A stretch of 64,000 nucleotides of DNA. It comes from Bacteriovoracia bacterium (GTDB taxonomy: Bacteria > Bdellovibrionota > UBA1018 > JBFWNL01). The translations under genes and the position numbers were made by a program. Shown one piece after another: positions 1 through 64,000 of this stretch. The notes beneath the pieces are model-generated. The model was not told the DNA's origin. It did not search any database and saw only the letters and a program-made list of their open reading frames with translations. Numbering within the stretch: position 1 is the first letter of the stretch; every line of letters starts with the position of its first letter. The DNA is taken from positions 96,001-160,000 of the forward strand of contig JBFWNL010000008.1 of NCBI GenBank assembly GCA_050251055.1, given 5' to 3'.

Positions 1-34
1 GCATGAACAAGTTCTCAAAAGGAAGCTAGATTCG

Positions 35-403
35 ATGTCGGATGAACAAATACTTCGCTATCTGTCGAAGGGCCTGTTTGCCGGCGGACGAATTGGAGAC
101 GAGTTTGGCTGTAAATTTGGATTAGGTCTAGCAACCTTCAATGAGTATACCTTCGAAATCTTGCGCGATGGCAATCCGATCGGAAGCTTCGGAACCGGCA
201 GTCGCAAGGTGAGTTTGGACTTTCCAACCAAGTCCATCTCCGAGCGAATTGCAGCGCAAAACCTGAAGACAACCGAAGTGTCGTCGAACTCGGTTTGCCA
301 GGCCAAACTAGATTCAGAGGTAGTGAATTTAGTCCAAATCGCCCTACTAAAAGCGGTCGCGGCGGCGAGCCAAAGCTCAGCCGCGCCTAAGAAACAAGAG
401 TAA
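35..403 (+). CDS. Hypothetical protein, probably the 3' part of a gene cut by the window edge
   Basis: The frame is open from position 2 (CAT GAA CAA ... TCG ATG) to TAA at 403. No recognisable motif. Converges on the tRNA-Val-associated element. Confidence 0.55.
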   Translation: MSDEQILRYLSKGLFAGGRIGDEFGCKFGLGLATFNEYTFEILRDGNPIGSFGTGSRKVSLDFPTKSISERIAAQNLKTTEVSSNSVCQAKLDSEVVNLVQIALLKAVAAASQSSAAPKKQE

Positions 404-445
404 CGTAATCAATTCCCGATTGAGACCGGCTGCTTTTCCGTTTCC

Positions 446-808
446 AGGGATTGGCTTCCGCTCTCAGCGCTAAACGCGCTTCGGCTGCAGCCCGGCCTCA
501 GGGCGGGCCCGCAAGCGGGCACCCCCGCCCTTCCGGCTTTCACCGCTCGGCCATCGTGGCCTCACTATCCCTATAGCAAGGTACGAAACGCTACGCGTTT
601 CGGCATTATAAACCCACCATTTCTCAGCCACCGCCCGAGAACTTCTCGTCCAACATTCTCTTATAAAAAGACACAAGCCTCAGAGGGGGCATCCGCGGGC
701 CACGAAGGCGCTGAGCGGTTGAGCCCATGGATGGGCGTCCCCATCTGAGGCTTGTGTCTTTTTATAAGAGAATGTTGGCTGGGAAATTGTGGTGCGGTGG
801 CTGAGAAA
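446..808 (-). mobile_element. tRNA-Val 3'-associated structured fold-back element (putatively non-autonomous)
   Basis: 613-634 is the exact reverse complement of 794-815; 567-577 is that of 817-827; 446-453 directly repeats 822-829; 454-540 aligns ungapped with 38193-38279. The repeats are seen directly; mobility is inference. Confidence 0.65.
650..778. repeat. Perfect 35-bp inverted repeat enclosing a 59-nt GC-rich spacer
   Basis: CCAACATTCTCTTATAAAAAGACACAAGCCTCAGA (650-684) and its exact reverse complement (744-778). Confidence 0.95.
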
Positions 809-883
809 TGGTGGGAGCTATAGGGATTGAACCTATGACCTTGACCGTGTAAAGATCCTGCTCTACCGCTGAGCTAAGCTCCC
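809..883 (-). tRNA. tRNA-Val(TAC)
   Basis: Minus strand GGGAGCTTAGCTCAGCGGTAGAGC...TT TAC AC...GGTTCAATCCCTATAGCTCCCACCA; cloverleaf with encoded CCA. Confidence 0.93.
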
Positions 884-902
884 ACCTACTGCGAACAAAC
901 TG

Positions 903-935
903 AAAAGGCGGCCCACCGGTGAAGCGAGCCGCCTT
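903..935 (-). terminator. Probable intrinsic terminator after rpoC
   Basis: Minus strand AAGGCGGC...GCCGCCTTTT hairpin about 25 nt after the rpoC stop; the U-tract is short. Confidence 0.55.
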
Positions 936-959
936 CGTATCTTTTGAGTACCGACGCTA

Positions 960-5102
<4,143 letters not shown>

Positions 5103-5154
5103 GGTCTTCTTTTCTCCGGTTCTTTAAAAACTAAGGCAAAGCGCGACATGCTCC

Positions 5155-8100
5155 TTAGAGCATGTCGGCTTTGATGTCCTTTTCGTTGTCGCCTTCGATC
5201 AATTCGACGTTCAGGGCCAAGCTTTGCAGCTCCTTCACCAAGACGTTGAACGACTCCGGCAATCCGGGCTCGAGCAGGTGCTCGCCCTTGACGATCGCTT
5301 CGTACATGCGGTTACGGCCCGTGACGTCGTCGGACTTCACGGTCAGGAATTCCTGCAATCCGTAAGCGGCACCGTAAGCTTCGAGCGCCCACACTTCCAT
5401 TTCCCCGAGTCGCTGACCGCCGAACTGGGCTTTGCCCCCGAGCGGCTGCTGCGTCACGAGGCTGTAAGGCCCGATGCTGCGCGCGTGGATCTTTTCTTCG
5501 ACCAAGTGGTGGAGCTTGAGGATGTACATCACGCCCACCGTGACTTCTTCGGCGAAGGTGTCGCCGGTCACGCCGTCAAACAACGTGGTCTTACCCAGGT
5601 TGGGCAAGCCCGCGAGCTCCAGCATGCGGCCGATCTCTTCCTCGTTCGCGCCGTCAAACACCGGCGTTGCGAAATGGATGCCGTCCTTGAGGTGCGAGCA
5701 CATCCGGCGCACTTCGGCGTCGGAGGCCTTCTCGAGGAACTTCTCCATGTCCGGATGCGAGTAGACGTCCTTGAGCAGCTTGCGCAGTTTCGGCATCTCT
5801 TCGCGCTCCACGTACTCGGTGATGCGATCGCCGATACCCTTGGCGGCCCAGCCGAGCGTGAGCTCGAGCAGCTGGCCGATGTTCATACGCGAAGGCACGC
5901 CCAGCGGGTTGAGCACCATATCCACCGGCCGACCGTCCGCCGTGTAAGGCATGTCTTCGGCGGGGAGAATACGGCTGATCACGCCCTTGTTACCGTGGCG
6001 TCCGGCCATCTTGTCGCCAACTTGCAGCTTGCGCTTGATCGCGATCTGCACCTTGACCATCTTGATGACGCCGGGGGCGAGCTCGTCGCCCTTCTTCAGC
6101 TTGTCGATCTTGTCCTTGAACATGTGCTTGACGCCTTCGATCTTCTCGCGCGCCATCTTCATGATCTGGGAGATTTCCTTTTCGACGTCGTCCTTCACCG
6201 GGATGAAGCCCAAGAGATCGAACGGGATCGCCTGGAGCATCTTGCGGTCGAGCTTCTCGCCTTTCTTGAGCAGCTCTTGCGAGCCGTCTTCGGAGAGGAG
6301 CTTACCGGTGGTCATTACACCGTCGAGGATCTTCGCGAGCTTATTGAAAGCCGAGAAGCGAATGGCGTCGGACTCGATCTTTTCGTCGCGGCGGATCTTG
6401 GCGATATGCTCTTCCAAGATCTGCTTCGTGCGCTCATCCTGCTCCGTGCCTTCGCGAGCGAAGACCTGGGCATTGATAACCGTACCGAACACGCCCGAAG
6501 GCACGCGGAGTGAGGTATCGCGAACATCGCCGGCTTTCTCGCCGAAGATCGCGCGCAACAGCTTCTCTTCGGGAGAGAGCTGGGTTTCGCCCTTCGGCGT
6601 CACCTTACCAACGAGCACGTCGCCGGGCTTCACTTCCGCGCCGATGCGGATGATGCCGCTTTCGTCGAGGTCTTTCAGCGCTTCTTCACCGACGTTCGGG
6701 ATGTCGCGCGAAATTTCTTCCTTACCGAGCTTCGTATCGCGGGCCACGCATTCGAACTCTTCGATGTGGATCGAGGTGAATACGTCGTCCTTGATCACGC
6801 GTTCGGAGATCAGGATCGAGTCTTCGAAGTTGTAACCGCCCCACGGCATGAACGCCACGAGCACGTTCTGGCCGAGCGCCAGTTCACCGGCGTCGATGGA
6901 CGGACCGTCCGCCAAGACGTCGCCTTGCTTCACCTTATCGCCGACCTTCACGACCGGACGCTGGTTCAAGCAGGTGTTCTGGTTGGAACGCTGGTACTTC
7001 GTCAGGTTGTAGATATCGACATCGGACCCGATCTCGTCGCCGCGGAAATTCGTGCGGCGGACAACGATCTTGAACCCGTCGACCATGATGACTTCGCCGT
7101 CGTGCTTGGCGATCGCGACGTGACCGGAGTCACGCGCCACGATGCGCTCCACGCCCGTGCCCACGAACGGGGCATGGCTGCGGAGAAGCGGCACGGCCTG
7201 TCTTTGCATGTTGGAACCCATGAGCGCGCGGTTAGCGTCGTCATGCTCCAGGAACGGGATCAGGGAGGCGGCGATGGATACGAGCTGGTTCGGCGACACG
7301 TCCATGAGTTCCACGTCGTCGGCGTTCACCAACGAGTAGTCCCCTTTGCGGCGCACGGAGATCAGATCGTCCGTCGGGAGCTTTCCGGTCTTCAACGCCT
7401 TCGGCAGGACTTGGGCGATGATCTTGTTCTCTTCTTCGGTTGCCGTGAAGTACTTGATATCGTCGGCGAGTTTCTTCGCTTCGATCGTACGATACGGGGT
7501 CTCGATGAAACCGAACTCGTTCACGCGGGCGTAAGCCGACAGCGACGCGATCAGACCGATGTTCGGTCCTTCGGGCGTTTCAATCGGGCACAGACGGCCG
7601 TAGTGGGTGTTGTGAACGTCGCGGACTTCGAAGCCGGCGCGCTCGCGGGTCAAACCACCGGGCCCGAGGGCCGAGAGGCGACGCTTGTGCGTGACTTCGG
7701 ACAACGGGTTCGTCTGGTCCATGAACTGCGAGAGCTGGCTGGAGCCGAAGAATTCCTTCACGACGGCGGCCACCGGCTTCTGGTTGATCAAATCGTGCGG
7801 CATGAGCGTTTCCACTTCCTGGATGCTCATGCGTTCCTTGATCGCGCGTTCCATACGCACAAGACCGATACGGTACTGGTTTTCCACCAACTCGCCCACC
7901 GCGCGGACGCGGCGGTTGCCCAAGTGGTCGATGTCGTCGATCGTGCCGCGGCCGTTGTTGAGCTCGCAGAGATAGAACAACGTCGACATGATGTCGGCCT
8001 TGGTCAAAGTCGTGGTTTCCTCGGTGATCTTGTTTTCCGGGAACTTGTAATTGAGCTTCAAGCGGCCGACGCGCGAGAGGTCGTAGCGGTCGGGATTGAA

Positions 8101-9309
8101 GAACAGGTTCTCGAACAGGAGCTTGGAGGCTTCGATGGTCGGCGGATCGCCCGGGCGGAGGCGCTTGTAGATTTCGATCAGCGCTTCGTCGGGGTTGCCC
8201 ACCTTATCGTTCACCAAGGTGTCGCGCACGAACGAGCCGTGCGTGAGGTTGTCGGTGAAGATGAGCTTCAGCTCGGTGATACCCTTGCTGATGATCGTGT
8301 TCAGGCGATCTTCCGAGATCTCGTCGCTGGCCTCGGCTAGGACTTCCCCGGTGCTCTCGTCGACGATATCCTCGGCGGCGATGCGGCCGACCACGGACTC
8401 GTGCGGAACTTCCATCTTCTTGATGCCGGCGTCTTCGATCTTCTTGATGACCGCGCGGGTGAACTTGCGGTTCTTCTTGACGATCAACTCGCCCGACTTC
8501 GGATCGACGATATCTTCCTCGGCGCGCTGGCCGGAGAGGATCTCGAGGTCGACTAACTTGAAGTAGCGGTTCTTCTTCGGGCCGCCCTTCGTGTCCACCT
8601 GGATGGTTTCCACGTCGTAGAAGTAATCGAGGATCTCACTGGGAGCCATGCCCATCGCGCGCAGGATGATCGTGGCCGGAAGCTTGCGCTTGCGGTCGAT
8701 ACGGGCGTGCACGATGTCCTTATGATCGAATTCGAAATCGAGCCAAGAACCGCGATGCGGGATGACGCGAGCCGAATAAAGGATCTTGCCGCTGGAGTGG
8801 GTCTTCCCCTGATCGTGGGTGAAAATAACCCCAGGCGAGCGGTGCAACTGGCTGACGATCACGCGCTCCGTGCCATTAATAATGAAGGAAGCGCTTTCGG
8901 TCATGAGCGGAATTTCGCCCATGTAGACTTCCTGCTCTTTAATGTCGCGAATGTTGCGCGTGCCGGCTTCCTCATCCACATCGTACACCACGAGACGGAC
9001 CGTGATCTTCAGCGGAGCGGCGAAAGTCATTCCGCGCTGGCGGCACTCCAAGACGTCGTACTTGGGTTCTTCCAGCGTGTAGCTTTCGAATTCGAGCGAA
9101 GCCGTGCGGTCAAAGTCCTCGATCGGGAAAACGGACTTGAAGACACCCTGCAATCCAGTGTCGGTCCGTTTGTCCGGCGAAGTCTTCGCCTGCAAAAAGC
9201 GGTCGTACGAACTCTTCTGCAGCTCGATCAGGTTCGGGATCGCGAGCGGAGACGCGATATCCGAAAAATCTCTGCGAATTCTGCGGTTTTCCGAAATGAC
9301 GGAAGCCAT
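5155..9309 (-). CDS. rpoB: RNA polymerase beta subunit
   Basis: [33 protein letters not shown] and [18 protein letters not shown] motifs. Confidence 0.99.
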
Positions 9310-9453
9310 GCCTACTCCTCAGGTTTTAGGAAGCATAAATAGGAGAAACCCGCCTCGGCCAAAGGCCGAACCAGGTTAAATCCTATAAAGGTACACGTGC
9401 GCCCAGGGCGCAATTTTGATTAGCGATGGATCGAAGGCAAAGAGAAGGTCGAA

Positions 9454-9837
9454 TCACTTAAGTTCGACCTTGGCTCCTGCGGCTTCGAGCGTCTTCTTCA
9501 TCGTTTCAGCGTCGGCCTTGGCCACGCCTTCCTTCACGACTTTCGGAGCGCCTTCCACGAGGTCCTTGGCTTCCTTCAAGCCCAGGCCAGTGATGGTGCG
9601 GATTTCCTTGATGACGTTAATCTTGTTAGCGCCACCGTCGGTCAGCATGACCGTGAATTCCGTCTTCGCTTCCGCAGCCGGAGCGGCTCCGCCAGCAGCG
9701 GCGCCCGCGACGGCGACCGGAGCGGCAGCGGACACGCCGAACTTGGATTCCAAGTCCTTCACGAGCTGCGAGAGTTCGAGAACCGACATGTTCTCGATAA
9801 AGGAAACGACGTCTTCCTTAGAAATTGCAGTTGCCAT
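9454..9837 (-). CDS. rplL: 50S ribosomal protein L7/L12
   Basis: FGVSAAAP hinge, [20 protein letters not shown]. Confidence 0.99.
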
Positions 9838-9959
9838 GAGTCAAACCTCTTCTTAGATGCACAGCCTTCGTAGCTTTGGCGACGTCAAAGAATAATCAGT
9901 CACCGATTGTTCATCCCCGGTCGTCCTAACCGAAGATCATTAGATCAAAACCTAAACCT

Positions 9960-10490
9960 TTAACCCTGCTTCTTCTTCTCGAGCGCCACAAGGACGTTGA
10001 GCAAGCTACGCGGTACGGCGGCGAGCACGCACGCGAAGTTGGTGATCGGGGCATTCATCGTGCCCAGCATCTTGGCCAAAAGAACTTCACGGGACGGAAG
10101 GTTGGCGAGCTCTTGCACCTGGGCGACCGGAACGCGCTTACGCTCCATCCAGCTGTCTTTCAGGTTGAAAGCTTCGTTGTCCTTCGCGAAATCATTGATG
10201 ACCTTCGCCGCCGCGGCCGGATCACCGAAAGCGAACGCGACCAGGGTCGGGCCCACCATCGAATCGAGCAGGGCGACGGTTTCCGCACCGAGCGCGTCGC
10301 CTTTAACGGCTTGGCGTGCGATGTTGTTCTTCAGCACCTGGACCTTGGCGTTCTTCTCGCGCAGCTTCTTGCGCAGATCGTCCGCCTGGGTAGCCTTCAA
10401 GCCTTTGTAATCGGCGAAGATGGCGACCTTGGATTTTTCCAGGTTGGTCTTAAAATTTTTGGCCCATTCGGCTTTTTCAGTAGAATTCAT
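9960..10490 (-). CDS. rplJ: 50S ribosomal protein L10
   Basis: DYKGL, VLKN and LPSREVLLAKM motifs; lies between rplA and rplL. Confidence 0.97.
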   Translation of the reverse strand: MNSTEKAEWAKNFKTNLEKSKVAIFADYKGLKATQADDLRKKLREKNAKVQVLKNNIARQAVKGDALGAETVALLDSMVGPTLVAFAFGDPAAAAKVINDFAKDNEAFNLKDSWMERKRVPVAQVQELANLPSREVLLAKMLGTMNAPITNFACVLAAVPRSLLNVLVALEKKKQG

Positions 10491-10501
10491 CTTTTAATCC
10501 C

Positions 10502-11236
10502 TCACGCCACCGTGAATGCGCCATCGGTGGTATCCACCTGAACGCCGGGGCTCATGGTGGTGCTCAAAGTGATCCGTTGCAGGTAAACGCCTTTGCTCGT
10601 CGGCGGCTTCGCGCGCACGATGACTTGCGCCAGGGCGCCGAAGTTGTCGCGCAGCTTGCTCGCGCCGAAGGACTTCTTGCCGATCGCCACGTGAATCAGG
10701 CCGGTCTTGTCCGTGCGGTATTCCACTTTACCTTTTTTCTGGTCTTCCACGGCGCGCGTGACGTCCATGGTGACGGTGCCGAGCTTCGGGTTCGGCATGA
10801 GGCCCTTGGGACCCAGGATCTTACCGACTTTGGAGACGGCCACCATTTGGTCCGGCGTCGCGATCAACTTGTCGAACTCGAGCCAGCCGCCCAAGATTTT
10901 TTCGATGAGGTCATCGCCGCCCACGACGTCGGCGCCAGCCTTCTCGGCTTCCTTGGCCTTGTCGCCCTTGGCGATCACGGCCACGCGGGCCGACTTACCC
11001 ACGCCGTGCGGGAGCACGACCGCGCCGCGGATCATTTGTTCCGCGTGCTTGGGGTCAACGCCCAGCTTGAAGCAAACTTCGACGGTTTCGTCGAATTTCG
11101 CATAAGCTACTTTTTCCAGTAATCCGAAGGCCTGCTCAACGCCGTAGCGCTTGCCGACTTCGAGGAGAGCAGCGGCGTTCGAATACTTCTTGCCGCGGCC
11201 AGGGATGCTTCCCTTTTTCTTTTCTGCATTTGCCAT
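10502..11236 (-). CDS. rplA: 50S ribosomal protein L1
   Basis: [28 protein letters not shown]. Confidence 0.99.
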
Positions 11237-11247
11237 TCAACACCTCT

Positions 11248-11298
11248 GTGGTTCATGCGTCAGTCGGTCACGCGTTTCGGCGGCCGCCCAACTCCCAC
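11248..11298 (-). promoter_or_regulatory. Candidate L1-binding autoregulatory RNA site
   Basis: Minus strand GTGG-GAG...GAA-CCAC stem with purine-rich internal loop just before the rplA RBS, resembling known L1 operator sites. Confidence 0.45.
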
Positions 11299-11313
11299 GG
11301 TTTAGTTAAACTT

Positions 11314-11739
11314 TTAAAGCTCCGACTCGATGCCCGCGCTGCGAGCACTGCCCGCGATCGTGCGCATCGCCGCTTCGATCGAGCCCGCGTTCAAATCGGG
11401 CATCTTGACCTTAGCGATGTCTTCCAGCTGCTTTTTCGTAACTTTTCCGACCTTCTTCTTGTTCGGTTCGCCGCTACCCTTTTCAATTTTGAGCGCTTTG
11501 AACAGAAGCACCGCCGCCGGCGGCGTCTTCGTGTAGAACGTGAAGGAACGATCCGAATAAACGGTGATGATCACCGGGATCACGGTCCCCTTATGTTCCT
11601 GCGTCTTGGCGTTGAACGCCTTGCAGAACTCCATAATATTGATCCCGCGCTGACCGAGCGCCGGACCGACTGGAGGCGCGGGGTTAGCCATACCGCCAGG
11701 GATCTGTAATTTTACTTGACCAACTACTTTCTTAGCCAT
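11314..11739 (-). CDS. rplK: 50S ribosomal protein L11
   Basis: [26 protein letters not shown]. Confidence 0.99.
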
Positions 11740-11764
11740 GAACCGCCCTTAGTAGCACAACGGA

Positions 11765-12466
11765 TTAAACTTTTTCAACCTGAATAAAATCAAGCTCGAT
11801 CGGGGTTGAGCGCCCGAAAATGCTGACCACCACTTTGACTTTGCCCTTATCTAGATTGACCTCTTCGATAATGCCACTGAAATTTGAGAACGGGCCGTCG
11901 ACCACGCGCACGCTCTCGCCTTCCTGAAAGGAGATCCGAGGGCGGGGTTTGACCTGCCCTTCGGCAATCCGGTTGGTCATTTTCTGAACTTCCGACTCAG
12001 GTACTGGCACGGGCTTTACCTTGTCGCCCACGAAACCCGTAATACGGGGGGTTTCCTTCACGACGTGCCAGGTTTCGTTGTTCAGGATCATCTTCACCAG
12101 GATGTAGCCTGGGAAGAAGCGACGTTTAGTCGTCTTCTTCTGGCCCTTGACCAGCTCGATGACGTTTTCTTCCGGAACGATCACTTCTTCGAAAAACTGC
12201 TGAACTTTCAGGGATTTGATCCGGTCCTCGAGGGCCAGTTTCGCCTTATTCTCAAAACCAGAATAGGTGTGGACCACATACCAGCACATCTGGGAATCGG
12301 CCGCGGGGGTAGCGAGGTTTTCGCTGATCCGTGCCGCGCGGGTGGCGGCGGGTTTTTCGACCGCCAGCGATCCCATCGCATCTTCGCGAGAAGGTTCGGG
12401 GGTGGCCCCGGTTTCCTGATTTTCCTCGGAAGCTACGGGGTTTTCGCCTTCTTGATTCTCTACCAC
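11765..12466 (-). CDS. nusG: Transcription factor NusG with an acidic N-terminal extension
   Basis: WYVVHTYSG, FFPGYILV, KOW domain (DGPF...IFGRSTPIEL); GTG start with AAGGAG RBS. Confidence 0.97.
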   Translation of the reverse strand: MVENQEGENPVASEENQETGATPEPSREDAMGSLAVEKPAATRAARISENLATPAADSQMCWYVVHTYSGFENKAKLALEDRIKSLKVQQFFEEVIVPEENVIELVKGQKKTTKRRFFPGYILVKMILNNETWHVVKETPRITGFVGDKVKPVPVPESEVQKMTNRIAEGQVKPRPRISFQEGESVRVVDGPFSNFSGIIEEVNLDKGKVKVVVSIFGRSTPIELDFIQVEKV

Positions 12467-12475
12467 AACTACTCC

Positions 12476-12871
12476 TTATCCAATCCAGTTCTTGAGCTGG
12501 AACGAGCTCTTCACGATCCACGTCCAGAGGCTGTCCAATCCGCCTAAGATAACGCCCGAGATGATGACCATTATAATGACCACAACGGTCGCGCGGGAAG
12601 TATCGTTACTCGTAGGCCAGGTCACGCGGCTCAGCTCCTCCACCACTTCGTTCATGAACTGGTTAGCTTTATCGTTCGCGTACAAGATGAAAAAACAGAG
12701 GGCAGTGACCCCGACCCCCACTCCACGCAAGATGAGGTCGATGTTCTGCATCCGCGCTTCGAGGTCGTAGGTGCCGGCCACCATGGTGGCGAGCTGGAAC
12801 ACGACGTAGCCCAGCAGCGCCGCCGCCGTGAGGAAACTACCGTTGACCCATCGTTGCCTTTGATTTTCCAT
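12476..12871 (-). CDS. secE: Preprotein translocase SecE (three-TM form)
   Basis: ELSRVTWP motif before the last TM helix; lies between tRNA-Trp and nusG. Confidence 0.93.
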   Translation of the reverse strand: MENQRQRWVNGSFLTAAALLGYVVFQLATMVAGTYDLEARMQNIDLILRGVGVGVTALCFFILYANDKANQFMNEVVEELSRVTWPTSNDTSRATVVVIIMVIISGVILGGLDSLWTWIVKSSFQLKNWIG

Positions 12872-12884
12872 AAATCCTCTTTAG

Positions 12885-12961
12885 TGGCAGGCCAGGAGGG
12901 ATTCGAACCCACAACCTACGGATTTGGAATCCGCCGCTCTAGCCATTCGAGCTACTGGCCT
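12885..12961 (-). tRNA. tRNA-Trp(CCA)
   Basis: AGGCCAGTAGCTC...GCGGA TT CCA AA TCCGT...GGTTCGAATCC...CTGGCCTGCCA. Confidence 0.95.
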
Positions 12962-12969
12962 ACTCGCTA

Positions 12970-13119
12970 CTACTTACCTTCACGATGCATCGTGTGCTTA
13001 CGGCAGAATTTGCAGAACTTCTTGAACTGCAGCTTATCGGTCGTCTTCTGCTTGTTCTTCGTCGTCTGATAATTCTTCTGCTTACACTCGGTGCAATCTA
13101 AACCTACTCCGACTCGCAT
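12970..13119 (-). CDS. rpmG: 50S ribosomal protein L33, Zn-binding form (absent from the ORF track)
   Basis: Manual translation [49 protein letters not shown] (49 aa), two CxxC motifs. Confidence 0.95.
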
Positions 13120-13230
13120 ACTTCACTTCCTTCTAATGTACTTTCAGGTGCTCGCTAAAATCGACATCCTGTCGTTTTTGGGTCCACTGGACCCACGCTG
13201 CACTCCAGAAAAATTTGCTCCTGCAAATTT

Positions 13231-14421
13231 TTACTCGATGATCTCGGACACGACGCCGGCGCCGACGGTCTTGCCGCCTTCGCGAATGGCGAAGCGCAGT
13301 TCCTTCTCCATCGCCACTGGCGTAATGAGATCCACCGTGATCGCGATGTTATCGCCCGGCATCACCATCTCCACGTTCGGCGGCAACTCCACGATGCCCG
13401 TCACGTCCGTCGTGCGGAAGAAGAACTGAGGACGGTAACCCTTGAAGAATGGAGTGTGGCGTCCGCCTTCTTCCTTCTTCAAGATATAAACCGAGCCCTT
13501 GAACTTCTTGTGCGGCTTCACCGATCCCGGCTTCGCCAACACTTGTCCGCGCTCGACTTCTTCCTTCTTCGTGCCGCGGAGCAAAGCGCCCAGGTTGTCC
13601 CCGGCTTCGCCGTAATCAAGCAACTTGCGGAACATTTCGATGCCCGTCACCGTCGTCTTCGTCGTCGGACGCAGACCGATGATTTCCACTTCCTCGCCCA
13701 CCTTAATCGTTCCGCGTTCCACGCGGCCCGTGACCACCGTACCGCGGCCCGAGATGGAGAACACGTCTTCCACCGGCATCAAAAACGGCTTGTCCTTATC
13801 GCGCTGAGGCTGGGGAACGTAAGCGTCCACCGATTCCATCAGCTGCACGATCGCCTTTTCGCCCAGGTCGCCCTGGTCGCCAGCCAGACCCTTCGTCGCC
13901 GAACCCTTGATGATCGGGATCTTGTCGCCCGGGAATTCGTACTTCGAGAGAAGCTCGCGAACTTCCATCTCCACCAGGTCCAAAAGCTCCTTGTCGTCGA
14001 CCATGTCGCACTTGTTGAGGAATACAACAATGGCCGGAACACCGACCTGGCGGGCGAGCAGGATGTGCTCGCGCGTCTGCGGCATCGGACCGTCAGCGGC
14101 CGAAACCACCAAGATCGCGCCGTCCATTTGGGCGGCGCCCGTGATCATGTTCTTCACGTAGTCGGCGTGCCCAGGGCAGTCGACGTGCGCGTAGTGGCGC
14201 TTGTCCGTTTCGTATTCCACGTGCGAGGTGTTGATCGTGATCCCGCGCTCTTTTTCTTCCGGCGCGTTGTCGATCTGGTCGTACGCACGTGCCTGCGCGT
14301 AACCCTTCTTCGCCAGCACCGTCGTGATCGCCGCCGTCAACGTCGTCTTGCCGTGGTCGACGTGACCGATCGTCCCGATGTTGCAGTGGGGTTTCTTTCT
14401 ATCAAATTTCTCTTTTGCCAT
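13231..14421 (-). CDS. tuf: Elongation factor Tu
   Basis: [13 protein letters not shown] and NKCD GTPase motifs; 396 aa. Confidence 0.99.
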
Positions 14422-14488
14422 TCTTCGTTCTCCTAAAAAACTTTACTGGGTGAGACGCCCGGAACATCCGAACGCCTCACCGAAATCA

Positions 14489-14564
14489 TGGAGCTCCCGA
14501 CGGGACTTGAACCCGTGACCTCACCCTTACCAAGGGTGTGCTCTACCAACTGAGCTACAGGAGC
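14489..14564 (-). tRNA. tRNA-Thr(GGT)
   Basis: GCTCCTGTAGCTCAG...CACCC TT GGT AA GGGTG...GGGAGCTCCA. Confidence 0.95.
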
Positions 14565-14595
14565 ACCTAGTTCAACACCTTTTCAGACGTTGAAC

Positions 14596-14672
14596 TGGAG
14601 CGGGAGACGGGACTCGAACCCGCGACCCTCAGCTTGGAAGGCTGATGCTCTAGCCAACTGAGCTACTCCCGC
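14596..14672 (-). tRNA. tRNA-Gly(TCC)
   Basis: GCGGGAGTAGCTCAG...TCAGC CT TCC AA GCTGA...CTCCCGCTCCA. Confidence 0.95.
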
Positions 14673-14735
14673 AAACTGCTCTCACTCCACAAATCCGAAA
14701 ACCAAAACTTTCACGGCACGCTCCACGCAAAAGTG

Positions 14736-14821
14736 TGGTGGAGAGGGAAGGGTTCGAACCTTCGAAGGCGTGAGCCGCCAGATTTACAGTCTGGTCCCTT
14801 TGACCGCTCGGGAACCTCTCC
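14736..14821 (-). tRNA. tRNA-Tyr(GTA)
   Basis: GGAGAGGTTCCCGAGCGG...CCAGA CT GTA AA TCTGG; long variable arm; CCA end. Confidence 0.95.
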
Positions 14822-14850
14822 GTCTCACAAACATTTTGCGCAACAATAAG

Positions 14851-14926
14851 TGGAGCTGGAGAAGGGACTTGAACCCATAACCTGCTGATTACAAATCAGC
14901 TGCTCTACCAATTGAGCTACTCCAGC
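14851..14926 (-). tRNA. tRNA-Thr(TGT)
   Basis: GCTGGAGTAGCTCAA...GCTGA TT TGT AA TCAGC...CTCCAGCTCCA. Confidence 0.95.
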
Positions 14927-15098
14927 AACCGAAATTTCTGGATAGACAAGCCCACCAGCGTCGTACCGAATTGCGCAATTTTGCCGTTGCCGGCAAATTT
15001 CCATCCTTTAGTGGAAAAGTCAATGAGTTTGAGGGCTTTCCGGGGGAAAAGCGGCTTGAAAACTCCGGCTGAACTCCCTCGGAAAAGTGGAATTAACC

Positions 15099-15114
15099 GG
15101 GAATCTAGGTTGCT
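15099..15114 (+). promoter_or_regulatory. Candidate sigma-54 promoter
   Basis: GG-N10-GC spacing with TTGCT (GGGAATCTAGGTTGCT) about 25 nt before the OMP gene. Confidence 0.35.
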
Positions 15115-15137
15115 TATAGCAAATACTCGCGCTAGCG

Positions 15138-15698
15138 ATGAGAAATATGAAAAAACAACTTACAGTATTTACAGTTCTTTTTGGTTTAACCGCCGCCGTT
15201 TTCGCCTCCGGAAACGCCCTCGCCGCTGAGAAAAAGGGGTCCTCGACCACCTCTTCGATGGAGTCCTTCCGCAGCAGCAGCAGCGCCCCCTGGGGACTAG
15301 GTCTCACGACTACCTTAAACGGCATGTCCGGCATCAGCGGCTGGATCCCGTTTGGTGAAGGGATGCAAGGCCTGCAGCTGGGTTTCGGCATCCAGACCAC
15401 GTCTCCTTTCACTTTTGCTCTGGGCGCGGCTTATAAGTCCACCCTGGCCGGAACTCGTCAAACAGGCTTCCACATCGGCGGCGGTATCGCCCTCGGCACC
15501 GGCGGAAACGGACTGGGCGGCACGCAATTCAATATCGGCATTTCCGGCATCTTGGGCGTTCACTACTCCCCGGTGGAAGCGTTCCAAATGAGCTTCGACG
15601 CCGGTCCCACCGTCACCATCGCCGGCGGTTCGGCTAGCTTCGGAATGGGCGCCCTGTCCACCCTGGCTGGCTTCACCGTGATGTATATGTTCTATTAA
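15138..15698 (+). CDS. Small outer-membrane beta-barrel protein
   Basis: Signal peptide (start possibly 15147), alternating Gly/hydrophobic strands, aromatic C-terminus (VMYMFY). Confidence 0.7.
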   Translation: MRNMKKQLTVFTVLFGLTAAVFASGNALAAEKKGSSTTSSMESFRSSSSAPWGLGLTTTLNGMSGISGWIPFGEGMQGLQLGFGIQTTSPFTFALGAAYKSTLAGTRQTGFHIGGGIALGTGGNGLGGTQFNIGISGILGVHYSPVEAFQMSFDAGPTVTIAGGSASFGMGALSTLAGFTVMYMFY

Positions 15699-15730
15699 CT
15701 TCAAACTCTTTAAATAAATATTAACAATCA

Positions 15731-15772
15731 AGGCCCTTGGTATTTTAAGTATTTAAAATCCAAGGGCTTTTT
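15731..15772 (+). terminator. Intrinsic terminator
   Basis: GCCCTTGG...CCAAGGGC stem followed by TTTTT. Confidence 0.7.
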
Positions 15773-15857
15773 CATATCTTCCGTTCCTTGAAGTCTTCAA
15801 GGCCCTTTGACATAATTAAACCATAACAGTCGGTCTTTGAACTTTTAAGGAGTCTCT

Positions 15858-16499
15858 ATGAAACGCGGTACGTTTGTGGTGAGAGCTTCTCTCTTATTTA
15901 TTATGGCCCTCTCGAGCATGTCCTGCTTGAAGGGAGCGAACACGACCCGGGCGGCGACCCTGGCGAACATGATCGCGCGCAATTCGGCGGCGGATGACGG
16001 TGGCGATAAGCCAGCCGATCCGATCGTAGAAGAAGATAAATCCCTCGTGGCCTCCCTTGAAGAAGAGGAAGAAGAAAAAGCAGTCGAGCTGGCGTCGGAA
16101 GCCTGGGAAGACACCGCGGGCTGCGAAGCTACGGGAAAAAATCAAAGCGTCCTGATGGCGATGAATTTCGCCAGCGACGGCAGCATGGAGTTAGTGTCGA
16201 ATGCATATAGCGACGAAGTTTGCGGCGCGATCGCCAAACAGGTGACCGCCACGGGTACGTGGGGCGTCGTGAAAGAAGACGATAGCCTGCGCACGATCAA
16301 GCTGGATACGGGCGAAGCGGCCCTTTATCAAGTCGTGGCGGATAAGTTCGGCGACTTCACCCTCGTCCTGATCAGCGGCGACGACCACGAATTGCTCTTG
16401 GGCGAATACCTGCTCACCAAGGCCGTGGACGAAGAAGACGCCATGGACGACGCCAAGGATGATGGCGGCGACGACGGCGCCCTCGAATCCAAGAAGTAA
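15858..16499 (+). CDS. Acidic hypothetical lipoprotein
   Basis: AAGGAG RBS, hydrophobic signal ending SSMSC, D/E-rich mature part. Confidence 0.65.
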   Translation: MKRGTFVVRASLLFIMALSSMSCLKGANTTRAATLANMIARNSAADDGGDKPADPIVEEDKSLVASLEEEEEEKAVELASEAWEDTAGCEATGKNQSVLMAMNFASDGSMELVSNAYSDEVCGAIAKQVTATGTWGVVKEDDSLRTIKLDTGEAALYQVVADKFGDFTLVLISGDDHELLLGEYLLTKAVDEEDAMDDAKDDGGDDGALESKK

Positions 16500-16596
16500 G
16501 CGCCTCCGTTCATTACCACACCAGTTAAACGGCAGACATGATTCGCCCTGGTTTGCGCAGACGAGCGCGCGGACCGGGGCGAAATCATTTTTCCCA

Positions 16597-17202
16597 TCAC
16601 AAATGAATCGCGTAGCCACCGGTGAACTGCCACTCGGCCTGATGCAGGCTCGGAAAGCTGCGGAACACCACCGTGACGCCGAAGTCGGCGGAATTCTTCT
16701 CGGCCACGCGCAAGGAAGTACCTAACCCGAAGTAAGGATCGATCTGCGTCGGGCTGTACGAAGTGGAAACGCTGGTGCCGACGGTCGTGACGGTCTTTAC
16801 CTTGCTGATCTGCCCGCCGCCGCGCAGGCTCGCGGAGAACACACTGCCCATCTGATAAGTGCCTTTGAGCCCCAGCTTGATCTTTTCCGCGGTGTCGCTG
16901 ACGGTTTCGCCGCTCGCGGGAAACGTTTCGGTACCCGCGCCATGGGTGTACTCAAGCTCGAGCGAAAGGAAGCTGTAAGTGGCCGCCGCGTTCACCCCGT
17001 ACGTGAGGCGATTGTAGGTGTGCGGGGTCGGGGTATCCTTGTACACGCGGTCATAGCCGATGATGGGCTTGACCGTGTACTGGACGCCGCCGAACTCGGC
17101 GGCGGACGCGAACGGCCCGGTCGCCGCCAGAAAACCGACGGCGCCAAGACCTCCGAACGCGATTAAACGGCGAAGAATGCGCATACTTCGCTTTTCGGTC
17201 AT
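16597..17202 (-). CDS. Outer-membrane beta-barrel protein
   Basis: Signal peptide, amphipathic strands, C-terminal WQFTGGYAIHL. Confidence 0.7.
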   Translation of the reverse strand: MTEKRSMRILRRLIAFGGLGAVGFLAATGPFASAAEFGGVQYTVKPIIGYDRVYKDTPTPHTYNRLTYGVNAAATYSFLSLELEYTHGAGTETFPASGETVSDTAEKIKLGLKGTYQMGSVFSASLRGGGQISKVKTVTTVGTSVSTSYSPTQIDPYFGLGTSLRVAEKNSADFGVTVVFRSFPSLHQAEWQFTGGYAIHL

Positions 17203-17981
17203 GGCGGGGCGAACCTTGAAATGAGGATGCCCGCGGCGACCGAGACGTTGAGCGAGGTCACCTCACCCGCATCGGCCGAAGCGGGCGGGATGGCGCAGAT
17301 CTCGTCGCAGTTTTTCTCGACCTGCTTGCGCATGCCGCTCTCTTCGTTGCCGAGCACAAGCAGCCACGCGCGGTCGCGCGCCACCTGATCGTAGCGAGCC
17401 TTGGCGTGCTCGCTAGTGCCCAGGATCCAAAGGCCCGCCTCCTTCGCTTTCTCCAGGCAGCGGTTCAGATTCGTTTCAATACAAAAGGGGACGTTTTCCA
17501 CGCCACCGCAGGCGGTGTCGTACACTACCGGGCCTAACGTCGCCGCGCGGTCGCGGGTCATCATGATGCCCTTCACGCCGAAGAACGCGGCCGTGCGGAA
17601 GATCGCGCCGACGTTGTGCGGATCAAGTAACCCGTCGAAGGCAAGCCAAAGGCCCTGATTCGGGTCCACATTGGCGAGTAGCTCTTCGAGCGCGACGGGT
17701 TCGCGGTCTTTCACGAGCGCTTCGGAGAGTGCGGTGCGGCCGTCTTTGGCGCCGGCTCCGCCGCCGCGCTGGTCTCGCGGGTCCCGACGTCCGCCCGCAT
17801 TCTGCCCTGCCGGTCCACCGGAAACCGTGCGCACGTTCACACGCTTCTGCTGTGCCAGTTCGCGCACCTGCTGCCAGGCTTCGCTCACGCCCGCGGCCGG
17901 AATGCGCACTTCTACGACGTCTTGTGGGCGGGAAACGAGCGCGGCCATCACGCTATGCGGATTCTTGAGGGTCAGCGCCAT
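17199..17981 (-). CDS. SpoU/TrmH-family RNA 2'-O-methyltransferase (RlmB-like)
   Basis: DPHNVGAIFRTA, LVLGNEESG, SLNVSVAAGI. Confidence 0.9.
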   Translation of the reverse strand: MALTLKNPHSVMAALVSRPQDVVEVRIPAAGVSEAWQQVRELAQQKRVNVRTVSGGPAGQNAGGRRDPRDQRGGGAGAKDGRTALSEALVKDREPVALEELLANVDPNQGLWLAFDGLLDPHNVGAIFRTAAFFGVKGIMMTRDRAATLGPVVYDTACGGVENVPFCIETNLNRCLEKAKEAGLWILGTSEHAKARYDQVARDRAWLLVLGNEESGMRKQVEKNCDEICAIPPASADAGEVTSLNVSVAAGILISRFAPP

Positions 17982-18718
17982 CAGCCGCTCAGCTCTTTCA
18001 AAATCGCTTCGGTCGCCGCGCGCGGATCCGCGGCCTGCGTGATGGGCCGACCCACCACGATCGCGCCGGCCCCAAGCTGCGCGGCTTGCTTCGGCGTCAT
18101 CGTACGCCCTTGGTCTTGGGCCGCGGTACCGGCGGGGCGGATGCCCGGCACGACGGTGTAGAGGCCGGCGAACTCTTCCCGCAAGGCTTCGAGCTCATGC
18201 GAGGAACAGACGATCCCGTCCACTCCCCAGGCCTTCGCCTGCCGGACCATGTTCTTCACCGACTCGCCGATCACATAAGGCTTCGCCGAAACGGTGGACA
18301 TCGCCTGCGACCAGCGATCTTCATCGAAAGACGTCAGCACGGTCACCCCTAGAATTTTCGGACGCGCCGCCGAGCGCGCGCCGTCAGCCGGAGCAAGCTC
18401 ACGTACGGTGGCCTGGACCATTTCGGGACCGCCCGCGACGTGCAGGGTGAACATCTCGGCGCCCATGCGCGCGACCTGCGCGGCGGACTTGGCTACCGTG
18501 TTCGGAATGTCGTGGAACTTCAGGTCAACGAAAACGCGCTGACGAAGCGAGACGAGCTTGCGTACGAGCTCCGAGCCGCCGGACTGGAATAGCTCGAGCC
18601 CGACCTTGTAAACGACGGGCAGCCCCTTGAGCTTTTCGACCAGGGCAAATGCCTCGGCGGCCGTGGCGAAATCCAGCGCCACAATCAACTCGGTCTGCGT
18701 GGCGTTCTTTTCGGACAT
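17981..18718 (-). CDS. pyrF: Orotidine-5'-phosphate decarboxylase
   Basis: LIVALD, KVG, DLKFHDIPNT, VPGIR, VVGRPI. Start moved to MSEK at 18718, after the proS stop and an RBS. Confidence 0.97.
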   Translation of the reverse strand: MSEKNATQTELIVALDFATAAEAFALVEKLKGLPVVYKVGLELFQSGGSELVRKLVSLRQRVFVDLKFHDIPNTVAKSAAQVARMGAEMFTLHVAGGPEMVQATVRELAPADGARSAARPKILGVTVLTSFDEDRWSQAMSTVSAKPYVIGESVKNMVRQAKAWGVDGIVCSSHELEALREEFAGLYTVVPGIRPAGTAAQDQGRTMTPKQAAQLGAGAIVVGRPITQAADPRAATEAILKELSG

Positions 18719-18729
18719 GCGGCCCCCTC

Positions 18730-20205
18730 TTAGTAAGACTTCGCGAAAATGGTCCGTACGCAGTTCGTGGTCTTGCCCGTGAAGATGCACGGCTCTTTTT
18801 CCACGATCGGCTTATGGTTTTCATCCAGCATAATGCAGCGAACGGTGGCCTTGGTCTCTTCCTTCACCTTGGCTTCGGCCGCGGCGTCCTGCGACCAGGA
18901 GCAGATGAGGAATCCGCCCGGGGTTTCGATCTTTTCCTTGAACTCCGCATAAGAGCCCACGCGGAAGGTGTTCTCGTCGCGGAACTTCCGCGCCCGCTCT
19001 AAAAGATCTTTCTGCATCGCGCCCAGTTCACGCGCGACGGTGGAGGCCAGCTCGCCCAGCGGGATGAAGTTCTTCACGCCCAGATCCCGGCGGGTCATCA
19101 CGACCTGGTTCTTCTCTAAATCACGCGGACCCACTTCAATGCGCACGGGCACGCCGACCAATTCGTACTCGAAGAACTTCCAGCCCGGCTTTTTGGTTTC
19201 GTCTTTATCCACTTCCACCATCACGTCGTACGGAAGGCCGGCCGACTTGCCCGCGGCGCGGATTTCGGCGGCGAGCTTGTCCGCCACCTCGTACACTCTC
19301 CCTTTGGCCGATTCATCGCCGCCGTAAATCGGCACGATCACCGCGTGCAGAGGCGCGAGCCGAGGCGGCACGACGAAGCCCTTGTCGTCGGAGTGGGTCA
19401 TGATCACGCCGCCCACGAGGCGCGTGGACACGCCCCAGCTGGTTTGGTGCACGTGCTTTTGCTTGCTGTCGCTGTCCAAGAACTGCGTATCGAACGCCTT
19501 GGCGAAATTGCTCGCTAAATTATGGGACGTACCCGCCTGGAGCGCCTTCTTGTCCTGCATCATGGCCTCGATACAGTACGTGCGCAGGGCGCCCGCGAAC
19601 TTCTCCGCCTCGGACTTAAGGCCTGGAATCACGGGAATGGCGAGCACATTCTCGGCGAACTCGGTGTAAACCTTCAGCATCTGAATCGTCATCGCCTCGG
19701 CTTCTTCCGCCGTCGCGTGGCAAGTGTGGCCTTCCTGCCAAAGGAATTCGGTGGTGCGCAAAAAGAGGCGCGTGCGCATTTCCCAACGCACGACGTTCGC
19801 CCACTGGTTTATCAGCAGAGGCAGATCGCGATACGACTGGATCCACTTGGCGAACATGCTGTTAATGATGGTTTCGGAAGTGGGACGCACGACGAGTTTT
19901 TCTTCGAGTGCCTTGCCGCCGGCAATACCCACGACCGCGAGCTGGGGCGCGAAACCTTCGACGTGCTCGGCCTCTTTCTTCAGAAAGCTCTCCGGGATGA
20001 ACATCGGGAAATAGGCGTTCTTCACGCCGCACGCCTTGATCCGGGCATCTAGCTCGCGCTGGATGCGCTCCCACACCGCGTACCCATTGGGGCGAATGAC
20101 CATGCACCCCTTCACGGGGCTATAGTCGGCCAGCTTCGCCTGGATGACGATATCCTGGTACCACTCGGAAAAGTCCTTACTACGCGGGGTGATTTTTTCG
20201 GCCAT
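18730..20205 (-). CDS. proS: Prolyl-tRNA synthetase, archaeal/eukaryote-like type (no editing insertion)
   Basis: [28 protein letters not shown]-terminal FAKSY. Confidence 0.97.
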
Positions 20206-20327
20206 AAGTCCTCACAACCTAATCGCGAGGGGTCGCTGCCGCAAGGAGACAAATCGCTTGCGGGGCATTTTGGGGTACGGCATGTAGAAGGAGGGTCCCA
20301 AGAGACAGTCACGGAGTAAACCAACGG

Positions 20328-22673
20328 TTGGAAAACCAGATTAAATCAATCGGACAAACCGTGAGCGAACACCGCAAGCGCCGGCGCGAGCGAATCGCCA
20401 TTCTCTTGCTGGCCGTGCTCTTCTTTCTCCTGACCATCGCGGAATTCCGCCTGACCCGGGTGTCGAGCACGCTCCCCTTCGTGAACTCGATCTTTTTCTT
20501 CGGTCTCCTGAACATTAACATCGTGCTTTTGATCGCCCTCTTCTGGCTGATCTTCCGCAACATCGGAAAGCTTTTTTTGGAGCGCCGAAGCCGCGTCTTG
20601 GGCGCCCGCCTGAAGACGAAACTCGTGGTCGCGTTCCTGGCGTTCTCCATCACGCCGACGTTGATCCTGTTCGTGATCTCGTCTTTTTACATCAACTCGA
20701 GTTTCGATAAGTGGTTCTCGATCAAGATTCAAAATACGTTGCAAGCCTCGCTCGAGATCACCGGTACCTACTACCGTAACGCCGAGCGGACCACCAAGCA
20801 CTTCGCTGAACACCTGGCCAACCAGCTCTCGAAGCATCCGGCGGCCGAAGAGTCCATTAACCCCATCACCGCGGAAGCGATCCCGAAGTGGGTGGGTAAG
20901 TTTCTCGAGGATCAGCGCGAGCTGCTCGCGCTGAATGCGGTGGAATTTTACGGCGATCCGTTCGACGAACGCTTCCTCTCGCAAGAGGGCTCTTCCGCGG
21001 AAACGATCAATCACTACCCCCGCCTTTCCTTGGATATCTTGGATAAGGCGTTCGGTGGCGAGGTCACGACCGTCACCCAACGCATCGGCACGGGAGATTT
21101 GATCCGCTGCCTGATGCCGGTGCGGATCGATAAACGCGGGCCCGTCGTCGGCGTGGTGGTCGTGGACGCCTACATCCCCATCAGCCTCGTGAATAAGGTC
21201 GGCGAGATCGCCGGCGTATTCGAGGATTACAAAGGGACGAACCCGCTGAAATATCCCATCAAGACGGCCTATTTCGTGATTCTGGTCATGATCACGCTCG
21301 TGCTGATCTTCGTCGCGGTGTGGATCGGGCTCTACCTCGCGCGCGAGCTGACCGTGCCGGTCGAGCGCCTGGTGCGCGGCGCCCAGCAGGTCGGCTCGGG
21401 CAATTTGGACGTTTCCATCGAGGCGGCGGGGCAGGACGAGATCGCCGTGCTGGTCGATTCGTTCAACAAAATGACGCGCGACCTGAAGGACAATCGCGCC
21501 CGGCTCACCCAGGCCAGCGTCGATCTGGAAGCCCGCAAGATCCAGCTGGAAGCCGTGCTCGCGAACATCGGCACTGGCGTCATCGTGGTCGGCCGCGACG
21601 GCGTCATTACGACGTTCAACCGCGCGGCGGCGCAGCTTTTGGAAATCGCGCCGGATCGCATGCTGCACGCGCGGTACGACCAGGCCTTAAGCGGCGAAAC
21701 CGTACCGCTCGTGGAGCTCATCGAACGCGCCTTCAAGGCCTTCCAAAGCAACAAGGACGTTCCCGCCGAAATCACCCACTGGAACTTCAAGGCGCCCGAC
21801 AACGTGCGCGCGCTGGCCGGCATCGCCACGCCGCTCAGGGACGCGGAAGCGCACTGGGGCGTGGTCGTCGTGATCGACGACATGAGCCACCTGATCAAAG
21901 CCCAGCGTGAAGTCGCGTGGCGCGAAGTCGCCCGCCGCATCGCCCACGAGATCAAGAATCCGCTCACGCCCATCAAACTCTCCGCCCAGCGCCTGCAGCG
22001 CCGCCTCGGACACTACCGCGGCAAGGAAGGCGAAGTACTGAAAGAATGCACCGAGACCATCGTGAAACACACGGACGAGCTCAAGGAAATGGTGAACGAG
22101 TTTTCCAACTTCGCCCGATTCCCGGAAATCACGCCGGCTCCGAACGACATTGCCAAGGCGATCCGCGAAACGCTCACCCTTTTCAAGCAGGCCCATCCGC
22201 AGATCTCGATGACGTTTGAACCCGACACGCGCATGCCCACCTTCGAGTTCGACCGCGAACAAATCAAACGCGTGGTGATGAACCTGCTCGACAACGCCAT
22301 CTCCGCCTTGAACGCCGTCCACACCGCGAAGCTAAAAGAGATCCGCATCCAAACCCACTACAATGAAGCCTTACAGATGGCCGTGGTGTCGGTCGAAGAC
22401 AATGGCCCGGGCATGGAAGAGGACGTGCGCTCGCGCGTTTTCGAGCCCTATTTTTCCACCAAGCAGGACGGCACGGGACTGGGCTTGGCCATCGCCAAAC
22501 GCATCGTAAACGACCATGACGGGTTTATCCGCGTGGAATCGACGCCCGGCAAGGGCACCCGCTTCTGGATCGAGCTGCCGACTGCCCTGCGCCGCGACTT
22601 TTCCGGGGCCGAATCGCCTGAAACCGTGCTAAACAAATCCTCAGGCAAGGCAAGCCGAGGAGCCGCAAAATGA
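20328..22673 (+). CDS. NtrY-like HAMP/PAS sensor histidine kinase
   Basis: TM helices, HAMP, PAS, AWREVARRIAHEIKNPLTPI H-box, N/G1/F/G2 boxes. Confidence 0.92.
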   Translation: MENQIKSIGQTVSEHRKRRRERIAILLLAVLFFLLTIAEFRLTRVSSTLPFVNSIFFFGLLNINIVLLIALFWLIFRNIGKLFLERRSRVLGARLKTKLVVAFLAFSITPTLILFVISSFYINSSFDKWFSIKIQNTLQASLEITGTYYRNAERTTKHFAEHLANQLSKHPAAEESINPITAEAIPKWVGKFLEDQRELLALNAVEFYGDPFDERFLSQEGSSAETINHYPRLSLDILDKAFGGEVTTVTQRIGTGDLIRCLMPVRIDKRGPVVGVVVVDAYIPISLVNKVGEIAGVFEDYKGTNPLKYPIKTAYFVILVMITLVLIFVAVWIGLYLARELTVPVERLVRGAQQVGSGNLDVSIEAAGQDEIAVLVDSFNKMTRDLKDNRARLTQASVDLEARKIQLEAVLANIGTGVIVVGRDGVITTFNRAAAQLLEIAPDRMLHARYDQALSGETVPLVELIERAFKAFQSNKDVPAEITHWNFKAPDNVRALAGIATPLRDAEAHWGVVVVIDDMSHLIKAQREVAWREVARRIAHEIKNPLTPIKLSAQRLQRRLGHYRGKEGEVLKECTETIVKHTDELKEMVNEFSNFARFPEITPAPNDIAKAIRETLTLFKQAHPQISMTFEPDTRMPTFEFDREQIKRVVMNLLDNAISALNAVHTAKLKEIRIQTHYNEALQMAVVSVEDNGPGMEEDVRSRVFEPYFSTKQDGTGLGLAIAKRIVNDHDGFIRVESTPGKGTRFWIELPTALRRDFSGAESPETVLNKSSGKASRGAAK

Positions 22674-24070
22674 GCGCCCGTACCGTCCTGGTCATCGACG
22701 ACGAAGTTTCCATCCAGGCCTCCCTCAAAGGAGCCCTTACCGACGAAGGCTACAAAGTCCTCACCGCGTCCTCCGCGATGGAGGGCATCGAACTCATGCG
22801 GGCGGAAAATCCCGACGTCATCCTGCTCGACATCTGGATGACGGAAATGGACGGCATCACCGCGCTCAAGACCATCCGGGAGGAACGTCCCGACCAGGTC
22901 GTGATCATGATGTCGGGGCATGGCACGATCGAAACCGCGGTGAAAGCCACGAAGCTCGGCGCTTACGACTTCGCCGAAAAGCCCCTGTCGCTCGAGCGCA
23001 TTCTCGTATTGATCAAGAACGCGGGCCAGGCGCACGACCTTTTGCGCGAGAATCGCGCGTTGAAAAAACAAGTCAGCAAGCACAAAACCCTCCTCGGCGT
23101 GAGCCCGGCCATGAAGACCCTGCAGGGGCTGATCGCGCGCGTCGGCCCCACCACCGGTTCGGTGCTGATCACCGGCGAAAACGGCACCGGCAAGGAGCTG
23201 GTCGCCCACAGCCTGCACGCGGCCTCTCCGCGCGCCGCCAAGTCCTTCGTCGAGGTGAACTGCGCCGCCATCCCGGAAGACCTGATTGAGAGCGAACTTT
23301 TCGGCCACGAAAAGGGCGCGTTTACCGGCGCGACGCAGTTGCGGCGCGGGAAATTCGACATGGCCCACAACGGGACCCTGTTTTTGGACGAGATCGGCGA
23401 CATGTCGCTCAAGACCCAAGCGAAGGTCCTGCGGATCCTGCAAGAGCAGAAGTTCGAGCGCGTCGGCGGATCGCAAACCATTTCCGTGGACGTGCGTATC
23501 GTCGCCGCCACCAACAAAGACATCAAGGCCGAGATCCAAGGCGGGCGTTTCCGCGAGGACCTGTTCTACCGCCTGAACGTCATTCCCTTCCACGTGCAGC
23601 CCCTACGCGAGCGGCGGGAGGACATTCCGATCCTGGCCGAACACTTCCTCTCCGAGTTCAGCTCGGCGCACGGAAAGTCTAACCGCGCCCTTACGCCGGA
23701 GGGGCATAACGTGCTCACGAACTATCCGTGGCCCGGAAACGTACGCGAGCTCAAGAATCTCATCGAGCGCTTGATCATCCTCACCACGGAAGCCGAGGAC
23801 GGACAGCCTATCACCGCCGCCCACTTGCTCTCGCACCTAAAGGATGAAGCGGCCGACGCCGCCGTGGCCCAACTGCCCGGCAGCGCGGCCACCGACGTCT
23901 CACGCGCGGGCCGTAACCTCAAGGACGCGCGCCAGGAGTTCGAAAAGGAATTCATCATCCGTACGCTCGAGGCACACGACTGGAACATCTCCAAGACCGC
24001 ATCGATCCTGGGCATCGAGCGTAGCCATCTGCACCGAAAAATCAAATCTTACGGAATTGACGTAAAATAA
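22670..24070 (+). CDS. NtrX-like sigma-54-dependent response regulator
   Basis: Receiver domain, GENGTGKE Walker A, GAFTGA, Fis-type HTH; ATGA overlap with the kinase. Confidence 0.93.
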   Translation: MSARTVLVIDDEVSIQASLKGALTDEGYKVLTASSAMEGIELMRAENPDVILLDIWMTEMDGITALKTIREERPDQVVIMMSGHGTIETAVKATKLGAYDFAEKPLSLERILVLIKNAGQAHDLLRENRALKKQVSKHKTLLGVSPAMKTLQGLIARVGPTTGSVLITGENGTGKELVAHSLHAASPRAAKSFVEVNCAAIPEDLIESELFGHEKGAFTGATQLRRGKFDMAHNGTLFLDEIGDMSLKTQAKVLRILQEQKFERVGGSQTISVDVRIVAATNKDIKAEIQGGRFREDLFYRLNVIPFHVQPLRERREDIPILAEHFLSEFSSAHGKSNRALTPEGHNVLTNYPWPGNVRELKNLIERLIILTTEAEDGQPITAAHLLSHLKDEAADAAVAQLPGSAATDVSRAGRNLKDARQEFEKEFIIRTLEAHDWNISKTASILGIERSHLHRKIKSYGIDVK

Positions 24071-24085
24071 GCGCGAAGCGCCGGA

Positions 24086-25363
24086 TTAATCACCCGTACG
24101 CAGCAGCGCCGCGAACGCCTGTAGTTGCGCCCGGGTATCCAGAAACGGCTCGTGCCAACGGACATCCTTGCCCACCAGCGGCCTTTCGAGCTCGAACTCC
24201 GTCGCCAGCTGCGCGAGCGCCTCGGCCTGCCGCAAACGTTCCAGCTTCGGAACTCCCGCCGAAGCCAGCAGCACGTCCGCCGCCCCCCCGTACACGTGCG
24301 CGGCCACGGTCTGCATATCCCCAAAGGCGGCCGTGGTCTTGAGATCGGGATCGTGTTCGCGGCGATACCGCAGCACCCTCACCATGCGCGCGGCAAGCGT
24401 CGCACCGGGCGTACGGATCGCCGCCACCAGGTCTGCTCCGGCGGCCTCGCGTACGTCCTGCGGAGCGGGCTGTTCGCCCGAGTCCCGCAACAGAAGCCCG
24501 TAAATTTTCTTTAAGACGTCCGTCTTGGCCCACTCCGAAAGATCCTTCCGCCAATGCTCCTCGGCCGCCTGTCGGATCCGTTCGCGTTCGAGCGCCTCGT
24601 CGATCTCGTCGAGCCACCCCGAAGCCACCACATCGTAGGCCCCCATCTCCCGCCACTCGCGCAGATACGGAGCGCGTTCCAGATCCCCGAGGAAAGCCAC
24701 TATTTCCTCCCGGAACTTTTTAATCTCCTTAAAATCACGAGTCTCGAAGCGATGGCTCATCACGCGGAAATACCCGTGCAGCACGAGCACCGTGAGCAGA
24801 TCTTGGTCGTCGCCCAGATAATAGTAGGGGCTGAAATAATGCTTTTTATCAAACGGATCCCGGAGCGCGCGCAGCAGTTTCCGCATTTCCGCCAAGGTCA
24901 TATCGGTGCGAAAACTTCCCACCTTCGTCTGGATGAACGCCGGCCAGTTGCGAGGATTTTCCCCGTACGCGGTCTTCTTGCTTTGCTTCCAGGCCTTCAA
25001 GATATCGTCGGCGCTTTCGGTACCGACCACAGGTTGGGGAGCCGGGCGCAACAGGTGGCGCGGATTGGCGGGAACGGCCGATTTCGCCGGCAAGGCCCCG
25101 GTCCAGGCCGGGGGGTTTAGGATCGCCGTGCAAAGCGCCAGATCGTCCGCGTCCTTTGCTTGCGCGGAATACGGCGAAGCGCAGGCCTTCGCGGCGGCCT
25201 CGCAGCTGGGGACGCCTACGGCGAACGCGGGGCGATTGGCCACGCACCGAAGCAGCAGACGATCCACCAACGCGGGATCCGTCGAGGTACGAAAAAGCTG
25301 GTAGGCCCGGGCTTCCGGACTGAGCGCGCCCAAGCCGATCACGAGCGCCAAGATCGCGATCAT
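24086..25363 (-). CDS. Secreted hypothetical protein
   Basis: Signal peptide, Cys-containing N-region; start overlaps the protease stop. Confidence 0.6.
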   Translation of the reverse strand: MIAILALVIGLGALSPEARAYQLFRTSTDPALVDRLLLRCVANRPAFAVGVPSCEAAAKACASPYSAQAKDADDLALCTAILNPPAWTGALPAKSAVPANPRHLLRPAPQPVVGTESADDILKAWKQSKKTAYGENPRNWPAFIQTKVGSFRTDMTLAEMRKLLRALRDPFDKKHYFSPYYYLGDDQDLLTVLVLHGYFRVMSHRFETRDFKEIKKFREEIVAFLGDLERAPYLREWREMGAYDVVASGWLDEIDEALERERIRQAAEEHWRKDLSEWAKTDVLKKIYGLLLRDSGEQPAPQDVREAAGADLVAAIRTPGATLAARMVRVLRYRREHDPDLKTTAAFGDMQTVAAHVYGGAADVLLASAGVPKLERLRQAEALAQLATEFELERPLVGKDVRWHEPFLDTRAQLQAFAALLRTGD

Positions 25364-27498
25364 GGCGACGCCCCTGCAACTGGCGCATCACTCACGTCTT
25401 TTTGGTATGCCTCTGCTCCAAGCTGCTGCAGGGAAAAATAAAAATCCAGATCCACCGCGACCCGGCTTTCTTCATAGGCGAGATAGAGCTCTTTCACCAA
25501 GGCGTAAGGTCGCGGACAGTCGCGGATCACCGAGAGGATCCGGCGATAGGGCTCGACGGGGTCGGCGCTCACGAGCCAATGATCGGACTCAACGAATGCT
25601 CCCAACCGGGAACGCGCCGGCGCCTGACGCTGCCACGACGAACGCCGCTTCACGCTCAGGATTGCTTCTTCCAAAAGCCGCAAGGGCCGCAAGGCCAAAC
25701 GCAACGAGTCCGTCCGGCAACCGCGGGCTTGCGTCTCAATCTGCTGCCAAGCCCGTTCCGCGCTGTCCAACACGAAAAGCGCCAAGAAGTCCTTTACGTC
25801 CGGATCCCCGAAAAACGCGCGGGGCCCTCCCATGGACTTGAAATCCGTCGCGAGCGCCTCAAAGACACGCATGCGCGCGGCCGCGCTCACCTGGGGCGGG
25901 ACGAGCCTCTCGATCTCGCCCAAAGTTTTCCCGGCTTCCCCAGCCGGCGACATGCCCGAACCGGAAAGCGACTTCACGAGCACGCGATAAAGCTCCGCTT
26001 GCTGAGGACGACCCAGGGTTTCGAAGGCTTCGCGGAACATGCGGATCCAGCGCACGGTGAGTTCTTGGTGCATGCGGGAGATTCGTTCGCTCGGAAAGAC
26101 CTTGCGCTCGCTCGGATCGTACTGCTCGTACCGCCCGTGCCCGCCACCACCGATGGAGATACTGAGGCCCGTACTCTCCTGGTATCCGCCCGGCGTCCAG
26201 AGCTTGTAACCGAACAGCGTTTTTTCGTAGCGATAACCGCCATCAAAGCGGACCTTCGCGAGGAACTCCTTACGCAAGTCAGATTCCTTACGCACGCTCT
26301 CCCGCAACAGGCTACCGACTTGCTTCATCACGTCGGGACAAACGGCCATGCCTTCGACCAGCACCGAGGACTGGTAAAGCTCGTCTCCGTAAAACTGCAC
26401 CAGGTGGTCCACGTATCCGTCGCCCGAGGAGACCTGAGGCCAGGTCATGCCGCGAGGACTAAAGAATCCGTGCGGCCCGGGTACCGCCAGATTCTGTGGG
26501 CAAACATGCGTGCGCACGCACTCCGGCCGGCGGGGATCGTAGGGACAAAACGAACTGGGCTTGCGATCGGATTTTTTCTTTTTGACCGGCTCTTCCTTGA
26601 ACACCGGATCCGGCCAGCGGGTGAGCACGTGGCCAACGGATTTGTAGTTGTGCGGCTCCACCTGCATCTGGCCCAGGTACTGTTCGTAGACCTGGGTGTG
26701 CGTCGGCACCGCTTTCGAAAAGAAGGTCATCGGCGTGGCGAACACGGCGCTCACCGCGCCCACCACGTACTCCGTGCCCCGAACTACCACGGCGGGAAGC
26801 TCCTGCTGGATGGACTTCAGGATCGCGACCGCTTCTCCAGCGTCGTTCACGAGGGGACTGCCCGAGTTTCCGGGACGCGCGGTGCATCCGGACAGGATCC
26901 AATTCACACCCTCTTCATCAATTGCGGAGCAGGCTTCGAGGTCGATCGTGGGCGCGTAACCGACGCGGGCCTCGGCCAAATAACGCGGATCGAAGGTCGA
27001 CGAAATTTTCCAAGGATGCTTTGGCAGCGCGCCTGCCGTGGCGATCGCGATCGGATCCACGCCTCGGATCGCGACCGGCTCTTCGAGGCGCAGCAAGGCC
27101 AGATCCTCCGTCGCGGACTCCAGCAAGATTTGGGGAGCCAAGAAAGTCTGCAGCTCACGCGGACGAACCCCTTCCGGAGGAGGATTGCCCGAAGCATCGA
27201 GCCCCGGATCCCGCACCAGCACGCGAATACGCAACGACTGCTGGGGGGCGTGGGAAACGCAGTGTTGGTTCGTCAGCACGAGCTGACGCCCCACCAGGAA
27301 CCCCGTGCAAGCACCGGCTTCCACGGTCTGATCCGACTCCCGCTTTTCGACGATGAGGCTTACGGTCGCTCGCTGGGCTTTCACCACGCCCTCGGGGAGT
27401 CGCGCGCGTCCGTCGGACGCGGACGTAACGTTAGCCGAAACGGCTATGAGCGTGAAAAGCCAGAGGGTCACCCGAACCATAACGCATAGCGTTAGCAC
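25360..27498 (-). CDS. Secreted trypsin-like (S1) serine protease with a long C-terminal extension
   Basis: Triad motifs LTNQHCV, DLALLRL, GNSGSPL; signal peptide. Confidence 0.8.
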   Translation of the reverse strand: MLTLCVMVRVTLWLFTLIAVSANVTSASDGRARLPEGVVKAQRATVSLIVEKRESDQTVEAGACTGFLVGRQLVLTNQHCVSHAPQQSLRIRVLVRDPGLDASGNPPPEGVRPRELQTFLAPQILLESATEDLALLRLEEPVAIRGVDPIAIATAGALPKHPWKISSTFDPRYLAEARVGYAPTIDLEACSAIDEEGVNWILSGCTARPGNSGSPLVNDAGEAVAILKSIQQELPAVVVRGTEYVVGAVSAVFATPMTFFSKAVPTHTQVYEQYLGQMQVEPHNYKSVGHVLTRWPDPVFKEEPVKKKKSDRKPSSFCPYDPRRPECVRTHVCPQNLAVPGPHGFFSPRGMTWPQVSSGDGYVDHLVQFYGDELYQSSVLVEGMAVCPDVMKQVGSLLRESVRKESDLRKEFLAKVRFDGGYRYEKTLFGYKLWTPGGYQESTGLSISIGGGGHGRYEQYDPSERKVFPSERISRMHQELTVRWIRMFREAFETLGRPQQAELYRVLVKSLSGSGMSPAGEAGKTLGEIERLVPPQVSAAARMRVFEALATDFKSMGGPRAFFGDPDVKDFLALFVLDSAERAWQQIETQARGCRTDSLRLALRPLRLLEEAILSVKRRSSWQRQAPARSRLGAFVESDHWLVSADPVEPYRRILSVIRDCPRPYALVKELYLAYEESRVAVDLDFYFSLQQLGAEAYQKDVSDAPVAGASP

Positions 27499-27550
27499 AT
27501 TCCTCGGCCCTAGACAATTGGGTCTAACGCATTAATAATTCAGGCTTTAG

Positions 27551-28816
27551 TTACATTTCCGGGAGCCGCGGCTGCTGCTCCACCGGAGAAAGCTCTTCGA
27601 TTTCAACACTTTGCTGGGCGCTCTCGAGCTCTTTAAAGCGGCGTGCGCTCACCAGCACGCGCGATTCGAGCGACGCCATGGCCTTGTTGTAAGACTCGAC
27701 CGCACTGCCTAGGCCCTTACCTACCTTCGAGAAGTGGCTCGCAAGATCCGAAATACGCTTATACAACTCGCGCCCCAGCTCGCTGATCGCCTGCGCGTTT
27801 TTCGCCACGCTTTCCTGCCGCCACCCGTAAGAGACCGCGCGCAGGAGCGCAATCAAGGTAGTCGGCGTGGCTAGGATCACGCGTTGGTCGACGCCCGCTT
27901 CGATCAAGGCCGGATCTTCTTGTAAGGCCGCGCTGAAAAAAGTCTCGCCGGGTAAAAACAAAACCACGAACTCGGGGGCGGGCTGAAACTGATCCCAGTA
28001 GTTTTTACGGCTAAGCTGGGTCATGTGCGTGCGGATCTGCTGCGCGTGCTGGCGAATTTTCTCCTTGCGGGTCTCGTCGTCCGGCGCCTCCATCGATTCA
28101 AGATACGCCGAAAGCGGCGCCTTGGCGTCGACCACGATGGTCTTCTCCCCGGGCAACCGCACGACGAGATCGGGACGCAGGCGCCCGCCATTGTCGGTCA
28201 GGGCGCTTTCCTGCTCGAAGAAATCGCAATGATCGAGCATGCCGGCCATTTCGACCACGCGCTTGAGCTGGATTTCTCCCCAACGGCCGCGCACGTTCGG
28301 CGCCCGCAACGCGCGCACGAGATTTCCGGTTTCGCTGCGCAGTTCCTTCTGAGTATCGAGCAGCGAACGCAGCTGCTGGTCGAGCGTGGCGTAGGCCCCG
28401 ACTCGCGCCTTTTCAAGTTCTCCGATCTTGCCGTCGACCTTCTCCAACGATTCGCGCATGGGCTTGATCAGCGAGTCGATCGCCTGGTGGCGCTTGTCGA
28501 GGTCGCCCTTGGCCGCCTGCTGATACTGCTCGAGCGAGGTGCGCGCGAGCTCCAAGAAAGATTGGTTGTTGTGCCGAAGCGCTTCCGCGGAGAGCGCCTT
28601 GAAGCTGTCGGACAGGCGATTCTGGGCGTCCGTAATGGCGGCGATTTTCTCGCTCGCGGAACGACGCTCCTGGGTGAGCGACGTTTCCAGCTGCGCTTCT
28701 TTCGTCTTCAGATCGGTGAGCTGCCCAAGCAGAACACGCTCGCGGCGGGAGAGGTAAATGAATGCGCCCAGCGCGCCCAACAAAACCCCGACCAGAAAAA
28801 GCAGTATCCCCATCAT
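27551..28816 (-). CDS. rmuC: DNA recombination protein RmuC
   Basis: N-terminal TM, coiled coil, [26 protein letters not shown]. Start uncertain (28816 vs 28882). Confidence 0.93.
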
Positions 28817-28900
28817 TTCGACGCACATTAACCGCAGGGCGCGGGAGAAGTCAAACGGGCGAAAAACAGGCTTTTTCGCCAAATTCGGGGAAGGGGGAGA

Positions 28901-29839
28901 TCAGCGACGGAAAGCGAGATCGCGATAATAACGCAGGAGATCAGCCAACCGGGCAGGTCGGGCGGCACTGCCCTCGCGAACGGTGGCTGGCAGCAGGCTA
29001 TAGGGATCGGATCGATCGGTGAAGGACGCGACCTTGGCTCCCTGCTGAACAAACTTCTTCTCGTTCAATCGCCAGTACTCCTCGTACTCGTACCAGGGAA
29101 TCGTGGGTTTGAGGTGATGCACCAGATGCAGGTTTTGATTGAACATGATGAATTGCAACCAGCGCGGGACATACAGGTTGCGCGTGTTGCCGATGCGCGA
29201 GGTATCCTGCGCCGGGTGATGCGGCCAGGAGGTATTGGCGAAGGCCAGCAGGCCGATCCCGACGAGGTTCGGCAGGATCCAGCCCAGCAGGCAGGCTTGC
29301 GAAAACTCCGTGAACAAACCCAAGCCAATGATGATGCTGGGCCCGACCGTGGACGAAATCATCGTCAGCGCATTCCAGAATCCGCCGGTCCCGTAGTGTT
29401 TGAATCCGTACCAGTAATAATAAAAGATAAGCAGGAACGAACGGGTCCACCGCGCCGAAAGCTTTTCGGAAGCCGTGAAATGATCCGGGTCCATCTCCGG
29501 GTGGTTCGTGTAGGCGTGGTGAGTGATGTGCAGGCGCTTGAAAAAAATCGGGCTATTGAGAAAAACCGGCCAGGTCCCCCACAAAATAAGGTCGTTCAGC
29601 CAGCGGGTGCGGCTCGCCACGCGGTGCACGCCATCATGCAGGGGCGTGAACATCGCGAAGATCAGTACGACCTGCACGCAGAAAATAGCGCCGGCCAGGT
29701 ACCACGGCAGCGGACGAAACCAAACCAACAAGAAGATGTTGAGGTAAAACCAAATGGAAACGACGAGAAAAATAATCAGGGTCGGATTGATCGCGCGGTC
29801 TTGGCTCGTTGAGCGGCCGGGCGTTGAAGTCGGAAGCAC
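28901..29839 (-). CDS. Membrane fatty-acid desaturase/hydroxylase family protein
   Basis: Three His boxes (HDGVH, HITHH, HLVHH) and TM helices. Confidence 0.85.
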   Translation of the reverse strand: MLPTSTPGRSTSQDRAINPTLIIFLVVSIWFYLNIFLLVWFRPLPWYLAGAIFCVQVVLIFAMFTPLHDGVHRVASRTRWLNDLILWGTWPVFLNSPIFFKRLHITHHAYTNHPEMDPDHFTASEKLSARWTRSFLLIFYYYWYGFKHYGTGGFWNALTMISSTVGPSIIIGLGLFTEFSQACLLGWILPNLVGIGLLAFANTSWPHHPAQDTSRIGNTRNLYVPRWLQFIMFNQNLHLVHHLKPTIPWYEYEEYWRLNEKKFVQQGAKVASFTDRSDPYSLLPATVREGSAARPARLADLLRYYRDLAFRR

Positions 29840-29934
29840 TCCCTTACCTCCAGAAAAGCGCGCTTAAATTTATAGCCGCGCTGCATATAGATTAAAAGAG
29901 ATGCGCCCGCCAATGCAAGTGTTATTAATGAGGA

Positions 29935-31419
29935 ATGCGCAAAACCCAGTCTCGTTGGGCCGTACCTACCGGATTATTGGCGTCTTTTTTTCTCGCGGGC
30001 TTTCTCACTGCGTGCGGGAGCTTGCATAAGCGGGCGAAGGAATACATGGAGGCGGGCGCCCATCTGGAAGCGGCCCGGACCTACGAGGAGATTCTAAAGA
30101 AAGACCCCCAGGACCCCGAAGCTAAGCTTGGCCTAACCGAAGCCCGCTCCCGCTTGATCGACAGCCGCCTCATCGACATCCGGCGCGCGCGAACCTCGGG
30201 CAACCCGGAGCAAGGGCTGGATCATTTAATGGCGCTCCTGAACGATCAGGCGAAGTGGGGGTTGAACGCCCACGCGGCGGCGACCCTGACCCAGGAAGAA
30301 GAGACGGAATTTGGCGCGAACCTCGTGGCCAAAAAGGTAACGTCCGCCAACCAGGCGAATCACCCCCTGCGCGCATCCTCCCTACTTCTCCGCTACCGGC
30401 CCCTCTTCCAAGACAAACGCGCCTCCCGTCACGACGCCTTGAACGCCGAGACCGAGCGGGTCGGGCAAAAGCACTGCAAGAAACTGCAGGCGATGGATCT
30501 CAAGAAAGCGCCTTACTTCGCCGAGTTTGTCATTAAGTATTGCGCCTACTTCAAGGAAGAGTCCGCGCAACTCGCCGACCGCATCGGCCATCGTGCGGCC
30601 GATCTCGTGAATGACGTAACCGTCACCGTAAAGATCAAGGATTTGCCGAACGAAAGCACGCCAAAATTCACGGAGAACTTCCGCGACGCCCTCAAGCGCA
30701 CCGCCTGGTACGACGCCGAAGGCAAGCAGACGATCGCGCTCACGGTAGACGGCACGCTTGAGTTCTCGCGCCAACAGGTGCCGGTGAATCTCGTCCACCA
30801 ATACAAGGAAGACGAACCCTACGTCGAGGTCATTGACGTGCAAAAAATCCGGCAAGTCCCTTACGAAACGACCGAGTCACGCATCAATCCCACCACTCGA
30901 GCCATCGAGGTGGTGCCCGTTACGAAGTATAGGCAAGAGACTTATATCGAAAAGCAATCCGTCACGCGCACCCGGGAGGTGCTGAAAACCTACCCTTACG
31001 GCGCTTGGAAGCACATGCAACATCTCAAGCTCGCCCTCACGGGCGCGAGTACCGTCGCGGGACGGGCCGTGAACTTCTCGCTCACCGAGGAGCTAAATCA
31101 AAACAGCTTCCAGCACGACCTGGACCTGCCCGCGATTGGGCTGAAACCGGCGAAACTCACGCTCACCGACGAAGGGGCCTGGATCGACGAGCAGGCGAAG
31201 CGTGCGTCCGGGCTCTTCGAGGGCAAACTGGCGGAACTCTGGAAGGACCTTTACTGTTCGGGCAGCGAGAAACTTTCACTGGTAGCGTCCGGCGAGCAGG
31301 TGCACCGCTGCTTGCGCGAGCAGTCGGGCGACGCGCCCGAATTCGCGCAGGGCTGGTATCAGAAGCAACTCGATATGGACATGAAAGAGGCGATGTCCCT
31401 CATCGGCCTCAAGCGCTGA
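29935..31419 (+). CDS. Lipoprotein with N-terminal TPR-like helices
   Basis: Lipobox LTAC, followed by a TPR-like AARTYEEILKKDPQDPEA segment. Confidence 0.7.
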   Translation: MRKTQSRWAVPTGLLASFFLAGFLTACGSLHKRAKEYMEAGAHLEAARTYEEILKKDPQDPEAKLGLTEARSRLIDSRLIDIRRARTSGNPEQGLDHLMALLNDQAKWGLNAHAAATLTQEEETEFGANLVAKKVTSANQANHPLRASSLLLRYRPLFQDKRASRHDALNAETERVGQKHCKKLQAMDLKKAPYFAEFVIKYCAYFKEESAQLADRIGHRAADLVNDVTVTVKIKDLPNESTPKFTENFRDALKRTAWYDAEGKQTIALTVDGTLEFSRQQVPVNLVHQYKEDEPYVEVIDVQKIRQVPYETTESRINPTTRAIEVVPVTKYRQETYIEKQSVTRTREVLKTYPYGAWKHMQHLKLALTGASTVAGRAVNFSLTEELNQNSFQHDLDLPAIGLKPAKLTLTDEGAWIDEQAKRASGLFEGKLAELWKDLYCSGSEKLSLVASGEQVHRCLREQSGDAPEFAQGWYQKQLDMDMKEAMSLIGLKR

Positions 31420-31434
31420 GCCGTCGCGGCGAGC

Positions 31435-32283
31435 TTAGAGCGTGGGTGGCCCCGCCGTCGGCGAACTATTCAGGAAATAAGAAACCCCGAGCGTGAGCGT
31501 ATTCGTCCAGTTCGCACGGTCGGCGATGAATTGCCCCACGGCGAAGCCACTGGCCGCGGACTTGGCGACGATCGCTTCCTTGTAGTACATGGTCCGGAAA
31601 TCCAGGCGCAGCGTGAGCGACTGCGAGAGATAGATCTGCTGCCCGATCCCCAGGAAAGGCGTCACGTAGCGCCCGGTTTCGGTCTTCGTCAGCCCCAAGC
31701 CGCCTTGAAGGTGTAGATCAAAGTAAATGATCGATTTCCCCACGAAGCTCAGCTTCCCGTACATGATGCTCCCGCGGCCTTCTACGCCGAAGAAATAATA
31801 CGGACGATTCGTATTCGTGGTGAACCCCACTTCGCTCTCGAACGTTTGCAAGGCGCGCGAAGAGCTGACGAAGTGCTTCCACCCCAGGAGGTGGGCCGAG
31901 AAATACTCGCTGAAGTGATACCCCGCTTCGCCCCCTACCCCACTCATGCTCAAAAACGGATCCGAGCTGATCGTGGCGTAAAACAAACCCGTCTCCACGC
32001 GGCCCTGCTTCGAGTAAAGACGGTTCTGCACGACCCCGATCTCGGTCTCGGAGCCCTTGGCCCAGTACTTTTCCTTGATCTTGTTGACGTCCACCGCTTC
32101 GGCCGAGGGAAGATCCATCGGCGCCGGGCTGGCGGAGGGCTTGGGTTTATCGGCGGCTCCCGCCGTACCCGGGTTCACTCCCGCTACCACCACCATCGCC
32201 AGTACCAGTATAAGGATAGGCGCCAAAACCCCGCTTTTATCAGCCCCGAAAACCCGACTCAAAAACCTGGTTGTACCTTGCAT
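31435..32283 (-). CDS. Myxobacterial/Bdellovibrio-type outer-membrane beta-barrel protein
   Basis: Signal peptide, VVQNRLYSK..RVE, DPF, YGKLS..GK, terminal LGVSYF strand. Confidence 0.75.
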   Translation of the reverse strand: MQGTTRFLSRVFGADKSGVLAPILILVLAMVVVAGVNPGTAGAADKPKPSASPAPMDLPSAEAVDVNKIKEKYWAKGSETEIGVVQNRLYSKQGRVETGLFYATISSDPFLSMSGVGGEAGYHFSEYFSAHLLGWKHFVSSSRALQTFESEVGFTTNTNRPYYFFGVEGRGSIMYGKLSFVGKSIIYFDLHLQGGLGLTKTETGRYVTPFLGIGQQIYLSQSLTLRLDFRTMYYKEAIVAKSAASGFAVGQFIADRANWTNTLTLGVSYFLNSSPTAGPPTL

Positions 32284-32388
32284 AGGCCGTTGATTCTATT
32301 AGTTAAAACACTCAGAACCTAGGGAATTCCGCCCCGGGCTTTATTCTTAACTTGAATTAACAATATTAAACATGTTAAACTATTTAAT

Positions 32389-33231
32389 ATGCGGACGATA
32401 AGCCTGAAATCCTCTCGCTACGGCATCCTTTCGATGGCGCTCGTGCTCTTCGGCTGCGAAACCGAACAATTCTTCGCCGAACTCCCCTCCAGCACCCCCC
32501 GTGACCCCAACACCGTGGTTTGCGATCCCTTGGGCCCCGGCAGCAGCCCCCTTTCGAACGGGCACGGAATGAAGGCAAGCCTGCGCTACCTATCCGACAG
32601 CATGCCTCAGTACCAATACGTGGCTGAGCACCTCGAGCACGGCATCCTGGTCGAAGGGGTGGACATCTACTTCAACAACCTCTTCGTCCCCACGCGCATG
32701 TTCGACTCGGGCTTCGAGACCCTGGCGGGCGGCGTCCTAAAAAACAATCACGATGACACGCTGTTTGAGTGGTTTTCCTTGAACATCAACAGCTACCTGC
32801 GACTGCGTATGGAAGACGCCCCAGGAAACTACGAGTTCGCGCTGCTGGCCGATGACGGCGCCGTCCTATCGGGCGACTTCGGCCTCGGTTACGAGCAGCT
32901 CGTCGTGAACGATGGCACGCACCCCACCCGCATGGGTTGCGGCGCGCATCCCGTGGCACTGGATCACAACTCGAACATCCCCATCACGATCGATTACTTC
33001 CAAGGCCCGCGCTACCACATTGCGCTCACGATGCTGTGGCGCCGGCACCAGCCGAACGCCACCGAACCCCTTTGCGGCGCGAGCGGTAACAGCCTCTTTT
33101 TCGATCCGGCTCAATCCATCAACGGCAACTACGCCCCTCAAGCCGCGTATAACGCGCTCCTGAGCCGCGGCTGGACGCCCGTGCCGGCGGAAAACCTTTA
33201 TTTAGGCGAGGACTCAAATCCTTGCCTCTAA
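32389..33231 (+). CDS. PA14-domain lipoprotein
   Basis: LFGC lipobox; EWFSL, YEFALLADDGA, NDGTH, DYFQGPRYHIAL motifs. Confidence 0.8.
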   Translation: MRTISLKSSRYGILSMALVLFGCETEQFFAELPSSTPRDPNTVVCDPLGPGSSPLSNGHGMKASLRYLSDSMPQYQYVAEHLEHGILVEGVDIYFNNLFVPTRMFDSGFETLAGGVLKNNHDDTLFEWFSLNINSYLRLRMEDAPGNYEFALLADDGAVLSGDFGLGYEQLVVNDGTHPTRMGCGAHPVALDHNSNIPITIDYFQGPRYHIALTMLWRRHQPNATEPLCGASGNSLFFDPAQSINGNYAPQAAYNALLSRGWTPVPAENLYLGEDSNPCL

Positions 33232-33241
33232 TGGCCGATAA
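33214..33241 (+). promoter_or_regulatory. Candidate sigma-28 (FliA) promoter
   Basis: TCAAA-N15-GCCGATAA; perfect -10 box 18 nt before the ATG at 33260. Confidence 0.55.
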
Positions 33242-33259
33242 GATCTGGGGTGTGAATAT

Positions 33260-33760
33260 ATGAAAAAAGAGAGACCTCGCACGAATCGCTTTCGGCTCCT
33301 GATTTTTCCCCGCTTCCAACTTGTGCTGGTGGGCACCAATCTCGCCATCATGTTTGGCGTCTCGCTGCTGACTTGGCTGAGCGTGAACCACGCTTTCACG
33401 GGCCTCATGCCCGCCGCCGGCCTCGACAGCATGGAAACGGAGTTTTACCAAAAGTTCATCGACTACCAGACGACGACCATGCAGCTGCGCCTCTTCGTGG
33501 CGCTGGGCCTGGGTATCGTCGTATCATCCATCGTCACTCTCCTCATTTCCCACCGCTTCTCCGGGCCGCTCGTCCGGTTGCGCGGTTACTTCCAATCCAT
33601 CGCTGACGGGCATCACCCCATTCCCCGCCTGGAGTTTCGTCATGGCGACTTCTTGGACGATATTCCTCCGGTAGTGAATGACGCGATCGACACGATCCAA
33701 AAGCGCGGCACCTCCTATACGAATGGCCACGCCACCAGCCGACACAAAACGGTCGCGTAA
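33260..33760 (+). CDS. Small two-TM protein with a HAMP-like segment
   Basis: Two TM helices, then SHRFSGPLVRL...FRHGDFL. Confidence 0.7.
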   Translation: MKKERPRTNRFRLLIFPRFQLVLVGTNLAIMFGVSLLTWLSVNHAFTGLMPAAGLDSMETEFYQKFIDYQTTTMQLRLFVALGLGIVVSSIVTLLISHRFSGPLVRLRGYFQSIADGHHPIPRLEFRHGDFLDDIPPVVNDAIDTIQKRGTSYTNGHATSRHKTVA

Positions 33761-33824
33761 TCTTCACGAAAATATCCGGTTCTGGCTCTCTCCGTCGTGA
33801 GCGGGGGCATGCTAATGTAGGCTC

Positions 33825-34886
33825 ATGCGCGGTCGCGGCGCTTCTGAAAACATTCCCAATCGCTTTGAAAAAATCGCCGTCTCCCTGGATCCAGAATCCG
33901 TCGTGGATCCCTCGAGCGAGTCCAGTGATTCCGGGTCCAAGCGGCCCGTGCGTACGCAATTCCTGAAAGATCACTCGCGCACCATCCTTTCCACGAACGA
34001 CAGCCCCGATATTGGCTTCAACGCGAGCGTCAACCCCTACCGCGGCTGCGAGCATGGCTGCGCGTACTGCTACGCCCGTCCCACCCACGAGTACCTGGGT
34101 TTTTCGGCCGGACTTGATTTCGAGAGCAAGATCGTCGTGAAGGAAAACGCGGCCGCGCTCCTACGGGAAAAACTGATGTCGAAATCGTGGCGACCCCAGG
34201 CCGTCGCCTTTAGCGGTGTCACCGACTGCTATCAGCCCATCGAGCGCAAGCTACGCCTGACCCGCTCGTGCCTAGAAGTTTTGGCCGAATTCCGAAACCC
34301 GTTCCTGATCATCACGAAAAATCACCTCATTACGCGTGACATTGACCTCATCGCCGACATGGCCCGCGACCAGGCGGCGGCGGTTTTCATTACGATTACG
34401 AGCTTGAATCCCGAGCTCACCGCGATTCTGGAGCCGCGGACCGCGCGCCCGGCATTACGGTTGGATGCCGTACGAAAGCTCTCCGAGGCAGGGATTCCGG
34501 TGGGAGTGCTCATGGCGCCGATCATTCCCGCAATTAATGACGAAGAGATCCCGCAGGTCTTGGCGGCCGCGCGCGACGCGGGCGCGATCACGGCGGGCTT
34601 TACCCCGCTGCGCCTCCCCGGCGCCGTGCTGCCGATTTTTACCGACTGGCTCGCCCGGCACTATCCCGATCGTCGGGACAAAGTACTGAACCGGATCCGT
34701 TCCATTCGTGAGGGGCAACTCAACGATCCGAATTTTGGCTCGCGCATGCGGGGCAGCGGGCCGTTCGCGGAACAGATCCGGTCCATTTTCAAAGTGCACG
34801 CCCGCCGCTTGGGCTTGGACCGCGGATTTTCTCCGCTGTCGACGGCGCAGTTTCGCCGCCCCGGCGAGCAGATGCGACTTTTATAG
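33825..34886 (+). CDS. PA0069/Rv2578c-family radical SAM protein
   Basis: NPYRGCEHGCAYCYARPTH, TDCYQPIER, LEPRT. Confidence 0.92.
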   Translation: MRGRGASENIPNRFEKIAVSLDPESVVDPSSESSDSGSKRPVRTQFLKDHSRTILSTNDSPDIGFNASVNPYRGCEHGCAYCYARPTHEYLGFSAGLDFESKIVVKENAAALLREKLMSKSWRPQAVAFSGVTDCYQPIERKLRLTRSCLEVLAEFRNPFLIITKNHLITRDIDLIADMARDQAAAVFITITSLNPELTAILEPRTARPALRLDAVRKLSEAGIPVGVLMAPIIPAINDEEIPQVLAAARDAGAITAGFTPLRLPGAVLPIFTDWLARHYPDRRDKVLNRIRSIREGQLNDPNFGSRMRGSGPFAEQIRSIFKVHARRLGLDRGFSPLSTAQFRRPGEQMRLL

Positions 34887-34893
34887 TAAGGGG

Positions 34894-35511
34894 TTACGGG
34901 TTCACGCTGCCGCGGCACTTATCGAGCTCCGCGCGCAGGGCTTTCACTTCTTTCTCGAGCTCGACCCCGCGGCGCATGTAACCCATGACGGTCTCAGTGG
35001 GATAGGCGTAATAAATTTCGAGGGATTCCCAGTTCTCGCCGCCGATCTGCCGGCGACGGGCTAATTCGTACTTTACCTGCTCGAGCGACTTGCCTTGGGT
35101 GAGGTCCGTAAAGATGCCTTTCACTTCCCGCGCGAAGACGCGATCAATGCGCATGCCTTCGATCGTGAGCAGTGGGTTCGGCGCGCCGTTGACGACCCCG
35201 AATTTTTTTAGGAAGCTCGCCACCGCCGTGCGGGCGCCCTCGATCAGCTCAAGCCCAATTTCCGAATCGCTTTGCTGATTATGATTGTAGCTTTGCGTCA
35301 CCGTCGTCACGACGATGCCTTGATGGATGAGGTCAAACTTGTATTGAGACATCCGATCGTTGCCCGGCATCGGGGCCGTGCGGATATCGCTCACCGTATA
35401 GGCTGGCTCCAGAAAGCTGACATCGGCTTGGGCGAAGGTGCCCACCAATAGGCCGGCGAGACCGGCAAAACCTGTGACTAAACTTCCAAATAAACGCTGC
35501 TTCATTTTCAT
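34894..35511 (-). CDS. Secreted hypothetical protein
   Basis: AAGGAG RBS, AQA signal cleavage site, C-terminal coiled coil. Confidence 0.65.
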   Translation of the reverse strand: MKMKQRLFGSLVTGFAGLAGLLVGTFAQADVSFLEPAYTVSDIRTAPMPGNDRMSQYKFDLIHQGIVVTTVTQSYNHNQQSDSEIGLELIEGARTAVASFLKKFGVVNGAPNPLLTIEGMRIDRVFAREVKGIFTDLTQGKSLEQVKYELARRRQIGGENWESLEIYYAYPTETVMGYMRRGVELEKEVKALRAELDKCRGSVNP

Positions 35512-35626
35512 GCTCCTTTTTCTTGCCCGTAGTTACTGATCCAGGCCCAAAAAATAAGACTAAAGCAGTCGATTATATAGTTACATCCCGTTACATCTGA
35601 GTAACATATTGATTAATAAGGTATTT

Positions 35627-36634
35627 TTAGCGGACTACGAGCTGAGAAACCGCAGTAGCAACCCCGGTGGCAATCAGGGAGGCGTACTTGAGGTCCAGTC
35701 GCCCATCCACGACATCGCATTTGCGGTGATAGCAAACATCCCCATCGCCACCGAAGAAGTTCTCCGAAAGCACCACGGCCGGGATCTTAGCATTCCAAAA
35801 CGACGCGTGATCGCTGCGATCCGTGCAAGCCTTCACCCGGGTCAGCGGCAGCTCACGCCCCTGGATCGACTCCATGATCGCTTTGGTGAGGAAAACCGAT
35901 TCGCCGCGATCGCAATCAATCAAATGAAATTTTCCGTCCCGGCGCGAATTGTACGCCATCATCTCCATGTGCACGGCGCCGACGACTTGCGCGGGCTCTT
36001 TCAAATCCGCCACGTAGTTTCGCGAACCCACCAAACCCGTCTCTTCTAGATCAAAGGCCACGAAGCGAAGCGTATGCTTCAACTCTAGGTCCTTCAGCGC
36101 TTGGGCGATCAAGAGCGCCGCGATCGTACCCGATCCATCGTCGTCGGCTCCCGCATTCCCTACCGAATCCATGTGCGATGACACGATTAAGACTTTTCCG
36201 CTCGTCCCCTTGCGTTCGGCCACGACGTTCGCGCCCTTGGCGAAAACATGTAGTTCCGCCTTAAAACCCAGCTTTTCGTATTCCTGCATCAGCCACTTGC
36301 GCGCAAGTTCCCGGCCCGCGGCCGTCGATCGCTCCGCGATGCGAACGGTCTGGTCACCCACCGTCGTGTCGCGCGCGCCCGTTAGCTCTTCCAGCTTCAC
36401 GCGAAAATCTTCCGCATCAATTTGAATGGCACTAAGCAGCGTGGGCGCGAGATCAAGCGTGCCGGGTTTAGCATAAACGCGGCGATCAATCGAAATCGTG
36501 CGGTAGGCGTCCCGGTCGGCTTTCCAATCCCGATGGGAATGCGGAGCCGCGTTCGCGGCGCCCCCCGAACCCAAGCCCGCTAGGAGCAAAATTCCGCCGA
36601 AAACCGTGGTACTGAATAAACGCGTCTGCATCAC
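35627..36634 (-). CDS. Secreted M28 aminopeptidase
   Basis: SHMDS, GADDDGSG, EETGL.GS, SDHASF, YH...D. Confidence 0.9.
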   Translation of the reverse strand: MMQTRLFSTTVFGGILLLAGLGSGGAANAAPHSHRDWKADRDAYRTISIDRRVYAKPGTLDLAPTLLSAIQIDAEDFRVKLEELTGARDTTVGDQTVRIAERSTAAGRELARKWLMQEYEKLGFKAELHVFAKGANVVAERKGTSGKVLIVSSHMDSVGNAGADDDGSGTIAALLIAQALKDLELKHTLRFVAFDLEETGLVGSRNYVADLKEPAQVVGAVHMEMMAYNSRRDGKFHLIDCDRGESVFLTKAIMESIQGRELPLTRVKACTDRSDHASFWNAKIPAVVLSENFFGGDGDVCYHRKCDVVDGRLDLKYASLIATGVATAVSQLVVR

Positions 36635-36712
36635 AAATCCCCCTCATTCCCCAGGCCACATCCTAGGCCAAGGGCCCGGGAGTTGGCAACTCGCCCTGCG
36701 ACAAAGCGGGAA

Positions 36713-37894
36713 CTAGACGCGCTTTAGCTTTAACAACGTGATTTCCGAGGGAACTCCCGTACGGACCGGGGGGCCCCAGTAGCCCGTACCGGGGTTCACG
36801 TAGAGCCACATCTTGTCTTTATGCTTGTAGAGCCCCTGCAGGTACGGGTGGAAATGCTTGATGATTTGATTGAGCGGAAAGAACTGCCCCGCGTGCGTAT
36901 GCCCCGAAATCTGCAGATCAAAGCCCGCGTTAAAAGCCTCGTAACAGCTCCGTGGCTGGTGCGCGAGTAGGAGCTTGAACGCATCCCGGGGGGCGTCGCC
37001 CATCGCCGCAACGGGGTCGCTCGTGTGCACGCTGATCATTTGCTGGGCGGAAAAATCCCGCACGCCCGCGACGACGAGCTTCGCCTTTCCCACGTCGATC
37101 ACGCGATGCTCGTTATCGAGCACGTCGTAGCCCAGGCGCCGGAGTTCGGCTGACCACTCCAACACGCCCGAAAAATATTCGTGGTTTCCGCTGCAGAAAA
37201 ACTTGCCGTAACGCCCCTCGAGTTCACCAAAAGGGGCGACATCATGCGATAGCTGAACCACCGGACCGTCCACCAGATCGCCGGTGAGCGCCACGAGGTC
37301 GGGCTCCGCCTCTTGCGCGATATCGACGATTCGCTCGACAAAACCGCGATCAATCGTGGGTCCCACGTGCACGTCGCTGATCTGCACGATCCGAAAGCCG
37401 TCGAGGTCAGGATGCAAGCCAAAGACCGGCACGTCGACCTCCACGAGGTTCGGCCGCTTCACCGCCTCGCGCACTCCCCAAGCCGTGCCCAAGCCCGCCG
37501 CCGCAAGAATCCCCGCGCGGCTTGAACGCAATAGAAACGCGCGCCGGGTGGGATCGAGCGTCTGCTTGCGCACGCGCAAGGCAAAATATCCTAGCCAGCC
37601 CACGAGGTCCGTCACCAGCAGATAAATCAGAACCGCCGCCATGAATCCCATGATGATGTAGGTGCCCCATTGCAGGACCATCAGGATGGGATTGCGAATG
37701 GGCAGCACGCCCGTGCGCAAAAGCGCCGGCCCCGCGATCAAGCCCGCAAAGGCCGTCACGATTACCGCCGTCGCCAGCTTCGCCCACCACCCCCGCCAAC
37801 CCAGGGAGCGAACCATCCGCCGATGGAGGTAGAAACCCATCCCCACCCCAAAGAGCGAAATAATTGAAATAAAAAGGATAAACCGGGTATTCAC
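36713..37894 (-). CDS. Membrane-anchored metallophosphoesterase (YkuE-like)
   Basis: N-terminal TMs; SDVH, GDLVD, GNHE, GHTH.GQ motifs. Confidence 0.92.
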   Translation of the reverse strand: MNTRFILFISIISLFGVGMGFYLHRRMVRSLGWRGWWAKLATAVIVTAFAGLIAGPALLRTGVLPIRNPILMVLQWGTYIIMGFMAAVLIYLLVTDLVGWLGYFALRVRKQTLDPTRRAFLLRSSRAGILAAAGLGTAWGVREAVKRPNLVEVDVPVFGLHPDLDGFRIVQISDVHVGPTIDRGFVERIVDIAQEAEPDLVALTGDLVDGPVVQLSHDVAPFGELEGRYGKFFCSGNHEYFSGVLEWSAELRRLGYDVLDNEHRVIDVGKAKLVVAGVRDFSAQQMISVHTSDPVAAMGDAPRDAFKLLLAHQPRSCYEAFNAGFDLQISGHTHAGQFFPLNQIIKHFHPYLQGLYKHKDKMWLYVNPGTGYWGPPVRTGVPSEITLLKLKRV

Positions 37895-37967
37895 CCCCGT
37901 TTTATACCCCTGAGAGCCCTTGCACTGCCAGGGGTTTTCCGGTAATCATGGGGCTTCGTTAAAAGGT

Positions 37968-38045
37968 GGACCCGTAGCTCAGTTGGATTAGAGCGCCACA
38001 CTACGGATGTGGAGGTCATAGGTTCGAACCCTGTCGGGTCCGCCA
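37968..38045 (+). tRNA. tRNA-Arg(ACG)
   Basis: GGACCCGTAGCTCAG...CCACA CT ACG GA TGTGG...GGTTCGAACCCTGTCGGGTCCGCCA. Confidence 0.95.
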
Positions 38046-38444
38046 TTTCTAAAGTTCCTGTCTTCATTCAAATTCTACAAATAAGTAACTAAGCCCCTGA
38101 GACATCACTACGCGTGCGTAAGCGCACTTTAGAAATGGCGGAGAATACAAAAGGCAAAACGCGAAGCGTTTTGTACCTTACGACAGGGTTCGAAAGGCGG
38201 AAGCCGCCGGGTGCCCGCTTGCGGGCGGCGGCTGAGCCCGGCCTGCAGCCGAAGCGCGAGGAGCGCTGAGAGCGGAAGGCGAACCCTGTCGGGTCCGCCA
38301 TTTCTAAAGTTCCTGTCTTCATTCAAATTCTACAAATAAGTAACTAAGCCCCTGAGACATCACTACGCGTGCGTAAGCGCACTTTAGAAATGGCGGAGAA
38401 TACAAAAGGCAAAACGCGAAGCGTTTTGTACCTTACGACAGGGT
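38025..38444 (+). repeat. Perfect 165-bp direct repeat starting inside tRNA-Arg (period 255 bp)
   Basis: 38025-38189 equals 38280-38444. The copies are separated by a 90-nt GC-rich structured segment. Confidence 0.95.
38046..38444 (+). mobile_element. tRNA-Arg 3'-associated structured fold-back element (same family as 446-808)
   Basis: 38126-38142 is the reverse complement of 38039-38055; 38181-38194 is that of 38023-38036; core 38193-38279 is homologous to 454-540. Mobility is inference. Confidence 0.65.
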
Positions 38445-38470
38445 CGATAAATTGGCAGGTGAGCCAAACA

Positions 38471-40981
38471 TTACCGGGTCCTCACCAAGCGCAGGCCCTG
38501 GATGCCACCTTGGTGGCACTCAGGCACTAACGCTCCCCGGCTAGCTGACCTCAGGTCACGAGCAACGCTAAGCCAACTTCCCCCGCGGTACACACGTTCT
38601 TTGCCGGAGGAAGGCCCCAGAGGGTTGTGGGTGGTGCCCGCGAGCTGCGTATCGCTCAACCCATAGTTCACGTCGTAAAAATCTTGCACCCACTGGTGTA
38701 CGTTTCCATGCATATCTATCAGTCCAAAGCCATTCCTTTTTCCACGATGTAATTCGACCTCATGGGTAATCCGTCCAGAGTTTTCAGAAAACCAAGCGAC
38801 CTCTTTGAGCTTCGTATAAGCGTCGTCATCCTCACCAAAAAAAAAGCTCCCTGGATTCCCTCCACGTGCGGCCCATTCCCATTCCGCTTCAGTGGGCAAA
38901 CGGTATGTAAAGCCATCGTTCGATTTTTTATTGAGATTTCGAATGAATGCCTGGGCCCCATCCCAAGAAACACTGTCAACTGGGTTGTTAGGGCAGATCT
39001 TAAGAACGGGATCAAAAGTATCTGGGCAAAAAGCTTCACCATCGTGGATCGCTCGCACCGTCTCTAATAATCCCGTCCCCCTCATCACACTGTACCATTG
39101 TCGCTGAGTAACGGGGGTAACGCCCATTTCGAAACCATCAACCCTCACCCAGTGCCTCTTTTCGTTTCGATACCGACCGGGCTCCGAATCCGGACTTCCC
39201 ATTTGAAAGGTCCCACCTGGAATCGGAACAAATTCCAGGTCGAGATCGCTTGGCATTTCACGTTGAATCATATCTACTATTTTTCGATAAACATCCGAAA
39301 AAAAGGCTCGGGGGACCGCGTGCGCGTTGACTCTTGACACAAAAGCCTGAAGCTCTGGATAAATGCTCGCTATTTGAATCAAATCTGGAAGGCTAATTCC
39401 AAACTCTGCGGCCGCACGCTTGAGATCCACATCGTTTTCAAAACGATCCGTCAAATAGCGAATGGGCTCAGGATCACCGGAACCCGTACGCTTCACGCCC
39501 GCGTTTTTCATCGCCTCAATAAAACGACGCGAGTCCTCGGTAAACGCGGCCTGGAGCGCGTCATTTCCACGGTAGGTCGAAAAAATCTCGTCCAAGTCCT
39601 CCTGTCTAAAGAGGCTAGTGTTTTTGTCCACATACGCCCGCACTTGATCCGAGCGCCTCTGGATACCTTGGTTGTGGCAGGAGATACAAGAAATCCCGTT
39701 CACAATGACGGCATTCCTCCGCGAAGCATCCTGAACAATCGGAGTCGGAGCTTCATCTATGCGTTGATGGTCCGAAGTCACAAGCATGTAGGCTTGAAGA
39801 CCATTGGGGAGATTCCAGATAATTTCGCCTCCGGCATGCTTAAACTGTCCGGCACCGTCGCCGGGCCCAAGCGGTCGCGAGAACAAATCCGACGCGCCGG
39901 TACTTTCTTTAAAGTCGTAAGACTTCCAATACGCGCCATCTCTGATCTTATGGCGCTCGATCATGCGATTATTTTGCGAAACACCCGAGTCTGTGAAGGC
40001 CGCCCGTAGGACGCGCCTCGATTTGATATCTCTGTCGACATCGATCCCAACCAAATCACGTTCAAGCGCCGTATCCGTATCGGGGATATTTAAGAACTGA
40101 TAATAAAGAGGCGGCCTGGCTGCGGCAAATGCAAACCAATCACCCCTCGTGTAGAAAAGTCCGGTTCCAGTTTGAATTTGAATAAAGCTGACAGCGGAAT
40201 CAAAAGCGTAACCGTAACTCAAATAAGGACTGCTGCCCGCTACCCGATCCCAGACTTGCGCACTCCATCCCAACGCGCCAATATCCACGCGGTAGACCAG
40301 GCGATTGGCATCAATAGCCTGAAGTGGGAAAAGGCTTTCTTGGGAGCTTAGTGAGTTAACCAGCTTTGTGAGAGCATCCCTAAATATATCAAGATCATCA
40401 GCTGAATCACCGGCCGCCGGCAGGTGGGCAAGCGACAGGTAACGAATGTCCCTGCGTTTACGTTCCGGCAACCGCTCTAAGTCCCTTGCGATGGCCCCGA
40501 AAAGATAAGAATAAGACGCCGTACCTGCGTCTTGCAGCACCCGTCCCTTTTCTTCTCCCGCCGTCGACGGGGCACCCGCCTTGATCCAAGCCAAAACGGT
40601 GTCCTTTTCTTTTTGGGTAAGTTTTCGGATTCCGGTCGCCGCAAGCTCATCTTTCGAGAGCTGTCGGACTTTTGGCATTTCATCGCTTTCGATGCGCTGA
40701 TAAAGCGAGGATTGGGCAGGGTCACTTAGATTGATGAAATCTGGGTTGCTCCTAAGTTTTTCAAAATCCAAAACAGAATCGAATCCGCCACGCACTTTTT
40801 TTCCCGGCTCTCCGTGACAGTAAAAACAATTGGCCTTAAAAATCGATTGAACCGAGCGCGCGAGCCTTTCCGCATCGGCATCTTGCGGTAATAGATTGGA
40901 TGCCCACGTCGGCACCGCGACAACGGACACAGAAACGGTCAAAGCAAAAAAGGTAAACGCGGAAAATAGCTTGGAGCGCAT
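38471..40981 (-). CDS. Secreted protein with two c-type heme motifs and a C-terminal FGE-sulfatase/C-type-lectin-fold domain
   Basis: Signal peptide; CFYCH (planctomycete cytochrome c-like) and CISCH; FQMGS, RLPTEAEWE, DMHGNV.QW, RGGSW. Confidence 0.85.
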   Translation of the reverse strand: MRSKLFSAFTFFALTVSVSVVAVPTWASNLLPQDADAERLARSVQSIFKANCFYCHGEPGKKVRGGFDSVLDFEKLRSNPDFINLSDPAQSSLYQRIESDEMPKVRQLSKDELAATGIRKLTQKEKDTVLAWIKAGAPSTAGEEKGRVLQDAGTASYSYLFGAIARDLERLPERKRRDIRYLSLAHLPAAGDSADDLDIFRDALTKLVNSLSSQESLFPLQAIDANRLVYRVDIGALGWSAQVWDRVAGSSPYLSYGYAFDSAVSFIQIQTGTGLFYTRGDWFAFAAARPPLYYQFLNIPDTDTALERDLVGIDVDRDIKSRRVLRAAFTDSGVSQNNRMIERHKIRDGAYWKSYDFKESTGASDLFSRPLGPGDGAGQFKHAGGEIIWNLPNGLQAYMLVTSDHQRIDEAPTPIVQDASRRNAVIVNGISCISCHNQGIQRRSDQVRAYVDKNTSLFRQEDLDEIFSTYRGNDALQAAFTEDSRRFIEAMKNAGVKRTGSGDPEPIRYLTDRFENDVDLKRAAAEFGISLPDLIQIASIYPELQAFVSRVNAHAVPRAFFSDVYRKIVDMIQREMPSDLDLEFVPIPGGTFQMGSPDSEPGRYRNEKRHWVRVDGFEMGVTPVTQRQWYSVMRGTGLLETVRAIHDGEAFCPDTFDPVLKICPNNPVDSVSWDGAQAFIRNLNKKSNDGFTYRLPTEAEWEWAARGGNPGSFFFGEDDDAYTKLKEVAWFSENSGRITHEVELHRGKRNGFGLIDMHGNVHQWVQDFYDVNYGLSDTQLAGTTHNPLGPSSGKERVYRGGSWLSVARDLRSASRGALVPECHQGGIQGLRLVRTR

Positions 40982-41180
40982 AAAACAACCTCCCCCCGCC
41001 AGATGCGGTTTTTTGCAGAATGTTTTAAGCGCGATGAATTATTTAGTAGCAAGCTTTAATCATAGGACAACTGGCTCACCGGTTTACTCAAAAAGCATGT
41101 GAAATCAACAAGTCAGCACCTATCCCCCCCCAAAAAAAATCCACACGCATTCCTACGTGAAATCCGCTATTCCCTAGGTC

Positions 41181-42137
41181 ATGCGAACCCGCACCCTGGG
41201 AAAATCCGACCTCCAAATCGCTCCCCTCGCCTTGGGCGGAAACGTCTTCGGTTGGACCATCGATGAAGCCATGTCTTTTCGCCTCCTCGATCAATTCGTG
41301 GACGCGGGCTTCAACCTCATCGACACCGCCGACATCTACTCCATGTGGGTGCCAGGAAACCAAGGCGGCGAATCGGAAACCATCCTTGGACGCTGGCTAC
41401 GCCAGAGCGGCAAACGGGACCGCGTCGTCCTCGCCACCAAGGTCGGCATGAAAATGGGCGACGGCAGGAAAGGGCTGCGCAAGGCGAGAATCTTCGAAGC
41501 CGTCGAGGAATCCTTGCGGCGCCTTCAGGTCGAGACCATCGACCTCTACCAATCCCACTTGGATGATCCGGAAACTCCCGTCACGGAGACCCTGGAGGCG
41601 TTTGACCAGCTGATCAAGCAAGGGAAGGTGCGGGCCATCGGCGCCTCCCAGATCACCCCGGCGCGCCTACGCGAATCGCTGGAAACCAGCCGCCGCGAAA
41701 ATCTAGCGAGCTACGTGAGCTTGCAGCCACTTTACAACCTCTACGACCGCCACCCCTTCGAGACCGACTTTGCCCCGATCTGCGAGCAATACGGAATGGG
41801 CGTCATCAATTTCTACTCGCTCGCCGCGGGTTTTCTCAGCGGGAAGTACCGCGCCGAGGCCGATCTCACGAAGAGCGTGCGCGGGAATATCCGCATCAAA
41901 GAATCGTACTTCAACGAAAAGGGGCATCGAATCATTCGCGCCATGGATCAGGTCGCCGATCGCCTCCAGGCTCCCCACGCCGCCATCGCGCTGGCGTGGC
42001 TCCGGACAAAGCCCCTGATCACCGCCCCCATCGCCAGCGCCACCCGCCCAGAGCAGATGAACGCGTTAATCCAGGGCGCGGAACTTCAGTTGGATCCGCA
42101 GTCCCTGCGGGAACTAAACGAGGCGACGGAAAACTGA
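41181..42137 (+). CDS. Aldo/keto reductase
   Basis: LGGNVFGW, DTADIYS, ATKVG, IDLYQSH, QPLYNL. Confidence 0.93.
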   Translation: MRTRTLGKSDLQIAPLALGGNVFGWTIDEAMSFRLLDQFVDAGFNLIDTADIYSMWVPGNQGGESETILGRWLRQSGKRDRVVLATKVGMKMGDGRKGLRKARIFEAVEESLRRLQVETIDLYQSHLDDPETPVTETLEAFDQLIKQGKVRAIGASQITPARLRESLETSRRENLASYVSLQPLYNLYDRHPFETDFAPICEQYGMGVINFYSLAAGFLSGKYRAEADLTKSVRGNIRIKESYFNEKGHRIIRAMDQVADRLQAPHAAIALAWLRTKPLITAPIASATRPEQMNALIQGAELQLDPQSLRELNEATEN

Positions 42138-42140
42138 AGG

Positions 42141-43325
42141 CTACTCCGCTTGAAACGTGGAGCTGAGCGTATCAAAGCGAGCATCCACGCCGTGGAACTG
42201 GACACCCAACCCATCCGGCCGTGCCGGATCGTACTGGATCACAATATATTGAGCCGCAATGTCATCGTTCAGGCTCCAATAATTCTTAAGGATGTTTTTG
42301 CGCCAGCTGCAATCCCACCCCTGGAAGCACTTAAAAAGCCGGTCTGCGGATTTACTCCGAATTTCCGCCAACTCTTCCCGACTCGTGGCGGACCAGACGC
42401 CGTCGATGGTGTGATTGAAGCCCATCTTATTGGCGCGTTGATACTGGAAATTAGGATGATGAGCCCACACCAAAAATTCCGTGGCGCCGTTTGCGGCTGT
42501 GCGCATGCCAATCTGGGCAATCACCTGCTTGTCGACGAAACGACCGATTGAACCCCATTGCGACGAATGCCTATAGGCACTACGGTAATCGAAATATTGG
42601 AAATCACCCCAGAAACTAAACTGAAACTCTTCCTTGGAGTTTACCGAATAGACATTATTCGGCTCTTCCACGGGAAACGGTTTATATTCGATCGTGCTCG
42701 TTCTCGCCCAGCTCCGATTGGAGAGCGCCGTCAGCAAATCCTTGCCCGCGGCCGTCAAGTCTTGGAAGCCAGAGGGACGAATAAAGCGCGCGCCTTCCTT
42801 AATCTTGCTGGCGTCTTTACAGGTGAGGTCGATCACCCCAGTTTCCGATCCCGGCGTCGCCACGGCCGTCACGTCTTTAAACAACATAAAGCAACGATCG
42901 TGATCGTAGCCCCAAGGGCGGCCATCCCGGGTCAGCAAGAACACGAACTCGCTTCCCTTGAGCTTCATTTGGTAGGGCCCGCCGTAAATTCCTGGATCGG
43001 GTAAACCAGGATCCGAAAGGCCGATTTCCGAAAGTCGTAGCTCGTCGATGCTCGTGATCGTCAGCTTCTTTAGTTCGCGCAGGTCTTCGGTAGTCGGGGC
43101 GTCTTCCACGGCTTTTCTCCAAACCACGATCTTTCCGTCGGCTAGCTTCCAAGGCCAATCCAGCAAGCCATTGATCGCCCGCCGATAAGTTGGGGAATCC
43201 GAAATATAGATCGCCGTTTGCTTCGCTGCCGCCACCATGCTCGAGGAAACTCCCCCGGCCTGCGTGCTAGCGACGCCGCAGAGTGAAAGGGAAACCACCA
43301 CCACTAATCTGACTACTGACTTCAT
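42141..43325 (-). CDS. Secreted hypothetical protein
   Basis: Start moved to MKSVVR (AAGGAG RBS); signal peptide followed by GGVSS. Confidence 0.65.
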   Translation of the reverse strand: MKSVVRLVVVVSLSLCGVASTQAGGVSSSMVAAAKQTAIYISDSPTYRRAINGLLDWPWKLADGKIVVWRKAVEDAPTTEDLRELKKLTITSIDELRLSEIGLSDPGLPDPGIYGGPYQMKLKGSEFVFLLTRDGRPWGYDHDRCFMLFKDVTAVATPGSETGVIDLTCKDASKIKEGARFIRPSGFQDLTAAGKDLLTALSNRSWARTSTIEYKPFPVEEPNNVYSVNSKEEFQFSFWGDFQYFDYRSAYRHSSQWGSIGRFVDKQVIAQIGMRTAANGATEFLVWAHHPNFQYQRANKMGFNHTIDGVWSATSREELAEIRSKSADRLFKCFQGWDCSWRKNILKNYWSLNDDIAAQYIVIQYDPARPDGLGVQFHGVDARFDTLSSTFQAE

Positions 43326-43553
43326 TCGGAACTCCTTTTGGTGAAAAGGCTTATAGCTAAGTCGCTCTCCACGCTCAATCTTATTCTCCGATACTGACAA
43401 TCTGTTATATGGAATTAATATTTAACTTAATGTTTTTATTGTATTAATCAGTAAAAACTCACGGAGCACTTTGTTTCGGATACTAGGAGTTTTACGGAGC
43501 AGGGCGCTCTTTTGGTTTGACCCGACCGCCGCGACCGGCTAAAAACCGCTTCG

Positions 43554-44357
43554 ATGTTTGAGCAGGAAGACTATCGATATATTTTAAAATCGGAGCTGGA
43601 GAACCGCTGCCGTAAGAATCCTCGATACTCGTTGCGTTCGTTTGCTCGTGATCTAGGACTGAGCTCGGCGCGCCTGAGCGAGATATTGAATCGAAAAGCA
43701 GGCTTGTCCGGAGAGAAAGCACGCGTCGTCGCGAAATCCCTCGGGCTCAACGCGGAAGAGACCGACTTCTTCTATAATCTCGTCGAGGCGGCCCACGCCC
43801 GAAGCCGGATCAAACGCGAGCTTGCCCAAGCCCGACTGCTGAAGTACCAGAAAAATCCTTATCAAAACCTGGAAGTGGATCACTTCCGCGCCGTCTCTGA
43901 CTGGTACCATCTGGCACTCTTGGAGCTCATGACGATCAAAGGATTTCGAAACGATTTGAAATGGATCGCCCGCTCCCTAGACATTCAGGAAACGGAAGCC
44001 AAGCTCGCGATCGAACGCCTAGAGCGCCTGGAGCTGATTCAGCGCAAGGGGAGATCCTGGGCGCCGACCGACGGCTTCTCCACCACTTCGAGCGCCGTAC
44101 CGTCTGAAATGATCCGAAAATTTCATCGGCAGATCTTGCAGAAGGCGCTCACTGCGATCGACATGCAATCTATGGAAAGACGCGACCTCGGCGCCATCGT
44201 GATGTCCGTGAAGCGCGCCGACTTGCCGCGCATGAAGGCAAAGATCCGGGAGTTCCGGCGCGCCTTGAATCTGGAGTTTGGCGAGGCGGTGGATAAGGAC
44301 CGTGTTTATTGTTTTTCCACTCAGCTTTTCGAGTTAACGCAAATGGATCGGGAGTAA
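43554..44357 (+). CDS. TIGR02147/DUF4423-type HTH protein
   Basis: NPRYSLRSFARDLG HTH, SDWYHLALLEL, IRKFHRQIL, C-terminal VY....QLF.L. Confidence 0.85.
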   Translation: MFEQEDYRYILKSELENRCRKNPRYSLRSFARDLGLSSARLSEILNRKAGLSGEKARVVAKSLGLNAEETDFFYNLVEAAHARSRIKRELAQARLLKYQKNPYQNLEVDHFRAVSDWYHLALLELMTIKGFRNDLKWIARSLDIQETEAKLAIERLERLELIQRKGRSWAPTDGFSTTSSAVPSEMIRKFHRQILQKALTAIDMQSMERRDLGAIVMSVKRADLPRMKAKIREFRRALNLEFGEAVDKDRVYCFSTQLFELTQMDRE

Positions 44358-44362
44358 ACGTA

Positions 44363-45250
44363 ATGTTGTTGAGCCTAATGATGGGATTGATCATGAACAC
44401 CGGCTGGATGGCCGAGATGGCTAACGCCAGCGGGCGCGAGGTCGGCAACGGCGGGGACGCCTATTCCCAAGAATTCATCAGTCTAGGGGGCAGCCTGGCG
44501 GCTCGATGGCACGAGCTGGGATTCACCGAGGCCCTCCCCGTTAAGCAGGAAGCCTTCCAAAGCGCTACCGAAAAAGTTCGCGTGATATCCACGGAAGAGA
44601 AACTAATTCTTCGAGGTGAAGAGGTCGACGCCATTAATTATCCACTCTGCAAGGAGGGAGAAACTCCTGAAACGCACCCGTGCGGAAAAATCAGGCTGAA
44701 TCGATCGCGCTGGGACGCCCTGAAGGACCGGCGCCACCGTAAAGTCGCCTTGGTGCTTCACGAATACCTCGGCACCCTCGGCACGGACGAGACGCGCTTC
44801 GACGACTACTACGAAGCCAGCGGACCGCTGTTGGCGAGGCTAAAGAAACTACTGGCGGAAAAACCGCTGGTCGAAGTGAATTTCTCGTGCCGAATCGAAA
44901 GATGGGACGTCAAAACCAAGGGCACGGTCGTGGCGGCCACGCTCGATACCTACCATGCGCCTTCCGCCGCGGAAATCAAGTTGGGCACCGGTAAGGTCTT
45001 TCCGGCGTACTTTCTTTCGATCGCGAAGGTGGGAAGTGACTTTCTCGCTTCCGTGCAGATTGACCGACTGGAATACCGAATCTATAAGCGACGGGACATC
45101 GGGAGCCCCCTCGAGGGAGAAACCCTGACCGGTGGGTATATTCCGTTCACCGTGAACGGAAAAAATTCGATCCGGGCACTCAATGACCCAGAGCTACAGC
45201 TCACTTGCTACCGAACTTTGGATCAAGTGAATCCGCCCCCGGAACTCTAA
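44363..45250 (+). CDS. Secreted hypothetical protein with a GxxVGNGGD motif
   Basis: Start moved to 44363 (GGAG RBS); SGREVGNGGD after the signal; VDAINYP and LVLHEYL. Confidence 0.65.
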   Translation: MLLSLMMGLIMNTGWMAEMANASGREVGNGGDAYSQEFISLGGSLAARWHELGFTEALPVKQEAFQSATEKVRVISTEEKLILRGEEVDAINYPLCKEGETPETHPCGKIRLNRSRWDALKDRRHRKVALVLHEYLGTLGTDETRFDDYYEASGPLLARLKKLLAEKPLVEVNFSCRIERWDVKTKGTVVAATLDTYHAPSAAEIKLGTGKVFPAYFLSIAKVGSDFLASVQIDRLEYRIYKRRDIGSPLEGETLTGGYIPFTVNGKNSIRALNDPELQLTCYRTLDQVNPPPEL

Positions 45251-46131
45251 CGGTCTCCCGGAGACTGCGCCAAGTGCCCCATCTTGCCGCTGCGATAATC
45301 CGCGAGCGCTTGGCGGATCTCCCCTTCCGTGTTCATCACGAAGGGTCCGTACCCGACGATCGGTTCATTTAATGGCTCGCCCGCCAAAAAAAGAATTTTC
45401 GCGTCTTCCGTCGCCTCGATCATAAAGCCACTTCCTTCGCGCTCAAACACCGCGAGATCGGATTTCTCTACCACCTGGGCGCCAACCTTCACCGCGCCAT
45501 CTAGCACCAGGAAAGCCGCCGTCCAGCCGGACTTGGCGCTCGCCTCGAACGCCGCGCCTTTCTTTAAACGCACATCCCAGACATCCATCGGGGAAAAAGT
45601 CCGCGCCGGACCCCGGGCATCATTATACTGTCCCGCGATCACGCGCACCTGGCCCCGACCGTCGGCGAGTTCTGCCGTCGGAATCGTGTCCGCCGTGATG
45701 CCCTGATAGCCAGGTTTCGTCATTTTATCTTTCTTCGGCAAATTCACCCAAAGCTGCACCATCTCGAAAGGCCCTCCCCGCTTCGCGTACTCGCGGCCGT
45801 GAAACTCTTCGTGCACCAAGCCCGCGCCCGCCGTCATCCATTGCACGTCGCCCGGACCGATCTTGCCGCCGGCGCCCGTGGAATCGCGATGCTCGACCTC
45901 GCCTTCGTAAACGATCGTGACCGTTTCAAATCCACGGTGCGGATGCTCGCCCACGCCTAATCGACGTTCGGTGGGCGGGAAGTTTTCCGGCTCCGCGTAG
46001 TCGAGTAAAAGAAAGGGGGACATCTCTTGCGCGATGTCGTTGTAGTTAAATACACCGCGCACATGGAATCCATCGCCCACCCAGTGCTTGTCTTTGCCGC
46101 GCTTAATAAAGGAGATTTTTTTCATATCCAC
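45247..46131 (-). CDS. Pirin family protein
   Basis: HPHRGFETVT, QWMTAGAGLVHEE, QLWVNLP, GPFVMN. Confidence 0.95.
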   Translation of the reverse strand: MDMKKISFIKRGKDKHWVGDGFHVRGVFNYNDIAQEMSPFLLLDYAEPENFPPTERRLGVGEHPHRGFETVTIVYEGEVEHRDSTGAGGKIGPGDVQWMTAGAGLVHEEFHGREYAKRGGPFEMVQLWVNLPKKDKMTKPGYQGITADTIPTAELADGRGQVRVIAGQYNDARGPARTFSPMDVWDVRLKKGAAFEASAKSGWTAAFLVLDGAVKVGAQVVEKSDLAVFEREGSGFMIEATEDAKILFLAGEPLNEPIVGYGPFVMNTEGEIRQALADYRSGKMGHLAQSPGDR

Positions 46132-46372
46132 TAAGATGGGCGCGGAGCGCTATTTGTCAATTACCCCAGAAAAGCGAGGGTTTTTTGGGGTTTGAGAGGT
46201 ATGACGCAACTCCGACGTAAGTTAGCAAGTCGCGTAAATATTCACATTGCGTCAGCCACCTGAGTCACAAAAAAACAAATCTGCGTACAGAAAAAAGTTT
46301 CCTTCTTTCTAACTTTCTCTATCATCCATGCCTTCGTTACACGTAAGTAGCGAAAGCTATCCGGGGGGAAGC

Positions 46373-47269
46373 ATGAAAAAAGCAGGATTCATTTACGTCG
46401 CCATTTCGTCGTTCGCTATCGCGCACGCCGCCTACGCTCACACGCAGGAACACGAATCGTTCCTGCCCGAAAACACGCTCGGCGTTGACGAACCGTTCAA
46501 CTTCCTGAGCAACATGCCTACCGCGCAGTTCAACGAAATCATCGACATCACGGTCAATCGCTGGAAACCACTCGCTACGGCGTACGGTGGCCAGGTTAAC
46601 GTCGACTATAAATGGGATAGCACCGAAGTGAACGCATATGCCGGTCGTTCCAGCAGCACCTGGACGGTGCAGTTCCACGGCGGACTTGCCCGCCGCGCCG
46701 AGATCACCCCGGACGGGTTTCAGCTCGTGGTTTGCCACGAACTCGGTCACCTCTTCGGGGGCGCCCCGTTCAAGAACACCCTGAACTACATGACCTCCGA
46801 AGGTCAGGCCGACTACTTCGCCACTTTCGTTTGCTTGCGCGAAATGTGGAAAAACGAGAGTGCGAAGAATGCCGAGGCCCGCGAACAGTTAAAAGCCGAA
46901 GAAGTTGCGGCGTGTGATCAACGTTGGGAGCAGGAAAACGATCGCCACCTTTGTTACCGCACCCTGGCCGCCTCGAATTCCGTGGCGCTTCTGTTCTCGG
47001 TACTCGAGGGCCGCGGAGTCCCGTCCGTGCTCACGCCCAGCACCAGTGTGACGGACGTGACGCAAATGCAACACCCTCCGGCTCAGTGCCGCCTCGACAC
47101 TTACTTCAACGCCTCGACTTGCCCCATGGGTTACGACATCCGCAAGATTCCTGGCTACAAAGAGCCAAGTGCCGCCATGCAAGCCAAAGCGATGCAGGAA
47201 ACATCCTGCATGGCGGATTCGGACGTACACGCGTACGCCGCCCGGCCGCGTTGCTGGTTTGCAAAATAG
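46373..47269 (+). CDS. Secreted zincin-like metalloprotease, Cys-rich
   Basis: VNAYA, CHELGH, EGQADYFA, HP..QCRLDT, RPRCWF; signal peptide from MKKAG. Confidence 0.75.
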   Translation: MKKAGFIYVAISSFAIAHAAYAHTQEHESFLPENTLGVDEPFNFLSNMPTAQFNEIIDITVNRWKPLATAYGGQVNVDYKWDSTEVNAYAGRSSSTWTVQFHGGLARRAEITPDGFQLVVCHELGHLFGGAPFKNTLNYMTSEGQADYFATFVCLREMWKNESAKNAEAREQLKAEEVAACDQRWEQENDRHLCYRTLAASNSVALLFSVLEGRGVPSVLTPSTSVTDVTQMQHPPAQCRLDTYFNASTCPMGYDIRKIPGYKEPSAAMQAKAMQETSCMADSDVHAYAARPRCWFAK

Positions 47270-47292
47270 CGAGAAATCGCCCAATTACCCGG

Positions 47293-48303
47293 TTACGGGC
47301 GTACTTGGTGTTTAAAGAAAATACCGTCGTCACCGAAGGCTGAGGCTAAGAACTCGGACGTCGTGACTACGTCCGCGATGTGCTCCGACTCTTTCAGGAA
47401 GCTGACCGCCAATTCATCGGTGTATTCACCGGTGTAATCAAAGCCGGCGCGCTGCGCGGGCAACGCGTGAATTTCATAGACGGTCGTGCCCACGGGGATC
47501 TTGGCGAAGTCATCGCGCACGTCATGATCGTCGGAGGAAAACTTCAGGTCCCGTCCAGGGACAAAGAAAAGCTGGCGAGGAGCCACGACCGCGGCTGCCT
47601 GTTTCCCGTGCGCGTCTACCAACGCCATGTCCGATGCGAGCAGCTCCTCCGGATACTTGCTGACGGACGAAAAGATCCGGTGCACGAGCTTTTGGCCAAA
47701 AGATCCGCCCACCGGGACGATATTGGACATCGGATGCGCGAAGAAATTGAAATCTTTGCCTTGGCCATCCAGTGAAACCAGCGCCGAGATATTTGCCGAC
47801 GGCGTGCCATCGCGCAGGACTTTTAGGGCGAGCCCCGGCGCCACCGGCTTATCACCGGCGGGTCGGTAGGTGAGCGAAAGCCGCAGTAGCGCGCATTCCG
47901 CGCCCTGGAACACGCCGGTGTACTTCAAATGGGCGGGATCGCGCGGCACGATCTTCACCTGAGCCATCGCGCCCCGGCGGTGCAGGTATTTCACCCACCC
48001 TTCGGGGGCATAGTCGGAGAAGCGATCGCGCTTATTGGAGATCTTCTGCCGCCACATACTGTAAACCTGGGGGAGGCCGAGCTTCCCGTACTCTGGCAAT
48101 TTCGCGTGCACGGTAGAGGTAACGTTATCCCACAAGGTCTTCTGCTTTTCGCAGGCGCTCAAGGACTCGTAATTAGGCGCGATGCTCGCCGTCGTGCGCG
48201 TATAAGCAGGATCGGATTCCGATCCCGCGAACGCGTACGCCAGGCTCGCGCCCACCGCCGCCAACAATGCCAACGAAGCCACCTTCTTGCCCGCAATGGT
48301 CAT
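47293..48303 (-). CDS. Secreted catalase-related (catalase-like fold) protein
   Basis: Signal peptide from MTIAGKK; LHRRG, YTGVF.G, LLRLS and PGLALK.LRDG resemble distal-side motifs of small catalase-related hemoproteins. Confidence 0.6.
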   Translation of the reverse strand: MTIAGKKVASLALLAAVGASLAYAFAGSESDPAYTRTTASIAPNYESLSACEKQKTLWDNVTSTVHAKLPEYGKLGLPQVYSMWRQKISNKRDRFSDYAPEGWVKYLHRRGAMAQVKIVPRDPAHLKYTGVFQGAECALLRLSLTYRPAGDKPVAPGLALKVLRDGTPSANISALVSLDGQGKDFNFFAHPMSNIVPVGGSFGQKLVHRIFSSVSKYPEELLASDMALVDAHGKQAAAVVAPRQLFFVPGRDLKFSSDDHDVRDDFAKIPVGTTVYEIHALPAQRAGFDYTGEYTDELAVSFLKESEHIADVVTTSEFLASAFGDDGIFFKHQVRP

Positions 48304-48320
48304 ACCGTCTGGTCTCGCAA

Positions 48321-50354
48321 CTAGGGCTTCCAAGGATTGAAAGCGGTTTCCAACCCTTGTACGTGCTTTTTGAGTTCCGGCATGTGGCGCACGATCACGC
48401 GTTCGAGGAAGCCCTCGGCGTCGATCCACTCGATGCCCGACTCGGTGTAGTACTCCGGACGGTAGTTGTCCGTATAGAAGCGGTCGGCCATCAGGCGGCG
48501 CGAGGCCATCACGATGAAGATCTGGAACATCGTTTCGCCGAAACCGAAGTTCTGCGGACGAACTTCCTCGCTGAGCGTACCGACGAGCAGGTCGATCATC
48601 TCGACGTTGTCGTTGCCGTTCTCGTCCTTGCCGTAGACTTCGTAAAATTTGGCCAAGATCGCTTCCTGGCGCGCGTCCGCGGCCTTGCCGCCCGGGAAGA
48701 AGTCGGCGTACTTGGTGATCGGCTTCAGATTGATGCCGCGGCGGAACTGATTGTAGCGCGGAACACCGCGCTCGCGGTCGCGCATGATATCCACCATGCC
48801 CAGATCCATGATGCCGTGGCCGGGGATCGGCAGCTCCTGCATGAACTTAGGGAAATTGTTCAGCACGAGCTGACCCGGATGCTGGGTACCGAAGGAATAG
48901 AAGAGATCCTTCAGGTCATGGCTAGCCATGATGCCGTAGCTCTTATCGTTACGCGTGTCTAGGAAAGCCACCTTCTCGATCGAATCCGGCTTTCCGGCGT
49001 GCTTGAATTCCAGCGCTTCCGGCAATAGCGAGTGCAGCCGGTAAACCGAGGTAAACTCCTCGGTGATGCTGAAGGGCACGCCATAGTCGTTGCGCTTGTC
49101 GCCGACCACGCCGCCGATCAGGTAACCCGAGCTCGTGCCGCGAATCCAATCCGCGCGGTTGAGATAAGGAATCCGGCGCAGGGCCTTCGTCCAAGAGTTC
49201 GGGTTGATCAAGCCATACCAGTTGGCGTACATGGCGCGTTTAAGCGTGTCGTTCGCCAGGATCGCCGGCGTCCATTCCACGGTGTGAATCTTTGCCATGA
49301 CGGCGGCGTTGATCAGGCGCGCGACCTGGAAGACCTGCTCATCAATGCCGCGGGCACTGAGCACGAGCTTCTGGCTTCCGTTCTTCCATTGATACTTTCC
49401 GTTGCCCAACGCGGTGACGTGCTTTTTCCAAAGCATTTCCGCGATGGCGTTATGCTCCTTCACGAACAGGTGGTGGAGCATGCTGAGGCCCACCCACCAG
49501 TTGTCGCGGAAGCCCGTCACTTCGTGGCCACGGTTTTGCTTGTTGTTCGCGGCGTTCAGTTCCTGGTCGTAAGGCAGGAGCTCACGGCCATTCTGGACCA
49601 CGGTCTTCATCTTGCCTTCGGACATCGCGCGCACGGAAAGCTGCTCGCGCAGGTTGCTGCCGTAGATCTGCGAGCCATCCCACCAGTGCGTGACGTCGTT
49701 CAGCGTCGTCTTGCCGAACTCGCGCTTGTACTGGGTGGAATCGGCGGTGTTTTCCTTGGTGCGCTCGACGAGGGAAGCGTCACCGGCACCGGGGACCTGG
49801 TAAGCGTTCTTATCCATGTTGCGGCCGTGCGTAAGCCAGTCGTGGTTCATGAACTGGATCCAACTCGCTGCGAGCATGTTGAGGAACGGCACGGGCTTGA
49901 ACTCGCCACGGGTGAAGAACTTCTTAGACACTTCCGAAGGATTCGGCGTCATGAGGTTCGCGGCTGCGTTCTGGTCGATGAAGCTCGGAGGAACGTTGCG
50001 GCCGAAAGCCACGCCAGCGGCGCCCGCCAGGGGACGAGTCAGATCGGTGCAAGTGCCATCCGCGCTGCGAAAGCGGGGATTATTGGCAGAACAATCCGTT
50101 ATCTTATATCCGGCGTAGCCGGAGTAATCGACGTGCGGGTCGTGCAGGTTGTTATTCAGCAACCCGTCTCGGATCTGCTTGAGCACCATCAGGCCGCCCA
50201 CGGTTCCTTTGCTCGACCAGGTGGTCCAAGGTGTTTCTTCTTCGGCGGCGGCCATCGGCGCGCGCGCCGGCGCCGACCAAACTTGGCCGACTTGGGCCAA
50301 CTGTAGGCATTGCACCACAACTAACGTCAACGAGATCGACGGTTTCTTCAACAT
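48321..50354 (-). CDS. Heme peroxidase-cyclooxygenase family, fatty-acid alpha-dioxygenase-like
   Basis: WIQFMNHDW, WWDGSQIYGS, AKIHTVEWTPAIL, EEFTSVYRLHSLLP, RDRERGVPRYNQFRR. Confidence 0.88.
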   Translation of the reverse strand: MLKKPSISLTLVVVQCLQLAQVGQVWSAPARAPMAAAEEETPWTTWSSKGTVGGLMVLKQIRDGLLNNNLHDPHVDYSGYAGYKITDCSANNPRFRSADGTCTDLTRPLAGAAGVAFGRNVPPSFIDQNAAANLMTPNPSEVSKKFFTRGEFKPVPFLNMLAASWIQFMNHDWLTHGRNMDKNAYQVPGAGDASLVERTKENTADSTQYKREFGKTTLNDVTHWWDGSQIYGSNLREQLSVRAMSEGKMKTVVQNGRELLPYDQELNAANNKQNRGHEVTGFRDNWWVGLSMLHHLFVKEHNAIAEMLWKKHVTALGNGKYQWKNGSQKLVLSARGIDEQVFQVARLINAAVMAKIHTVEWTPAILANDTLKRAMYANWYGLINPNSWTKALRRIPYLNRADWIRGTSSGYLIGGVVGDKRNDYGVPFSITEEFTSVYRLHSLLPEALEFKHAGKPDSIEKVAFLDTRNDKSYGIMASHDLKDLFYSFGTQHPGQLVLNNFPKFMQELPIPGHGIMDLGMVDIMRDRERGVPRYNQFRRGINLKPITKYADFFPGGKAADARQEAILAKFYEVYGKDENGNDNVEMIDLLVGTLSEEVRPQNFGFGETMFQIFIVMASRRLMADRFYTDNYRPEYYTESGIEWIDAEGFLERVIVRHMPELKKHVQGLETAFNPWKP

Positions 50355-50391
50355 ATGGGTAGGCTCCTAGCGAGATTTACCGGATTTTTAT

Positions 50392-51285
50392 TTATTTCTT
50401 TTCGTTTTCTTTTGGCTCTTCTTTGGCCAGATCCTTTTCGTGGCGTTCGTAATAGAAACCCACGTCTTTCGGATCGCTCGGGTTGATGAGCATCAACTCG
50501 TTCGTGGTGGCCTTCGGCTTCCAGTTCACGATATCGACGAAGAACGCGATCTTCGCTTCGAGCTTTGCGGTGTTGGCTTCGTCAGCTTCCACGGCCTTCA
50601 TCACGAAGAGGCCCGGAACGGATTCCGAAAGCGCGAACGTTCCCTTGGCGCCTTCCCAATTGAAGACGACCTGGCCATTTGCGAACGTTTCCGTGTTGTA
50701 GCTCTTGTTCAACAGGTAATCGAGCCCGGACGAACGCGTAGTGCCCAGGAATTTGCCCACGACGTAGTTTTCCCAGGTGGAGTTCCAGTTGCCTTTGAAA
50801 TGGATCGTTTCGACGGCTTCTTTCTTACCCTTCTCGCGACGGGTGAGCGTGGCGCCCTTGATCTGATCGGGCTTCTTCAAGGTCAAGACATCGTAAACCA
50901 CGTCGGTCTTCGGCACGATCGCGCCGCCGGCCACCGTGAGGGGGCGCAATACGTAGGTGTAGTCGTTGCCTTTGTCCATCTGGTAGGCGTGCATGCGGTA
51001 CACCCATTTGGTGATCGCGCTGCGCTTCTTATCGGAAAAAATATCGGTGATCACCGTGTCGGTGAACGGGAGGACTTCGTACTCGGCCAGCACGGCGTAG
51101 TAACGATCGGCCTTGTTCGGGTCCTTTTTAATGAGCAAGGTCATGCTGTACGTGGACAGCGGCCCAAATTTGAAAAGCGAGCTATCGCCGCGGAATGAAC
51201 CTTCCGGCAGGTCCGCCAGCGCCGAAGCAGGAACCAAGGCGGAAACCATGGCGATTAAACTTAAAACTTTGAACGCTTTGAACAT
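50392..51285 (-). CDS. Secreted hypothetical protein
   Basis: Start moved to MFKAFK (GGAG RBS); ALA cleavage site; co-oriented 37 nt before the dioxygenase. Confidence 0.65.
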   Translation of the reverse strand: MFKAFKVLSLIAMVSALVPASALADLPEGSFRGDSSLFKFGPLSTYSMTLLIKKDPNKADRYYAVLAEYEVLPFTDTVITDIFSDKKRSAITKWVYRMHAYQMDKGNDYTYVLRPLTVAGGAIVPKTDVVYDVLTLKKPDQIKGATLTRREKGKKEAVETIHFKGNWNSTWENYVVGKFLGTTRSSGLDYLLNKSYNTETFANGQVVFNWEGAKGTFALSESVPGLFVMKAVEADEANTAKLEAKIAFFVDIVNWKPKATTNELMLINPSDPKDVGFYYERHEKDLAKEEPKENEKK

Positions 51286-51811
51286 AAAACTCCAATCGTT
51301 AGGCGCCCCGAATACTTGTCTTTTATGGTCGAAATGTAAGTACACTATTACGACGCGTTGCGCAATACAGAGTTAAAACGACCTCTCGCGAGCACAATGT
51401 ATTGATATTATAAGATTTTATTACTATCGGTGCCGATTGGCCCAGCTGCTGTTAGGAAAACTGCGAATACCCCATAGCGGTTGGACTACCAACTTCGGCC
51501 GAAGTTTTTTAGAAAACAGCGAATCATATGACGGCCACATTTGAGCGGTCTTCCAAACGCGAAAACACATGCCCGCCGCCGAGTCGCAAGCACCCGGAAG
51601 AACGACCTCCGGAGGGCCGATCGAGAAAAGCAGCTGATTCCTAATGACCGTGGAAAACGGGCATCCATTCGCCCAGGTGATTTCCAATAATGAAAACTCA
51701 GCCCGGCGTTCTGCTTCTACGCGGGTCAAATGCGACACTGTCTGGTGCTCTCCTCACTGCTTATAGAAATGGAAGAAGCCGTCACCGCCCACTTCCTTGC
51801 GTCCAAAGTAT

Positions 51812-51838
51812 GAAAGGAAATCGAATCTACTCTCGTCG
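51812..51838 (+). promoter_or_regulatory. Candidate ECF sigma promoter (copy 1)
   Basis: GAAAGGA-N15-CGTC, 21 nt before the first pilin-like gene. Confidence 0.55.
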
Positions 51839-51858
51839 GGCTCAACGGGGAGCAATAA

Positions 51859-53232
51859 ATGAACGGGTTGGCTCAAAACGAAAATGGCAGCATTCTGCTT
51901 TGGGCAAGCATCGCCGGGAGCGTGCTCGTGAGTGGCCTGTTTTGGGGACAATCTCAGTTAGGTTGGATGCAAAAAGGCGCAGCTCGAATGAAAGAACAAG
52001 CAGCCTTGCAAAAACTAAAGCGCGAAATCGAGATGGCCTTGGCCCAGCCAACTTCTTGCGCCCACGCTCTCAAGAATCAGGCCGTAGCCACCGCCGCAGG
52101 CGAACAGCGGGCCGCAAATATCGCACTCGACGGAGGCCGGCGGCTTTCTCCAGGATTCGCCGATGGGGGAATACGCGTCGCCGACGCCCAACTCGAAACC
52201 CTCCAAGAAACCCGTCCGGGAGAATTTCAAACGGCGCTGGTCATTGAATTAAACAAGAACCGATTGTTACCGGGTGCGCCCACTGGGCGGATGAGTTTTT
52301 TTATTACTTTGAAACCGAATTCACTGGGAACCGGAGTCGAGCAATGCCAACTGGGAAGTCCACGGGAAATACGCCGAGATGAAAATTGTCCCGAAGGACG
52401 CTACCTCGCAGGTCTGCAAACCGACCTCTCACCGGTTTGCGCGCCGGTCGACTTAACGGCCTTGGAATCTCAGTTCCAATGCCGTGAAAATGAATTTCTG
52501 ACGGGAGTACAGGGCGGTATTGCCCAATGCCAACCCCTCCCTCTACCCGATCCGACGGCGTCGCCAGCCCCTAGCCCCAGCCCTTCCGCGACGCCGTCGG
52601 ATCACCCCAATCCTTTGTCCGCCTGCTCAGCCACTCCCTGGTACAAGCAGTTTGTTATCCTCTACGAGGACCAAAAGCCGGACGGGAGTTGGAAAATCAA
52701 TATGGAGCTCAGCGCTTGGCCACGCGGTTATCAGGCCCGCTCGGACCGAGGTTATATGTTGGGCGAACTGGGTACTTGGGATCTTGACTGTGGTGGGAAC
52801 TGCCCATCCCACGCGGCGGCGATGCTCTATTCAGTACACGGATACTCAGCACCTCAGATGGATGAAGTAGCGCCGATTGTCCAAATCAACTACGGAGATG
52901 CCGGCCCAATTCCCTTCCGTATCCACCCTGTACTTCGGCGGGGGTGCCCATTTGGACCGGGGGACATCTCTCCCAACACTACGGCATTTCGTCCAGGCCA
53001 GAACGATCCTTGCTCAGGATTCGACATTTACTTTGCTCGCCAGTTCGGCAATTTCTCCGACCGCGGGTGGGAGCAAGTGCCCGGTCCCTACACGATCTGG
53101 AGTTTTCCCGGGATTCTTGCCCTCTGCCAGCAAAACCAAGGCCCAGCGTGCTCCTATCTGAACAATCCCCCGCCCGGGAAACGCGTGCGCATCTTCTGGA
53201 AAAAGTTCCAATGGGAGGATTGCCAGCCATGA
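51859..53232 (+). CDS. Pilin-like (PilX-type N-terminus) protein with Cys repeats
   Basis: NENG/SILLW hydrophobic N-terminus lacking Glu5; two C...YL.G...C repeats; Pro/Ser linker. Confidence 0.7.
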   Translation: MNGLAQNENGSILLWASIAGSVLVSGLFWGQSQLGWMQKGAARMKEQAALQKLKREIEMALAQPTSCAHALKNQAVATAAGEQRAANIALDGGRRLSPGFADGGIRVADAQLETLQETRPGEFQTALVIELNKNRLLPGAPTGRMSFFITLKPNSLGTGVEQCQLGSPREIRRDENCPEGRYLAGLQTDLSPVCAPVDLTALESQFQCRENEFLTGVQGGIAQCQPLPLPDPTASPAPSPSPSATPSDHPNPLSACSATPWYKQFVILYEDQKPDGSWKINMELSAWPRGYQARSDRGYMLGELGTWDLDCGGNCPSHAAAMLYSVHGYSAPQMDEVAPIVQINYGDAGPIPFRIHPVLRRGCPFGPGDISPNTTAFRPGQNDPCSGFDIYFARQFGNFSDRGWEQVPGPYTIWSFPGILALCQQNQGPACSYLNNPPPGKRVRIFWKKFQWEDCQP

Positions 53233-54632
53233 ATCAAGCGGGATTCACGCTCGTCGAAACCACGGTGGCCGGTACGGTGCTCGCCCTGCTGTTGACGGTG
53301 ACCCTCAATGGACAGAGCCAAATCGCGCAATCGGCAGCGCGGCTTGATCACGGCCGCGGAAAAATGGATTCGGCTTTCAAGAACTGGCAGTTAATGTTCG
53401 ACCCCGAGCTATGTACCCGCTTGCTAGCGGGCCAACCCATCCGACCCGATCCGGGAACGGCGGTGACGGTCACCGGCAGCTTGGAATCGGTGATAGATTT
53501 GCGCGCCGGTGCGCAATTCTCGGAAGATCAGCAGCTCGCCCGCGCGGAACTTCGCACCGACGCATTAGCCCACGAAGGCGACGAGCTTTCCACCTACCGG
53601 GCACGCTTGAACCTGATCGGTTCGGCCGAGCAACGCTTAGAATCAGTCCCGCTTTTTGTCGAAGCCGGTACCGAAGATAGGCGAATCCGCCGCTGTGGAA
53701 TCTATATCGAAGATACCAACCCTTTACAGGGAGAAGCCTGTGCTTCAGCTGCGGAAGTGATCGTAGGATTTAACTCCGACGGTCAGATCGTCTGTCGGCC
53801 CGCGACCGCAGAAGCCCTACCCCTCATTACATGTCCTGCGGACCACTACTTAGTTCGCATCGAAAACGGCGAACCCACCTGCCGGCCTATGCCACAGGCG
53901 GCAGCCGCTGACCCTTGGATTGCCACATTCAACTTTGAGCTGAGTTGCCGCTGGCGTGACGGTGTCCCAGTAGTCCGTGGCGCTGGTCCTCGCCAAAGCT
54001 CGATAACGGGGGGCTGGCAGCAAGGATCCTACTCGAATCGCCCAGGCAATGACCCTGGATGGGAAACCCCGCCAATCGAATTTCCGCCTGCCGCGAGATT
54101 CCTGGTGGGCGAGATCGCGATGGAAGCCCCAAATTTGCAAATTACTCAAGACCCCCAGACCCAAAACTACTCGTATCCCAATGACCGCCCTTGGCGTATC
54201 GGCTATAACCCCACCGATTTATCGTTGATTCTCGAAGTACGTAGCGCCAATGGCACTTCGGGATGGGGATCCATATTCGATGGAAAGTTTTACGGGCTTT
54301 CCAGTAGTCCGTTGGGCCCGCACGCCAACTACTTCCAAGACATGAACTCGTTTTATGGCCTTGGCAAGTTTGGAGACTATAAGATGTTGGGTGCAGAACC
54401 CACGCGCGTCGCCCACACTCCATTCACCTACTATCTTTCCACGCAAGATCAGGTATTGCGCATTAACGCGCAAGCACCCTGTTACGGCGACCCGACCGAT
54501 ACCACCCAACCCCCCAGTCGGGTCTCCGTACGGGTGCAATTCTGCCGTGGTCTCTCTCATGACCCGCAAAGCAAATGTTACCCGCAAGGACGTCAAATAC
54601 CGACCCCGCCTGAGGGTTCTTATGCCGACTAA
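53229..54632 (+). CDS. Type IV prepilin-like protein with Cys repeats
   Basis: Start moved to 53229 (ATGA overlap); AG/FTLVE N-methylation motif. Confidence 0.82.
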   Translation: MNQAGFTLVETTVAGTVLALLLTVTLNGQSQIAQSAARLDHGRGKMDSAFKNWQLMFDPELCTRLLAGQPIRPDPGTAVTVTGSLESVIDLRAGAQFSEDQQLARAELRTDALAHEGDELSTYRARLNLIGSAEQRLESVPLFVEAGTEDRRIRRCGIYIEDTNPLQGEACASAAEVIVGFNSDGQIVCRPATAEALPLITCPADHYLVRIENGEPTCRPMPQAAAADPWIATFNFELSCRWRDGVPVVRGAGPRQSSITGGWQQGSYSNRPGNDPGWETPPIEFPPAARFLVGEIAMEAPNLQITQDPQTQNYSYPNDRPWRIGYNPTDLSLILEVRSANGTSGWGSIFDGKFYGLSSSPLGPHANYFQDMNSFYGLGKFGDYKMLGAEPTRVAHTPFTYYLSTQDQVLRINAQAPCYGDPTDTTQPPSRVSVRVQFCRGLSHDPQSKCYPQGRQIPTPPEGSYAD

Positions 54633-56160
54633 ACGGAGCTCTGGATACACATTGGTGGAAATGATGGTGGGCGTGGCCGTACTTGGAATCGCTTCCGCCG
54701 GCATTTCGACGATATTGGTACGACAAAATGGATTCTCAAGTTGGATCGGAAAGAAATCTGGACAGCTCGGCTTCTTGCACCAGCTCCAGTACGACCTTCT
54801 TTCGCAGGATCGCTGTACGTTCGCGCTGATGGGGCAACCGCTTCCCCCCGTGGGCACCGCCGAAATCGAATTTGAGTCTCGGAGCAACGCCGTCTACCGC
54901 CGCGGCTGGCGTGAATCGGGTGTCACCTTAGAATCTTTCACTATCGAGCGTGGCCCCCGCATCCGCCAAAGCTCGTCGGGAGATTACTACATGTCGCGAC
55001 TTCGCATTCGCACGTCAATGGCCGGCGATGCCGGCCAAGCCGACAAAAAAAATCGCGACCAAACTTTTCAGGTAGTCGTACAAAAGGAAGCGGGCGCCGA
55101 TCGGGTGCTCAGCTGCGGATACGGCACCTCGGAAGACCCGGTGATCTGCCCCACCGGAAAATTTCTCGCTGGCTTCGCGATGGACGGGGCGCCTATCTGC
55201 CGACCGGCCGATTTGAACGTAACGCTCAATTGTCCGCCGGGAAAATACTTGGCGGGATTCAACGCGAACTACCCCATTTGCTATCCGTTGCCGGGCCAAG
55301 GGGTGGTGGACCGCAACCCGACGAACCGGCCTCAACCGCCTCCGCCCGTCCGCGTCGACGGGGGATGGGGACCATGGGGAGCGTGCCTAAACGGATCCCA
55401 AACCCGCGTATGCAACCAGCCCCCGCCGGCGAATGGCGGCGCGGACTGTAGCGGTGCCGCAACTCGCAGCTGCGTGGCCGGGGGACCATCGCTGGACCCC
55501 ATGGAATACACCGTTCCGGGAACTTACACTTACACGGTGCCGGCCGGCATTACGGCGCAAGTACGGATCGTCGTGGTTGGAGCCGGGGCCAGCGGAAACG
55601 GTGGAGACAAAAAAGACGGCAAAGGAGGGAAAGCCGGCAACTTGATGACCGAAACCCGCACAGTTCAAGGGCCTGCTACTTACACGGTGGTGGTCGGTCA
55701 AGGAGGCATGATGTCTCGATCCGGTCCCGATAACGGTTACTACGGAAATCCGGGTACCGAATCGAAGTTCGACGGCCTAACGGCAACTGGTGGCGTGGTG
55801 GTCCGAAACGGCACTGACACCTCCCAGGGCGGCAAGGATCATTGCGCGGTAGGAAACATCGCCGCCTTAGGCCAAGACAGCCCCCTCGGCTCGGGAGGAG
55901 GTCTCTCGTGCGTATGTCACTACGCCTGCGGAAATAGTGGGAGTGCGCCGAACGAAATCGACAACTATGCGCCCGTCTACGACCCCGAACGGATGCATCA
56001 CTACCGGGGTTGCGTGCGCGACGGATTCATATCCGAACACCGGGGCGACACCATGCACGGCTGCCCCGGTACGCGACCGGGTGCAGGCGGTGGCGGCGGC
56101 AGCAACGGCAATCGCGGCGGCGCTGGCGCGCATGGCTACGTTGGAATTTTCCCAATTTGA
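54622..56160 (+). CDS. Type IV prepilin-like protein with Cys repeats, a TSP1-like motif and a glycine-rich domain
   Basis: Start moved to 54622; SG/YTLVEMMV; DGGWGPWGAC...TRVC; VVGAGASG...GAHGYV. Confidence 0.82.
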   Translation: MPTKRSSGYTLVEMMVGVAVLGIASAGISTILVRQNGFSSWIGKKSGQLGFLHQLQYDLLSQDRCTFALMGQPLPPVGTAEIEFESRSNAVYRRGWRESGVTLESFTIERGPRIRQSSSGDYYMSRLRIRTSMAGDAGQADKKNRDQTFQVVVQKEAGADRVLSCGYGTSEDPVICPTGKFLAGFAMDGAPICRPADLNVTLNCPPGKYLAGFNANYPICYPLPGQGVVDRNPTNRPQPPPPVRVDGGWGPWGACLNGSQTRVCNQPPPANGGADCSGAATRSCVAGGPSLDPMEYTVPGTYTYTVPAGITAQVRIVVVGAGASGNGGDKKDGKGGKAGNLMTETRTVQGPATYTVVVGQGGMMSRSGPDNGYYGNPGTESKFDGLTATGGVVVRNGTDTSQGGKDHCAVGNIAALGQDSPLGSGGGLSCVCHYACGNSGSAPNEIDNYAPVYDPERMHHYRGCVRDGFISEHRGDTMHGCPGTRPGAGGGGGSNGNRGGAGAHGYVGIFPI

Positions 56161-56183
56161 CCCGCCCAATGCGTTCGGCGACA

Positions 56184-57791
56184 ATGAGCGACGTGCTAAA
56201 TTCCCGCCAAATCTTCCTGCGAGTCGCGTTCGTGGGTACCCTCTGCGCAGTCGGATCCGCCTCCGCGTCGGCGGCGGGACCCGACCCGAAGCTGCTCGAG
56301 GCCCTCCGCCACACCGCCGAGGGAGATCAGACGCGGGCGATTCAAATTCTCGTGCCGCTCGCGGCGAAAGCCCCCGACGACTTCACCCTGCAGCTCGCCC
56401 TGGCGAACGCTTACTTCGGGGATCGTAACTTTAGGCAGGCACTCGAGACTTACAAACGCATCGCCGAGCGCACACCCGCCACCAATCCCCTCAACGGACT
56501 AGCGCACCTGAATCTAGCCAAGTCTTACCGCATGCTCGGCGTACTGGATTTGGCCATCGAAGAATGCAAACTCCTGCGTGAGCGCCCACTGCCCGACGCC
56601 ATTCAAAACGCCGTCATCGACGAGCGGCGCGCGCTCGCCGATGAACTCAATCAAAAATCCTTCGCGGCCTATGAATCCGCCCAGTACGGTAGCGCGTTGG
56701 GGGATCTCCGAAAATCCCTGGCTACGCACGAGACCTCGGAGGCATTTTTGCTCGCAGGGATGACCTTGCTCAAACAGGCGCGCGTTTACGAAGCGCGCGC
56801 GTACTTCAAGCAAGTACTGGCTCGCCCGGACGAGGCGAACCTGCATGACCGGGCGTTGGATTACCTCAACAAGATCCGTCAGGGGGTTTGGGAAGAGTCC
56901 GACCCTTTCCGCCTGCGCCTTTCCGTGGGCACGGGTTGGAACACCAACGCCACGAGCGAAGGCGATTCGCTGGCGAATGTTTCCCGGCCCACCGCCGACT
57001 TCCTACTAGACGCCGGGGCACTGGTGTTTCGGAATCCTATTCACAAATTTTCTTTAAACTACCTCGCTTCCTGGAACGAAATCATTGGCGTGCCGAACCT
57101 GCGCGTGATTTCTAACTCCATTTACGCCGATTGGACGCTGCGATTTGGGCCAGCGCGACTGGGCTTGGTACCCCAATATGTACATCAAATCGTGGGTGCT
57201 TCTCCGCTTCTGCATCGCCCGGGCGGCGAAGCCCGGCTGCAATTTCGCTTCGGCGATTGGGACGCAGGAGCGGAAGTATATTTAGGAAAAAGCGTCGGGC
57301 TTGGCGGCGCGGATTATCTCACCGGCCTTACCCAAACCCGAACGGTTTACACAAGCTATTCCGACAGCTTTTTCTTTCTTCGCCCCTTCGTCATGCAGAT
57401 TATCGATGATAGCGGCAGTTATTCGTTTGTCACCTACCCCTGCTCGTTCGCCGCCGGAGTTTCGGCGAGCCTCCCCTACGGCTACACCGCATGGGGCGGT
57501 GGAATCAAAGCGGGTTGGTTTCCGGAGACCGACACACGACTCTTCTTTCAGTACCGGCACCTAACGAAGACCTTCGACGGCTTCTTTGTTCCGGGCAACC
57601 TGGTGCGCGAGGATGGCGAAAACTTACTAGCGATCCAGGCCGAGCACGAGCTGGACCCCACGTGGACGCTCTACGGATCGCTAGCCACGGTGATCAACGG
57701 CTCTACCCTGGGTTCCGGCACCGCCATCGATAAAAACTATGGCCAGGTGGTACTTGGGTTAGGTGTGCAGATAAATCTTTTAAGATATTGA
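56184..57791 (+). CDS. TPR plus C-terminal outer-membrane beta-barrel protein
   Basis: Signal peptide, several TPR-like helices, then beta strands (GTGWNTN...LGLGVQINL). Start 56169 or 56184. Confidence 0.72.
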   Translation: MSDVLNSRQIFLRVAFVGTLCAVGSASASAAGPDPKLLEALRHTAEGDQTRAIQILVPLAAKAPDDFTLQLALANAYFGDRNFRQALETYKRIAERTPATNPLNGLAHLNLAKSYRMLGVLDLAIEECKLLRERPLPDAIQNAVIDERRALADELNQKSFAAYESAQYGSALGDLRKSLATHETSEAFLLAGMTLLKQARVYEARAYFKQVLARPDEANLHDRALDYLNKIRQGVWEESDPFRLRLSVGTGWNTNATSEGDSLANVSRPTADFLLDAGALVFRNPIHKFSLNYLASWNEIIGVPNLRVISNSIYADWTLRFGPARLGLVPQYVHQIVGASPLLHRPGGEARLQFRFGDWDAGAEVYLGKSVGLGGADYLTGLTQTRTVYTSYSDSFFFLRPFVMQIIDDSGSYSFVTYPCSFAAGVSASLPYGYTAWGGGIKAGWFPETDTRLFFQYRHLTKTFDGFFVPGNLVREDGENLLAIQAEHELDPTWTLYGSLATVINGSTLGSGTAIDKNYGQVVLGLGVQINLLRY

Positions 57792-57814
57792 TTTTAATAG
57801 ATAATTAATTCAGT

Positions 57815-57840
57815 AAGGAAAACCCCTACCCCAGCGTCTA
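57815..57840 (+). promoter_or_regulatory. Candidate ECF sigma promoter (copy 2)
   Basis: AAGGA-N15-CGTCTA upstream of 57865. Confidence 0.55.
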
Positions 57841-57864
57841 GCATAGGATAAGGGCGGGCAAAAG

Positions 57865-58416
57865 GTGAACTCCAACGACGATACCGATCGTTTCCTACGG
57901 GAAGCCATTGGCGAAAAAGTGAAAGCAAGCGCGACCGGCGGCCCCGTTCCGTCGCCCTATTTAAAAACGCGCGTGCTGGCGCGAATCGCAGAAACCGAGC
58001 GCGCGCGCCGAACCTCGGGCGCGTGGCGAAGATTGGCGCTGGCCACCTCCACGGCCGCGGTGCTGGCGGTCTCGTGGCTTTCCTACCAAACCTTAAAGCC
58101 AAAGCCGGACTTCGTGGCCAACGTCGAACAGGTCGTGATCATCCGCGTGGCGGTCGAAGACCTACAACACCAACCCATCGCAAAAGCGCGGATCGAGCTC
58201 GACGAAGGCGTACAATTTTATTCCGAAGGCATGCCGGCCGTGGAAACCCAGCGCTTCCTGCAACTCGCGTGGAACGCAGAGTTGATCGGCAGCCATCTGC
58301 CGATCGTGGTCACGGCCAAGAAATCGGGCGCGCGCCAGGTCCACGTTCGCTTTTTCGACGAGGCAGGTACCCAGCTTGCGGAAAAAACTATTCGGGTCCA
58401 ATTCAAGAAGGGATGA
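57865..58416 (+). CDS. Putative single-TM anti-sigma factor (paralog 1)
   Basis: Short cytoplasmic domain (PYLKTRVLAR), one TM, beta-rich periplasmic domain; paralog of 59473-60030. Confidence 0.6.
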   Translation: MNSNDDTDRFLREAIGEKVKASATGGPVPSPYLKTRVLARIAETERARRTSGAWRRLALATSTAAVLAVSWLSYQTLKPKPDFVANVEQVVIIRVAVEDLQHQPIAKARIELDEGVQFYSEGMPAVETQRFLQLAWNAELIGSHLPIVVTAKKSGARQVHVRFFDEAGTQLAEKTIRVQFKKG

Positions 58417-58805
58417 TGAGAATGGATCGCACCAAATGGCTTTGGCCCATGATGATTGTCGCCAGCTCACTTTCAACGATGGCGCTCACCTTCGGACAAG
58501 ATATCTACTCACAGCTGGTACTGAAGACGGGACCCGCATCGGTTTCAGCTTCGGGAGAAACCACGGCTAAGTCGACCAAAGCGACCCAAGCCGCCCGCGA
58601 TGCCGCCGCCGGCACCTTAGCGAGCGTGGCCCGCGCCGAACGTACGCGCGCGCTACAGGACCGAATTCGCACGCAGAGCGCCCAGGAGCTGACCACGGCC
58701 ACGTTGGCGGCACGGCAATCCGAGCGCCAGCAAGCGCGCCTGGAACAGACGGAGCGCAGTCCGGGCCGCCAGAGCGTGGAAGCGATTTCAAACCGTCGGC
58801 GCTAA
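58413..58805 (+). CDS. Small secreted Ala/Arg-rich protein
   Basis: Start moved to 58413/58422; hydrophobic signal; low-complexity helical remainder. Confidence 0.55.
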   Translation: MMRMDRTKWLWPMMIVASSLSTMALTFGQDIYSQLVLKTGPASVSASGETTAKSTKATQAARDAAAGTLASVARAERTRALQDRIRTQSAQELTTATLAARQSERQQARLEQTERSPGRQSVEAISNRRR

Positions 58806-58827
58806 GGCACCGGGGGTAAGGGGGAGC

Positions 58828-59448
58828 ATGAAGGGCACGGAAGAAAAAAGACGAGTCGTGGATCCGCCACTAATGGCCGCCATCGCCGCCGCCCGCCAAG
58901 GGGATCAGTCCGCCTTTGGTGAGGTGATCGAGCTTTCGCAAACGCGGCTCTTTCGTTTCCTCGTCTATCTTTGCGGCAAACCCGACCTCGCCCAGGACCT
59001 GGCGCAAGAGACGTACGTCAAGCTTTGGAACAATCTCAAGAAGCTAAAGGAGCCGGAAAAGTTCTGGAGCTGGCTATTTAAAATGGCGAAAAATCTTTTC
59101 ATCGACCATGTGCGCGCCGCTAAGAACTCCGATAGCTACACCCCGATCGAAGAAGCCGATCACCTACTCACCGATCTTTCGGCTGGGCAGCGCGACGTGA
59201 CCCTCGAAATTCAAACCGTGCTCGCGCAGCTGAAACCTGAGGAACGCTCCTTGATCCTGCTCATTTACTTCGAGGAGCACACCTGCGCCGAAGTAGCCGA
59301 TATTCTGGGAATCAGCGAGAATGCGGTATGGACTCGGCTGCACCGCGTACGGCAGGAGTTCGAGTCTAAATATTCAAAGTCACAGCTAATTAAAAATCAG
59401 GAAAGGATCAGCAAGCGTCCCACGTCTGGCTCCATGGGAGGAGATTAG
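58828..59448 (+). CDS. ECF-family RNA polymerase sigma factor
   Basis: Region 2 (AQDLAQETYVK, WLFKMAKNLFID) and region 4 (EVADILGISENAV.TRLHR). Confidence 0.93.
   Translation: MKGTEEKRRVVDPPLMAAIAAARQGDQSAFGEVIELSQTRLFRFLVYLCGKPDLAQDLAQETYVKLWNNLKKLKEPEKFWSWLFKMAKNLFIDHVRAAKNSDSYTPIEEADHLLTDLSAGQRDVTLEIQTVLAQLKPEERSLILLIYFEEHTCAEVADILGISENAVWTRLHRVRQEFESKYSKSQLIKNQERISKRPTSGSMGGD
59401..59428 (+). promoter_or_regulatory. Candidate ECF sigma promoter (copy 3, inside the sigma gene 3' end)
   Basis: GAAAGGA-N15-CGTCTG upstream of 59473. Confidence 0.55.
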
Positions 59449-59472
59449 GGATAACGGCATGAAGGAATAATC

Positions 59473-60030
59473 ATGGATCTGCAGAAGATAGACACGGAAG
59501 CATATTTCAAGCGTGAATTCTCGGCGCTGTTCGCGCAAGGGCGCGCCATTGCCTTTTCGCCGCCTCCCTACCTCAAAGCCCGAGTGATGGCGCGATTGCC
59601 GGAGCAGACAATCCAGGCTACCGCCCTACGCTGGAAGTGGATCACCGCGTTCAGTAGCGCTACGGCGCTCCTAGCCATGCTCTGGATTAGCTTCACCCAA
59701 CGAGCACCACGGGCGGACTTCGTTGCCCAGCTCGGGGATGTGGTCACCGTGCGGGTAGCCGTCAACGAGCTGGAACACCTCTCCATCCAGCGTGCGCGCG
59801 TGGAGCTGGAAGGCGATTTACGTTTCTACTCCCAGTCGCTGCCCGAGATCGAAGCTCGACGTTTTTTGGAACTCGCGTGGAATTCCCAAATGATTGGCTC
59901 GCATTTACCGATCTTGGTGAGCGCGGCTTCGACCGGCAGCAAGCGCGTGACTATTCGTTTCTATGATGAAAAAGGCCAGGAAGTGGCCCTGAAAACCTTG
60001 GACGTCGAGTTCAAGAAAGCGGTGATATAG
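59473..60030 (+). CDS. Putative single-TM anti-sigma factor (paralog 2)
   Basis: Directly follows the ECF sigma; PYLKARVMAR, TM, LAWN...IGSHLPI shared with paralog 1. Confidence 0.65.
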   Translation: MDLQKIDTEAYFKREFSALFAQGRAIAFSPPPYLKARVMARLPEQTIQATALRWKWITAFSSATALLAMLWISFTQRAPRADFVAQLGDVVTVRVAVNELEHLSIQRARVELEGDLRFYSQSLPEIEARRFLELAWNSQMIGSHLPILVSAASTGSKRVTIRFYDEKGQEVALKTLDVEFKKAVI

Positions 60031-60393
60031 ATGAAAAATTTATTATTGATGGTGTTTCTGCTCCTTGGTTTAGGCGCTACGATCACACGCGCGGACAGCT
60101 TTGAAGCTGCAAAAAAGGGCCAAGTCAAAGGCGACGACGCCGAAAAATTCGACCAAGTACTGCAGCAGCTCGTCCTCACAGGAAACCCCGGCACCGGTGC
60201 ACGCCCGACGGCAACACCTAACCCGGCCAAGCCTGGGAAACCCGACAGTGCCGTGGCCAGCGCGCGCGACAAGAAAGCTCCGGCGGATCCGCGCGCGGCG
60301 GCGGCGTTAGCTAACCGCGCTCCGAAACCGGGTACTGCCCCTGGAACCGGGACCGTGAATACGCCCGGCGCGATTCCGGCGCGAAAGAAATAG
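60031..60393 (+). CDS. Small secreted Pro/Ala-rich protein
   Basis: Clear signal peptide; abuts the previous stop codon. Confidence 0.65.
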   Translation: MKNLLLMVFLLLGLGATITRADSFEAAKKGQVKGDDAEKFDQVLQQLVLTGNPGTGARPTATPNPAKPGKPDSAVASARDKKAPADPRAAAALANRAPKPGTAPGTGTVNTPGAIPARKK

Positions 60394-60422
60394 GCTCAAC
60401 ACAAGCCCAAAAACGCTTTGGC

Positions 60423-61577
60423 TTATTTGGAAGTGGGATAGTACCCGGGCTGGCTGAAGAATGGGCCGTTAAACGGGGCGCTCACCGAAGCGAACGGCGT
60501 CGGGTTGATTTCCGTGAGGGAAGACAAAATCTCGTAGGTCCGAAGCGCCAAATCCGCCGCCGACGTGTTTTGGGTGATTAGCCAACGTCCATCCGAGGAA
60601 ATCGCCCGGAGCTCTCCCACCGCATAACAGTTGGCCTGGGTCAGGGTGCCGGCTTCTTCGTCCAAGCGATAAAAGCAAGGGTTCGTGCCGGTGACGGAAA
60701 CCCGGTGGTCCAAAGGCGAAGTGAAGAGCGGAGTCGTGTTAAAATTCACGTTCGTGGTTCCCGTAAATGTTCCCGTCGATACCGCTTGAAACGTGCAGCC
60801 ATTACTGCAGTAACGATAACTCGTGACCTCAATTCCAGCGGGAAAGGTGGCCAGCTTATAGTGCAGCATGTGCTGAGCGTCCGCCGAAAAATCCACCTGT
60901 AAATTGCCGAAAGCGCCTCCCGCGGTCAGTGACAAAACCGGATTCGGATCGAAAGCATCGGTGACCCAAAGTTTATAGAGGGTGGTCGAACCCGCGTTCG
61001 GCCCAATCGAGGCGAACAAGGATCCCCCATCCCCAATGGAAGGGGGCACCAGGCGGGTGGTCGTACGACCGGTGTTTTCGGCTAACCGAGTGAGCGCCCC
61101 ACTCGATGTATTCAGCCGAAAAACAAATTCTCGAGCGCCTCCGACGATCACCAATCCGCTTTCCCCGGAAGCCGACAAAGAAGTATCCACCCCGATCCCC
61201 GGCGGGACGAATAGATCTTTTCCGTCTACTTCCGAAATCGCCGCGCCGTTGACGCCAATCTCCCAAGCCACCAGTCGGCTCGGAACCGAACCCACCGTCG
61301 CACCTTCACAAACGGTGAGCACGAATCGGCCAGCCGTGGTCACTGCGCGCACCGTACAACCGCTGATATCAAACGGAGACCCAGAAAGGGCGGTGAGCGC
61401 GCCCGTGGAGAGCTGCAAACGGTAGATCGCGACTCGATCCAACCCCCCCGGCGATACCCCCGTATGAGCACCCGCCGCAACCAGATCGCCCCCTTGAACG
61501 GGACGACGGAACTGGGCGCAGGCGCTAAACGCCAGAATCGAACCTAAAATTAAACATGGTAGGCGGAAAAGCCTCAC
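60423..61577 (-). CDS. Lipoprotein, probable beta-propeller (lactonase-like repeats)
   Basis: GTG start at 61577, FSAC lipobox, repeated (S/T)GALT..L / GTLT blade motifs. Confidence 0.6.
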   Translation of the reverse strand: MRLFRLPCLILGSILAFSACAQFRRPVQGGDLVAAGAHTGVSPGGLDRVAIYRLQLSTGALTALSGSPFDISGCTVRAVTTAGRFVLTVCEGATVGSVPSRLVAWEIGVNGAAISEVDGKDLFVPPGIGVDTSLSASGESGLVIVGGAREFVFRLNTSSGALTRLAENTGRTTTRLVPPSIGDGGSLFASIGPNAGSTTLYKLWVTDAFDPNPVLSLTAGGAFGNLQVDFSADAQHMLHYKLATFPAGIEVTSYRYCSNGCTFQAVSTGTFTGTTNVNFNTTPLFTSPLDHRVSVTGTNPCFYRLDEEAGTLTQANCYAVGELRAISSDGRWLITQNTSAADLALRTYEILSSLTEINPTPFASVSAPFNGPFFSQPGYYPTSK

Positions 61578-61620
61578 GTCGGTACGATAGCACCGGCCGC
61601 CGGGCCGAAGAACCGGAAAA

Positions 61621-62979
61621 TCAAGGAACGACTTCAAGAATGCCGTGCTGAATGAGCGGAAACGCGGGCGTCTCCAGGAAGATCGGATCGTACTCGAACT
61701 GCAGCTCGCCCACGGCAAAGAGCGAGACTTCGGCGACTACGACCCCCTTAAAGGGCCCATAGTAACGGCTATGCACCTGCGGCGCGTTCAGAAGTACGTG
61801 CTCATACCCAATGTTGACGCGGGTACGAGTCGTCCCGGCGGGGTCAACATAGGTAACGTAACTGTAACTCTGTCCGGGGGTAGCCGCGTCCACCAGATCG
61901 GCGCCAAGGCGCTGCGCTTCGGCCAGTACTGACTGCGACTTTTCCAAGATCGTGCCCGGGCCGCGCGTCGGCGCCATGTGGGCGTAGGGGTAACTGACTA
62001 ACCGATTCTCCAGGCTTGCGTAATCAAACCCCATGACGATCGCCTTGGCGCTCGTGATCTGCAGGTTCGAACCGTCGTTTTGGTATTGGATTTTTCCCTG
62101 GATGAATACCGTATCCGACGCGTAAATGCGGCAGCCGCCCGGACCGCTGGCGAGGAGCAAATCGCGCAAAAAGAGCGTGCCTTTAATGATCAGATCGCCT
62201 TCACAATAAAACACGGATCCCGTTTGGTTACGGTAGTAGGCGTTCGTTCCGGAGCCCACGAGCTCAAGACCCGCCAGCCCCGTGGTCCAGTCTGGCCGAA
62301 AAGCATAGGCCTGATCGGCGGGGCTAGATCCCACCGCGGGATCGAGGGCCAGGATCTGAGCGCGCGTAGGCGCGCCGATGTAAAGCGCACTGACTTCCAA
62401 AAGCGGAGGAAGGCCATCCAAGGGAGACACCACGCGCGACATCGCTGGTCGAAGCTGGTGCCCCCAGGCGCCGTAAGTAGGTGCGTAGTAGTCGTTGGAC
62501 ATGAAGCTCATTAATGAAAGCGGGGCCACGGTGGGCTCGCCCGGCTTGGTCATCGACTGCAGCACAAGCGGATCGGAAATCGTGGCACGAGGGATCACGA
62601 CGCTGCCTTCGATCTTGCTCACGTAGGAAGGTAGGCTTCCGGGATACGCGGGTTTGGTTCCGTCGGCGGGGGTCCAACCGTGATACGGATTTCCATAGTA
62701 GTCAGAACCCAAGCCGTACTGATGGGCGCCCATGAACCAGGGATCGCCGTACCCGAAATCGGTGATAACGTTCGCTTTCACATCGGCGTGACACATCAAG
62801 CAGGAAATGCCGCGTACCGCGAGCACGGGCCGCAGACGGCGCAGGACTTCGTCTACCGGGCCGGTAACCGAAACGCCCGGGGGGGAATTCTGGGGAAAAC
62901 TCACGACGGGAATGCCGGCCGTGCAGCCAGTTGCCAGGGCCAACAAAAGACACGCGCCCACGATTTTATGCGACTTCAA
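61621..62979 (-). CDS. Lipoprotein with a CxxCH motif
   Basis: TTG start with GGAGG RBS, ATGC lipobox, ISCLMCHADV. Confidence 0.7.
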   Translation of the reverse strand: MKSHKIVGACLLLALATGCTAGIPVVSFPQNSPPGVSVTGPVDEVLRRLRPVLAVRGISCLMCHADVKANVITDFGYGDPWFMGAHQYGLGSDYYGNPYHGWTPADGTKPAYPGSLPSYVSKIEGSVVIPRATISDPLVLQSMTKPGEPTVAPLSLMSFMSNDYYAPTYGAWGHQLRPAMSRVVSPLDGLPPLLEVSALYIGAPTRAQILALDPAVGSSPADQAYAFRPDWTTGLAGLELVGSGTNAYYRNQTGSVFYCEGDLIIKGTLFLRDLLLASGPGGCRIYASDTVFIQGKIQYQNDGSNLQITSAKAIVMGFDYASLENRLVSYPYAHMAPTRGPGTILEKSQSVLAEAQRLGADLVDAATPGQSYSYVTYVDPAGTTRTRVNIGYEHVLLNAPQVHSRYYGPFKGVVVAEVSLFAVGELQFEYDPIFLETPAFPLIQHGILEVVP

Positions 62980-63012
62980 AGTTGCCTCCTCACACTCTCA
63001 AGGAGGAAGGAT

Positions 63013-63028
63013 TGCAAGACCAAAGCCG
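63013..63028 (-). promoter_or_regulatory. Candidate sigma-54 promoter
   Basis: Minus strand CGGCTTTGGTCTTGCA = GG-N10-GC, about 33 nt before the 62979 start. Confidence 0.4.
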
Positions 63029-63150
63029 ATTAAAACCGAATCCCGGGGAGCGCAGAGAACATTATAGCGTGCGAAAAACACGACCCTCTGCCAGATGCTT
63101 GAATAGCTGTCTAAAAGTTCGACAGTTCCTGCGGGCTCGGGAGAAGCTGC

Positions 63151-64000
63151 TTAGAGCGTCGTGCGGAATTTCCTCAAACCCACCGTAAGGGTAGCGGCTC
63201 CGATCAGCGCCAAGGGTATCAAGTGATGAAAAAAGAAAGTCAGGCTTCCCGCTTTCAGCAAGATGTTCCGTAGCAGCGCCACGAAGTGGGTCAACGGATT
63301 GAGCTGGGCCAAAGCGTAGATGGGGCCGGGCATGTTCTCCAACGGAAACATCAGACCCGATAGCAATACCGATGGAAACAAAAACAGGAATCCCCCCAAC
63401 ATTGCCTGTTGCTGGTTACGCGCAAAGGTCGAAATCACTAGCCCAATGGAAACCGTCGTCGCGATGAAGACGAATCCAGCCACCGCGAACAGAAGCAAGG
63501 GCCCTCGAAACGGAACCCCGAATCCGAAGACGGCCACCATGAGGACAAGCGGCAACTGCACCGTGCCTAGGGTCAAGAAAGGGAGGGTTTTTCCCACGAC
63601 GATTTCCCACGGCTTCACGGGCGCGGAGATCAGCGTTTCTAGCGTGCCCACCTCGCGCTCACGCGCGAGCGACATGCTGGTGAGTAGGATCGTTACGATA
63701 CAAACGAGCATGCACATCACCCCGGGAACCATGTAGACGCTGGTTTCGAGGGTTGGATTATAGAGCACACGCACATCGAAGCGGATCGGAGGCGGACGAG
63801 AGCCCGCGGATTGATCGGCCTCTACTCGGCGAATGATCGACAGCAGGTAGTTCTCCGCCGCCTGCGCGCGAATGACATTCTGCGCATTCACTAACAGCTG
63901 GATATCGGGGTTTCCCTTTGCACGGACCAAAACCACGTCGGCTTGGCCACGCTGAATCCAATCATAGGGCTCGGTACCAGTGATAGCGGCGGGGCGAAAC
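63151..64000 (-). CDS. ABC-2 type transporter permease (YbhR/YbhS-like), 5' end outside the window
   Basis: YNP, REREVGTLETL..P, LSG.MFPLENMP, NPLTHF. Confidence 0.9.
   Translation of the reverse strand, partial: FRPAAITGTEPYDWIQRGQADVVLVRAKGNPDIQLLVNAQNVIRAQAAENYLLSIIRRVEADQSAGSRPPPIRFDVRVLYNPTLETSVYMVPGVMCMLVCIVTILLTSMSLAREREVGTLETLISAPVKPWEIVVGKTLPFLTLGTVQLPLVLMVAVFGFGVPFRGPLLLFAVAGFVFIATTVSIGLVISTFARNQQQAMLGGFLFLFPSVLLSGLMFPLENMPGPIYALAQLNPLTHFVALLRNILLKAGSLTFFFHHLIPLALIGAATLTVGLRKFRTTL

Follow-up and report, generated by a model that had tools for sequence, protein, structure and literature searches.

tRNA genes are classic landing sites of mobile DNA, and to our knowledge each of the known elements at such sites has a sequence-specific integrase that ties it to a single tRNA. 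In the rtT region behind Escherichia coli tyrT, tandem units follow the tRNA gene and each of them carries a copy of the tRNA 3' end; we know this arrangement from that single locus and know of no antisense copy or structured core in it. REP/REPIN-RAYT and IS200/IS605-derived palindromic elements are small non-coding hairpins that act as single strands, and IS608 chooses its target by base pairing within its own end. Template switching at quasi-palindromes (the Ripley model) copies flanking DNA backwards and perfects hairpin arms. The arms of the attP site of phage CTX are spaced by ~90 nt.

In CTX attP, one strand is described as carrying two inverted copies of the target site with a spacer between them, whose folding gives a hairpin resembling the duplex target, with integration using a single-stranded partner in an Xer-dependent manner (PMC3442271, PMC3089051). 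Integron attC sites are reported to be recognised as a folded single strand whose structure is kept more than its sequence, with the choice of strand being important and resolution being replicative (PMC4792948). Islands at tRNA genes, including tycheposons and cis-mobilizable elements, are described as lying at tRNA 3' ends, duplicating the tRNA tail, and piling up in tandem (10.1101/2020.12.28.424599).

Here we describe small elements (~190–400 nt, non-coding, and without an open reading frame) that combine inverted copies of a tRNA tail with a conserved structure. They were met in a 64,000-nt stretch of DNA (the window) from a Bacteriovoracia bacterium whose genome, G000, is 93.5% complete. 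The constant parts are a mini-hairpin (hairpin A) and a two-domain core of ~85 nt, and the variable parts are two inverted arms of nt 56–76 of the local tRNA. Hairpin A breaks the antisense arm (nt 76–56) at nt 68/69, and the sense arm starts from C56 directly after the core.

Units behind two tRNA genes of the window

An earlier note on this DNA had described a fold-back element behind tRNA-Val, and direct reading of the sequence located all of its segments where the note had placed them (Table 1). Inverted repeat I1 has 77-nt arms (613–689 and 739–815) that are 90% complementary, and the insert that replaces nt 69 comprises an AT-rich linker (602–612), hairpin A (585–601), and a conserved GTACCTT (578–584). 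Folded as a single strand, the region took the form described in the note (z = −13.9 for RNA, −14.4 for DNA). The nested palindrome that the note had included in the element was present, but its loop (module P) proved to be a separate repeat that occurs also away from tRNAs, with 29 BLAST matches in G000, of which 15 were 34–69 nt behind tRNAs and the rest elsewhere. Module P had a raised sequencing depth in the DNA runs, and an ordinary terminator hairpin occupies the place of the nested palindrome in relatives.

Table 1 Features of the tRNA-Val and tRNA-Arg loci (window positions).
Feature	Position	Strand	Evidence or remark
tRNA-Val(tac)	809..883	-	ARAGORN; Rfam tRNA, 62.6 bits; nt 56–76 are the copied part
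Flank F and proximal palindrome arm	739..808	-	Inverted repeat I1; arm extends into tRNA nt 70–76 at 809–815
Palindrome loop (module P), separate nested repeat	690..738	-	BLAST
Distal palindrome arm, antisense of flank F	620..689	-	Inverted repeat I1
Antisense of tRNA nt 70–76	613..619	-	Direct reading; pairs with tRNA tail in RNA and DNA folds
Insert replacing nt 69 (linker, hairpin A, GTACCTT)	578..612	-	Alignment A2, pair counts (helix 1)
Antisense of tRNA nt 58–68	567..577	-	11/11 match; inverted repeat I4, 11 nt, 100%
Extra 24-nt hairpin	543..566	-	Alignment A2; absent in the other 23 aligned copies
Antisense of tRNA nt 54–57	539..542	-	Last two A's perhaps core instead
Core, two irregular hairpin domains (P0 around P2; P1 around P3)	454..538	-	RNAalifold; pair counts; covariance model, 122 bits
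Sense copy of tRNA nt 56–63, 8 nt from C56	446..453	-	Closes core stem against antisense arm
tRNA-Arg(acg)	37968..38045	+	ARAGORN
Complete unit at tRNA-Arg	38046..38279	+	Covariance model, 161 bits
Full sense copy of nt 56–76, then second unit, 100% identical, truncated in antisense arm	38280..38445	+	

The unit behind tRNA-Arg consists of a flank with a loop, the antisense of the flank and of nt 70–76 (38127–38142), a linker, hairpin A (38156–38172), the antisense of nt 54–67 (38181–38194), and the core (38195–38279). Its sense copy, from 38280, continues into the truncated second unit, and the locus amounts to 1.65 tandem units of 255 nt. Direct reading confirmed that the segments at tRNA-Val and tRNA-Arg follow one order, despite the differing tRNA sequences. 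The finer register claimed for both loci agreed in part. The split of the antisense copy falls at nt 69 behind tRNA-Val, but behind tRNA-Arg the unpaired gap spans nt 68–69 because position 68 is mismatched. Likewise, the antisense arm said to end at T54 is present, but its last two A's could equally be core sequence, T54 and T55 being universal in tRNAs. The 8-nt sense copy at tRNA-Val is, on its own, weak evidence. The expectation of further copies in this register was borne out by all 22 tRNA-linked copies, from 14 genomes, which had 9–13 nt of linker between anti-70 and hairpin A and in which the sense copy started at C56.

Antisense copies of tRNA tails exceeded chance in G000. A 7-base exact antisense of the tRNA end was found within 300 nt downstream for 12 of the 44 tRNAs counted (of 45 in the genome), compared with 34 of 1814 mismatched tRNA/flank pairs. 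The main argument against an assembly chimera, a possibility raised in the earlier note, is that 19 other genomes have the homologous architecture. The assembly also agrees with contigs from two DNA runs of one study, which tile 300–679, 650–740, and 749–1100 with zero differences, although these runs are not independent support because they are probably the source sample of the assembly.

A conserved structure with arms matched to the local tRNA

In G000, BLAST placed copies of the core or hairpin A at 10 places, all 3' of nine tRNA genes and co-oriented with them, and a covariance model gave eight strong and two weak matches, all at these tRNA loci, in agreement with the proposed tie between the modules and tRNAs with locus-matched arms. 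Across the order (Bdellovibrionota MAGs), the model found the element in 20 of 116 genomes and 19 of 70 genera. Among the best 30 loci, 22 had a co-oriented tRNA 25–260 nt upstream, and at least 14 anticodons were represented. Public MAGs and metagenomes were searched with a pattern placed inside the P2 hairpin of the core, and 24 further loci were examined, comprising 12 of the 17 matches on public-MAG contigs and all 12 metagenome matches. The 3' end of a co-oriented tRNA was 94–245 nt upstream of the pattern in 17 of them and a tRNA was 844 nt upstream in one, while six had none in the available flanking DNA. Viral contigs searched with the core pattern gave no matches.

Tandem arrays were found at tRNA-Arg and tRNA-Gln of G000 and in genomes G030, G007, G031, and G011. 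At the orthologous rpoC/tRNA-Val locus, many relatives (e.g., G010, G029, G032, and G019) had the terminator alone, and five had a sense copy of at least 16 nt around a different core. Core types other than the modelled one were noted at the Cys, Lys-ttt, Pro, and Phe loci of G000 and at the tRNA-Val loci of G011, G026, G020, G037, G002, and G013. Two genomes of one genus differed at tRNA-Arg(tct), which was filled in G102 and without the element in G101; the exact insertion borders were unobtainable from this pair because the DNA downstream of the tRNA was unrelated. Core clades grouped copies at different tRNAs within one genome (His and Asp2 in G000, Tyr and a second locus in G025, and three loci in G031), and the Arg and Gln copies of G000 had cores that were 93% identical but unrelated arms. 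The element has spread between different tRNAs. The closest pair in G000 apart from the Arg tandem was 93% identical and therefore does not demonstrate recent activity.

The fold was conserved among copies. In the pair counts, 90.8% of cells were paired, compared with 35–40% when the partners were slid. Compensatory changes were found in 36 of 47 pairs, and none of 500 shuffles attained the observed score; with RNAalifold they were found in 26 of 39 pairs. The two arms paired with each other in 81.9% of cells, with covariation in 8 of 10 pairs. The core is a well-supported new structured motif that is absent from Rfam. A pseudoknot between the conserved GTAC linker and a GGGU bulge, checked by eye on alignment A1, was rejected, as it was not conserved in the His, Asp2, LeuCAG, and Gln copies. 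The arms followed the local tRNA: the antisense arm matched it at a mean of 10.8 of 13 positions, compared with 7.7 of 13 for other tRNAs, and 16 of 22 copies had a sense arm that agreed with it at no fewer than 12 of 13 positions.

Such arms could be imagined as local replication accidents, in which template switching at a terminator hairpin copies the tRNA tail backwards with no dedicated element. Consistent with this idea, arm lengths differ between loci, and the Ala-ggc, Leu-caa, and Ser-gga loci of G000 have a palindrome that reaches into nt 63/66–76 only, with neither hairpin A nor core. However, 20 genomes from 19 genera have the same modules in the same register, with compensatory changes, and an 85-nt conserved core is not created by accident. 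The family-wide conservation largely refutes accidents as the full explanation, which we regard as very improbable, but an accident of this kind may be the step that matches the arms.

In the core helices, G.A/A.G mismatches numbered 98 and C.T/T.C mismatches 0. Because the mismatches are purine-purine, it is the tRNA-sense strand that folds and is under selection. This strand is also the transcribed strand of the tRNA, in line with the main rival explanation, a structured read-through RNA from the tRNA gene (3'-trailer) in which the antisense and sense segments would be closing stems. Such an RNA might serve the cell (tRNA processing, tRNA control, or a decoy) or the element (a guide RNA for homing). 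No terminator stands between tRNA and module in several relatives (G013:C16, with a 25-nt gap, G030, G007, and G031:C50), and the element lies within a tRNA operon (Thr-Tyr-Gly-Thr) in G025 and at two other loci. In many copies a T-run follows a terminal CCA, and the core contains tandem G.A pairs, a G-C-closed CUUG loop, GNRA-type loops, and invariant unpaired bases, all common in functional RNAs. Against an RNA, an intrinsic terminator or a large palindrome separates the tRNA from the module at many loci, promoter prediction gave no sigma-70-like site at the two window loci, there was no Rfam match at E ≤ 10, ribozymes included, and the origin of matched arms at each new tRNA is left unexplained. 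The RNA runs allow no statement on expression because they covered only the tRNA and rpoC, with nothing beyond the tRNA. The apexes of the hairpins also speak against an RNA. The apex of hairpin A conforms to GCGN(N)AGC, the 'mini-hairpin DNA' motif, in 14 of 24 copies. This motif is described as far more stable as DNA than as RNA, and it is reported from the N4 promoter and from sites of single-strand initiation in phage G4 and ssiA (PMC13037366). This apex may be a hint of a single-stranded DNA stage. On balance, we consider a trailer RNA possible but unlikely.

Candidate enzymes and integrase islands

With both window loci searched against Rfam 15 at E ≤ 10, only tRNA reached the gathering score, and all other matches were far below theirs. 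The literature searches gave no named family either, and the architecture, which the earlier note had not recognised, belongs to an apparently undescribed family of tRNA-anchored elements. The note had inferred that constant modules are combined with locus-specific tRNA copies by a dedicated process. The combination itself was upheld by one register at many tRNAs, but the suggested HUH/RAYT and reverse transcriptase routes were not, as no such genes were found in G000. In this genome, no matches were found for Y1 HUH/RAYT (PF01797; control positive in 6 of 14 genomes), TnpB (PF07282), the IS110-type DEDD recombinase (PF02371), the RVT_1 reverse transcriptase, or Rep_trans and MobA-type relaxases. 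The search for the Y2/IS91 transposase (PF04986) also gave no match in G000, but was uninformative because its control was positive in none of 14 genomes. IS91-type elements insert next to GTTC or CTTG, and the junction of our element is at G53-T54-T55-C56 of the T-loop; since this tetranucleotide is universal in tRNAs, it proves nothing on IS91.

Several known classes were rejected on these grounds. A REP/REPIN-RAYT family would be at odds with both the lack of a RAYT match in G000 and the lack of dispersed copies, all strong and weak matches of G000 being behind tRNAs. IS200/IS605-derived elements (PATE) with a TnpB guide RNA were rejected with PF01797 and PF07282 both giving no match in G000, and an IS110 bridge or seek RNA with PF02371 giving none there and the elements having no open reading frame.

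A product of reverse transcription, either a self-primed ('snap-back') second strand on a tRNA 3' fragment or a retron-like one, would fit the antisense-loop-sense topology, and in G006 a gene for a 271-aa RVT_1 protein is ~75 nt from one copy. We rejected this gene as a retron partner, since it is encoded on the opposite strand and terminates a separate island of >14 kb. With no RVT_1 match in G000 and no explanation for hairpin A interrupting the arm at nt 68/69, we find a reverse transcription origin highly doubtful, and a retron was rejected.

The inner borders of the unit are fixed, and the outer ones are variable. Sense copies were 7–133 nt long (7–10 nt in 5 copies, 16–23 in 8, 26–32 in 6, and 45–133 in 3), and in 16 of 22 copies they were at least 19 nt, giving direct repeats of the tRNA tail that flank the unit. 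Ordinary integrase-driven islands could leave such repeats as scars, with attL/attR as partial tRNAs and palindromic terminators making up the rest. Direct repeats of nt 56–76, reaching 0–11 nt past CCA, were present in 14 of 22 copies, tandem accretion was observed, and a large tRNA-targeting tyrosine-integrase family was found in 66 of the 116 genomes of the order. Integrase islands lie between tRNA and module at G013:C18, G007:C10, G024:C74, and G013:C16, and partial tRNAs are described as piling up likewise in tycheposons (10.1101/2020.12.28.424599). However, scars would explain neither the antisense copies, the covarying core, and hairpin A nor the constant split at nt 68/69, and the length of the sense copy is not constant. 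The one integrase family tested was not enriched in carriers, being present in 11 of 20 carrier genomes and 55 of 96 non-carriers, and there was no integrase in cis. No link was found to tyrosine recombinases, whose co-occurrence the earlier note had proposed to test: serine and tyrosine recombinases are present in G000, but none adjoins an element. The module was present at 2 of 30 integrase loci, and there it was outside the island's own partial-tRNA end. We judge integrase att scars to be an improbable explanation. An integrase gene just upstream in four islands had suggested that the module is an arm of these islands; this idea was rejected on finding that every island has a short partial tRNA tail of its own as its end, ahead of the flank of the module.

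A proposed folded attachment site and its closest relatives

The explanation that we favour, tentatively and at somewhat less than an even chance, is a duplicative element that is non-autonomous and whose attachment site, a folded single strand, would mimic the 3' half of a tRNA gene. The tRNA-sense strand would fold into a rod, either as DNA made single-stranded by replication or during uptake or, perhaps, as a transcript that reads through from the tRNA, and the arms in the rod would form a duplex copy of the 3' half of the tRNA gene beside the core. The rod could then act as a folded attachment site comparable to integron attC or to the attP hairpin of phage CTX. Through an exchange with a tRNA gene at the region of its T-loop, the unit would become inserted and nt 56–76 would then be present twice. 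Fold-back (quasi-palindrome) template switching may either maintain the fit of the arms to the local tRNA or rewrite the arm sequences. What we infer from the architecture is a stage as single-stranded DNA, an exchange reaction, and an enzyme for it. Several observations count against the folded site: no candidate enzyme was found among the families searched in G000, the local tyrosine-integrase family is neither enriched in carriers nor regularly accompanied by the module, recent activity is not evident from the copies in G000, a classical att duplication has a constant length but the sense copy is variable, and a trailer RNA accounts for the strand asymmetry as well. Furthermore, T-loop insertion into a new tRNA would create a hybrid tRNA unless the arms were rewritten, and this rewriting is purely conjectural.

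A related but rather unlikely alternative is a self-tailoring homing element, in which the core and hairpin A would be a single-stranded scaffold, of DNA or RNA, and both arms would be written at insertion from the 3' half of the target tRNA itself, starting at C56. With arms written in this way, a single lineage would need no sequence-specific integrase to colonise any tRNA gene. The catalyst might be a host enzyme or the folded nucleic acid itself. If true, site selection would be programmable and templated by the target, a mode that has not been described in bacterial mobile DNA.

The architecture suggests a copying or homing process tailored to each tRNA. One family of tiny gene-less elements stands at 14 or more tRNAs with arms fitted to each, which implies either a new way of rewriting target-matching sequence or a new class of tRNA-linked structured RNA. 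Either outcome would add to the understanding of genome remodelling in predatory bacteria, and programmable targeting, if true, may point to a new tool principle.

Compared with the element, tRNA islands and tycheposons, as described, have neither an antisense tRNA copy nor a structured core; they use their own or a matching integrase, and their att length is constant. Quasi-palindrome template switching supplies neither conserved modules nor a fixed register across genera. In contrast to REP and IS605 types, the element has no Y1 transposase or TnpB match in G000, occurs there in 8–10 copies that are all at tRNAs, and has arms of 21 nt that are locus-specific. It resembles integron attC in its conserved structure and strand preference, but the arms of attC are not copies of the target, whereas those of the element are copies of the target tRNA. 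With CTX attP it shares inverted target-site copies on one strand that are able to pair. Gene-less and 0.2–0.4 kb long, it differs from CTX in having a conserved covarying structure as the spacer. The arms of CTX are dif/Xer sites, whereas those of the element are nt 56–76 of tRNAs, with at least 14 different targets.

Arrangement of the element at tRNA genes

An earlier note, made from the sequence alone, had described a fold-back element built from the 3' end of tRNA-Val, in the same register as one at tRNA-Arg. All of its segments at tRNA-Val were present on the minus strand, and tRNA-Arg shared their order. At tRNA-Arg the sense copy of the tRNA tail was complete and continued into another unit, itself truncated, so that the 255-nt unit is present 1.65 times in tandem. 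When the Val region was folded as a single strand, the tRNA tail paired with its antisense copy and hairpin A branched off, with z-scores of -13.9 (RNA) and -14.4 (DNA).

In relatives, the minimal form began with a tRNA gene with its CCA end and a short flank, often an ordinary two-way intrinsic terminator. Next came the antisense of 6-43 nt of flank plus nt 76-70 and a linker, which measured 9-13 nt in all 22 copies, then hairpin A with GTACCYT, the antisense of nt 68-56, AA, the core, and a sense copy that begins at C56. The element thus had fixed inner borders and a variable outer border. Sense copies measured 7-10 nt in five copies, 16-23 nt in eight, 26-32 nt in six (extending beyond CCA by as much as 11 nt) and 45-133 nt in three, the last being tandem units.

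The antisense arm matched the local tRNA at a mean of 10.8 of 13 positions, compared with 7.7 of 13 for other tRNAs; in 16 of 22 copies the sense arm agreed with it at 12 or more of the 13 positions. At loci with CGAG as nt 56-59 of the T-loop, CGAG also stands in the antisense arm in place of CTCG (G007:C1, G101:C173, G053:C14, G071:C4 and Leu-cag of the source genome, G000), which puts a tandem G.A pair beside the junction with the core. This pattern suggests structural selection on the arms rather than simple copying. Extra mini-hairpins of about 22-24 nt were seen at different places in single copies, in P1/P3 in one relative (G102:C22:56618-56775, L079) and in the antisense arm of the Val copy, where the insert is similar to a portion of module P, the loop of the Val palindrome.

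Coordinates of features in the window, in other contigs (C) of G000 and in extracted loci (L) of relatives
Feature	Location	Coordinates	Strand	Remarks
tRNA-Val(tac)	window	809-883	minus	ARAGORN
Val palindrome	window	613-689 and 739-815	minus	read from tRNA after flank; 77-nt arms, 90% complementary
Module P	window	690-738		
Antisense of tRNA-Val nt 70-76	window	613-619	minus	outer end of palindrome
Val insert	window	578-612	minus	AT-rich linker, 7-bp hairpin A (585-601), conserved GTACCTT
Antisense of tRNA-Val nt 58-68	window	567-577	minus	11/11 matched
Extra 24-nt hairpin, Val copy	window	543-566	minus	
Antisense of tRNA-Val nt 54-57	window	539-542	minus	
Val core	window	454-538	minus	85 nt, GC-rich
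CAATCCCT	window	446-453	minus	tRNA-Val nt 56-63 in sense
tRNA-Arg(acg)	window	37968-38045	plus	ARAGORN
Purine-rich core, tRNA-Cys	G000 C1	239284-239371		no hairpin A
Purine-rich core, tRNA-Lys-ttt	G000 C13	64120-64277		no hairpin A
Purine-rich core, tRNA-Pro-ggg	G000 C6	135840		no hairpin A
Purine-rich core, tRNA-Phe	G000 C8	63871-63948		no hairpin A
Purine-rich cores, relatives	L115, L121, L117, L105, L106, L108			no hairpin A
Reverse transcriptase, 271 aa	L022 (G006:C8)	4286-5101	minus	RVT_1
Adjacent protein, 461 aa	L022 (G006:C8)	2904-4289	minus	follows the reverse transcriptase; no Pfam match

Distribution, tRNA linkage and spread

In G000 (3.77 Mb, 21 contigs, 93.5% complete; window at C8 96001-160000), a BLAST search with two cores and two A hairpins found copies exclusively 3' of tRNA genes and co-oriented with them, at 9 of 45 tRNA genes. 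These were His, Asp (two units ~1 kb apart), Gln-ttg (one full and one truncated unit), Leu-cag, Ala-cgc (partial), Lys-ctt (degenerate), Leu-tag (core truncated), Val-tac and Arg-acg. The downstream search for antisense tail copies that the earlier note had proposed recovered an exact antisense of the last seven tRNA bases within 300 nt for 12 of 44 G000 tRNAs, compared with 34 of 1814 mismatched tRNA/flank pairs; the remaining tRNA had dropped out of the count through a name collision. A covariance model, R1, built from an alignment of 24 copies from 11 genomes, gave eight strong and two weak matches in G000, all at tRNA loci already found by BLAST. Across the order it matched 20 of 116 genomes and 19 of 70 genera (~75 matches in total), with none in the 17 genomes of the best-sampled genus, g11. 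Among the best 30 loci, 22 had a co-oriented tRNA 25-260 nt upstream, representing at least 14 different anticodons, and the other eight had no tRNA within 700 nt.

An exact-pattern scan of public MAGs yielded 17 stretches labelled Oligoflexia, Bdellovibrionia, Bdellovibrionales or Bacteriovoracaceae, and one labelled WWE3; metagenome contigs yielded 12 and viral contigs none. After five genome_contigs records that duplicated contigs already analysed were left out, 24 public loci were inspected: a co-oriented tRNA ended 94-245 nt before the pattern in 17 and at 844 nt in one, and six had none in the available DNA. The modules thus lie mainly behind tRNAs in G000, its relatives and the public collections, contrary to the possibility, raised in the earlier note, that they occur mostly elsewhere.

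Core sequences grouped in part according to genome, rather than by the tRNA they follow. Supported clades joined His and the second Asp copy of G000 (97/84), tRNA-Tyr and a second locus of G025 (97/84), and three G031 loci (100/98); mean core identity was 0.80 within genomes (35 pairs) and 0.71 between them (241 pairs). The Arg and Gln cores of G000 were 93% identical with unrelated arms, and the nearest core was sometimes in another family (first Asp core of G000 and G013:C18, 91% identical). Within one genus, tRNA-Arg(tct) carried the element in G102 and lacked it in G101, where exact insertion borders were not readable because the downstream DNA was unrelated. At the orthologous rpoC/tRNA-Val locus, many relatives had the terminator alone (G010, G029, G032, G019 and others), G000 and G108 had the core of the present element, and G037, G002, G013, G011 and G026 had a sense copy of at least 16 nt around a different purine-rich core, in tandem in G011. 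The design thus extends beyond the type-1 core.

A broader search of G000 for tail copies at individual tRNAs revealed further loci with other cores at Cys, Lys-ttt, Pro-ggg and Phe; at Ala-ggc, Leu-caa and Ser-gga a palindrome stood alone and ran into the tRNA tail. The purine-rich cores without hairpin A lay between antisense and sense copies of the local tRNA tail with the same nt 54/56 borders, showing that the design is built around several cores that look unrelated. Such cores are also found in genus g11, where the type-1 core is missing.

Module P was a repeat separate from the element, with 29 BLAST matches in G000 (including C1:126443, C2:410945, C4:84417 and C9:106055). Of these, 15 lay 34-69 nt behind tRNAs; the others were distant from tRNAs and fell on either strand. 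It comprises ~50 nt with two small hairpins flanking a CATCCATG-like centre and may be a terminator-like or REP-like element; similar loops occurred behind tRNAs in G034, G025 and G102. Small ORFs directly after elements (L003 1700-2045 in G025; G000 C3:91650-91950) encode putative exported proteins, on visual inspection of their translated starts. One was wedged between tRNA-Tyr and tRNA-Gly of a Thr-Tyr-Gly-Thr operon, whose counterpart in the window (14489-14926) lacks any insert.

Folded structure and the selected strand

RNAalifold predicted 39 pairs from the first alignment, 26 with compensatory changes. In a 47-pair structure comprising hairpin A, the arm stem, P0 enclosing P2 and P1 enclosing P3, 90.8% of cells were paired, compared with 35-40% when partners were slid by 1-3 columns, and both sides had changed in 36 pairs. 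The covariation score was 0.465, compared with 0.06-0.09 for the slid versions, and was reached by none of 500 shuffles. Mismatches in the core helices were G.A or A.G in 98 cases and C.T or T.C in none, so structural selection acts on the strand with the polarity of the tRNA. The working form of the structure is thus single-stranded, being either RNA or the tRNA-polarity DNA strand.

The main rival reading, which we consider possible but somewhat unlikely, is that the element is a structured RNA made by read-through. The selected strand is the transcribed strand of the tRNA, a terminator is absent before the module at several loci, the G025 element sits within a tRNA operon, and the core has tandem G.A pairs and CUUG/GNRA-type loops, which are common in RNAs. 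On the side of single-stranded DNA we counted the apex motif GCGN(N)AGC, found in hairpin A of 14 of 24 copies and in P3 of seven of 24. One paper describes this motif as an extraordinarily stable DNA mini-hairpin, much weaker as RNA, that is present at single-strand initiation sites (phage G4, ssiA) and in the N4 single-strand promoter (PMC13037366). No sigma-70-like promoter was predicted at either window locus, and the Rfam comparison suggested in the earlier note matched no family but tRNA at either one (E<=10).

Candidate enzymes and mechanism

The earlier note had also proposed testing for co-occurrence with recombinase or reverse transcriptase genes. G000 had no match to RVT_1, Y1_Tnp, the TnpB nuclease domain, IS110, Rep_trans or MobA-type relaxase; a Y2/IS91 search was silent, as was its control. 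Tyrosine recombinases were present (eight genes, with two large serine recombinases), none adjoining an element. Four islands in relatives carried a tyrosine-integrase gene just upstream of the module. Each island closes with its own short partial tRNA tail ~100 nt past the integrase gene and the module flank begins after that tail. The reading of the module as an arm of the islands was therefore rejected, the islands having inserted between the tRNA and a pre-existing module. This large integrase family occurred in 66 of 116 genomes (11 of 20 carriers of the element and 55 of 96 non-carriers), and the module in two of 30 integrase loci. The short tail copy ~100 nt past the stop codon (L143, L144, L146, L147, L151, L158, L161, L170) often has an inverted partner of its own ahead of it, forming a minihelix-like att end. 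The G006 reverse transcriptase adjoining one copy lies on the opposite strand, where a >14-kb island ends; the island also carries a DNA methylase and a serine recombinase; with the 461-aa protein it looks like a retron-like or defence pair. Domain searches in G000 and the integrase survey across 116 genomes identified no enzyme for the element.

Integrase scars (improbable), replication accidents (very improbable) and reverse transcription (hardly credible) would each account for part of the picture, but each leaves the conserved, covarying modules unexplained. These observations require an element in which selection acts on the constant part as a folded single strand, with arms derived from or fitted to each tRNA. 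Our best account, held tentatively, is that the element is non-autonomous, spreads by duplication and carries a folded attachment site. The folded arms would form a duplex copy of the 3' half of the tRNA gene beside the core, exchange at the T-loop would duplicate nt 56-76, and fold-back template switching would keep the arms matched. A bolder, target-templated reading is unlikely; we retain it because the sense copy, with its fixed C56 start and variable run-on, looks more like primed copying than a fixed att block.

A literature search on Bdellovibrio tRNA-gene islands, folded single-stranded attP, tycheposons and partial tRNAs, structured RNA downstream of tRNAs, and miniature cis-mobilizable elements found tRNA-targeting islands and folded-site recombination and nothing with this architecture, although most subscription journals were outside the search and absence is unproven. 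Among known systems, the proposed duplex of the arms beside the core resembles the inverted site copies of CTX phage attP or an integron attC.

What the first reader, a model, noticed from the sequence alone, without database searches (positions are those of the whole stretch)
578..612. Conserved GNA-triloop hairpin with a GTACCTT tail inserted at tRNA position 69 of the antisense copy
Seen: Val locus (minus) CGAAACGC-GTA-GCGTTTCG-TACCTT; Arg locus CAAAACGC-GAA-GCGTTTTG-TACCTT (38155-38179, repeated at 38410-38434). One stem pair covaries (G-C vs A-T) and the loop stays GNA. Established: GC-GNA-GC minihairpins are exceptionally stable in single-stranded DNA. Inference: the signal acts as ssDNA or a cruciform (nick or recognition site) rather than as RNA.
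Basis: partly seen in the sequence, partly recalled or inferred. Interest (0 to 1): 0.7.

Follow-up and report, generated by a model that had tools for sequence, protein, structure and literature searches.

The report
Branch hairpin of tRNA-targeting mini-elements
The hairpin is a real, conserved part of a small gene-less DNA element that sits behind many tRNA genes of predatory (Bdellovibrio-type) bacteria and carries both a copy and a split mirror-copy of the tRNA's tail, probably so that one strand can fold into its own insertion site.

Summary
Observation confirmed. The hairpin plus (G)TACCTT tail lies at window 578-602 (-), 38156-38181 (+) and 38411-38436 (+); 0 matches are expected by chance.

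It is module "H" of a 190-430-nt non-coding element behind 9 of the genome's 45 tRNA genes. The layout is: tRNA 3' end, long hairpin, antisense arm 1, H, antisense arm 2, a 95-nt structured module B, then a repeat of tRNA positions 56-76.

- **Distribution:** B occurs in 21 of 101 same-order genomes and 23 of 151 phylum genomes.
- **H stem:** 93.6% paired, and all 8 pairs covary.
- **H position:** it splits the antisense copy at tRNA positions 68/69 in 26 of 37 copies.
- **H loop:** a GNA triloop in only 18 of 49 copies. 27 of 49 carry GCGNAGC or GCGNNAGC.

The units stack in arrays with cargo genes and tyrosine integrases. The genome has no HUH, relaxase, RT or IS110 enzyme.

Best reading (about 0.4): H is the branch of a three-way junction in a self-folding single-stranded attachment site, like attC or CTX attP. 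An RNA role is not excluded, and a nick site is unsupported.

The scan has noted analogous tRNA-trailing elements in other phyla. I found no published description.

The parts
809..883 (-). tRNA-Val(UAC) gene. Its 3' part (positions 54-76) is the sense partner of the two antisense arms.
   Evidence: ARAGORN; Rfam tRNA, 62.6 bits.
794..815 (-). Sense strand of helix P0: tRNA-Val positions 70-76 plus 15 nt of trailer.
   Evidence: Pairs perfectly with 613-634 in the ssDNA fold. Arm mapping.
635..793 (-). Interior of the long near-perfect inverted repeat (LH). It holds a conserved apex module (about 684-762, GGGGACGCCCATCCATGGGC...) and a small conserved side hairpin (635-649).
   Evidence: Sequence. 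Fold (-100.5 kcal/mol, z -19). The same apex motif occurs in the Leu-tag, Gln, Leu-cag and Ala copies.
613..634 (-). Arm 1: antisense to tRNA-Val positions 70-76 plus trailer.
   Evidence: score 22, positions 70-91.
603..612 (-). Joiner J1 (TTTATAATGC), unpaired, between arm 1 and H.
   Evidence: J1 is 9-12 nt in most copies.
584..602 (-). Hairpin H of the Val unit (CGAAACGC-GTA-GCGTTTCG): the finding itself.
   Evidence: DNA fold -8.5 kcal/mol, z -4.4. Covariation.
578..583 (-). Tail J2 (TACCTT), conserved and unpaired.
567..577 (-). Arm 2: antisense to tRNA-Val positions 58-68.
   Evidence: score 11, positions 58-68.
541..566 (-). Extra GC-rich hairpin between arm 2 and B. It is specific to a sub-type that also includes L051, L058 and L059.
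446..539 (-). Module B (453-539), followed by an 8-nt remnant of the tRNA repeat (CAATCCCT, tRNA positions 56-63) that closes stem P1.
   Evidence: The CM hit at 439-555 scores 118 bits. Covariation.
37968..38045 (+). tRNA-Arg(ACG) gene.
38039..38143 (+). Helix P0 / long hairpin of Arg unit 1. The sense strand is 38039-38055 (tRNA positions 70-76 plus trailer), followed by the loop region and arm 1 at 38127-38143.
   Evidence: The ssDNA fold gives 17 pairs. Arm mapping.
38144..38155 (+). J1 of Arg unit 1 (GAATACAAAAGG).
38156..38174 (+). Hairpin H of Arg unit 1 (CAAAACGC-GAA-GCGTTTTG).
   Evidence: DNA fold -8.9 kcal/mol, z -4.0.
38175..38181 (+). Tail J2 (TACCTTA).
38182..38195 (+). Arm 2: antisense to tRNA-Arg positions 54-67.
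   Evidence: score 14.
38194..38280 (+). Module B of Arg unit 1.
   Evidence: CM hit of 132.2 bits.
38281..38301 (+). Direct repeat of tRNA-Arg positions 56-76. It forms the 3' strand of stem P1 and is the start of unit 2.
38302..38446 (+). Truncated second tandem unit: trailer, arm 1, J1, H (38411-38429), tail (38430-38436) and 10 nt of arm 2. There is no B.

Best explanation
H is the side branch of a three-way junction inside a small, gene-less, tRNA-targeting integrative unit, called 'M' here.

**What a unit contains**
- A sense copy of the tRNA's 3' part (positions 56-76 plus trailer).
- An antisense copy of it, split at positions 68/69 by J1-H-J2.
- A conserved structured cap (B) that joins arm 2 to the sense T-arm.

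**How it folds.** When the tRNA-sense strand is single-stranded, it folds into a rod. The rod rebuilds the double-stranded tRNA-gene segments 54-67 (P1) and 70 onward (P0). H and two unpaired target bases lie between them.

**Proposed role (inferred).** This folded form is the recombination site used by a tyrosine integrase supplied in cis or in trans. The logic follows integron attC sites and the CTX-phage attP(+) hairpin:
- The two duplex arms are the recombinase half-sites.
- H keeps the complementary strand interrupted at the centre, so only the sense strand is exchanged.
- Replication then completes the insertion.

**Shown here.** The anatomy, its conservation and covariation, the fixed position of H, the tRNA-end repeats, the arrays with cargo and integrase genes, and presence or absence at an orthologous site.

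**Inferred only.** That the folded strand is DNA, that the integrase acts on it, and the role of H in limiting strand exchange.
For: **A family tied to tRNA genes**
- Copies lie behind 9 of 45 tRNA genes in this genome, all on the tRNA strand.
- B is found in 21 of 101 same-order genomes and 23 of 151 phylum genomes, with several copies each.
- 37 of 58 unique copies have a tRNA gene called within 520 nt upstream.

**Structure under selection**
- B: 91.9% of cells are paired, 29 of 33 pairs change on both sides, and slid controls give 36-45%.
- H: 93.6% paired, 8 of 8 pairs covary.
- The whole junction is the minimum-energy ssDNA fold: Arg -42.3 kcal/mol, z -7.6; Val -100.5 kcal/mol, z -19.

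**Fixed geometry**
- Arm 2 ends at tRNA positions 65-68 and arm 1 starts at 68-72 in 26 of 37 copies. The commonest combination is 67/70.
- The same order of parts persists in distant families, although H and tail sequences differ.

**Integrative signature**
- Units are bounded by exact repeats of tRNA positions 56-76 and stack in tandem (Arg and Gln here; L039, L013 and L018 in relatives).
- Cargo lies between units: an ABC/AAA ATPase, and LysR with DUF3892 and DUF4431.
- A tyrosine-integrase gene ends 100-350 nt upstream of the unit on the same strand at 5 of the 76 listed B hits.
- At the orthologous rpoC-tRNA-Val locus, 6 of 15 relatives are empty and none has this unit.

**Points favouring DNA over RNA**
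- There is no excess of G-T over A-C in LH (18 against 22) or in P1 (14 against 16).
- G-T is 1.4-1.9% of pairs, against 5% in the genome's own tRNA stems.
- 27 of 49 H apices are the d(GCGNAGC) or d(GCGNNAGC) mini-hairpin motif (abstract of PMC13037366 in the listing).
- In cis, both arms are occupied by the element's own sense copy. This suits a self-folded site better than a free guide.

**Precedent (recalled; abstracts seen in the listing)**
- Tyrosine recombinases IntI and XerCD recombine folded single strands with a double-stranded partner (PMC4792948, PMC3442271).
Against: - There is no direct evidence that the strand is ever single-stranded DNA, or that an integrase acts on it.
- No excised circle or empty-site read was seen. 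The contigs simply break at the repeat.
- B has a conserved CTTG loop closed by G-C (34 of 63 copies) and G...A loops including GNRA. It also shows a mild G-T excess (22 against 12). All of these would suit an RNA.
- Integrase adjacency (5 of 76 hits) could come from independent elements piling up at the same tRNA hot spot. A short tRNA-end-like motif, CGAATCC(G/A)CCA, separates the integrase from the unit. It also follows integrases that have no unit (L046, L047).
- Six of eight full units in this genome keep only tRNA positions 56 to about 63 of the distal repeat, so they may no longer be mobile. B and P1 remain intact even so, which hints at a function in place.
- No source of single-stranded DNA was identified in this genome.
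Confidence: 0.4

Rival explanations
1. H and B are parts of a non-coding RNA. The RNA would be made by read-through from the tRNA or the integrase gene, or from its own promoter. The arms would act as antisense or guide segments against the tRNA gene or the pre-tRNA, or the structure would regulate the integrase, as in sib-type retroregulation. H would be a protein-binding or stabilising stem-loop of that RNA.
For: - Loops and covariation are strand-specific on the transcribed (tRNA-sense) strand.
- B has a G(CTTG)C loop in 34 of 63 copies, GNRA-like loops, and one pair with 12 G-U.
- The units sit directly behind strongly transcribed genes.
- B and P1 stay intact where the distal repeat is lost.
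- B scaffolds follow the genome rather than the target tRNA. The genome label needs 36 changes on the tree against a shuffled mean of 46; the target label needs 34 against 36.4. This would be expected of a reprogrammable scaffold.
Against: - No RNA run holds the locus.
- No sigma-70-like promoter is found at either window locus.
- No Rfam family matches, even at E up to 10.
- The long hairpin in front of H looks like a terminator in many copies.
- The arms are paired in cis with the element's own sense copy.
- G-U is 3-4 times rarer than in this genome's tRNAs and is not favoured over A-C in LH or P1.
- No RNA-guided recombinase (IS110 type) and no RT is found in the genome.
Confidence: 0.28
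2. H plus its conserved tail is a nick or transfer origin. It would be either an oriT-like site for a conjugative relaxase or an HUH (IS200/IS605, RAYT) hairpin site. That would make the unit a mobilisable mini-element.
For: - A hairpin followed by a conserved tail of about 8 nt resembles the layout of oriT and IS608 ends (layout recalled, not tested).
- One integrase-linked unit (L045) lies 3 kb downstream of a MobA/VirD2 relaxase gene (PF03432, E 1.6e-30).
- The apex is a DNA mini-hairpin motif in 27 of 49 copies.
Against: - The window's genome (93.5% complete) has 10 units but no PF03432 relaxase, no Y1_Tnp and no RVT_1.
- The relaxase occurs in 3 of 21 B-bearing genomes against 10 of 80 others, so it does not co-occur with B.
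- Units are bounded by 21-nt target repeats, which IS200/IS605 elements do not make.
- The tail is replaced by a different sequence in distant families, while H keeps its place.
Confidence: 0.07
3. H is a double-stranded palindromic binding site for a dimeric protein, such as an arm-type or accessory site of the attachment region. It would not be a folded hairpin.
For: - The outer half-sites AAAAC and GTTTT are conserved in sequence, not only in pairing.
- The site lies in the flank of an attachment site, where accessory proteins bind in lambda-type systems (recalled).
Against: - The distance between the conserved outer halves varies from 9 to 15 nt, because stems are 7-12 bp and loops 3-5 nt. 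A dimer on duplex DNA would not tolerate this.
- The loops are strand-asymmetric (G...A).
- The inner stem changes freely but always stays complementary. All 8 pairs covary, in 51 cells.
Confidence: 0.08
4. H is an intrinsic terminator or insulator between the tRNA transcript and the rest of the unit.
For: - H has an A-tract, a stem and a T-tract.
- The simple scan flags the two Arg copies as terminator-like, but on the minus strand.
Against: - The GC part of the stem is only 3-4 bp in most copies.
- On the tRNA strand the stem is followed by GTACC, not by a T run.
- The Val copy is not flagged on either strand.
- A separate, much stronger terminator-like hairpin (LH) already precedes H.
- This reading does not explain why H sits exactly at positions 68/69 of an antisense tRNA copy.
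Confidence: 0.05

Closest known systems
tRNA-gene-targeting tyrosine-integrase islands, their tandem arrays (for example the tycheposons of Prochlorococcus) and integrase-less cis-mobilisable derivatives (CIMEs)
   Same: - Insertion is at the 3' part of tRNA genes, with a repeat of the tRNA end on both sides.
- Units and cargo stack in tandem.
- Integrase genes and their fragments occur in the arrays.
- The tycheposon preprint 10.1101/2020.12.28.424599 describes partial tRNAs, repeated integrations and remnants (passages read).
   Different: - The units here are 190-430 nt, gene-less and highly structured.
- They carry an antisense copy of the target, split by a conserved hairpin, and a covarying 95-nt cap.
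- The word 'hairpin' does not occur in the tycheposon text.
- CIMEs are recalled from memory, not checked in a paper.
Folded single-stranded recombination sites of tyrosine recombinases: integron attC and CTX-phage attP(+)
   Same: - An imperfect intrastrand palindrome rebuilds a duplex recombinase site.
- The central interruption could restrict exchange to one strand.
- Cassette-like arrays of short units with or without cargo lie next to a fixed entry site.
- Abstracts of PMC4792948 and PMC3442271 were seen in the listing. The mechanism itself is recalled.
   Different: - The entry site is a tRNA gene, not attI or dif.
- The duplex mimics the target tRNA gene itself and changes with the target.
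- The interruption is a whole conserved hairpin in a three-way junction, not a few extrahelical bases or a bubble.
- No IntI-type integrase or Xer dependence has been shown.
Mini-hairpin DNA, d(GCGNAGC) / d(GCGNNAGC)
   Same: 27 of 49 H apices carry this exact motif, closed by C-G. The abstract of PMC13037366 describes it as extraordinarily stable (listing).
   Different: 22 of 49 copies do not carry it, and distant families use other loops (TGAA, AGT, CAGT). The motif is therefore frequent but not required.
Hairpin-plus-nick sites of HUH enzymes: oriT of MobA/VirD2-type relaxases, IS200/IS605 ends, and REP/RAYT
   Same: A short hairpin followed by a conserved single-stranded tail, in small non-autonomous interspersed copies.
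   Different: - No HUH enzyme is found in this genome.
- The units carry 21-nt target repeats.
- Association with tRNA genes is strict.
- The hairpin is embedded in an antisense copy of the target.
IS110-family bridge (seek) RNAs
   Same: A conserved scaffold carries short segments complementary to the target, and these segments differ between copies that have near-identical scaffolds.
   Different: - No DEDD (IS110) recombinase is found in the genome.
- Both arms are antisense to the same target strand, are 11-30 nt long and are paired in cis.
- Transcription has not been shown.

Membership tests
tRNA-targeting tyrosine-integrase element / integrase-less derivative (CIME-like) | Flanked by direct repeats of the 3' part of the target tRNA gene. 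| tested here: met
   Exact repeats of tRNA positions 56-76 flank the Arg and Gln units and three units in L039. In 10 other copies the distal repeat keeps only positions 56 to 62-65.
tRNA-targeting tyrosine-integrase element / integrase-less derivative (CIME-like) | A cognate tyrosine integrase in cis (autonomous form) or elsewhere in the genome. | tested here: inconclusive
   PF00589 genes end 100-350 nt upstream of 5 of 76 units. The window's genome has 8 PF00589 hits, none beside a unit. The adjacency could be accretion of separate elements.
tRNA-targeting tyrosine-integrase element / integrase-less derivative (CIME-like) | Excision to a circle and re-integration (mobility). | tested here: inconclusive
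   - Presence or absence at the orthologous rpoC-tRNA-Val site: 6 of 15 relatives are empty.
- Distribution is patchy: 21 of 101 genomes.
- No circle or empty-site joints were seen in contigs of 4 runs.
Integron attC-type folded site | An intrastrand imperfect palindrome that rebuilds duplex recombinase boxes. | tested here: met
   The ssDNA minimum-energy folds give P1 and P0 duplexes equal to tRNA-gene positions 54-67 and 70 onward. LH has 946 Watson-Crick pairs among 1068 aligned.
Integron attC-type folded site | Conserved R''/R' core (RYYYAAC / GTTRRRY), an IntI integrase and an attI platform. | not tested
   No search for IntI or for the core motifs was run. The entry site here is a tRNA gene, so membership is not claimed. 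Only the working principle is compared.
IS200/IS605 or REP-RAYT hairpin elements | A Y1 HUH transposase in the genome. | tested here: not met
   PF01797 has 0 matches in G000, which is 93.5% complete. The control rang in 6 of 14 genomes.
IS200/IS605 or REP-RAYT hairpin elements | Insertion without target duplication. | tested here: not met
   The units carry 21-nt repeats of the tRNA end.
oriT of a MobA/VirD2 relaxase | A cognate relaxase present and co-occurring. | tested here: not met
   PF03432 has 0 matches in G000. It occurs in 3 of 21 B-bearing genomes and in 10 of 80 others. One linked case was found, L045.
Intrinsic terminator | A GC-rich stem followed by a T run on the transcribed strand. 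| tested here: not met
   The scan flags only the minus strand of the Arg copies and nothing at the Val copy. On the tRNA strand the stem is followed by GTACC.
Any Rfam family | A match at or near the gathering score. | tested here: not met
   Only tRNAs reach the gathering score in the window. At E up to 10 over 37900-38500, nothing covers H or B apart from chance-level hits.
IS110 bridge RNA | A DEDD (IS110) recombinase. | tested here: not met
   PF01548 has 0 matches in G000.
Small protein gene | A conserved open frame. | tested here: not met
   ATG occurs in J1 in 21 of 52 copies. The median longest frame from any start there is 9 codons.

The most novel reading that the evidence does not exclude
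These units, and the analogous families the scan has met in other phyla, may be a general and undescribed class of 'self-templated' attachment cassettes. Each would be a single strand that folds to display a duplex copy of its own tRNA target, with a conserved branch hairpin at positions 68/69. Target choice would then be set by nucleic-acid sequence carried in the element, both sense and antisense copies, rather than by the recombinase. That would make a tyrosine integrase retargetable among tRNA genes.
Probability: 0.3. Interest if true: 0.85.

Novelty: new variant of a known kind. Interest (0 to 1): 0.65.

Why it matters
If the folded-strand reading holds, single-strand recombination by tyrosine recombinases would extend beyond integron cassettes and Xer-dependent phages to tRNA genes, the commonest integration sites in prokaryotes.

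It would also explain why small gene-less structured inserts trail tRNA genes in several phyla.

The sense-plus-split-antisense design suggests a site whose specificity is written in the element's own sequence. That is of interest for programmable integration.

For annotation, the practical point is that these 200-400-nt blocks are mobile-element scars or active units, not tRNA pseudogenes or terminators. They also mark places where cargo genes, including defence-like ATPases, are exchanged.

Tried and rejected
- **RNA evidence.** The one run search found only DNA metagenomes holding the locus. The six RNA runs hold 5-9% of the words, and the one that was laid covered only the tRNA.
- **Laying contigs of 4 runs.** This gave no joints, circles or empty sites; the contigs break at the repeat. 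It says nothing either way.
- **Rfam.** No family matched at the gathering score or at E up to 10.
- **Promoter idea.** The TATAAT-like box in J1 is not backed by a -35 element in the simple scan at either window locus. J1 is conserved only as a loose ..TAATG...
- **Small-ORF idea.** Rejected.
- **RT, Y1 HUH and IS110 enzymes.** None is found in the genome.
- **Relaxase co-occurrence.** None.
- **Earlier notes searched by sequence.** No look-alike was found in other windows.
- **Retargeting shown by the B tree.** The tree has only 85 columns and many open forks. Arg and Gln units share B (93%) but differ in H, so exchange of B between resident units explains the pattern as well as retargeting does.
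- **Automatic calls of H and the arms.** They failed or mis-anchored in 9 of 58 and 11 of 37 copies respectively. By eye, about 55 of 58 copies have H. Five mis-called rows were dropped and two were re-cut before alignment A3 was made.
- **Literature.** Five searches found no description of such units: plus for the mini-hairpin motif.
Full report
**1. The observation**

- Minus strand: CGAAACGC-GTA-GCGTTTCG at 584-602, with TACCTT at 578-583.
- Plus strand: CAAAACGC-GAA-GCGTTTTG-TACCTT at 38156-38180 and again at 38411-38435.

The first copy lies 207 nt downstream of tRNA-Val(UAC), on that gene's strand. The other two lie downstream of tRNA-Arg(ACG).

**2. What surrounds it**

Read in the direction of the tRNA, each locus has the same order of parts.
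1. The tRNA 3' end, with encoded CCA, and a trailer.
2. A long, nearly perfect inverted repeat (LH). Its distal strand, arm 1, is antisense to the trailer and to tRNA positions 70-76.
3. A 9-12-nt joiner (J1).
4. The hairpin (H).
5. The tail (J2).
6. Arm 2, antisense to tRNA positions 54-67.
7. A GC-rich module of about 95 nt (B).
8. A direct repeat of the tRNA from position 56.

Folded as one DNA strand, the stretch from tRNA position 54 to arm 2 gives exactly this three-way junction. P1 is arm 2 paired with positions 54-67. P0 is arm 1 paired with position 70 onward. H is the branch, and two target bases are left unpaired.
- Arg: -42.3 kcal/mol, z -7.6.
- Val: -100.5 kcal/mol, z -19.
- H alone: -8.5 and -8.9 kcal/mol, z -4.4 and -4.0.

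**3. It is a family**

In the window's own genome (21 contigs, 93.5% complete), a profile of H plus B finds 11 hits behind 9 of the 45 tRNA genes: Val-tac, Arg-acg (two), His, Asp (two), Leu-tag, Gln-ttg, Leu-cag, Ala-cgc and Lys-ctt. All are on the tRNA's strand. Some are truncated.
- Arg unit 2 and the Leu-tag copy lack all or part of B.
- The Ala copy lacks the 3' half of H.
- The Lys copy keeps only part of B.

A covariance model of arm 2, B and the repeat (R1) finds the module in 21 of 101 same-order genomes. There are 76 listed hits, up to 8 per genome. It also finds the module in 23 of 151 genomes sampled across the phylum, including three other families. Notes from earlier sessions place the genome in the Bacteriovoracia; I did not check that name.

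On 63 aligned copies:
- 91.9% of cells in B pair;
- 29 of 33 pairs change on both sides;
- sliding the partner by 1-3 columns gives 36-45% pairing.

No Rfam family matches, and there is no conserved reading frame.

**4. The hairpin across the family**

Of 58 non-redundant B copies, 49 pass a strict automatic test for H just upstream of arm 2. By eye about 55 have it, and three clearly lack it.

In an alignment of 49 H regions (A3; five mis-called rows dropped and two re-cut):
- the 8-pair stem is 93.6% paired, against 29-54% when slid;
- all 8 pairs show changes on both sides, in 51 cells.

- 20 triloops, of which 18 are GNA.
- 18 tetraloops, of which 10 are GNNA.
- 3 pentaloops.
- 8 copies with three extra pairs and AGT, TGC, GGC or similar triloops.
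- 27 of 49 apices are literally GCGNAGC or GCGNNAGC. The abstract of PMC13037366 describes these as 'mini-hairpin DNA' (listing).

The tail G-T-A-C-C-T-T-A is conserved within the order, and its C39 is invariant in 49 of 49 copies. In the distant families the same slot holds CAGTCAA-like tails, H reads CAAAC...GTTTG with other loops, and the order of parts is unchanged.

**5. Position relative to the tRNA**

For 37 copies with a called tRNA upstream, an ungapped complement search places the end of arm 2 at positions 65-68 and the start of arm 1 at 68-72 in 26 copies. The commonest combination is 67/70, seen 8 times. The other 11 were not resolved by this crude method. 'Inserted at position 69 of the antisense copy' is thus a property of the whole family.

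**6. Evidence that the units are, or were, integrative**

- Units are bounded by repeats of tRNA positions 56-76. In L039 three successive repeats are each followed by different DNA, so identity ends exactly at the CCA.
- Units stack in tandem: Arg and Gln here; L013, L018 and L078 elsewhere.
- Between two units one finds cargo: an ABC/AAA-type ATPase (L040); LysR, DUF3892 and DUF4431 (L038); DUF6973, DUF4160 and an integrase fragment (L039).
- A tyrosine-integrase gene ends 100-350 nt upstream of the unit, on the same strand, at 5 of the 76 hits: G013 twice, G007, G056 and G024.
- At the orthologous rpoC-tRNA-Val(UAC) locus of 15 relatives:
  - 6 have only a terminator or the next gene;
  - 5 carry other structured inserts with their own tRNA-end repeat;
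  - 3 are unclear;
  - 1 is cut by a contig end;
  - none has an R1-type unit.
- The window's genome has 8 PF00589 hits, none beside a unit. It has no RVT_1, Y1_Tnp, IS110 DEDD or MobA/VirD2 relaxase.

**7. Caveats on the integrase link**

Between the integrase stop codon and the unit lies a short motif, CGAATCC(G/A)CCA. It is a T-loop piece joined to the CCA end. The same motif follows related integrases that have no unit (L046 in this genome, L047).

This fits two readings:
- the island and the unit are separate elements stacked at one hot spot; or
- they form one element that can shed the unit by recombination between two tRNA-end copies.

I cannot tell which. One linked island also carries a relaxase, but that enzyme does not co-occur with B: 3 of 21 B-bearing genomes against 10 of 80 others.

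**8. DNA or RNA?**

Pointing to a DNA strand:
- LH is almost pure Watson-Crick: 946 WC, 18 G-T, 22 A-C and 82 other, in 33 copies.
- P1 has 14 G-T against 16 A-C.
- G-T makes up 1.4-1.9% of pairs, against 5.0% (49 of 971) in the stems of this genome's own tRNAs.
- Most H apices are the DNA mini-hairpin motif.
- Both arms are occupied in cis by the element's own sense copy.

Pointing to RNA, or neutral:
- B has G(CTTG)C in 34 of 63 copies, G...A and GNRA loops, and 22 G-T against 12 A-C. Twelve of those G-T come from one pair.
- B and P1 stay intact in copies whose distal repeat is reduced to positions 56 to 62-65. This holds for Val, His, Asp (both copies), Leu-cag and Ala here, and for L009, L012, L032 and L033.
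- No RNA data exist for this organism, and no promoter is predicted.

**9. How it most likely works**

The one feature every copy shares is that a single strand can rebuild the duplex tRNA-gene segment on either side of positions 68/69, with H as a fixed branch and B as a cap. The only enzymes known to use such self-folded sites are tyrosine recombinases, at integron attC and CTX attP(+) (recalled; abstracts seen).

I therefore favour, at about 0.4, a folded single-stranded attachment site. P1 and P0 would act as the half-sites. H would keep the non-exchanged strand interrupted, so that only the sense strand is swapped and replication finishes the job.

The mv4 integrase acts at the 3' end of a tRNA-Ser gene. 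Work on it shows that such enzymes need identity only in a 7-bp overlap and tolerate degenerate flanks (10.1101/2023.11.06.565760, passages read). That makes target switching among tRNAs by change of the element's own sequence plausible.

The B tree fits this. B follows the genome (36 changes against a shuffled mean of 46, minimum 41), not the target tRNA (34 against 36.4, minimum 33). Exchange of B between resident units would give the same picture.

The RNA reading is held at about 0.28. The nick-site, duplex-operator and terminator readings are each below 0.1.

**10. Comparison and novelty**

The units work like miniature integrase-dependent elements and perhaps like attC cassettes. They are not members of the integron, IS200/IS605, REP/RAYT, IS110 or any Rfam family by the features tested.

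Earlier sessions of this scan noted analogous gene-less units in other genomes (e1-1080059, e1-2400499, e1-2516341; e1-845861). They carry sense and antisense copies of tRNA ends, in Patescibacteria, Actinobacteria and an archaeal group. One has a hairpin at the junction of the T stem and the acceptor stem. I did not re-test those.

Literature searches, and passages of the tycheposon preprint, gave no description of such units. Supplementary files could not be seen.

I rate the finding a new variant of a known kind, with interest 0.65.

Noticed in passing
window 684-762 (-); also L003, L004, L005, L006: The apex of the long hairpin carries its own conserved module (GGGGACGCCCATCCATGGGCTYGAC...). 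It occurs in the Val, Leu-tag, Gln (both units), Leu-cag and Ala copies and in several relatives. It resembles the P3 hairpin of B. In the Lys-ctt copy the apex appears fused directly to the middle of B.
   Followed up: partly
window 635-649 (-); L002, L004, L006: A small conserved hairpin (CCGAG-AAGTT-CTCGG type) is inserted in the antisense strand of the long hairpin, opposite an unpaired stretch of the trailer. This is a second 'inserted module' besides H.
   Followed up: no
window 446-453 (-); L001, L002, L005, L006, L009, L012, L032, L033: There are two classes of distal repeat. One is the full tRNA 56-76. In the other, identity to the tRNA stops within positions 62-65 and unrelated DNA follows. 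The tight breakpoint suggests a site-specific event or selection for stem P1 only.
   Followed up: partly
L039 about 4170-4270, L043, L044, L046 (G000:C5), L047: A conserved motif, CGAATCC(G/A)CCA, lies about 100 nt after the stop codon of a clade of tyrosine integrases, with or without a unit behind it. It is a T-loop piece joined to the discriminator and CCA, lacking positions 63-72.
   Followed up: partly
L089, L090, L092, L099, L101, L105 (rpoC-tRNA-Val loci of relatives): The same tRNA-Val site carries other, non-R1 structured inserts with their own tRNA-end repeats. Some contain a CAAAACGC...GCGTTTTG hairpin in a different place. The order therefore holds several scaffold types of tRNA-trailing units.
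   Followed up: no
L078 (G149:C115:8700-10090): In one small genome of a distant family, three neighbouring tRNA genes of the Thr-Gly-Tyr-Thr/Trp cluster are each followed by a unit, about 270-375 nt apart.
   Followed up: no
window 38280-38444: In the two landfill metagenome runs, the contig covering the repeated Arg unit has 2.3-3 times the word depth of the flanks (41.1 against 13.4-17.7 in X1). The array may therefore hold more than the 1.6 units assembled.
   Followed up: no
L045 377-2242 (+), and, 68 tables: Integrases of this clade are often paired with a MobA/VirD2 relaxase gene 2.5-3.5 kb upstream, for example in G001, G015, G097, G046, G099 and G092. That suggests a family of integrative mobilisable elements in this order.
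   Followed up: partly

Follow-up and report, generated by a model that had tools for sequence, protein, structure and literature searches.

The tandem array behind tRNA-Arg(ACG)

The gene for tRNA-Arg(ACG) is located at positions 37968..38045 on the plus strand of the window, the whole 64,000-nt stretch of DNA analysed in this study, and was identified by ARAGORN, by the Rfam tRNA model (63.9 bits) and from the direct repeat of its own 3' part. The first copy of this 3' part, 21 nt from C56 to A76 (38025-38045), is followed directly and on the same strand by a non-coding unit, and no plus-strand terminator was detected between the gene and the unit (all coordinates at the Arg locus refer to the plus strand). 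The unit begins with a trailer or spacer (38046..38125, defined from the sequence, the inverted repeat I1 and the circular fold described below), which was apparently brought by the insert and which ends in the small hairpin GTGCG-TAAG-CGCAC (38114-38127). Next comes a 17-nt piece designated seg1 (38126..38142), which is antisense to tRNA positions 70-76 plus 10 nt of the unit's own trailer and provides the 5' strand of a predicted helix, P0; it is 100% complementary to both 38039-38055 and 38294-38310, the first 10 nt of the trailer being included in the pairing, and 70 nt lie between the first arms. Downstream of seg1 is located a conserved hairpin, hp (CAAAACGCGAAGCGTTTTG; 38155..38173 and again 38410-38428), with an 8-bp stem and a GAA loop, which together with the A-rich run preceding it reads as a terminator-like site on the minus strand, and which is directly followed by the conserved tail TACCTTA (38174-38180). 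The second antisense piece, seg2 (38181..38194), covers tRNA positions 54-67, that is, the T-loop, the 3' strand of the T-stem, C66 and G67; its 14 nt are 100% complementary to 38023-38036, and 12 nt are complementary to 38280-38291. In the predicted structure seg2 forms the 5' strand of the helix P1 that closes the core, and G68 and G69 of tRNA-Arg stay unpaired between the stretches paired by seg1 and seg2.

The core itself (38195..38279) spans about 85 nt and is predicted to form a GC-rich structure, corresponding to helices 3-8 of the model described below, with CUUG and GNRA-type loops; it is followed by a second tRNA 3' part from C56 to A76 (38280..38300), identical to that of tRNA-Arg at 21 of 21 positions, which would be the displaced 3' end of the gene and would supply the 3' strand of P1 for the first unit. 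Behind it, at 38301..38444, lies a second unit devoid of the core, consisting of trailer, seg1 (38381-38397), hp and the first 9 nt of seg2 (38436-38444), with 100% identity to 38046-38189. Taken together, the segment 38025-38189 is repeated as 38280-38444, a direct repeat of 165 nt with 100% identity and a start-to-start distance of 255, and the inverted-repeat arms of the first unit are found again in the second copy (I1-I6). With three mismatches or fewer allowed, the window contains 4 occurrences of the seg1 17-mer, where 0.17 would be expected, and none of 100 shuffled sequences reached 4. No decayed core was detected 3' of the second unit (the local alignment scored 14, shuffled sequences 15.8 on average), no sigma-70 promoter was found within 37800-38700, and among the Rfam families only the tRNA model passed its gathering score at the Arg locus and at the Val locus described below.

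The two-copy layout was seen in the contigs of two runs from the same study. In run X1, which may be the source sample, a 150-nt contig spans 38160-38309, and the 165-nt stretch forms a contig of its own. Its depth is 41.1, whereas the core has 15.9 and the flanks have 13.4-17.7. In run X2, a single 285-nt contig spans 38160-38444. The conclusion that the Arg layout is not an assembly artefact, the point on which an earlier note on this DNA had asked for a check, is thus supported as far as the contigs show, and the depth fits two 165-nt parts and one core. One chromosomal copy accompanied by free 255-bp circles, in place of an integrated tandem, stays conceivable, as the contigs alone are compatible with both arrangements, but the depth ratio of core to flank, about 1:1 in both X1 and X2, speaks against such circles. 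DNA of the window occurs in landfill metagenome runs.

A full unit followed by a core-less distal copy was found at five loci, that is, tRNA-Arg, tRNA-Gln of this genome, locus L014, locus L018 and tRNA-Tyr in locus L125, and the break points of the core-less copies fall between the loop of the hairpin and the end of seg2. The arms are identical in the tandem at L018, which is broken in the hairpin loop, and are diverged at tRNA-Gln, at L014 (about 90% alike by eye) and at tRNA-Tyr in L125; at a further locus, L046, the second unit runs on into its core as far as the end of the contig. Since the layout recurs at four loci other than Arg, it looks like a recurrent end-state and not like running amplification, and we read the Arg array as a recent tandem insertion of which the distal copy has lost its core. 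The recurrent loss of the core from distal copies is not accounted for by the explanation favoured below and counts against it.

The sense and antisense copies of the tRNA-Arg 3' end reported in the earlier note are indeed present as direct and inverted repeats, together with the GTGCG-TAAG-CGCAC hairpin and the hairpin that splits the antisense copy; its repetition of a 165-nt unit without mismatch at 38280-38444 was confirmed, and the proposed ability of the antisense arms to pair with the tRNA 3' part agrees with complementarity of 100% over 17 nt plus 14 nt. The start point 38023 holds for the inverted arm but not for the direct repeat, which begins at 38025. With respect to the proposed recent or ongoing amplification, the perfect identity speaks for a recent event, but the recurrence of the layout elsewhere does not fit an amplification still in progress. 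In place of local amplification of tRNA fragments, the locus contains one full and one 3'-truncated copy of a widespread non-coding insert.

Distribution and fold of the family

A sister unit was identified on the minus strand at 446..883 from the sequence, from pairwise alignment and from a model match at 439-614 (143 bits), with the tRNA-Val(UAC) gene itself occupying 809-883. On this strand are located its seg1 (613-634), hp (584-602), a seg2 that is split by an extra hairpin (567-577 plus 539-542), the core (454-538) and a short sense piece, CAATCCCT (446-453). The Val unit has a long inverted repeat, its parts stand in the same order as at Arg, its antisense pieces fit tRNA-Val and its core differs from that of Arg by compensating changes, all of which upholds the homology between the two loci that had been proposed earlier. 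Scanning of the genome with the core pattern gave 6 places against 0 for the reversed control, located behind tRNA-His, tRNA-Asp (two units), tRNA-Val, tRNA-Arg and tRNA-Gln, to which the profile search added tRNA-Leu(CAG) and tRNA-Ala(CGC) as well as partial copies behind tRNA-Leu(UAG) and tRNA-Lys(CUU). The antisense of the last 10 nt plus 8 nt of trailer was found no more than 700 nt downstream of 16 of the 45 tRNAs, a raw count taken without matched control, and seg2, with two mismatches or fewer, lies behind 7 of the 45 tRNAs when each is compared with its own locus, against 17 of 1974 mismatched tRNA-locus pairs. Another core type in the same layout is present behind tRNA-Pro(GGG), tRNA-Ser and tRNA-Val(GAC) of this genome, and further core types with this layout occur in relatives (L094 and L079-L081). 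A degenerate tRNA 3' part lies 5.2 kb behind the tRNA-His unit, and a single small gene follows some of the units, as at tRNA-Asp of this genome and at L028.

RNAalifold predicted 42 pairs from an alignment of 8 units and showed compensating changes in 18, and the covariance model R1 was built from this alignment. Matches to R1 number 10 in this genome (G000) and are found in 15 of the 61 genomes of the order, mostly several in each, and in 21 of the 151 genomes sampled across the phylum, among them three further families; the matches of the pattern scan carry titles of Bdellovibrionales, Bdellovibrionia, Oligoflexia and Bacteriovoracaceae MAGs. As many as 39 of the 55 copies lie within 700 nt behind a tRNA or tmRNA gene on the same strand, and in one operon (L125) each of three tRNAs carries a unit. 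Across the phylum the scaffold stays the same behind tmRNA and 21 different tRNA species, and it is seg1, seg2 and the tRNA part that are adapted to each gene; the size of the unit is uniform, 230-350 bp (about 255 bp at Arg). Conservation across the family argues, at the loci read, against an origin of such palindromes, as at tRNA-Leu, by a local copying accident. No description of the element was found in the literature searched, and to that extent the unit is a member of a previously undescribed family located behind many tRNA genes of predatory Bdellovibrio-like bacteria.

In the clean layout of relatives, the tRNA is followed in turn by a short hairpin in the trailer, by hp, by seg2 and by the core, after which the tRNA sequence from C56 to the 3' end appears again with a different trailer behind it. 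Identity between the tRNA and the second copy begins exactly at C56 in the T-loop and continues to the end of the gene; this full repeat, with at least 18 of 21 positions identical, is present in 24 of the 39 copies, and in the other 15 the core is followed by just 7-14 nt of the tRNA part, beyond which the DNA is unrelated or holds a small gene. Genes without an encoded CCA have a repeat that reaches no further than position 73 (L125), which indicates that the copy was made from the DNA of the gene and not from mature tRNA. The two tRNA-part copies differ from each other at positions 56-58, at 65-66 or in the CCA. Seg2 pairs with the local tRNA at 12 or more of its 14 positions in 28 of the 39 copies, and at positions 56-66, where the two copies differ, it agrees with the working tRNA (L014, L029, L030 and L042). 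Likewise, seg1 pairs with its own trailer and not with that of the displaced copy (L012, L014, L035 and tRNA-Gln of this genome). At locus L075 of genome G019, a candidate empty site, a 100% identical tRNA-Arg(ACG) is followed by a plain terminator, and the neighbouring genes differ from those of the Arg locus.

Elements that insert site-specifically into tRNA genes usually leave a direct repeat of the 3' part of the tRNA, and it is from this repeat pattern alone that site-specific integration is proposed here; no recombinase was found to be tied to the element, which counts against the proposal. A plain duplication of the att site leaves the inverted copies unexplained, in agreement with the argument of the earlier note, and the 15 of the 39 copies with the short sense piece are not predicted by the simple insert-and-duplicate picture, an observation that counts against the explanation favoured below.

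The predicted fold was analysed for base-pair changes in the 55 model-aligned copies. Paired cells made up 92.3% of the total and both sides change in 39 of the 42 pairs; as the alignment used for counting was fitted to the model, this pairing and the G-U count given below are inflated, but the margin is still large. The covariation score was 0.505, against 0.046-0.082 when the partners were slid by 1-3 columns, and none of 500 shuffles reached the observed value. Changes on both sides were seen in every one of the 9 pairs of helix 1, which is hp and has 92.9% of its cells paired, and in 6 of 6 pairs of helix 2, the P1 that seg2 forms with the sense piece of tRNA following the core. The G-U cells outnumber the A-C cells (61 versus 26), which points to the tRNA-sense strand as the folded one. 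The core is the best-conserved part of the family, with an identity of 0.85-0.93 between copies at different tRNAs, and is predicted by the model to be a four-helix structure of about 85 nt, carrying a G(CUUG)C loop and, for the other four-membered loops, those of GNRA type. Inspection of the alignment by eye revealed no covariation that would support pairing of the GTACC tail with the GGGTRC bulge in a pseudoknot.

Folding of the 255-nt unit as a circle, computed with RNA parameters, gave a rod of P1 and P0 with an energy of -110.1 kcal/mol; 40 shuffled sequences gave -80.7 +/- 5.3, so that z = -5.5. At the Arg unit P1 is predicted to consist of 12-14 bp and P0 of 17 bp; the rod stem made of both would represent a double-stranded copy of tRNA positions 56-76 plus the trailer, with the core at one end and the spacer at the other. 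According to this model, the antisense pieces are the 5' strands of P0 and P1, the 3' strands being tRNA-derived, within a conserved fold.

Integrases and islands adjoining the units

No gene is contained within the unit, both tRNA-part repeats are kept in an attL/attR-like manner, and no gene-bearing parent with the family core was found among the 55 copies. Comparison of coordinates indicated a tyrosine integrase just upstream of five copies, and the integrase directly upstream of the unit (L033, L031 and L024) was considered as a candidate for its own enzyme but rejected on reading of the junctions. The adjoining integrases belong to islands that lie between the tRNA and the unit and are bounded by a repeat of the last 7-14 nt of the tRNA; because these integrase-bearing islands carry 7-14-nt repeats of their own, the own-enzyme reading was dropped. 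At L042, for instance, a 13-kb island behind tRNA-Pro carries a ThsB-like TIR gene and encodes an MmeI-type enzyme, a TOTE primase-helicase, a MobA relaxase and an integrase, is bounded by a repeat of the last 7 nt of tRNA-Pro (CCGACCA), and is placed between the tRNA and the trailer hairpin of the unit; the islands at L031, L054, L055 and L024 are arranged likewise. Close homologues of the integrase end beside a junction of the form '...TCCACCA plus terminator', and the seg2/3'-part layout was present in 0 of the 20 3' flanks of such homologues. The presence of an integrase does not track the core, as it was found in 10 of the 15 core-positive and 24 of the 46 core-negative genomes.

In G000, whose assembly is 93.5% complete, 8 tyrosine-recombinase matches were counted, together with about 10 tRNA genes with the core. 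The IS110 DEDD transposase (PF01548) gave 0 matches in this 93.5%-complete genome, as did TnpB, the Y1 transposase (RAYT included) and RVT_1. PF01548 was detected in 11 of the 61 relatives, 2 of which are among the 15 core carriers.

Proposed mechanism and comparison with known systems

The tRNA genes are classic landing sites of mobile DNA, for which the choice of target is thought to reside in the integrase protein. In the family described here, one non-coding scaffold with no gene of its own serves 21 tRNA species and tmRNA through matching complementary segments. We consider it probable that the Arg array consists of one complete and one 3'-truncated tandem copy of a non-coding, non-autonomous integrative element of about 255 bp inserted in the T-loop of the tRNA gene. 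The more general reading as a non-autonomous integrative element with a self-folding att module ranges from probable to highly probable, depending on how much of the mechanism is included. The element would replace the tRNA from C56 onward with its own identical copy, pushing the original 3' part downstream, and the second core-less copy would be the remnant of a tandem insertion. Seg2 would form P1, closing the core, with the displaced or its own T-loop/T-stem sequence, and seg1 would form P0 with tRNA positions 70-76 and its own trailer; the antisense arms would probably in this manner let the tRNA-sense strand fold back on its own tRNA-derived attachment sequence. Because the arms are tailored to each tRNA, and because seg1 extends into its own trailer, which is absent from the target, the pairing would take place within the element and not serve recognition of the chromosome. 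A double-stranded attP would require no antisense copies.

On the analogy of CTX phage and attC, the folded single strand may be the recombining form, a proposal that we make tentatively. By collapsing into the rod, a single-stranded DNA circle would present the target sequence in duplex form; one strand would then be exchanged by a tyrosine recombinase provided in trans, and replication would complete the insertion. After replication the duplex form would be unable to leave, which would fit the tandem, decaying copies. The CUUG and GNRA-type loops and the strong conservation of the core, which suit RNA better than a mere DNA loop, count against this DNA-fold reading, and an action of the fold as RNA in the tRNA read-through transcript is possible, if doubtful. 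It is likewise only a speculative suggestion that the family represents phylum-wide protein-less mobile elements, of which the whole body is a self-folding strand that makes its own recombination site out of the tRNA 3' half, which it carries in both sense and antisense orientation. The target choice would then lie in the nucleic acid, rewritable for any tRNA or tmRNA, and the core would be a handle for the trans-acting enzyme or a single-strand origin; if true, such a system would either parallel attC/CTX-type recombination with tRNA genes as its anchor or represent a new form of guided recombination. A fold that is a recombination substrate or guide would provide a simple, rewritable aiming of DNA insertion at chosen tRNA genes and would explain the spread of gene-less elements, and a fold that is RNA would be a new, strongly covarying RNA family co-transcribed with tRNAs. 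Either way, the family accounts for many 'odd palindromes' behind Bdellovibrionota tRNA genes.

The location of the units directly behind tRNA genes, on the same strand and with no terminator between, would also suit a cis-acting RNA in the read-through transcript, engaged in processing or termination, in insulation of the tRNA or in masking of the displaced fragment, and without any role in recombination. With this agree the RNA-type loops, the fit of seg2 to the working tRNA where the displaced copy has drifted (L014, L029, L030 and L042) and the hairpin that reads as a terminator of antisense transcription, but a purely cis-acting RNA leaves unexplained both the structure built around the insertion junction and the spread to so many tRNA genes; relatives with identical tRNAs go without the unit, the unit is unevenly distributed, with the core in 15 of 61 genomes of the order and 21 of 151 of the phylum, and we regard this explanation as unlikely. 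Less probable again is a guide RNA, for which the core would be a protein-binding scaffold and seg2, with or without seg1, would guide a recombinase to the matching tRNA gene in a bridge-RNA-like manner. Such a guide would account for a conserved scaffold, with core identity of 0.85-0.93 despite different targets, beside a precisely exchanged 14-nt variable segment matching 21 tRNA species plus tmRNA; the loops and the G-U excess suit RNA, and the 8 tyrosine-recombinase matches compare with about 10 core-bearing tRNA genes in the genome. The complementarity of seg1 is, however, to its own trailer, which the target lacks; the IS110-type gene is absent from this genome and present in 2 of 15 core carriers, TnpB, Y1 transposase and reverse transcriptase were not found in this genome, and the guide would be without a known linked protein. 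Moreover, a functional tRNA already requires that the 3' part match the target, and seg2 would then have to match it merely for P1 to be kept.

We assign a very low probability to the explanation by decay, that is, that the units are gene-less leftovers (CIMEs) of integrase islands, with an attP arm as the conserved part. Islands and integrases do adjoin several units, a degenerate 3' part is present behind the tRNA-His unit, and tandem accretion and decay at tRNA genes are well documented (PMC5704250). The adjoining integrases, however, belong to separate islands between tRNA and unit, the seg2/3'-part layout follows none of the 20 close homologues of the integrase, and integrase frequencies of 10 of 15 in core-positive and 24 of 46 in core-negative genomes do not suggest a connection; in addition, a uniform unit of 230-350 bp is not expected from random deletions, and protein-binding arm sites do not covary as base pairs.

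The favoured reading, a non-autonomous integrative element with a self-folding att module, was compared with the known systems. As described in PMC5704250 and 10.1101/2020.12.28.424599, islands targeting tRNA genes supply a new 3' part and leave the old one as a direct repeat. The same two sources (PMC5704250; 10.1101/2020.12.28.424599, on tycheposons) describe newer insertions that push older ones outward, and the occurrence of tandem and decayed copies. The family shares with tRNA islands, IMEs and CIMEs the insertion into tRNA genes, the direct repeat, the accretion and the tandem and decayed copies, and with CIMEs in particular the retention of tRNA-part repeats around an element without genes. 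It differs from them in being gene-less and of uniform size (230-350 bp), in its covarying fold and antisense tRNA copies, and in the presence of one scaffold at 21 tRNA species plus tmRNA, features that were not encountered in the two descriptions cited.

For the attP(+) site of CTX phage, PMC3089051 and PMC3442271 describe two opposite target-like copies about 90 bp apart, which anneal in the single strand to give a forked hairpin. This hairpin is, according to the same sources (PMC3089051; PMC3442271), the real attachment site, at which one strand pair is exchanged before replication completes the process. In the units described here, seg2 and the sense copy lie about 85 nt apart and are predicted to anneal (P1, P0), the unit folding into a rod; unlike the CTX attP(+)/XerCD system, the target is the T-loop region of tRNA and not dif, no phage genes are present, and the spacer is a conserved multi-helix core, the single-strand fold being predicted here from sequence.

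The stem of the integron attC site is made of inverted core sites. Recognition of attC takes place on the folded single strand, as stated in PMC4792948. Like integron cassettes, the units are small and devoid of integrase, and some are followed by single small genes; unlike attC, the stem sequence differs for each tRNA, with no single consensus, and it is the centre that is conserved in sequence. Integrons possess an integrase and an attI platform, neither of which was identified here, where the 8 tyrosine recombinases of G000 are unclassified.

The bridge RNA or seekRNA of IS110 elements is a structured non-coding RNA with variable target-complementary segments beside a conserved scaffold. 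The present family differs from it by the absence of a DEDD recombinase from this genome, by complementary segments that are much longer, by a seg1 that fits its own trailer, and by the lack of any Rfam match. Repeats of the REPIN/MITE type are short, non-coding, hairpin-forming, multi-copy sequences mobilised in trans; unlike these, the units carry arms tailored to each tRNA and not common to the copies, occupy one fixed position in tRNA genes, and are found in this genome without a Y1 or RAYT gene. New with respect to the known systems are a unit that is uniform and without genes, a core that covaries, antisense arms matched to the tRNA, and the breadth of targets served by one scaffold.

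Hairpins and a second core type in the genome of the window

The conserved hairpin hp of the units, the 230-350-bp non-coding inserts found behind tRNA genes, is predicted, together with the A-rich run preceding it, to act as an intrinsic terminator for transcription from the opposite direction, that is, on the minus strand of the window at 38155-38173 and 38410-38428. Long inverted repeats were detected behind about 10 tRNAs of the same genome, as exemplified by window positions 640-800 (minus strand), C4:84300-84520 and C2:410870-411050 (C, contig of this genome). The outer arms of these long perfect hairpins contain the last 7-12 nt of the tRNA, and the hairpin tips carry a conserved module of ~55 nt with the form GGGGGACGCCCATCCATGGGCTCGAC...CAGCGCCNTCNTGGCCCGG...CCCCC.

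A second type of core, of the form ...TTCACGATTTGGCC...GGCCAAATCGCACG...CCCAGGATGGGGTGAGTG followed by a tRNA 3' part, was identified just outside the window at C8:95142-95252, ~1.3 kb past the tRNA-Val unit, with further sites at C6:135588-135860 and C7:201575-201760. As a gene-less insert, this core follows tRNA-Pro(GGG); it also adjoins a tRNA-Met-like 3' fragment that stands behind an integrase gene, and it lies at the far end of the small island behind tRNA-Val.

Units in other settings and adjacent small genes

A single small gene follows the first tRNA-Asp unit (C3:91800-92150) and the unit at locus L028 (1730-2060), in which only a short sense piece (a stretch of the tRNA 3' part) lies behind the core, giving a cassette-like appearance; the encoded proteins have signal-peptide-like starts.

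A small genome from a different family has a Gly-Tyr-Thr-Trp operon in which three of the four tRNAs are followed by a unit (L125, G109:C115:8600-10400); the tRNA genes there mostly lack an encoded CCA, and the repeated tRNA 3' part ends at the discriminator base. One unit was found behind a tmRNA gene (L030, G024:C12), its displaced copy being identical to the tmRNA 3' part at 19 of 21 positions.

A mobilizable island at tRNA-Pro(UGG)

At the 3' end of tRNA-Pro(UGG) in a relative, a 13-kb mobilizable island (L042, G007:C10:49000-68900; locus positions 6113-19320), bordered by the 7-nt repeat CCGACCA, carries genes for a ThsB-like TIR protein, an MmeI-type restriction-modification enzyme, a TOTE primase-helicase, a MobA/VirD2 relaxase and a tyrosine integrase, and TGGCTGAG motifs are repeated in both of its arms.

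What the first reader, a model, noticed from the sequence alone, without database searches (positions are those of the whole stretch)
38193..38279. 87-nt core conserved in structure: six compensatory base-pair changes between two copies
Seen: ungapped alignment with the reverse complement of 454-540 gives 70/87 identity. Ten mismatches convert stem GGGCGG/CCGCCC into GCCGCC/GGCGGC (5 pairs). Two more swap C-G to G-C in the outer AGSC/GSCT stem. Three lie in the loop of the GCGC-N5-GCGC hairpin. GCCCGC-TT-GCGGGC and the repeated GAAG/CTGAG internal-loop motifs are invariant. The core is closed by a stem formed from the antisense and sense tRNA T-arm copies. This indicates selection on a single-stranded fold (ncRNA or ssDNA).
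Basis: seen in the sequence. Interest (0 to 1): 0.85.

Follow-up and report, generated by a model that had tools for sequence, protein, structure and literature searches.

The report
Structured core of tRNA-anchored fold-back elements
The 87-base stretch is one copy of a previously uncatalogued, strongly structure-conserved noncoding module that sits in small repeat elements lodged at the 3' ends of tRNA genes in predatory (Bdellovibrio-type) bacteria, and these elements carry sense and antisense copies of the tRNA end they sit in.

Summary
The two window copies are 70/87 identical. All 17 differences are structure-neutral: 14 form 7 compensated pairs and 3 lie in a hairpin loop.

The core is a family, not a pair.
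- The genome holds 8 copies, 7 within 250 nt downstream of a different tRNA gene and one in a second unit at tRNA-Asp.
- It occurs in 15 of 61 related genomes and 21 of 151 genomes of the phylum.
- No Rfam family matches.
- On 36 copies, 95% of cells pair and 34 of 40 pairs show double changes; 0 of 500 shuffles reach this.

The core always sits on the T-loop axis, between an antisense copy of tRNA positions 54-68 and a sense copy starting at position 56. In 15 of 26 loci that sense copy runs on to CCA, which gives att-like direct repeats.

One repeat unit, folded as a single-stranded circle, is a rod in which the tRNA 3' end is base-paired. Core similarity does not follow tRNA identity.

Best reading: the core is the terminal domain of small, non-autonomous elements that target tRNA genes. 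It is selected as a single-stranded fold. Whether that strand is RNA or DNA is open. The scan noted these same window stretches before, not other DNA.

The parts
37968..38045 (+). tRNA-Arg(ACG) gene. Its last 21 nt (38025-38045, tRNA positions 56-76) are the left copy of the direct repeat (O, S1).
   Evidence: ARAGORN; Rfam RF00005 63.9 bits; sequence.
38039..38142 (+). H1: a long trailer hairpin. Its 5' arm is the acceptor 3' end plus CCA plus trailer. Its 3' arm ends in an antisense copy of tRNA positions 70-76 (38136-38142).
   Evidence: Read; folded.
38143..38179 (+). INS: an A/T-rich box (38143-38155), a small hairpin H2 AAAACGCGAAGCGTTTT (38156-38172) and the conserved linker GTACCTT (38173-38179). 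It interrupts the antisense tRNA copy at position 69.
   Evidence: H2 is helix 1: 99% of cells paired, 7 of 7 pairs with double changes.
38180..38194 (+). Antisense copy of tRNA-Arg positions 54-68 (acgacagggttcgaa). It is the 5' strand of closing stem P1.
   Evidence: Read; helix 2.
38195..38279 (+). Type-1 core, the finding (given as 38193-38279). It has two hairpin domains joined by CTGCAG: P2 (GGC..GCC, a variable 6-7-bp stem, a GGG bulge, CCCG-CUUG-CGGG) and P3 (GCCT..AAGG, CCG..CGG, GCGC-loop-GCGC).
   Evidence: cmsearch 159.8 bits.
38280..38444 (+). Second copy of the repeat R, 100% identical to 38025-38189. It holds the sense tRNA positions 56-76 (38280-38300, S2, 3' strand of P1), then H1, INS and the antisense T-arm again, but no second core. 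It breaks off inside the antisense T-loop copy.
   Evidence: the repeat finder D1; weak partial cmsearch hit 38411-38502.
809..883 (-). tRNA-Val(TAC) gene, anchor of the second window copy.
   Evidence: ARAGORN; Rfam.
613..815 (-). H1 of the Val element: arms of 77 nt, 90% complementary, starting in the acceptor 3' end. The apex carries the conserved motif GACGCCCATCCATGGGC.
   Evidence: the repeat finder I2.
539..612 (-). Val element, in order: TTTATAAT box, H2 (601-585), GTACCTT (584-578), antisense tRNA positions 58-68 (577-567), an extra 24-nt hairpin (566-543), antisense positions 54-57 (542-539).
Evidence: Read; alignment.
454..538 (-). Type-1 core, second window copy (the finding's partner, given as 454-540).
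   Evidence: cmsearch 130.4 bits.
446..453 (-). Partial sense copy of tRNA-Val positions 56-63 (caatccct). Unrelated sequence follows.

Best explanation
WHAT IT IS (high confidence, about 0.85). The 87-nt stretch is a copy of a conserved, roughly 85-nt two-hairpin module, here called the type-1 core. It belongs to a family of small (about 165-380 nt) noncoding repeat elements lodged at the 3' ends of tRNA and tmRNA genes in Bdellovibrionota.

A full unit reads, in order:
1. tRNA positions 56-76 (O);
2. a trailer hairpin (H1, optional, often with a conserved apex);
3. an antisense copy of positions 70-76;
4. an A/T box, the small hairpin H2 and GTACC (together INS);
5. an antisense copy of positions 54-68;
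6. the core;
7. then O again.

The two O copies are the direct repeats expected of site-specific integration into the tRNA gene (attL/attR). The elements encode no protein, so they would be non-autonomous, comparable to cis-mobilizable elements.

HOW IT WORKS (inferred, about 0.5). One unit taken as a single strand closes into a rod. O is base-paired along nearly its whole length, positions 57-68 to one antisense segment and 70-76 to the other. The core caps one end of the rod, the H1 apex caps the other, and INS sticks out as a side branch at position 69.

I propose that this folded single strand is the working form of the element's attachment region. It would present a duplex copy of the target tRNA 3' end, as folded integron attC sites and the CTX-phage attP(+) hairpin present their sites. 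The core would be the conserved terminal structure that a trans-acting protein reads. That protein is most likely a tyrosine recombinase, possibly a priming or processing factor.

SHOWN: the fold and its covariation; the fixed register relative to tRNA numbering; the direct repeats; the multi-copy, patchy, phylum-wide spread; the decoupling of core sequence from tRNA identity.

INFERRED: mobility itself; the acting enzyme; whether the folded strand is DNA or a transcript.
For: Family and place
- 8 copies in this genome. 7 lie 115-250 nt downstream of a different tRNA gene (Arg, Val, Gln, His, Asp, Leu, Ala). The eighth lies behind a degenerate tRNA-Asp 3' fragment.
- 26 of 33 examined copies have a tRNA or tmRNA within 700 nt upstream on the same strand (ARAGORN).

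Register
- The sense copy after the core starts at tRNA position 56 in 19 of those 26 loci, and at 55-61 by exact-run matching in the other 7.
- It runs 17 nt or more to or past CCA in 15 of 26.

Structure
- 40 pairs, 18 with double changes, on a MAFFT alignment.
- 36 sequences, 95.0% of cells paired against 74.3% in shuffles; 34 of 40 pairs with double changes; 0 of 500 shuffles as high; slid controls 34-45%.
- The fold is more stable than shuffles: z = -3.6.

Strand
- G-U vs A-C cells: 25 vs 12 in the core and 24 vs 4 in H1.

Rod
- In 13 of 13 units folded as circles, 16-21 of the 21 O positions are paired.
- In 10 of the 13, positions 57-67/68 pair to the antisense T-arm and 70-76 to the antisense acceptor.
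- MFE lies about 2 to 16 sd below mononucleotide shuffles, under 6 sd in 2 of 13 units.

Insertion-like behaviour
- In G025 (L007) an element plus about 600 nt sits between tRNA-Tyr and tRNA-Gly. In this window those two genes are 63 nt apart.
- In G109 (L091), tRNA-Gly, -Tyr and -Trp of one cluster each carry their own minimal element, flanked by 18-21-nt repeats.
- Tandem units occur.

Decoupling from the target
- The nearest-neighbour core is at the same tRNA species in only 1 of 34 cases, and in the same genome at another tRNA in 12 of 34.
- Identity reaches 0.93 between genera at different tRNAs.

Recombinases
- A PF00589 tyrosine integrase ends 150-320 nt upstream of the core, on the same strand, at G013:C18, G007:C10 and G024:C74. 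By coordinates the same holds at G013:C16 and G056:C108.
- The G007 case closes a 13.4-kb island that begins at tRNA-Pro and carries a relaxase.
- This genome has 8 PF00589 genes. It has no hit to Y1 transposase, IS110 DEDD, the TnpB zinc ribbon or RVT_1.

Other modules at the same axis
- tRNA-Lys(TTT) carries a longer core, tRNA-Phe and tRNA-Arg(TCG) carry shorter ones, and tRNA-Leu(TAG) has a core deleted between its GCGGAAG repeats. This is as variable terminal structures would behave.
Against: - No excised circle, empty-site/filled-site pair in close strains, or junction read was found. The only runs holding this DNA are short contigs broken at the repeats.
- Integrase homologues are not linked to the core across genomes: 10 of 15 core-positive against 25 of 46 core-negative relatives. 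None of this genome's 8 recombinase genes lies next to a core.
- The five integrase-adjacent cases may be coincidence: an island that integrated into the same tRNA ahead of an older mini-element. The truncated tRNA-like piece between integrase and H1 fits that reading.
- A classical double-stranded integration at O would give the same integrated structure without any folding.
- attC terminal structures are not sequence-conserved, whereas this core is, including its unpaired bases. That is more typical of a functional RNA.
- A CUUG tetraloop closed by G-C, and GNRA loops in two copies, are RNA-like features by my recollection of tetraloop families.
- How sense and antisense arms are re-matched to a new tRNA is unexplained.
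- In 6 of this genome's 8 copies the sense copy after the core is only 4-10 nt long by exact match, so many copies may be decaying.
- The alignment behind one search was fitted to the model's structure, which inflates pairing somewhat. One search does not have this bias but rests on only 8 sequences.
Confidence: 0.5

Rival explanations
1. The core is a free-standing small noncoding RNA, or a tRNA-operon co-transcript. It would be transcribed from the A/T box just upstream of H2, with the T-loop (TTCRAA) as a possible -35 in elements that lack H1. The RNA would run H2, GUACC, antisense T-arm, core, sense tRNA 3' end. It would act in trans or in cis, for instance on the neighbouring tRNA, on integrase expression, or on the element's maintenance.
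For: - Conserved unpaired bases plus covariation are typical of functional RNAs.
- G-U exceeds A-C on the tRNA-sense strand.
- CUUG and GNRA-type loops are present (the loop families are recalled).
- A TAnAAT-like box lies 3-5 nt before H2 in most copies (read by eye).
- In several relatives H1 looks like a terminator with a T-run, so a new transcription start after it is plausible.
- The core stays intact where the flanking sense copy has decayed.
Against: - The sigma-70 consensus scan finds no promoter at either window copy.
- This reading leaves three things without a role: the antisense acceptor segment, the near-perfect 30-75-bp H1 arms, and the fixed position of INS at position 69. The rod model accounts for all three.
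- No protein partner or target is evident.
Confidence: 0.3
2. The core is a host-serving part of tRNA transcription units in this lineage, for example a processing stem, a terminator or an insulator. It would be inherited vertically at each tRNA and homogenised by gene conversion, and would not be mobile.
For: - It is always co-oriented with a tRNA and lies just downstream.
- H1-type hairpins with the same apex motif follow many tRNAs of this genome that lack the core: 15 of 29 motif hits are within 400 nt of a tRNA on the same strand.
- Cores are often most alike within a genome (12 of 34), as concerted evolution would give.
Against: - Distribution is patchy: 15 of 61 relatives, 21 of 151 in the phylum, 0 of 19 in family f11.
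- Different genomes carry it at different tRNAs, and at tmRNA.
- Direct repeats of the tRNA 3' end and tandem units are marks of integration.
- Identity reaches 0.93 between genera at different tRNAs.
- An antisense copy that pairs with the acceptor 3' strand would compete with tRNA folding.
Confidence: 0.08
3. The conserved sequence is read as double-stranded DNA, as an array of recombinase, excisionase or IHF binding sites in the P arm of attP. An example would be the direct GCGGAAG repeats at both ends of the core. On this reading the hairpins are incidental palindromes.
For: - The core lies between the integrase gene and the displaced tRNA fragment in five loci.
- GCGGAAG-like repeats bracket the core, and a deletion between them exists at tRNA-Leu(TAG).
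- The integrase of the G007:C10 island (L036) gives a weak, sub-threshold match to an arm-binding domain (PF14657, 19.5 bits against a 22.3-bit cut-off, E=7e-4).
Against: - 34 of 40 pairs change on both sides while keeping complementarity. Selection on duplex binding sites does not predict this.
- The strand asymmetry of G-U over A-C is not expected for duplex sites.
- Stem sequences such as GCCGCC and GGGCGG are freely swapped.
Confidence: 0.07
4. The core is a guide-type RNA of a known RNA-guided mobile-element enzyme, namely an IS110 bridge RNA or a TnpB/IscB omega RNA. The tRNA-matching flanks would be the guides.
For: Sense and antisense target-matching segments flank a conserved scaffold, which superficially resembles a scaffold with guides.
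Against: - PF01548 (IS110 DEDD) is found in 11 of 61 relatives but only 2 of the 15 core-positive ones, and not in this genome.
- PF07282 (TnpB zinc ribbon) is found in 3 of 61 and not in this genome.
- No such gene lies next to any examined copy.
- The two supposed guides pair with each other in P1.
- No Rfam hit.
Confidence: 0.02

Closest known systems
tRNA/tmRNA-gene-targeting integrative elements of tyrosine integrases, their decayed non-autonomous forms (CIMEs), and tandem accretion at tRNA genes. Seen in passages of PMC5704250 and passages of the tycheposon preprint 10.1101/2020.12.28.424599. Williams 2002 is known to me only as a reference in that preprint and from recall.
   Same: - Location at the 3' end of tRNA and tmRNA genes.
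- A direct repeat of the tRNA 3' segment, with the gene restored by the element's own copy.
- Tandem units separated by partial tRNAs.
- No integrase in most units.
- Integrase-bearing islands at the same sites.
   Different: - The units are tiny (about 165-380 nt) and wholly noncoding.
- They carry antisense copies of the target in a fixed register, plus a conserved, covarying structured core and side hairpin.
- The same core serves at least 18 tRNA species plus tmRNA, whereas tycheposon integrases are each specific to one tRNA.
- A 'find' for 'hairpin' in the main text of that preprint gave 0 hits. Its supplements were not seen.
Folded single-stranded recombination sites: integron attC (search listing only; details recalled) and the CTX-phage attP(+) forked hairpin (recalled).
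   Same: - Two inverted copies of the recombination site are separated by a spacer of variable terminal structure.
- A single strand folds so that the site becomes duplex.
- Extra-helical features sit at a fixed place.
- Short noncoding or cassette-like units form arrays next to one platform.
- Tyrosine recombinases are the acting enzymes.
   Different: - The target is a tRNA gene, not attI or dif.
- No attC R/L box consensus is visible by reading the sequences.
- The terminal structure here is strongly conserved in sequence as well as in fold.
- No IntI-type or Xer dependence has been shown.
REP/REPIN and IS200/IS605-derived palindromic miniature elements (search listing only; details recalled).
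   Same: They are multi-copy, GC-rich, hairpin-forming, non-autonomous repeats whose stems are kept by compensatory change.
   Different: - No Y1 (RAYT/IS200) transposase hit in this genome.
- Strict tRNA 3'-end location with long target repeats.
- A three-way-junction core rather than a simple hairpin.
IS110 bridge RNA and TnpB omega RNA (recalled).
   Same: A structured noncoding scaffold at a mobile-element end, flanked by target-matching segments.
   Different: The partner enzymes are not found in this genome and are not linked across relatives. The two target-matching segments are complementary to each other.

Membership tests
Any Rfam 15 family | Covariance-model match at the family's gathering score. 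| tested here: not met
   (whole window, gathering threshold) found only 7 tRNAs. One search (37900-38700, E<=10) found nothing over the core except AaHKsRNA22 at 15.9 bits against a gathering score of 39.8, E = 2.7.
tDNA-integrating element / cis-mobilizable element (CIME) | Sits at the 3' end of a tRNA or tmRNA gene, co-oriented with it. | tested here: met
   26 of 33 copies have a tRNA or tmRNA within 700 nt upstream on the same strand. In this genome, 7 of 8 do.
tDNA-integrating element / cis-mobilizable element (CIME) | Flanked by direct repeats of the tRNA 3' segment (attL/attR), with the gene kept intact. | tested here: met
   In 15 of 26 loci the sense copy after the core matches the tRNA from about position 56 for 17 nt or more, to or past CCA. 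In 11 of 26 the exact run is only 4-10 nt. The window Arg copy has a 165-nt exact repeat.
tDNA-integrating element / cis-mobilizable element (CIME) | A cognate integrase in cis (autonomous element) or in trans (CIME). | tested here: inconclusive
   PF00589 genes lie directly upstream of 5 copies. There are 8 PF00589 genes in this genome, none adjacent to a core. No co-occurrence across 61 genomes.
tDNA-integrating element / cis-mobilizable element (CIME) | Demonstrated excision or integration (empty site, circular junction). | tested here: inconclusive
   The only evidence is a cross-genus comparison: tRNA-Tyr to tRNA-Gly is 63 nt here against about 870 nt with an element in L007. Contigs of 4 runs gave no joint.
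Integron attC site | R''/L''-L'/R' boxes with a GTTRRRY-type recombination point, and an IntI integrase. | tested here: not met
   By reading, the junction after the core is CGA(A/G/T/C)NCC, that is tRNA positions 56-62, in the copies. No GTTRRRY box is seen there. Presence of IntI was not tested.
IS110 bridge RNA | Encoded beside a DEDD (PF01548) recombinase, with the two loops carrying non-complementary guides. | tested here: not met
   PF01548 has 0 hits in this genome and occurs in 2 of 15 core-positive relatives. The flanking segments pair with each other.
TnpB/IscB omega RNA | Overlaps or follows a tnpB/iscB gene, with the guide at the 3' end. | tested here: not met
   PF07282 has 0 hits in this genome and occurs in 3 of 61 relatives. 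No such ORF lies near the examined copies.
REP/REPIN with RAYT, or an IS200/IS605 miniature element | A Y1 HUH transposase (PF01797) in the genome, and a simple REP hairpin or hairpin doublet. | tested here: not met
   PF01797 has 0 hits in this genome, which is 93.5% complete. The fold is a three-way junction.
Retron or other reverse-transcriptase-linked ncRNA | A reverse transcriptase gene in cis. | tested here: not met
   PF00078 has 0 hits in this genome. One relative's locus (L040) has an RVT_1 ORF on the opposite strand next to a copy; I take it as island cargo.

The most novel reading that the evidence does not exclude
These would be a new class of target-programmable, protein-less integrating elements. 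The single-stranded unit folds into a rod that displays a duplex replica of the target tRNA 3' end. A conserved terminal domain (the core) and a side hairpin recruit a host or island tyrosine recombinase. Specificity is then set by the element's own sense and antisense arms rather than by the protein. That would explain why nearly identical cores serve many different tRNAs and tmRNA. Re-matching the arms would retarget the element.
Probability: 0.2. Interest if true: 0.9.

Novelty: new variant of a known kind. Interest (0 to 1): 0.7.

Why it matters
If the reading holds, tRNA genes of predatory bacteria host a hidden layer of tiny noncoding elements. Their attachment region would be a folded nucleic acid that carries its own copy of the target.

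This would extend the small set of recombination systems that read folded single strands (integron attC, CTX phage) to the commonest integration target in bacteria.

It would also raise the possibility that target choice lies in exchangeable arms around a constant scaffold. That is the feature which made bridge RNAs and omega RNAs useful.

Even on the conservative reading, this is a new, well-supported structured motif with about 70 or more copies in the genomes searched. It deserves a curated family. It also marks island-forming hot spots in Bdellovibrionota genomes.

Tried and rejected
- Rfam. Gathering threshold over the window and E<=10 over the locus gave nothing for the core.
- Expression. 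The look-up of sequencing runs listed no RNA holder, so this says nothing about expression.
- Reads. Read laying on 4 DNA runs gave only short contigs that break at the repeats, with no joints and no variant lacking the 255-nt unit. It is uninformative.
- Promoters. The sigma-70/terminator scan found no promoter at either window copy. It flagged H2 of the Arg copy as terminator-like on the opposite strand only. I do not take that as general, because the other copies lack the T-run.
- Integrase co-occurrence. Homologues are widespread and not linked to the core.
- Far ends of integrase islands without a core. I tried to find them in order to learn their crossover site. No tRNA turned up within 40 kb at G001:C1 or to the contig end at G015:C12, and no repeat at this genome's C5 island. 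The recurrent microhairpin next to these integrases (for example GGCGG-CGAAT-CCGCCA) stays unexplained.
- Ideas considered and dropped:
  - A hammerhead-like CUGANGA core. The motif is not met, and there is no Rfam hit.
  - A tRNA pseudogene with an insertion. The antisense copy is the perfect complement of the 3' strand including CCA and trailer, not the tRNA 5' strand.
  - Arms copied from the native trailer at insertion. The trailer after the second tRNA copy differs from the element's arm at tRNA-Gln.
  - A group II intron or a retron. The size is wrong, and no reverse transcriptase was found.
- Literature. Five full-text searches found no description of such elements. That is the whole basis for 'not in print'. 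Supplements were closed and not seen.
- Not run: complex prediction, structure prediction and protein database searches. There is no protein in the finding.
Full report
1. The observation

The plus strand at 38193-38279 and the reverse complement of 454-540 align without gaps at 70 of 87 positions. The repeat finder reports the same pair as 97 nt, 80% complementary.

- Ten of the 17 differences turn GCCGCC/GGCGGC into GGGCGG/CCGCCC.
- Three lie in the loop of the GCGC hairpin.
Position 5 pairs with 45, and position 50 pairs with 87.

That register is the one RNAalifold finds on a MAFFT alignment of the eight copies in this genome. It is also the one that covaries across the family. So all 17 differences leave the fold untouched.

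2. It is a family

blastn and a covariance model built from the eight copies (R1) find eight strong copies in the 3.77-Mb genome.

- Seven lie 115-250 nt downstream of a different tRNA gene, on its strand: Arg-ACG, Val-TAC, Gln-TTG, His, Asp, Leu-CAG and Ala-CGC.
- The eighth lies 1 kb further along at the Asp locus, behind a degenerate tRNA-Asp 3' fragment.

R1 finds matches more widely.

- Among 61 genomes of the same order, own genome included, 15 match at E<=0.01. Twelve of these are below 1e-10, with up to 7 copies each, and 0 of 19 genomes of family f11 match.
- Among 151 genomes sampled across the phylum, 21 match at E<=1e-4, in at least six families.
- A gapped consensus pattern hits 12 stretches in named assemblies. 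Ten are labelled Bdellovibrionales, Bdellovibrionia, Oligoflexia or Bacteriovoracaceae MAGs, one 'candidate division WWE3' and one 'bacterium'.
- Rfam 15 has no family for it.

3. The fold

RNAalifold on the MAFFT alignment gives 40 pairs, 18 of them with changes on both sides. These are the parts:

- a small 5' hairpin (H2);
- a closing stem P1;
- a first domain: a 3-bp stem, an internal loop, a 6-7-bp variable stem, a GGG bulge and CCCG-CUUG-CGGG;
- a CUGCAG joiner;
- a second domain that ends in a GCGC hairpin.

On 36 copies aligned to the model (A2):

- 95.0% of 1361 cells are standard pairs, against 74.3% in shuffles.
- 34 of 40 pairs have double changes.
- 0 of 500 shuffles reach any of the five measures.
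- Sliding the partners by 1-3 columns drops pairing to 34-45%.

A2 is fitted to the model's structure, so one search is the less biased but smaller test.

The window copy folds 3.6 sd better than dinucleotide shuffles. The opposite strand also folds well, as any set of hairpins would. However, G-U/U-G cells outnumber A-C/C-A cells 25 to 12 on the tRNA-sense strand. The Leu and Ala copies have GAAA and GUGA loops on that strand.

4. The context has a fixed register

Reading 33 copies against their tRNAs gives one plan:

- tRNA positions 1-76;
- often a long hairpin H1 that starts inside the acceptor 3' strand;
- an antisense copy of positions 70-76 (69-76 in the L007 Tyr copy);
- an A/T-rich box, hairpin H2 and GTACC (together INS);
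- an antisense copy of positions 54-68;
- the core;
- a sense copy of the tRNA that starts at position 56.

The sense copy starts at 56 in 19 of the 26 loci with a tRNA. In the other 7, exact-run matching puts the start at 55-61 because of single mismatches. The sense copy runs on for 17 nt or more, to or past CCA, in 15 of 26 loci. It stops after 4-10 exact nt in 11 of 26, which include six of this genome's eight copies.

The conserved GAA before the core and CGA after it are therefore T-loop sequence, not core.

H1 stems are near-perfect. Across 26 loci there are 1122 Watson-Crick pairs, 24 G-U pairs, 4 A-C and 17 other single mismatches. Yet their arms differ between elements.

Many H1 apexes carry GACGCCCATCCATGGGC. 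Of 29 hits to this motif in the genome (up to 2 substitutions), 15 lie within 400 nt downstream of a tRNA on its strand.

Small-genome relatives have minimal units without H1. In L091, tRNA-Trp is followed by box, H2, antisense T-arm and core, 165 nt in all, and then an exact 21-nt repeat of positions 56-76.

5. A rod

I took one unit, from position 56 of the tRNA to the last base of the core, and folded it as a circular single strand with RNA parameters. I did this for 13 units.

- In all 13, 16-21 of the 21 O positions are paired.
- In 10 of them, positions 57-67/68 pair with the antisense T-arm across the core, and positions 70-76 pair with the antisense acceptor across H1.
- The molecule is then a rod capped by the core at one end and the apex at the other, with INS as a side branch at position 69.
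- Energies lie about 2 to 16 sd below mononucleotide shuffles, and under 6 sd in 2 of the 13 units.

This single picture accounts for every module and for the fixed place of INS. It does not say whether the strand is DNA or RNA.

6. Signs of integration and spread

- Direct repeats of the tRNA 3' end bracket the units.
- Units occur in tandem: the window Arg locus with a 165-nt exact repeat, the Gln and Asp loci, and several relatives.
- In G025 an element plus a small ORF separates tRNA-Tyr from tRNA-Gly, which are 63 nt apart here. These are different genera, so this is suggestive only.
- Core similarity ignores the target. The nearest neighbour is at the same tRNA species in 1 of 34 cases and in the same genome at another tRNA in 12 of 34. 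Cores up to 0.93 identical sit at different tRNAs in different genera.
- Other modules occupy the same axis in this genome: a longer relative at tRNA-Lys(TTT), short ones at tRNA-Phe and tRNA-Arg(TCG), and a core deleted between its terminal GCGGAAG repeats at tRNA-Leu(TAG).

7. Which enzyme?

Tyrosine integrases (PF00589) end 150-320 nt upstream of the core, on the same strand, in three loci checked by Pfam and two more by coordinates. One of these closes a 13.4-kb island that starts at tRNA-Pro and carries a MobA/VirD2 relaxase.

But homologues occur in 35 of 61 relatives, 10 of 15 with the core and 25 of 46 without. None of this genome's eight PF00589 genes is next to a core.

The short tRNA-like piece between integrase and H1 is compatible with an island that landed in front of an older mini-element. 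So the adjacency may be indirect.

This genome gave no hit to Y1 transposase, IS110 DEDD, the TnpB zinc ribbon or RVT_1 (completeness 93.5%). A tyrosine recombinase acting in trans is therefore the only candidate I can name.

8. Reading

With high confidence, the finding is one copy of a new structured module of tRNA-gene-anchored, noncoding repeat elements.

I favour, at about 0.5, that the module is the terminal domain of a folded single-stranded attachment region that displays a duplex copy of the target, by analogy with attC and CTX attP(+). This analogy is recalled, not tested.

The main rival, at 0.3, is a transcript with its own function. In its favour are the conserved unpaired bases, the RNA-type tetraloops and a TAnAAT-like box before H2. 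Against it, the consensus scan sees no promoter, and this reading leaves H1, the antisense acceptor and the INS position unexplained.

H2 often reads GCGNAGC. I recall this as an unusually stable DNA mini-hairpin, which is a weak pointer the other way.

No RNA data exist for this organism in the runs offered.

How both arms are re-matched when the core appears at a new tRNA is the main unexplained point.

9. Comparison with what is known

The nearest known kind is the tDNA-targeting integrative element and its decayed, integrase-less form, together with tandem accretion at tRNA genes (passages read in PMC5704250, and in the tycheposon preprint).

The present elements differ in four ways. They are far smaller. 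They are wholly noncoding. They carry register-fixed antisense target copies and a covarying core. They use one core for many tRNAs, whereas tycheposon integrases are each tRNA-specific.

Five full-text searches found no description of them. Supplements were not available.

Earlier notes of this scan (e1-6373073, e1-6373077, e1-6373083) describe the same two window loci from the sequence alone. I found no note on other DNA.

Noticed in passing
own genome, e.g. G000:C1:126444, C4:53135, C4:265463, C8:63754 (outside the window); window 723-739 (-): The motif GACGCCCATCCATGGGC, a small hairpin at the apex of long palindromes, occurs 29 times (up to 2 substitutions). 15 of these lie within 400 nt downstream of a tRNA on its strand, including many tRNAs without the type-1 core. 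It looks like a second conserved module of the same element family.
   Followed up: partly
G000:C13, about 64000-64445 (-), downstream of tRNA-Lys(TTT): A longer structured insert of about 125 nt sits at the same T-loop axis, between a contiguous antisense copy of tRNA positions 54-75 and a sense copy from position 55. It shares CTGAG/GAAG and CCGAAGCGCGAGG motifs with the type-1 core and may be a 'type-2' core. It was not searched in Rfam or modelled.
   Followed up: no
L047, L048, L049, L066, L051, L052, L062 (loci of relatives, just downstream of integrase genes): Integrase-proximal island ends without a core carry a microhairpin of antisense acceptor end, T-loop-like CGAAT and acceptor end plus CCA (for example GGCGG-CGAAT-CCGCCA). 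This reads like a tRNA 3' half lacking positions 61-70. Arm-type-looking repeats (TGGCTGAG / TGTCTGAG) lie upstream. It is unexplained.
   Followed up: partly
window 38156-38172 and family-wide (H2): H2 frequently reads GCGAAGC / GCGGAGC / GCGTAGC / GCGCAGC in its centre. From memory, d(GCGNAGC) is an unusually stable DNA mini-hairpin found at single-strand origins. This could hint at a single-stranded DNA stage.
   Followed up: no
L091 (G109:C115) 1443-1560 and 1051-1160: In elements without H1, the A/T box directly follows CCA. The T-loop (TTCRAA) then lies 17-18 nt upstream of a TATAAA/TATTTA-like hexamer, which would be a possible promoter built from the tRNA gene's own 3' end (by eye). 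Not tested.
   Followed up: no
window 38471-40981 (-): An 836-aa ORF converges on the Arg element. It combines cytochrome c motifs (PF13442 25.5 bits against a cut-off of 27, sub-threshold; PF00034 23.6 bits against 21.3) with a C-terminal FGE-sulfatase domain (PF03781, E=1e-41).
   Followed up: no
L040 (G006:C8) 3904-6101 (-): A 271-aa RVT_1 reverse transcriptase overlaps a 464-aa ORF by a few bases. Both are divergent from, and about 110 nt away from, a core copy. They are probably a defence-type reverse-transcriptase system carried as island cargo.
   Followed up: no
L036/L044 (G007:C10:55035-68500): A 13.4-kb island between tRNA-Pro and the core/O repeat carries a MobA/VirD2 relaxase, two large ORFs (952 and 832 aa) and an integrase interrupted by masked bases.
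   Followed up: partly
window 14736-14761 (-), downstream of tRNA-Tyr: Even the element-free tRNA-Tyr trailer contains a short hairpin that pairs the acceptor 3' end (CTCCAC...GTGGAG). It may be a remnant of an older element or a native feature.
   Followed up: no
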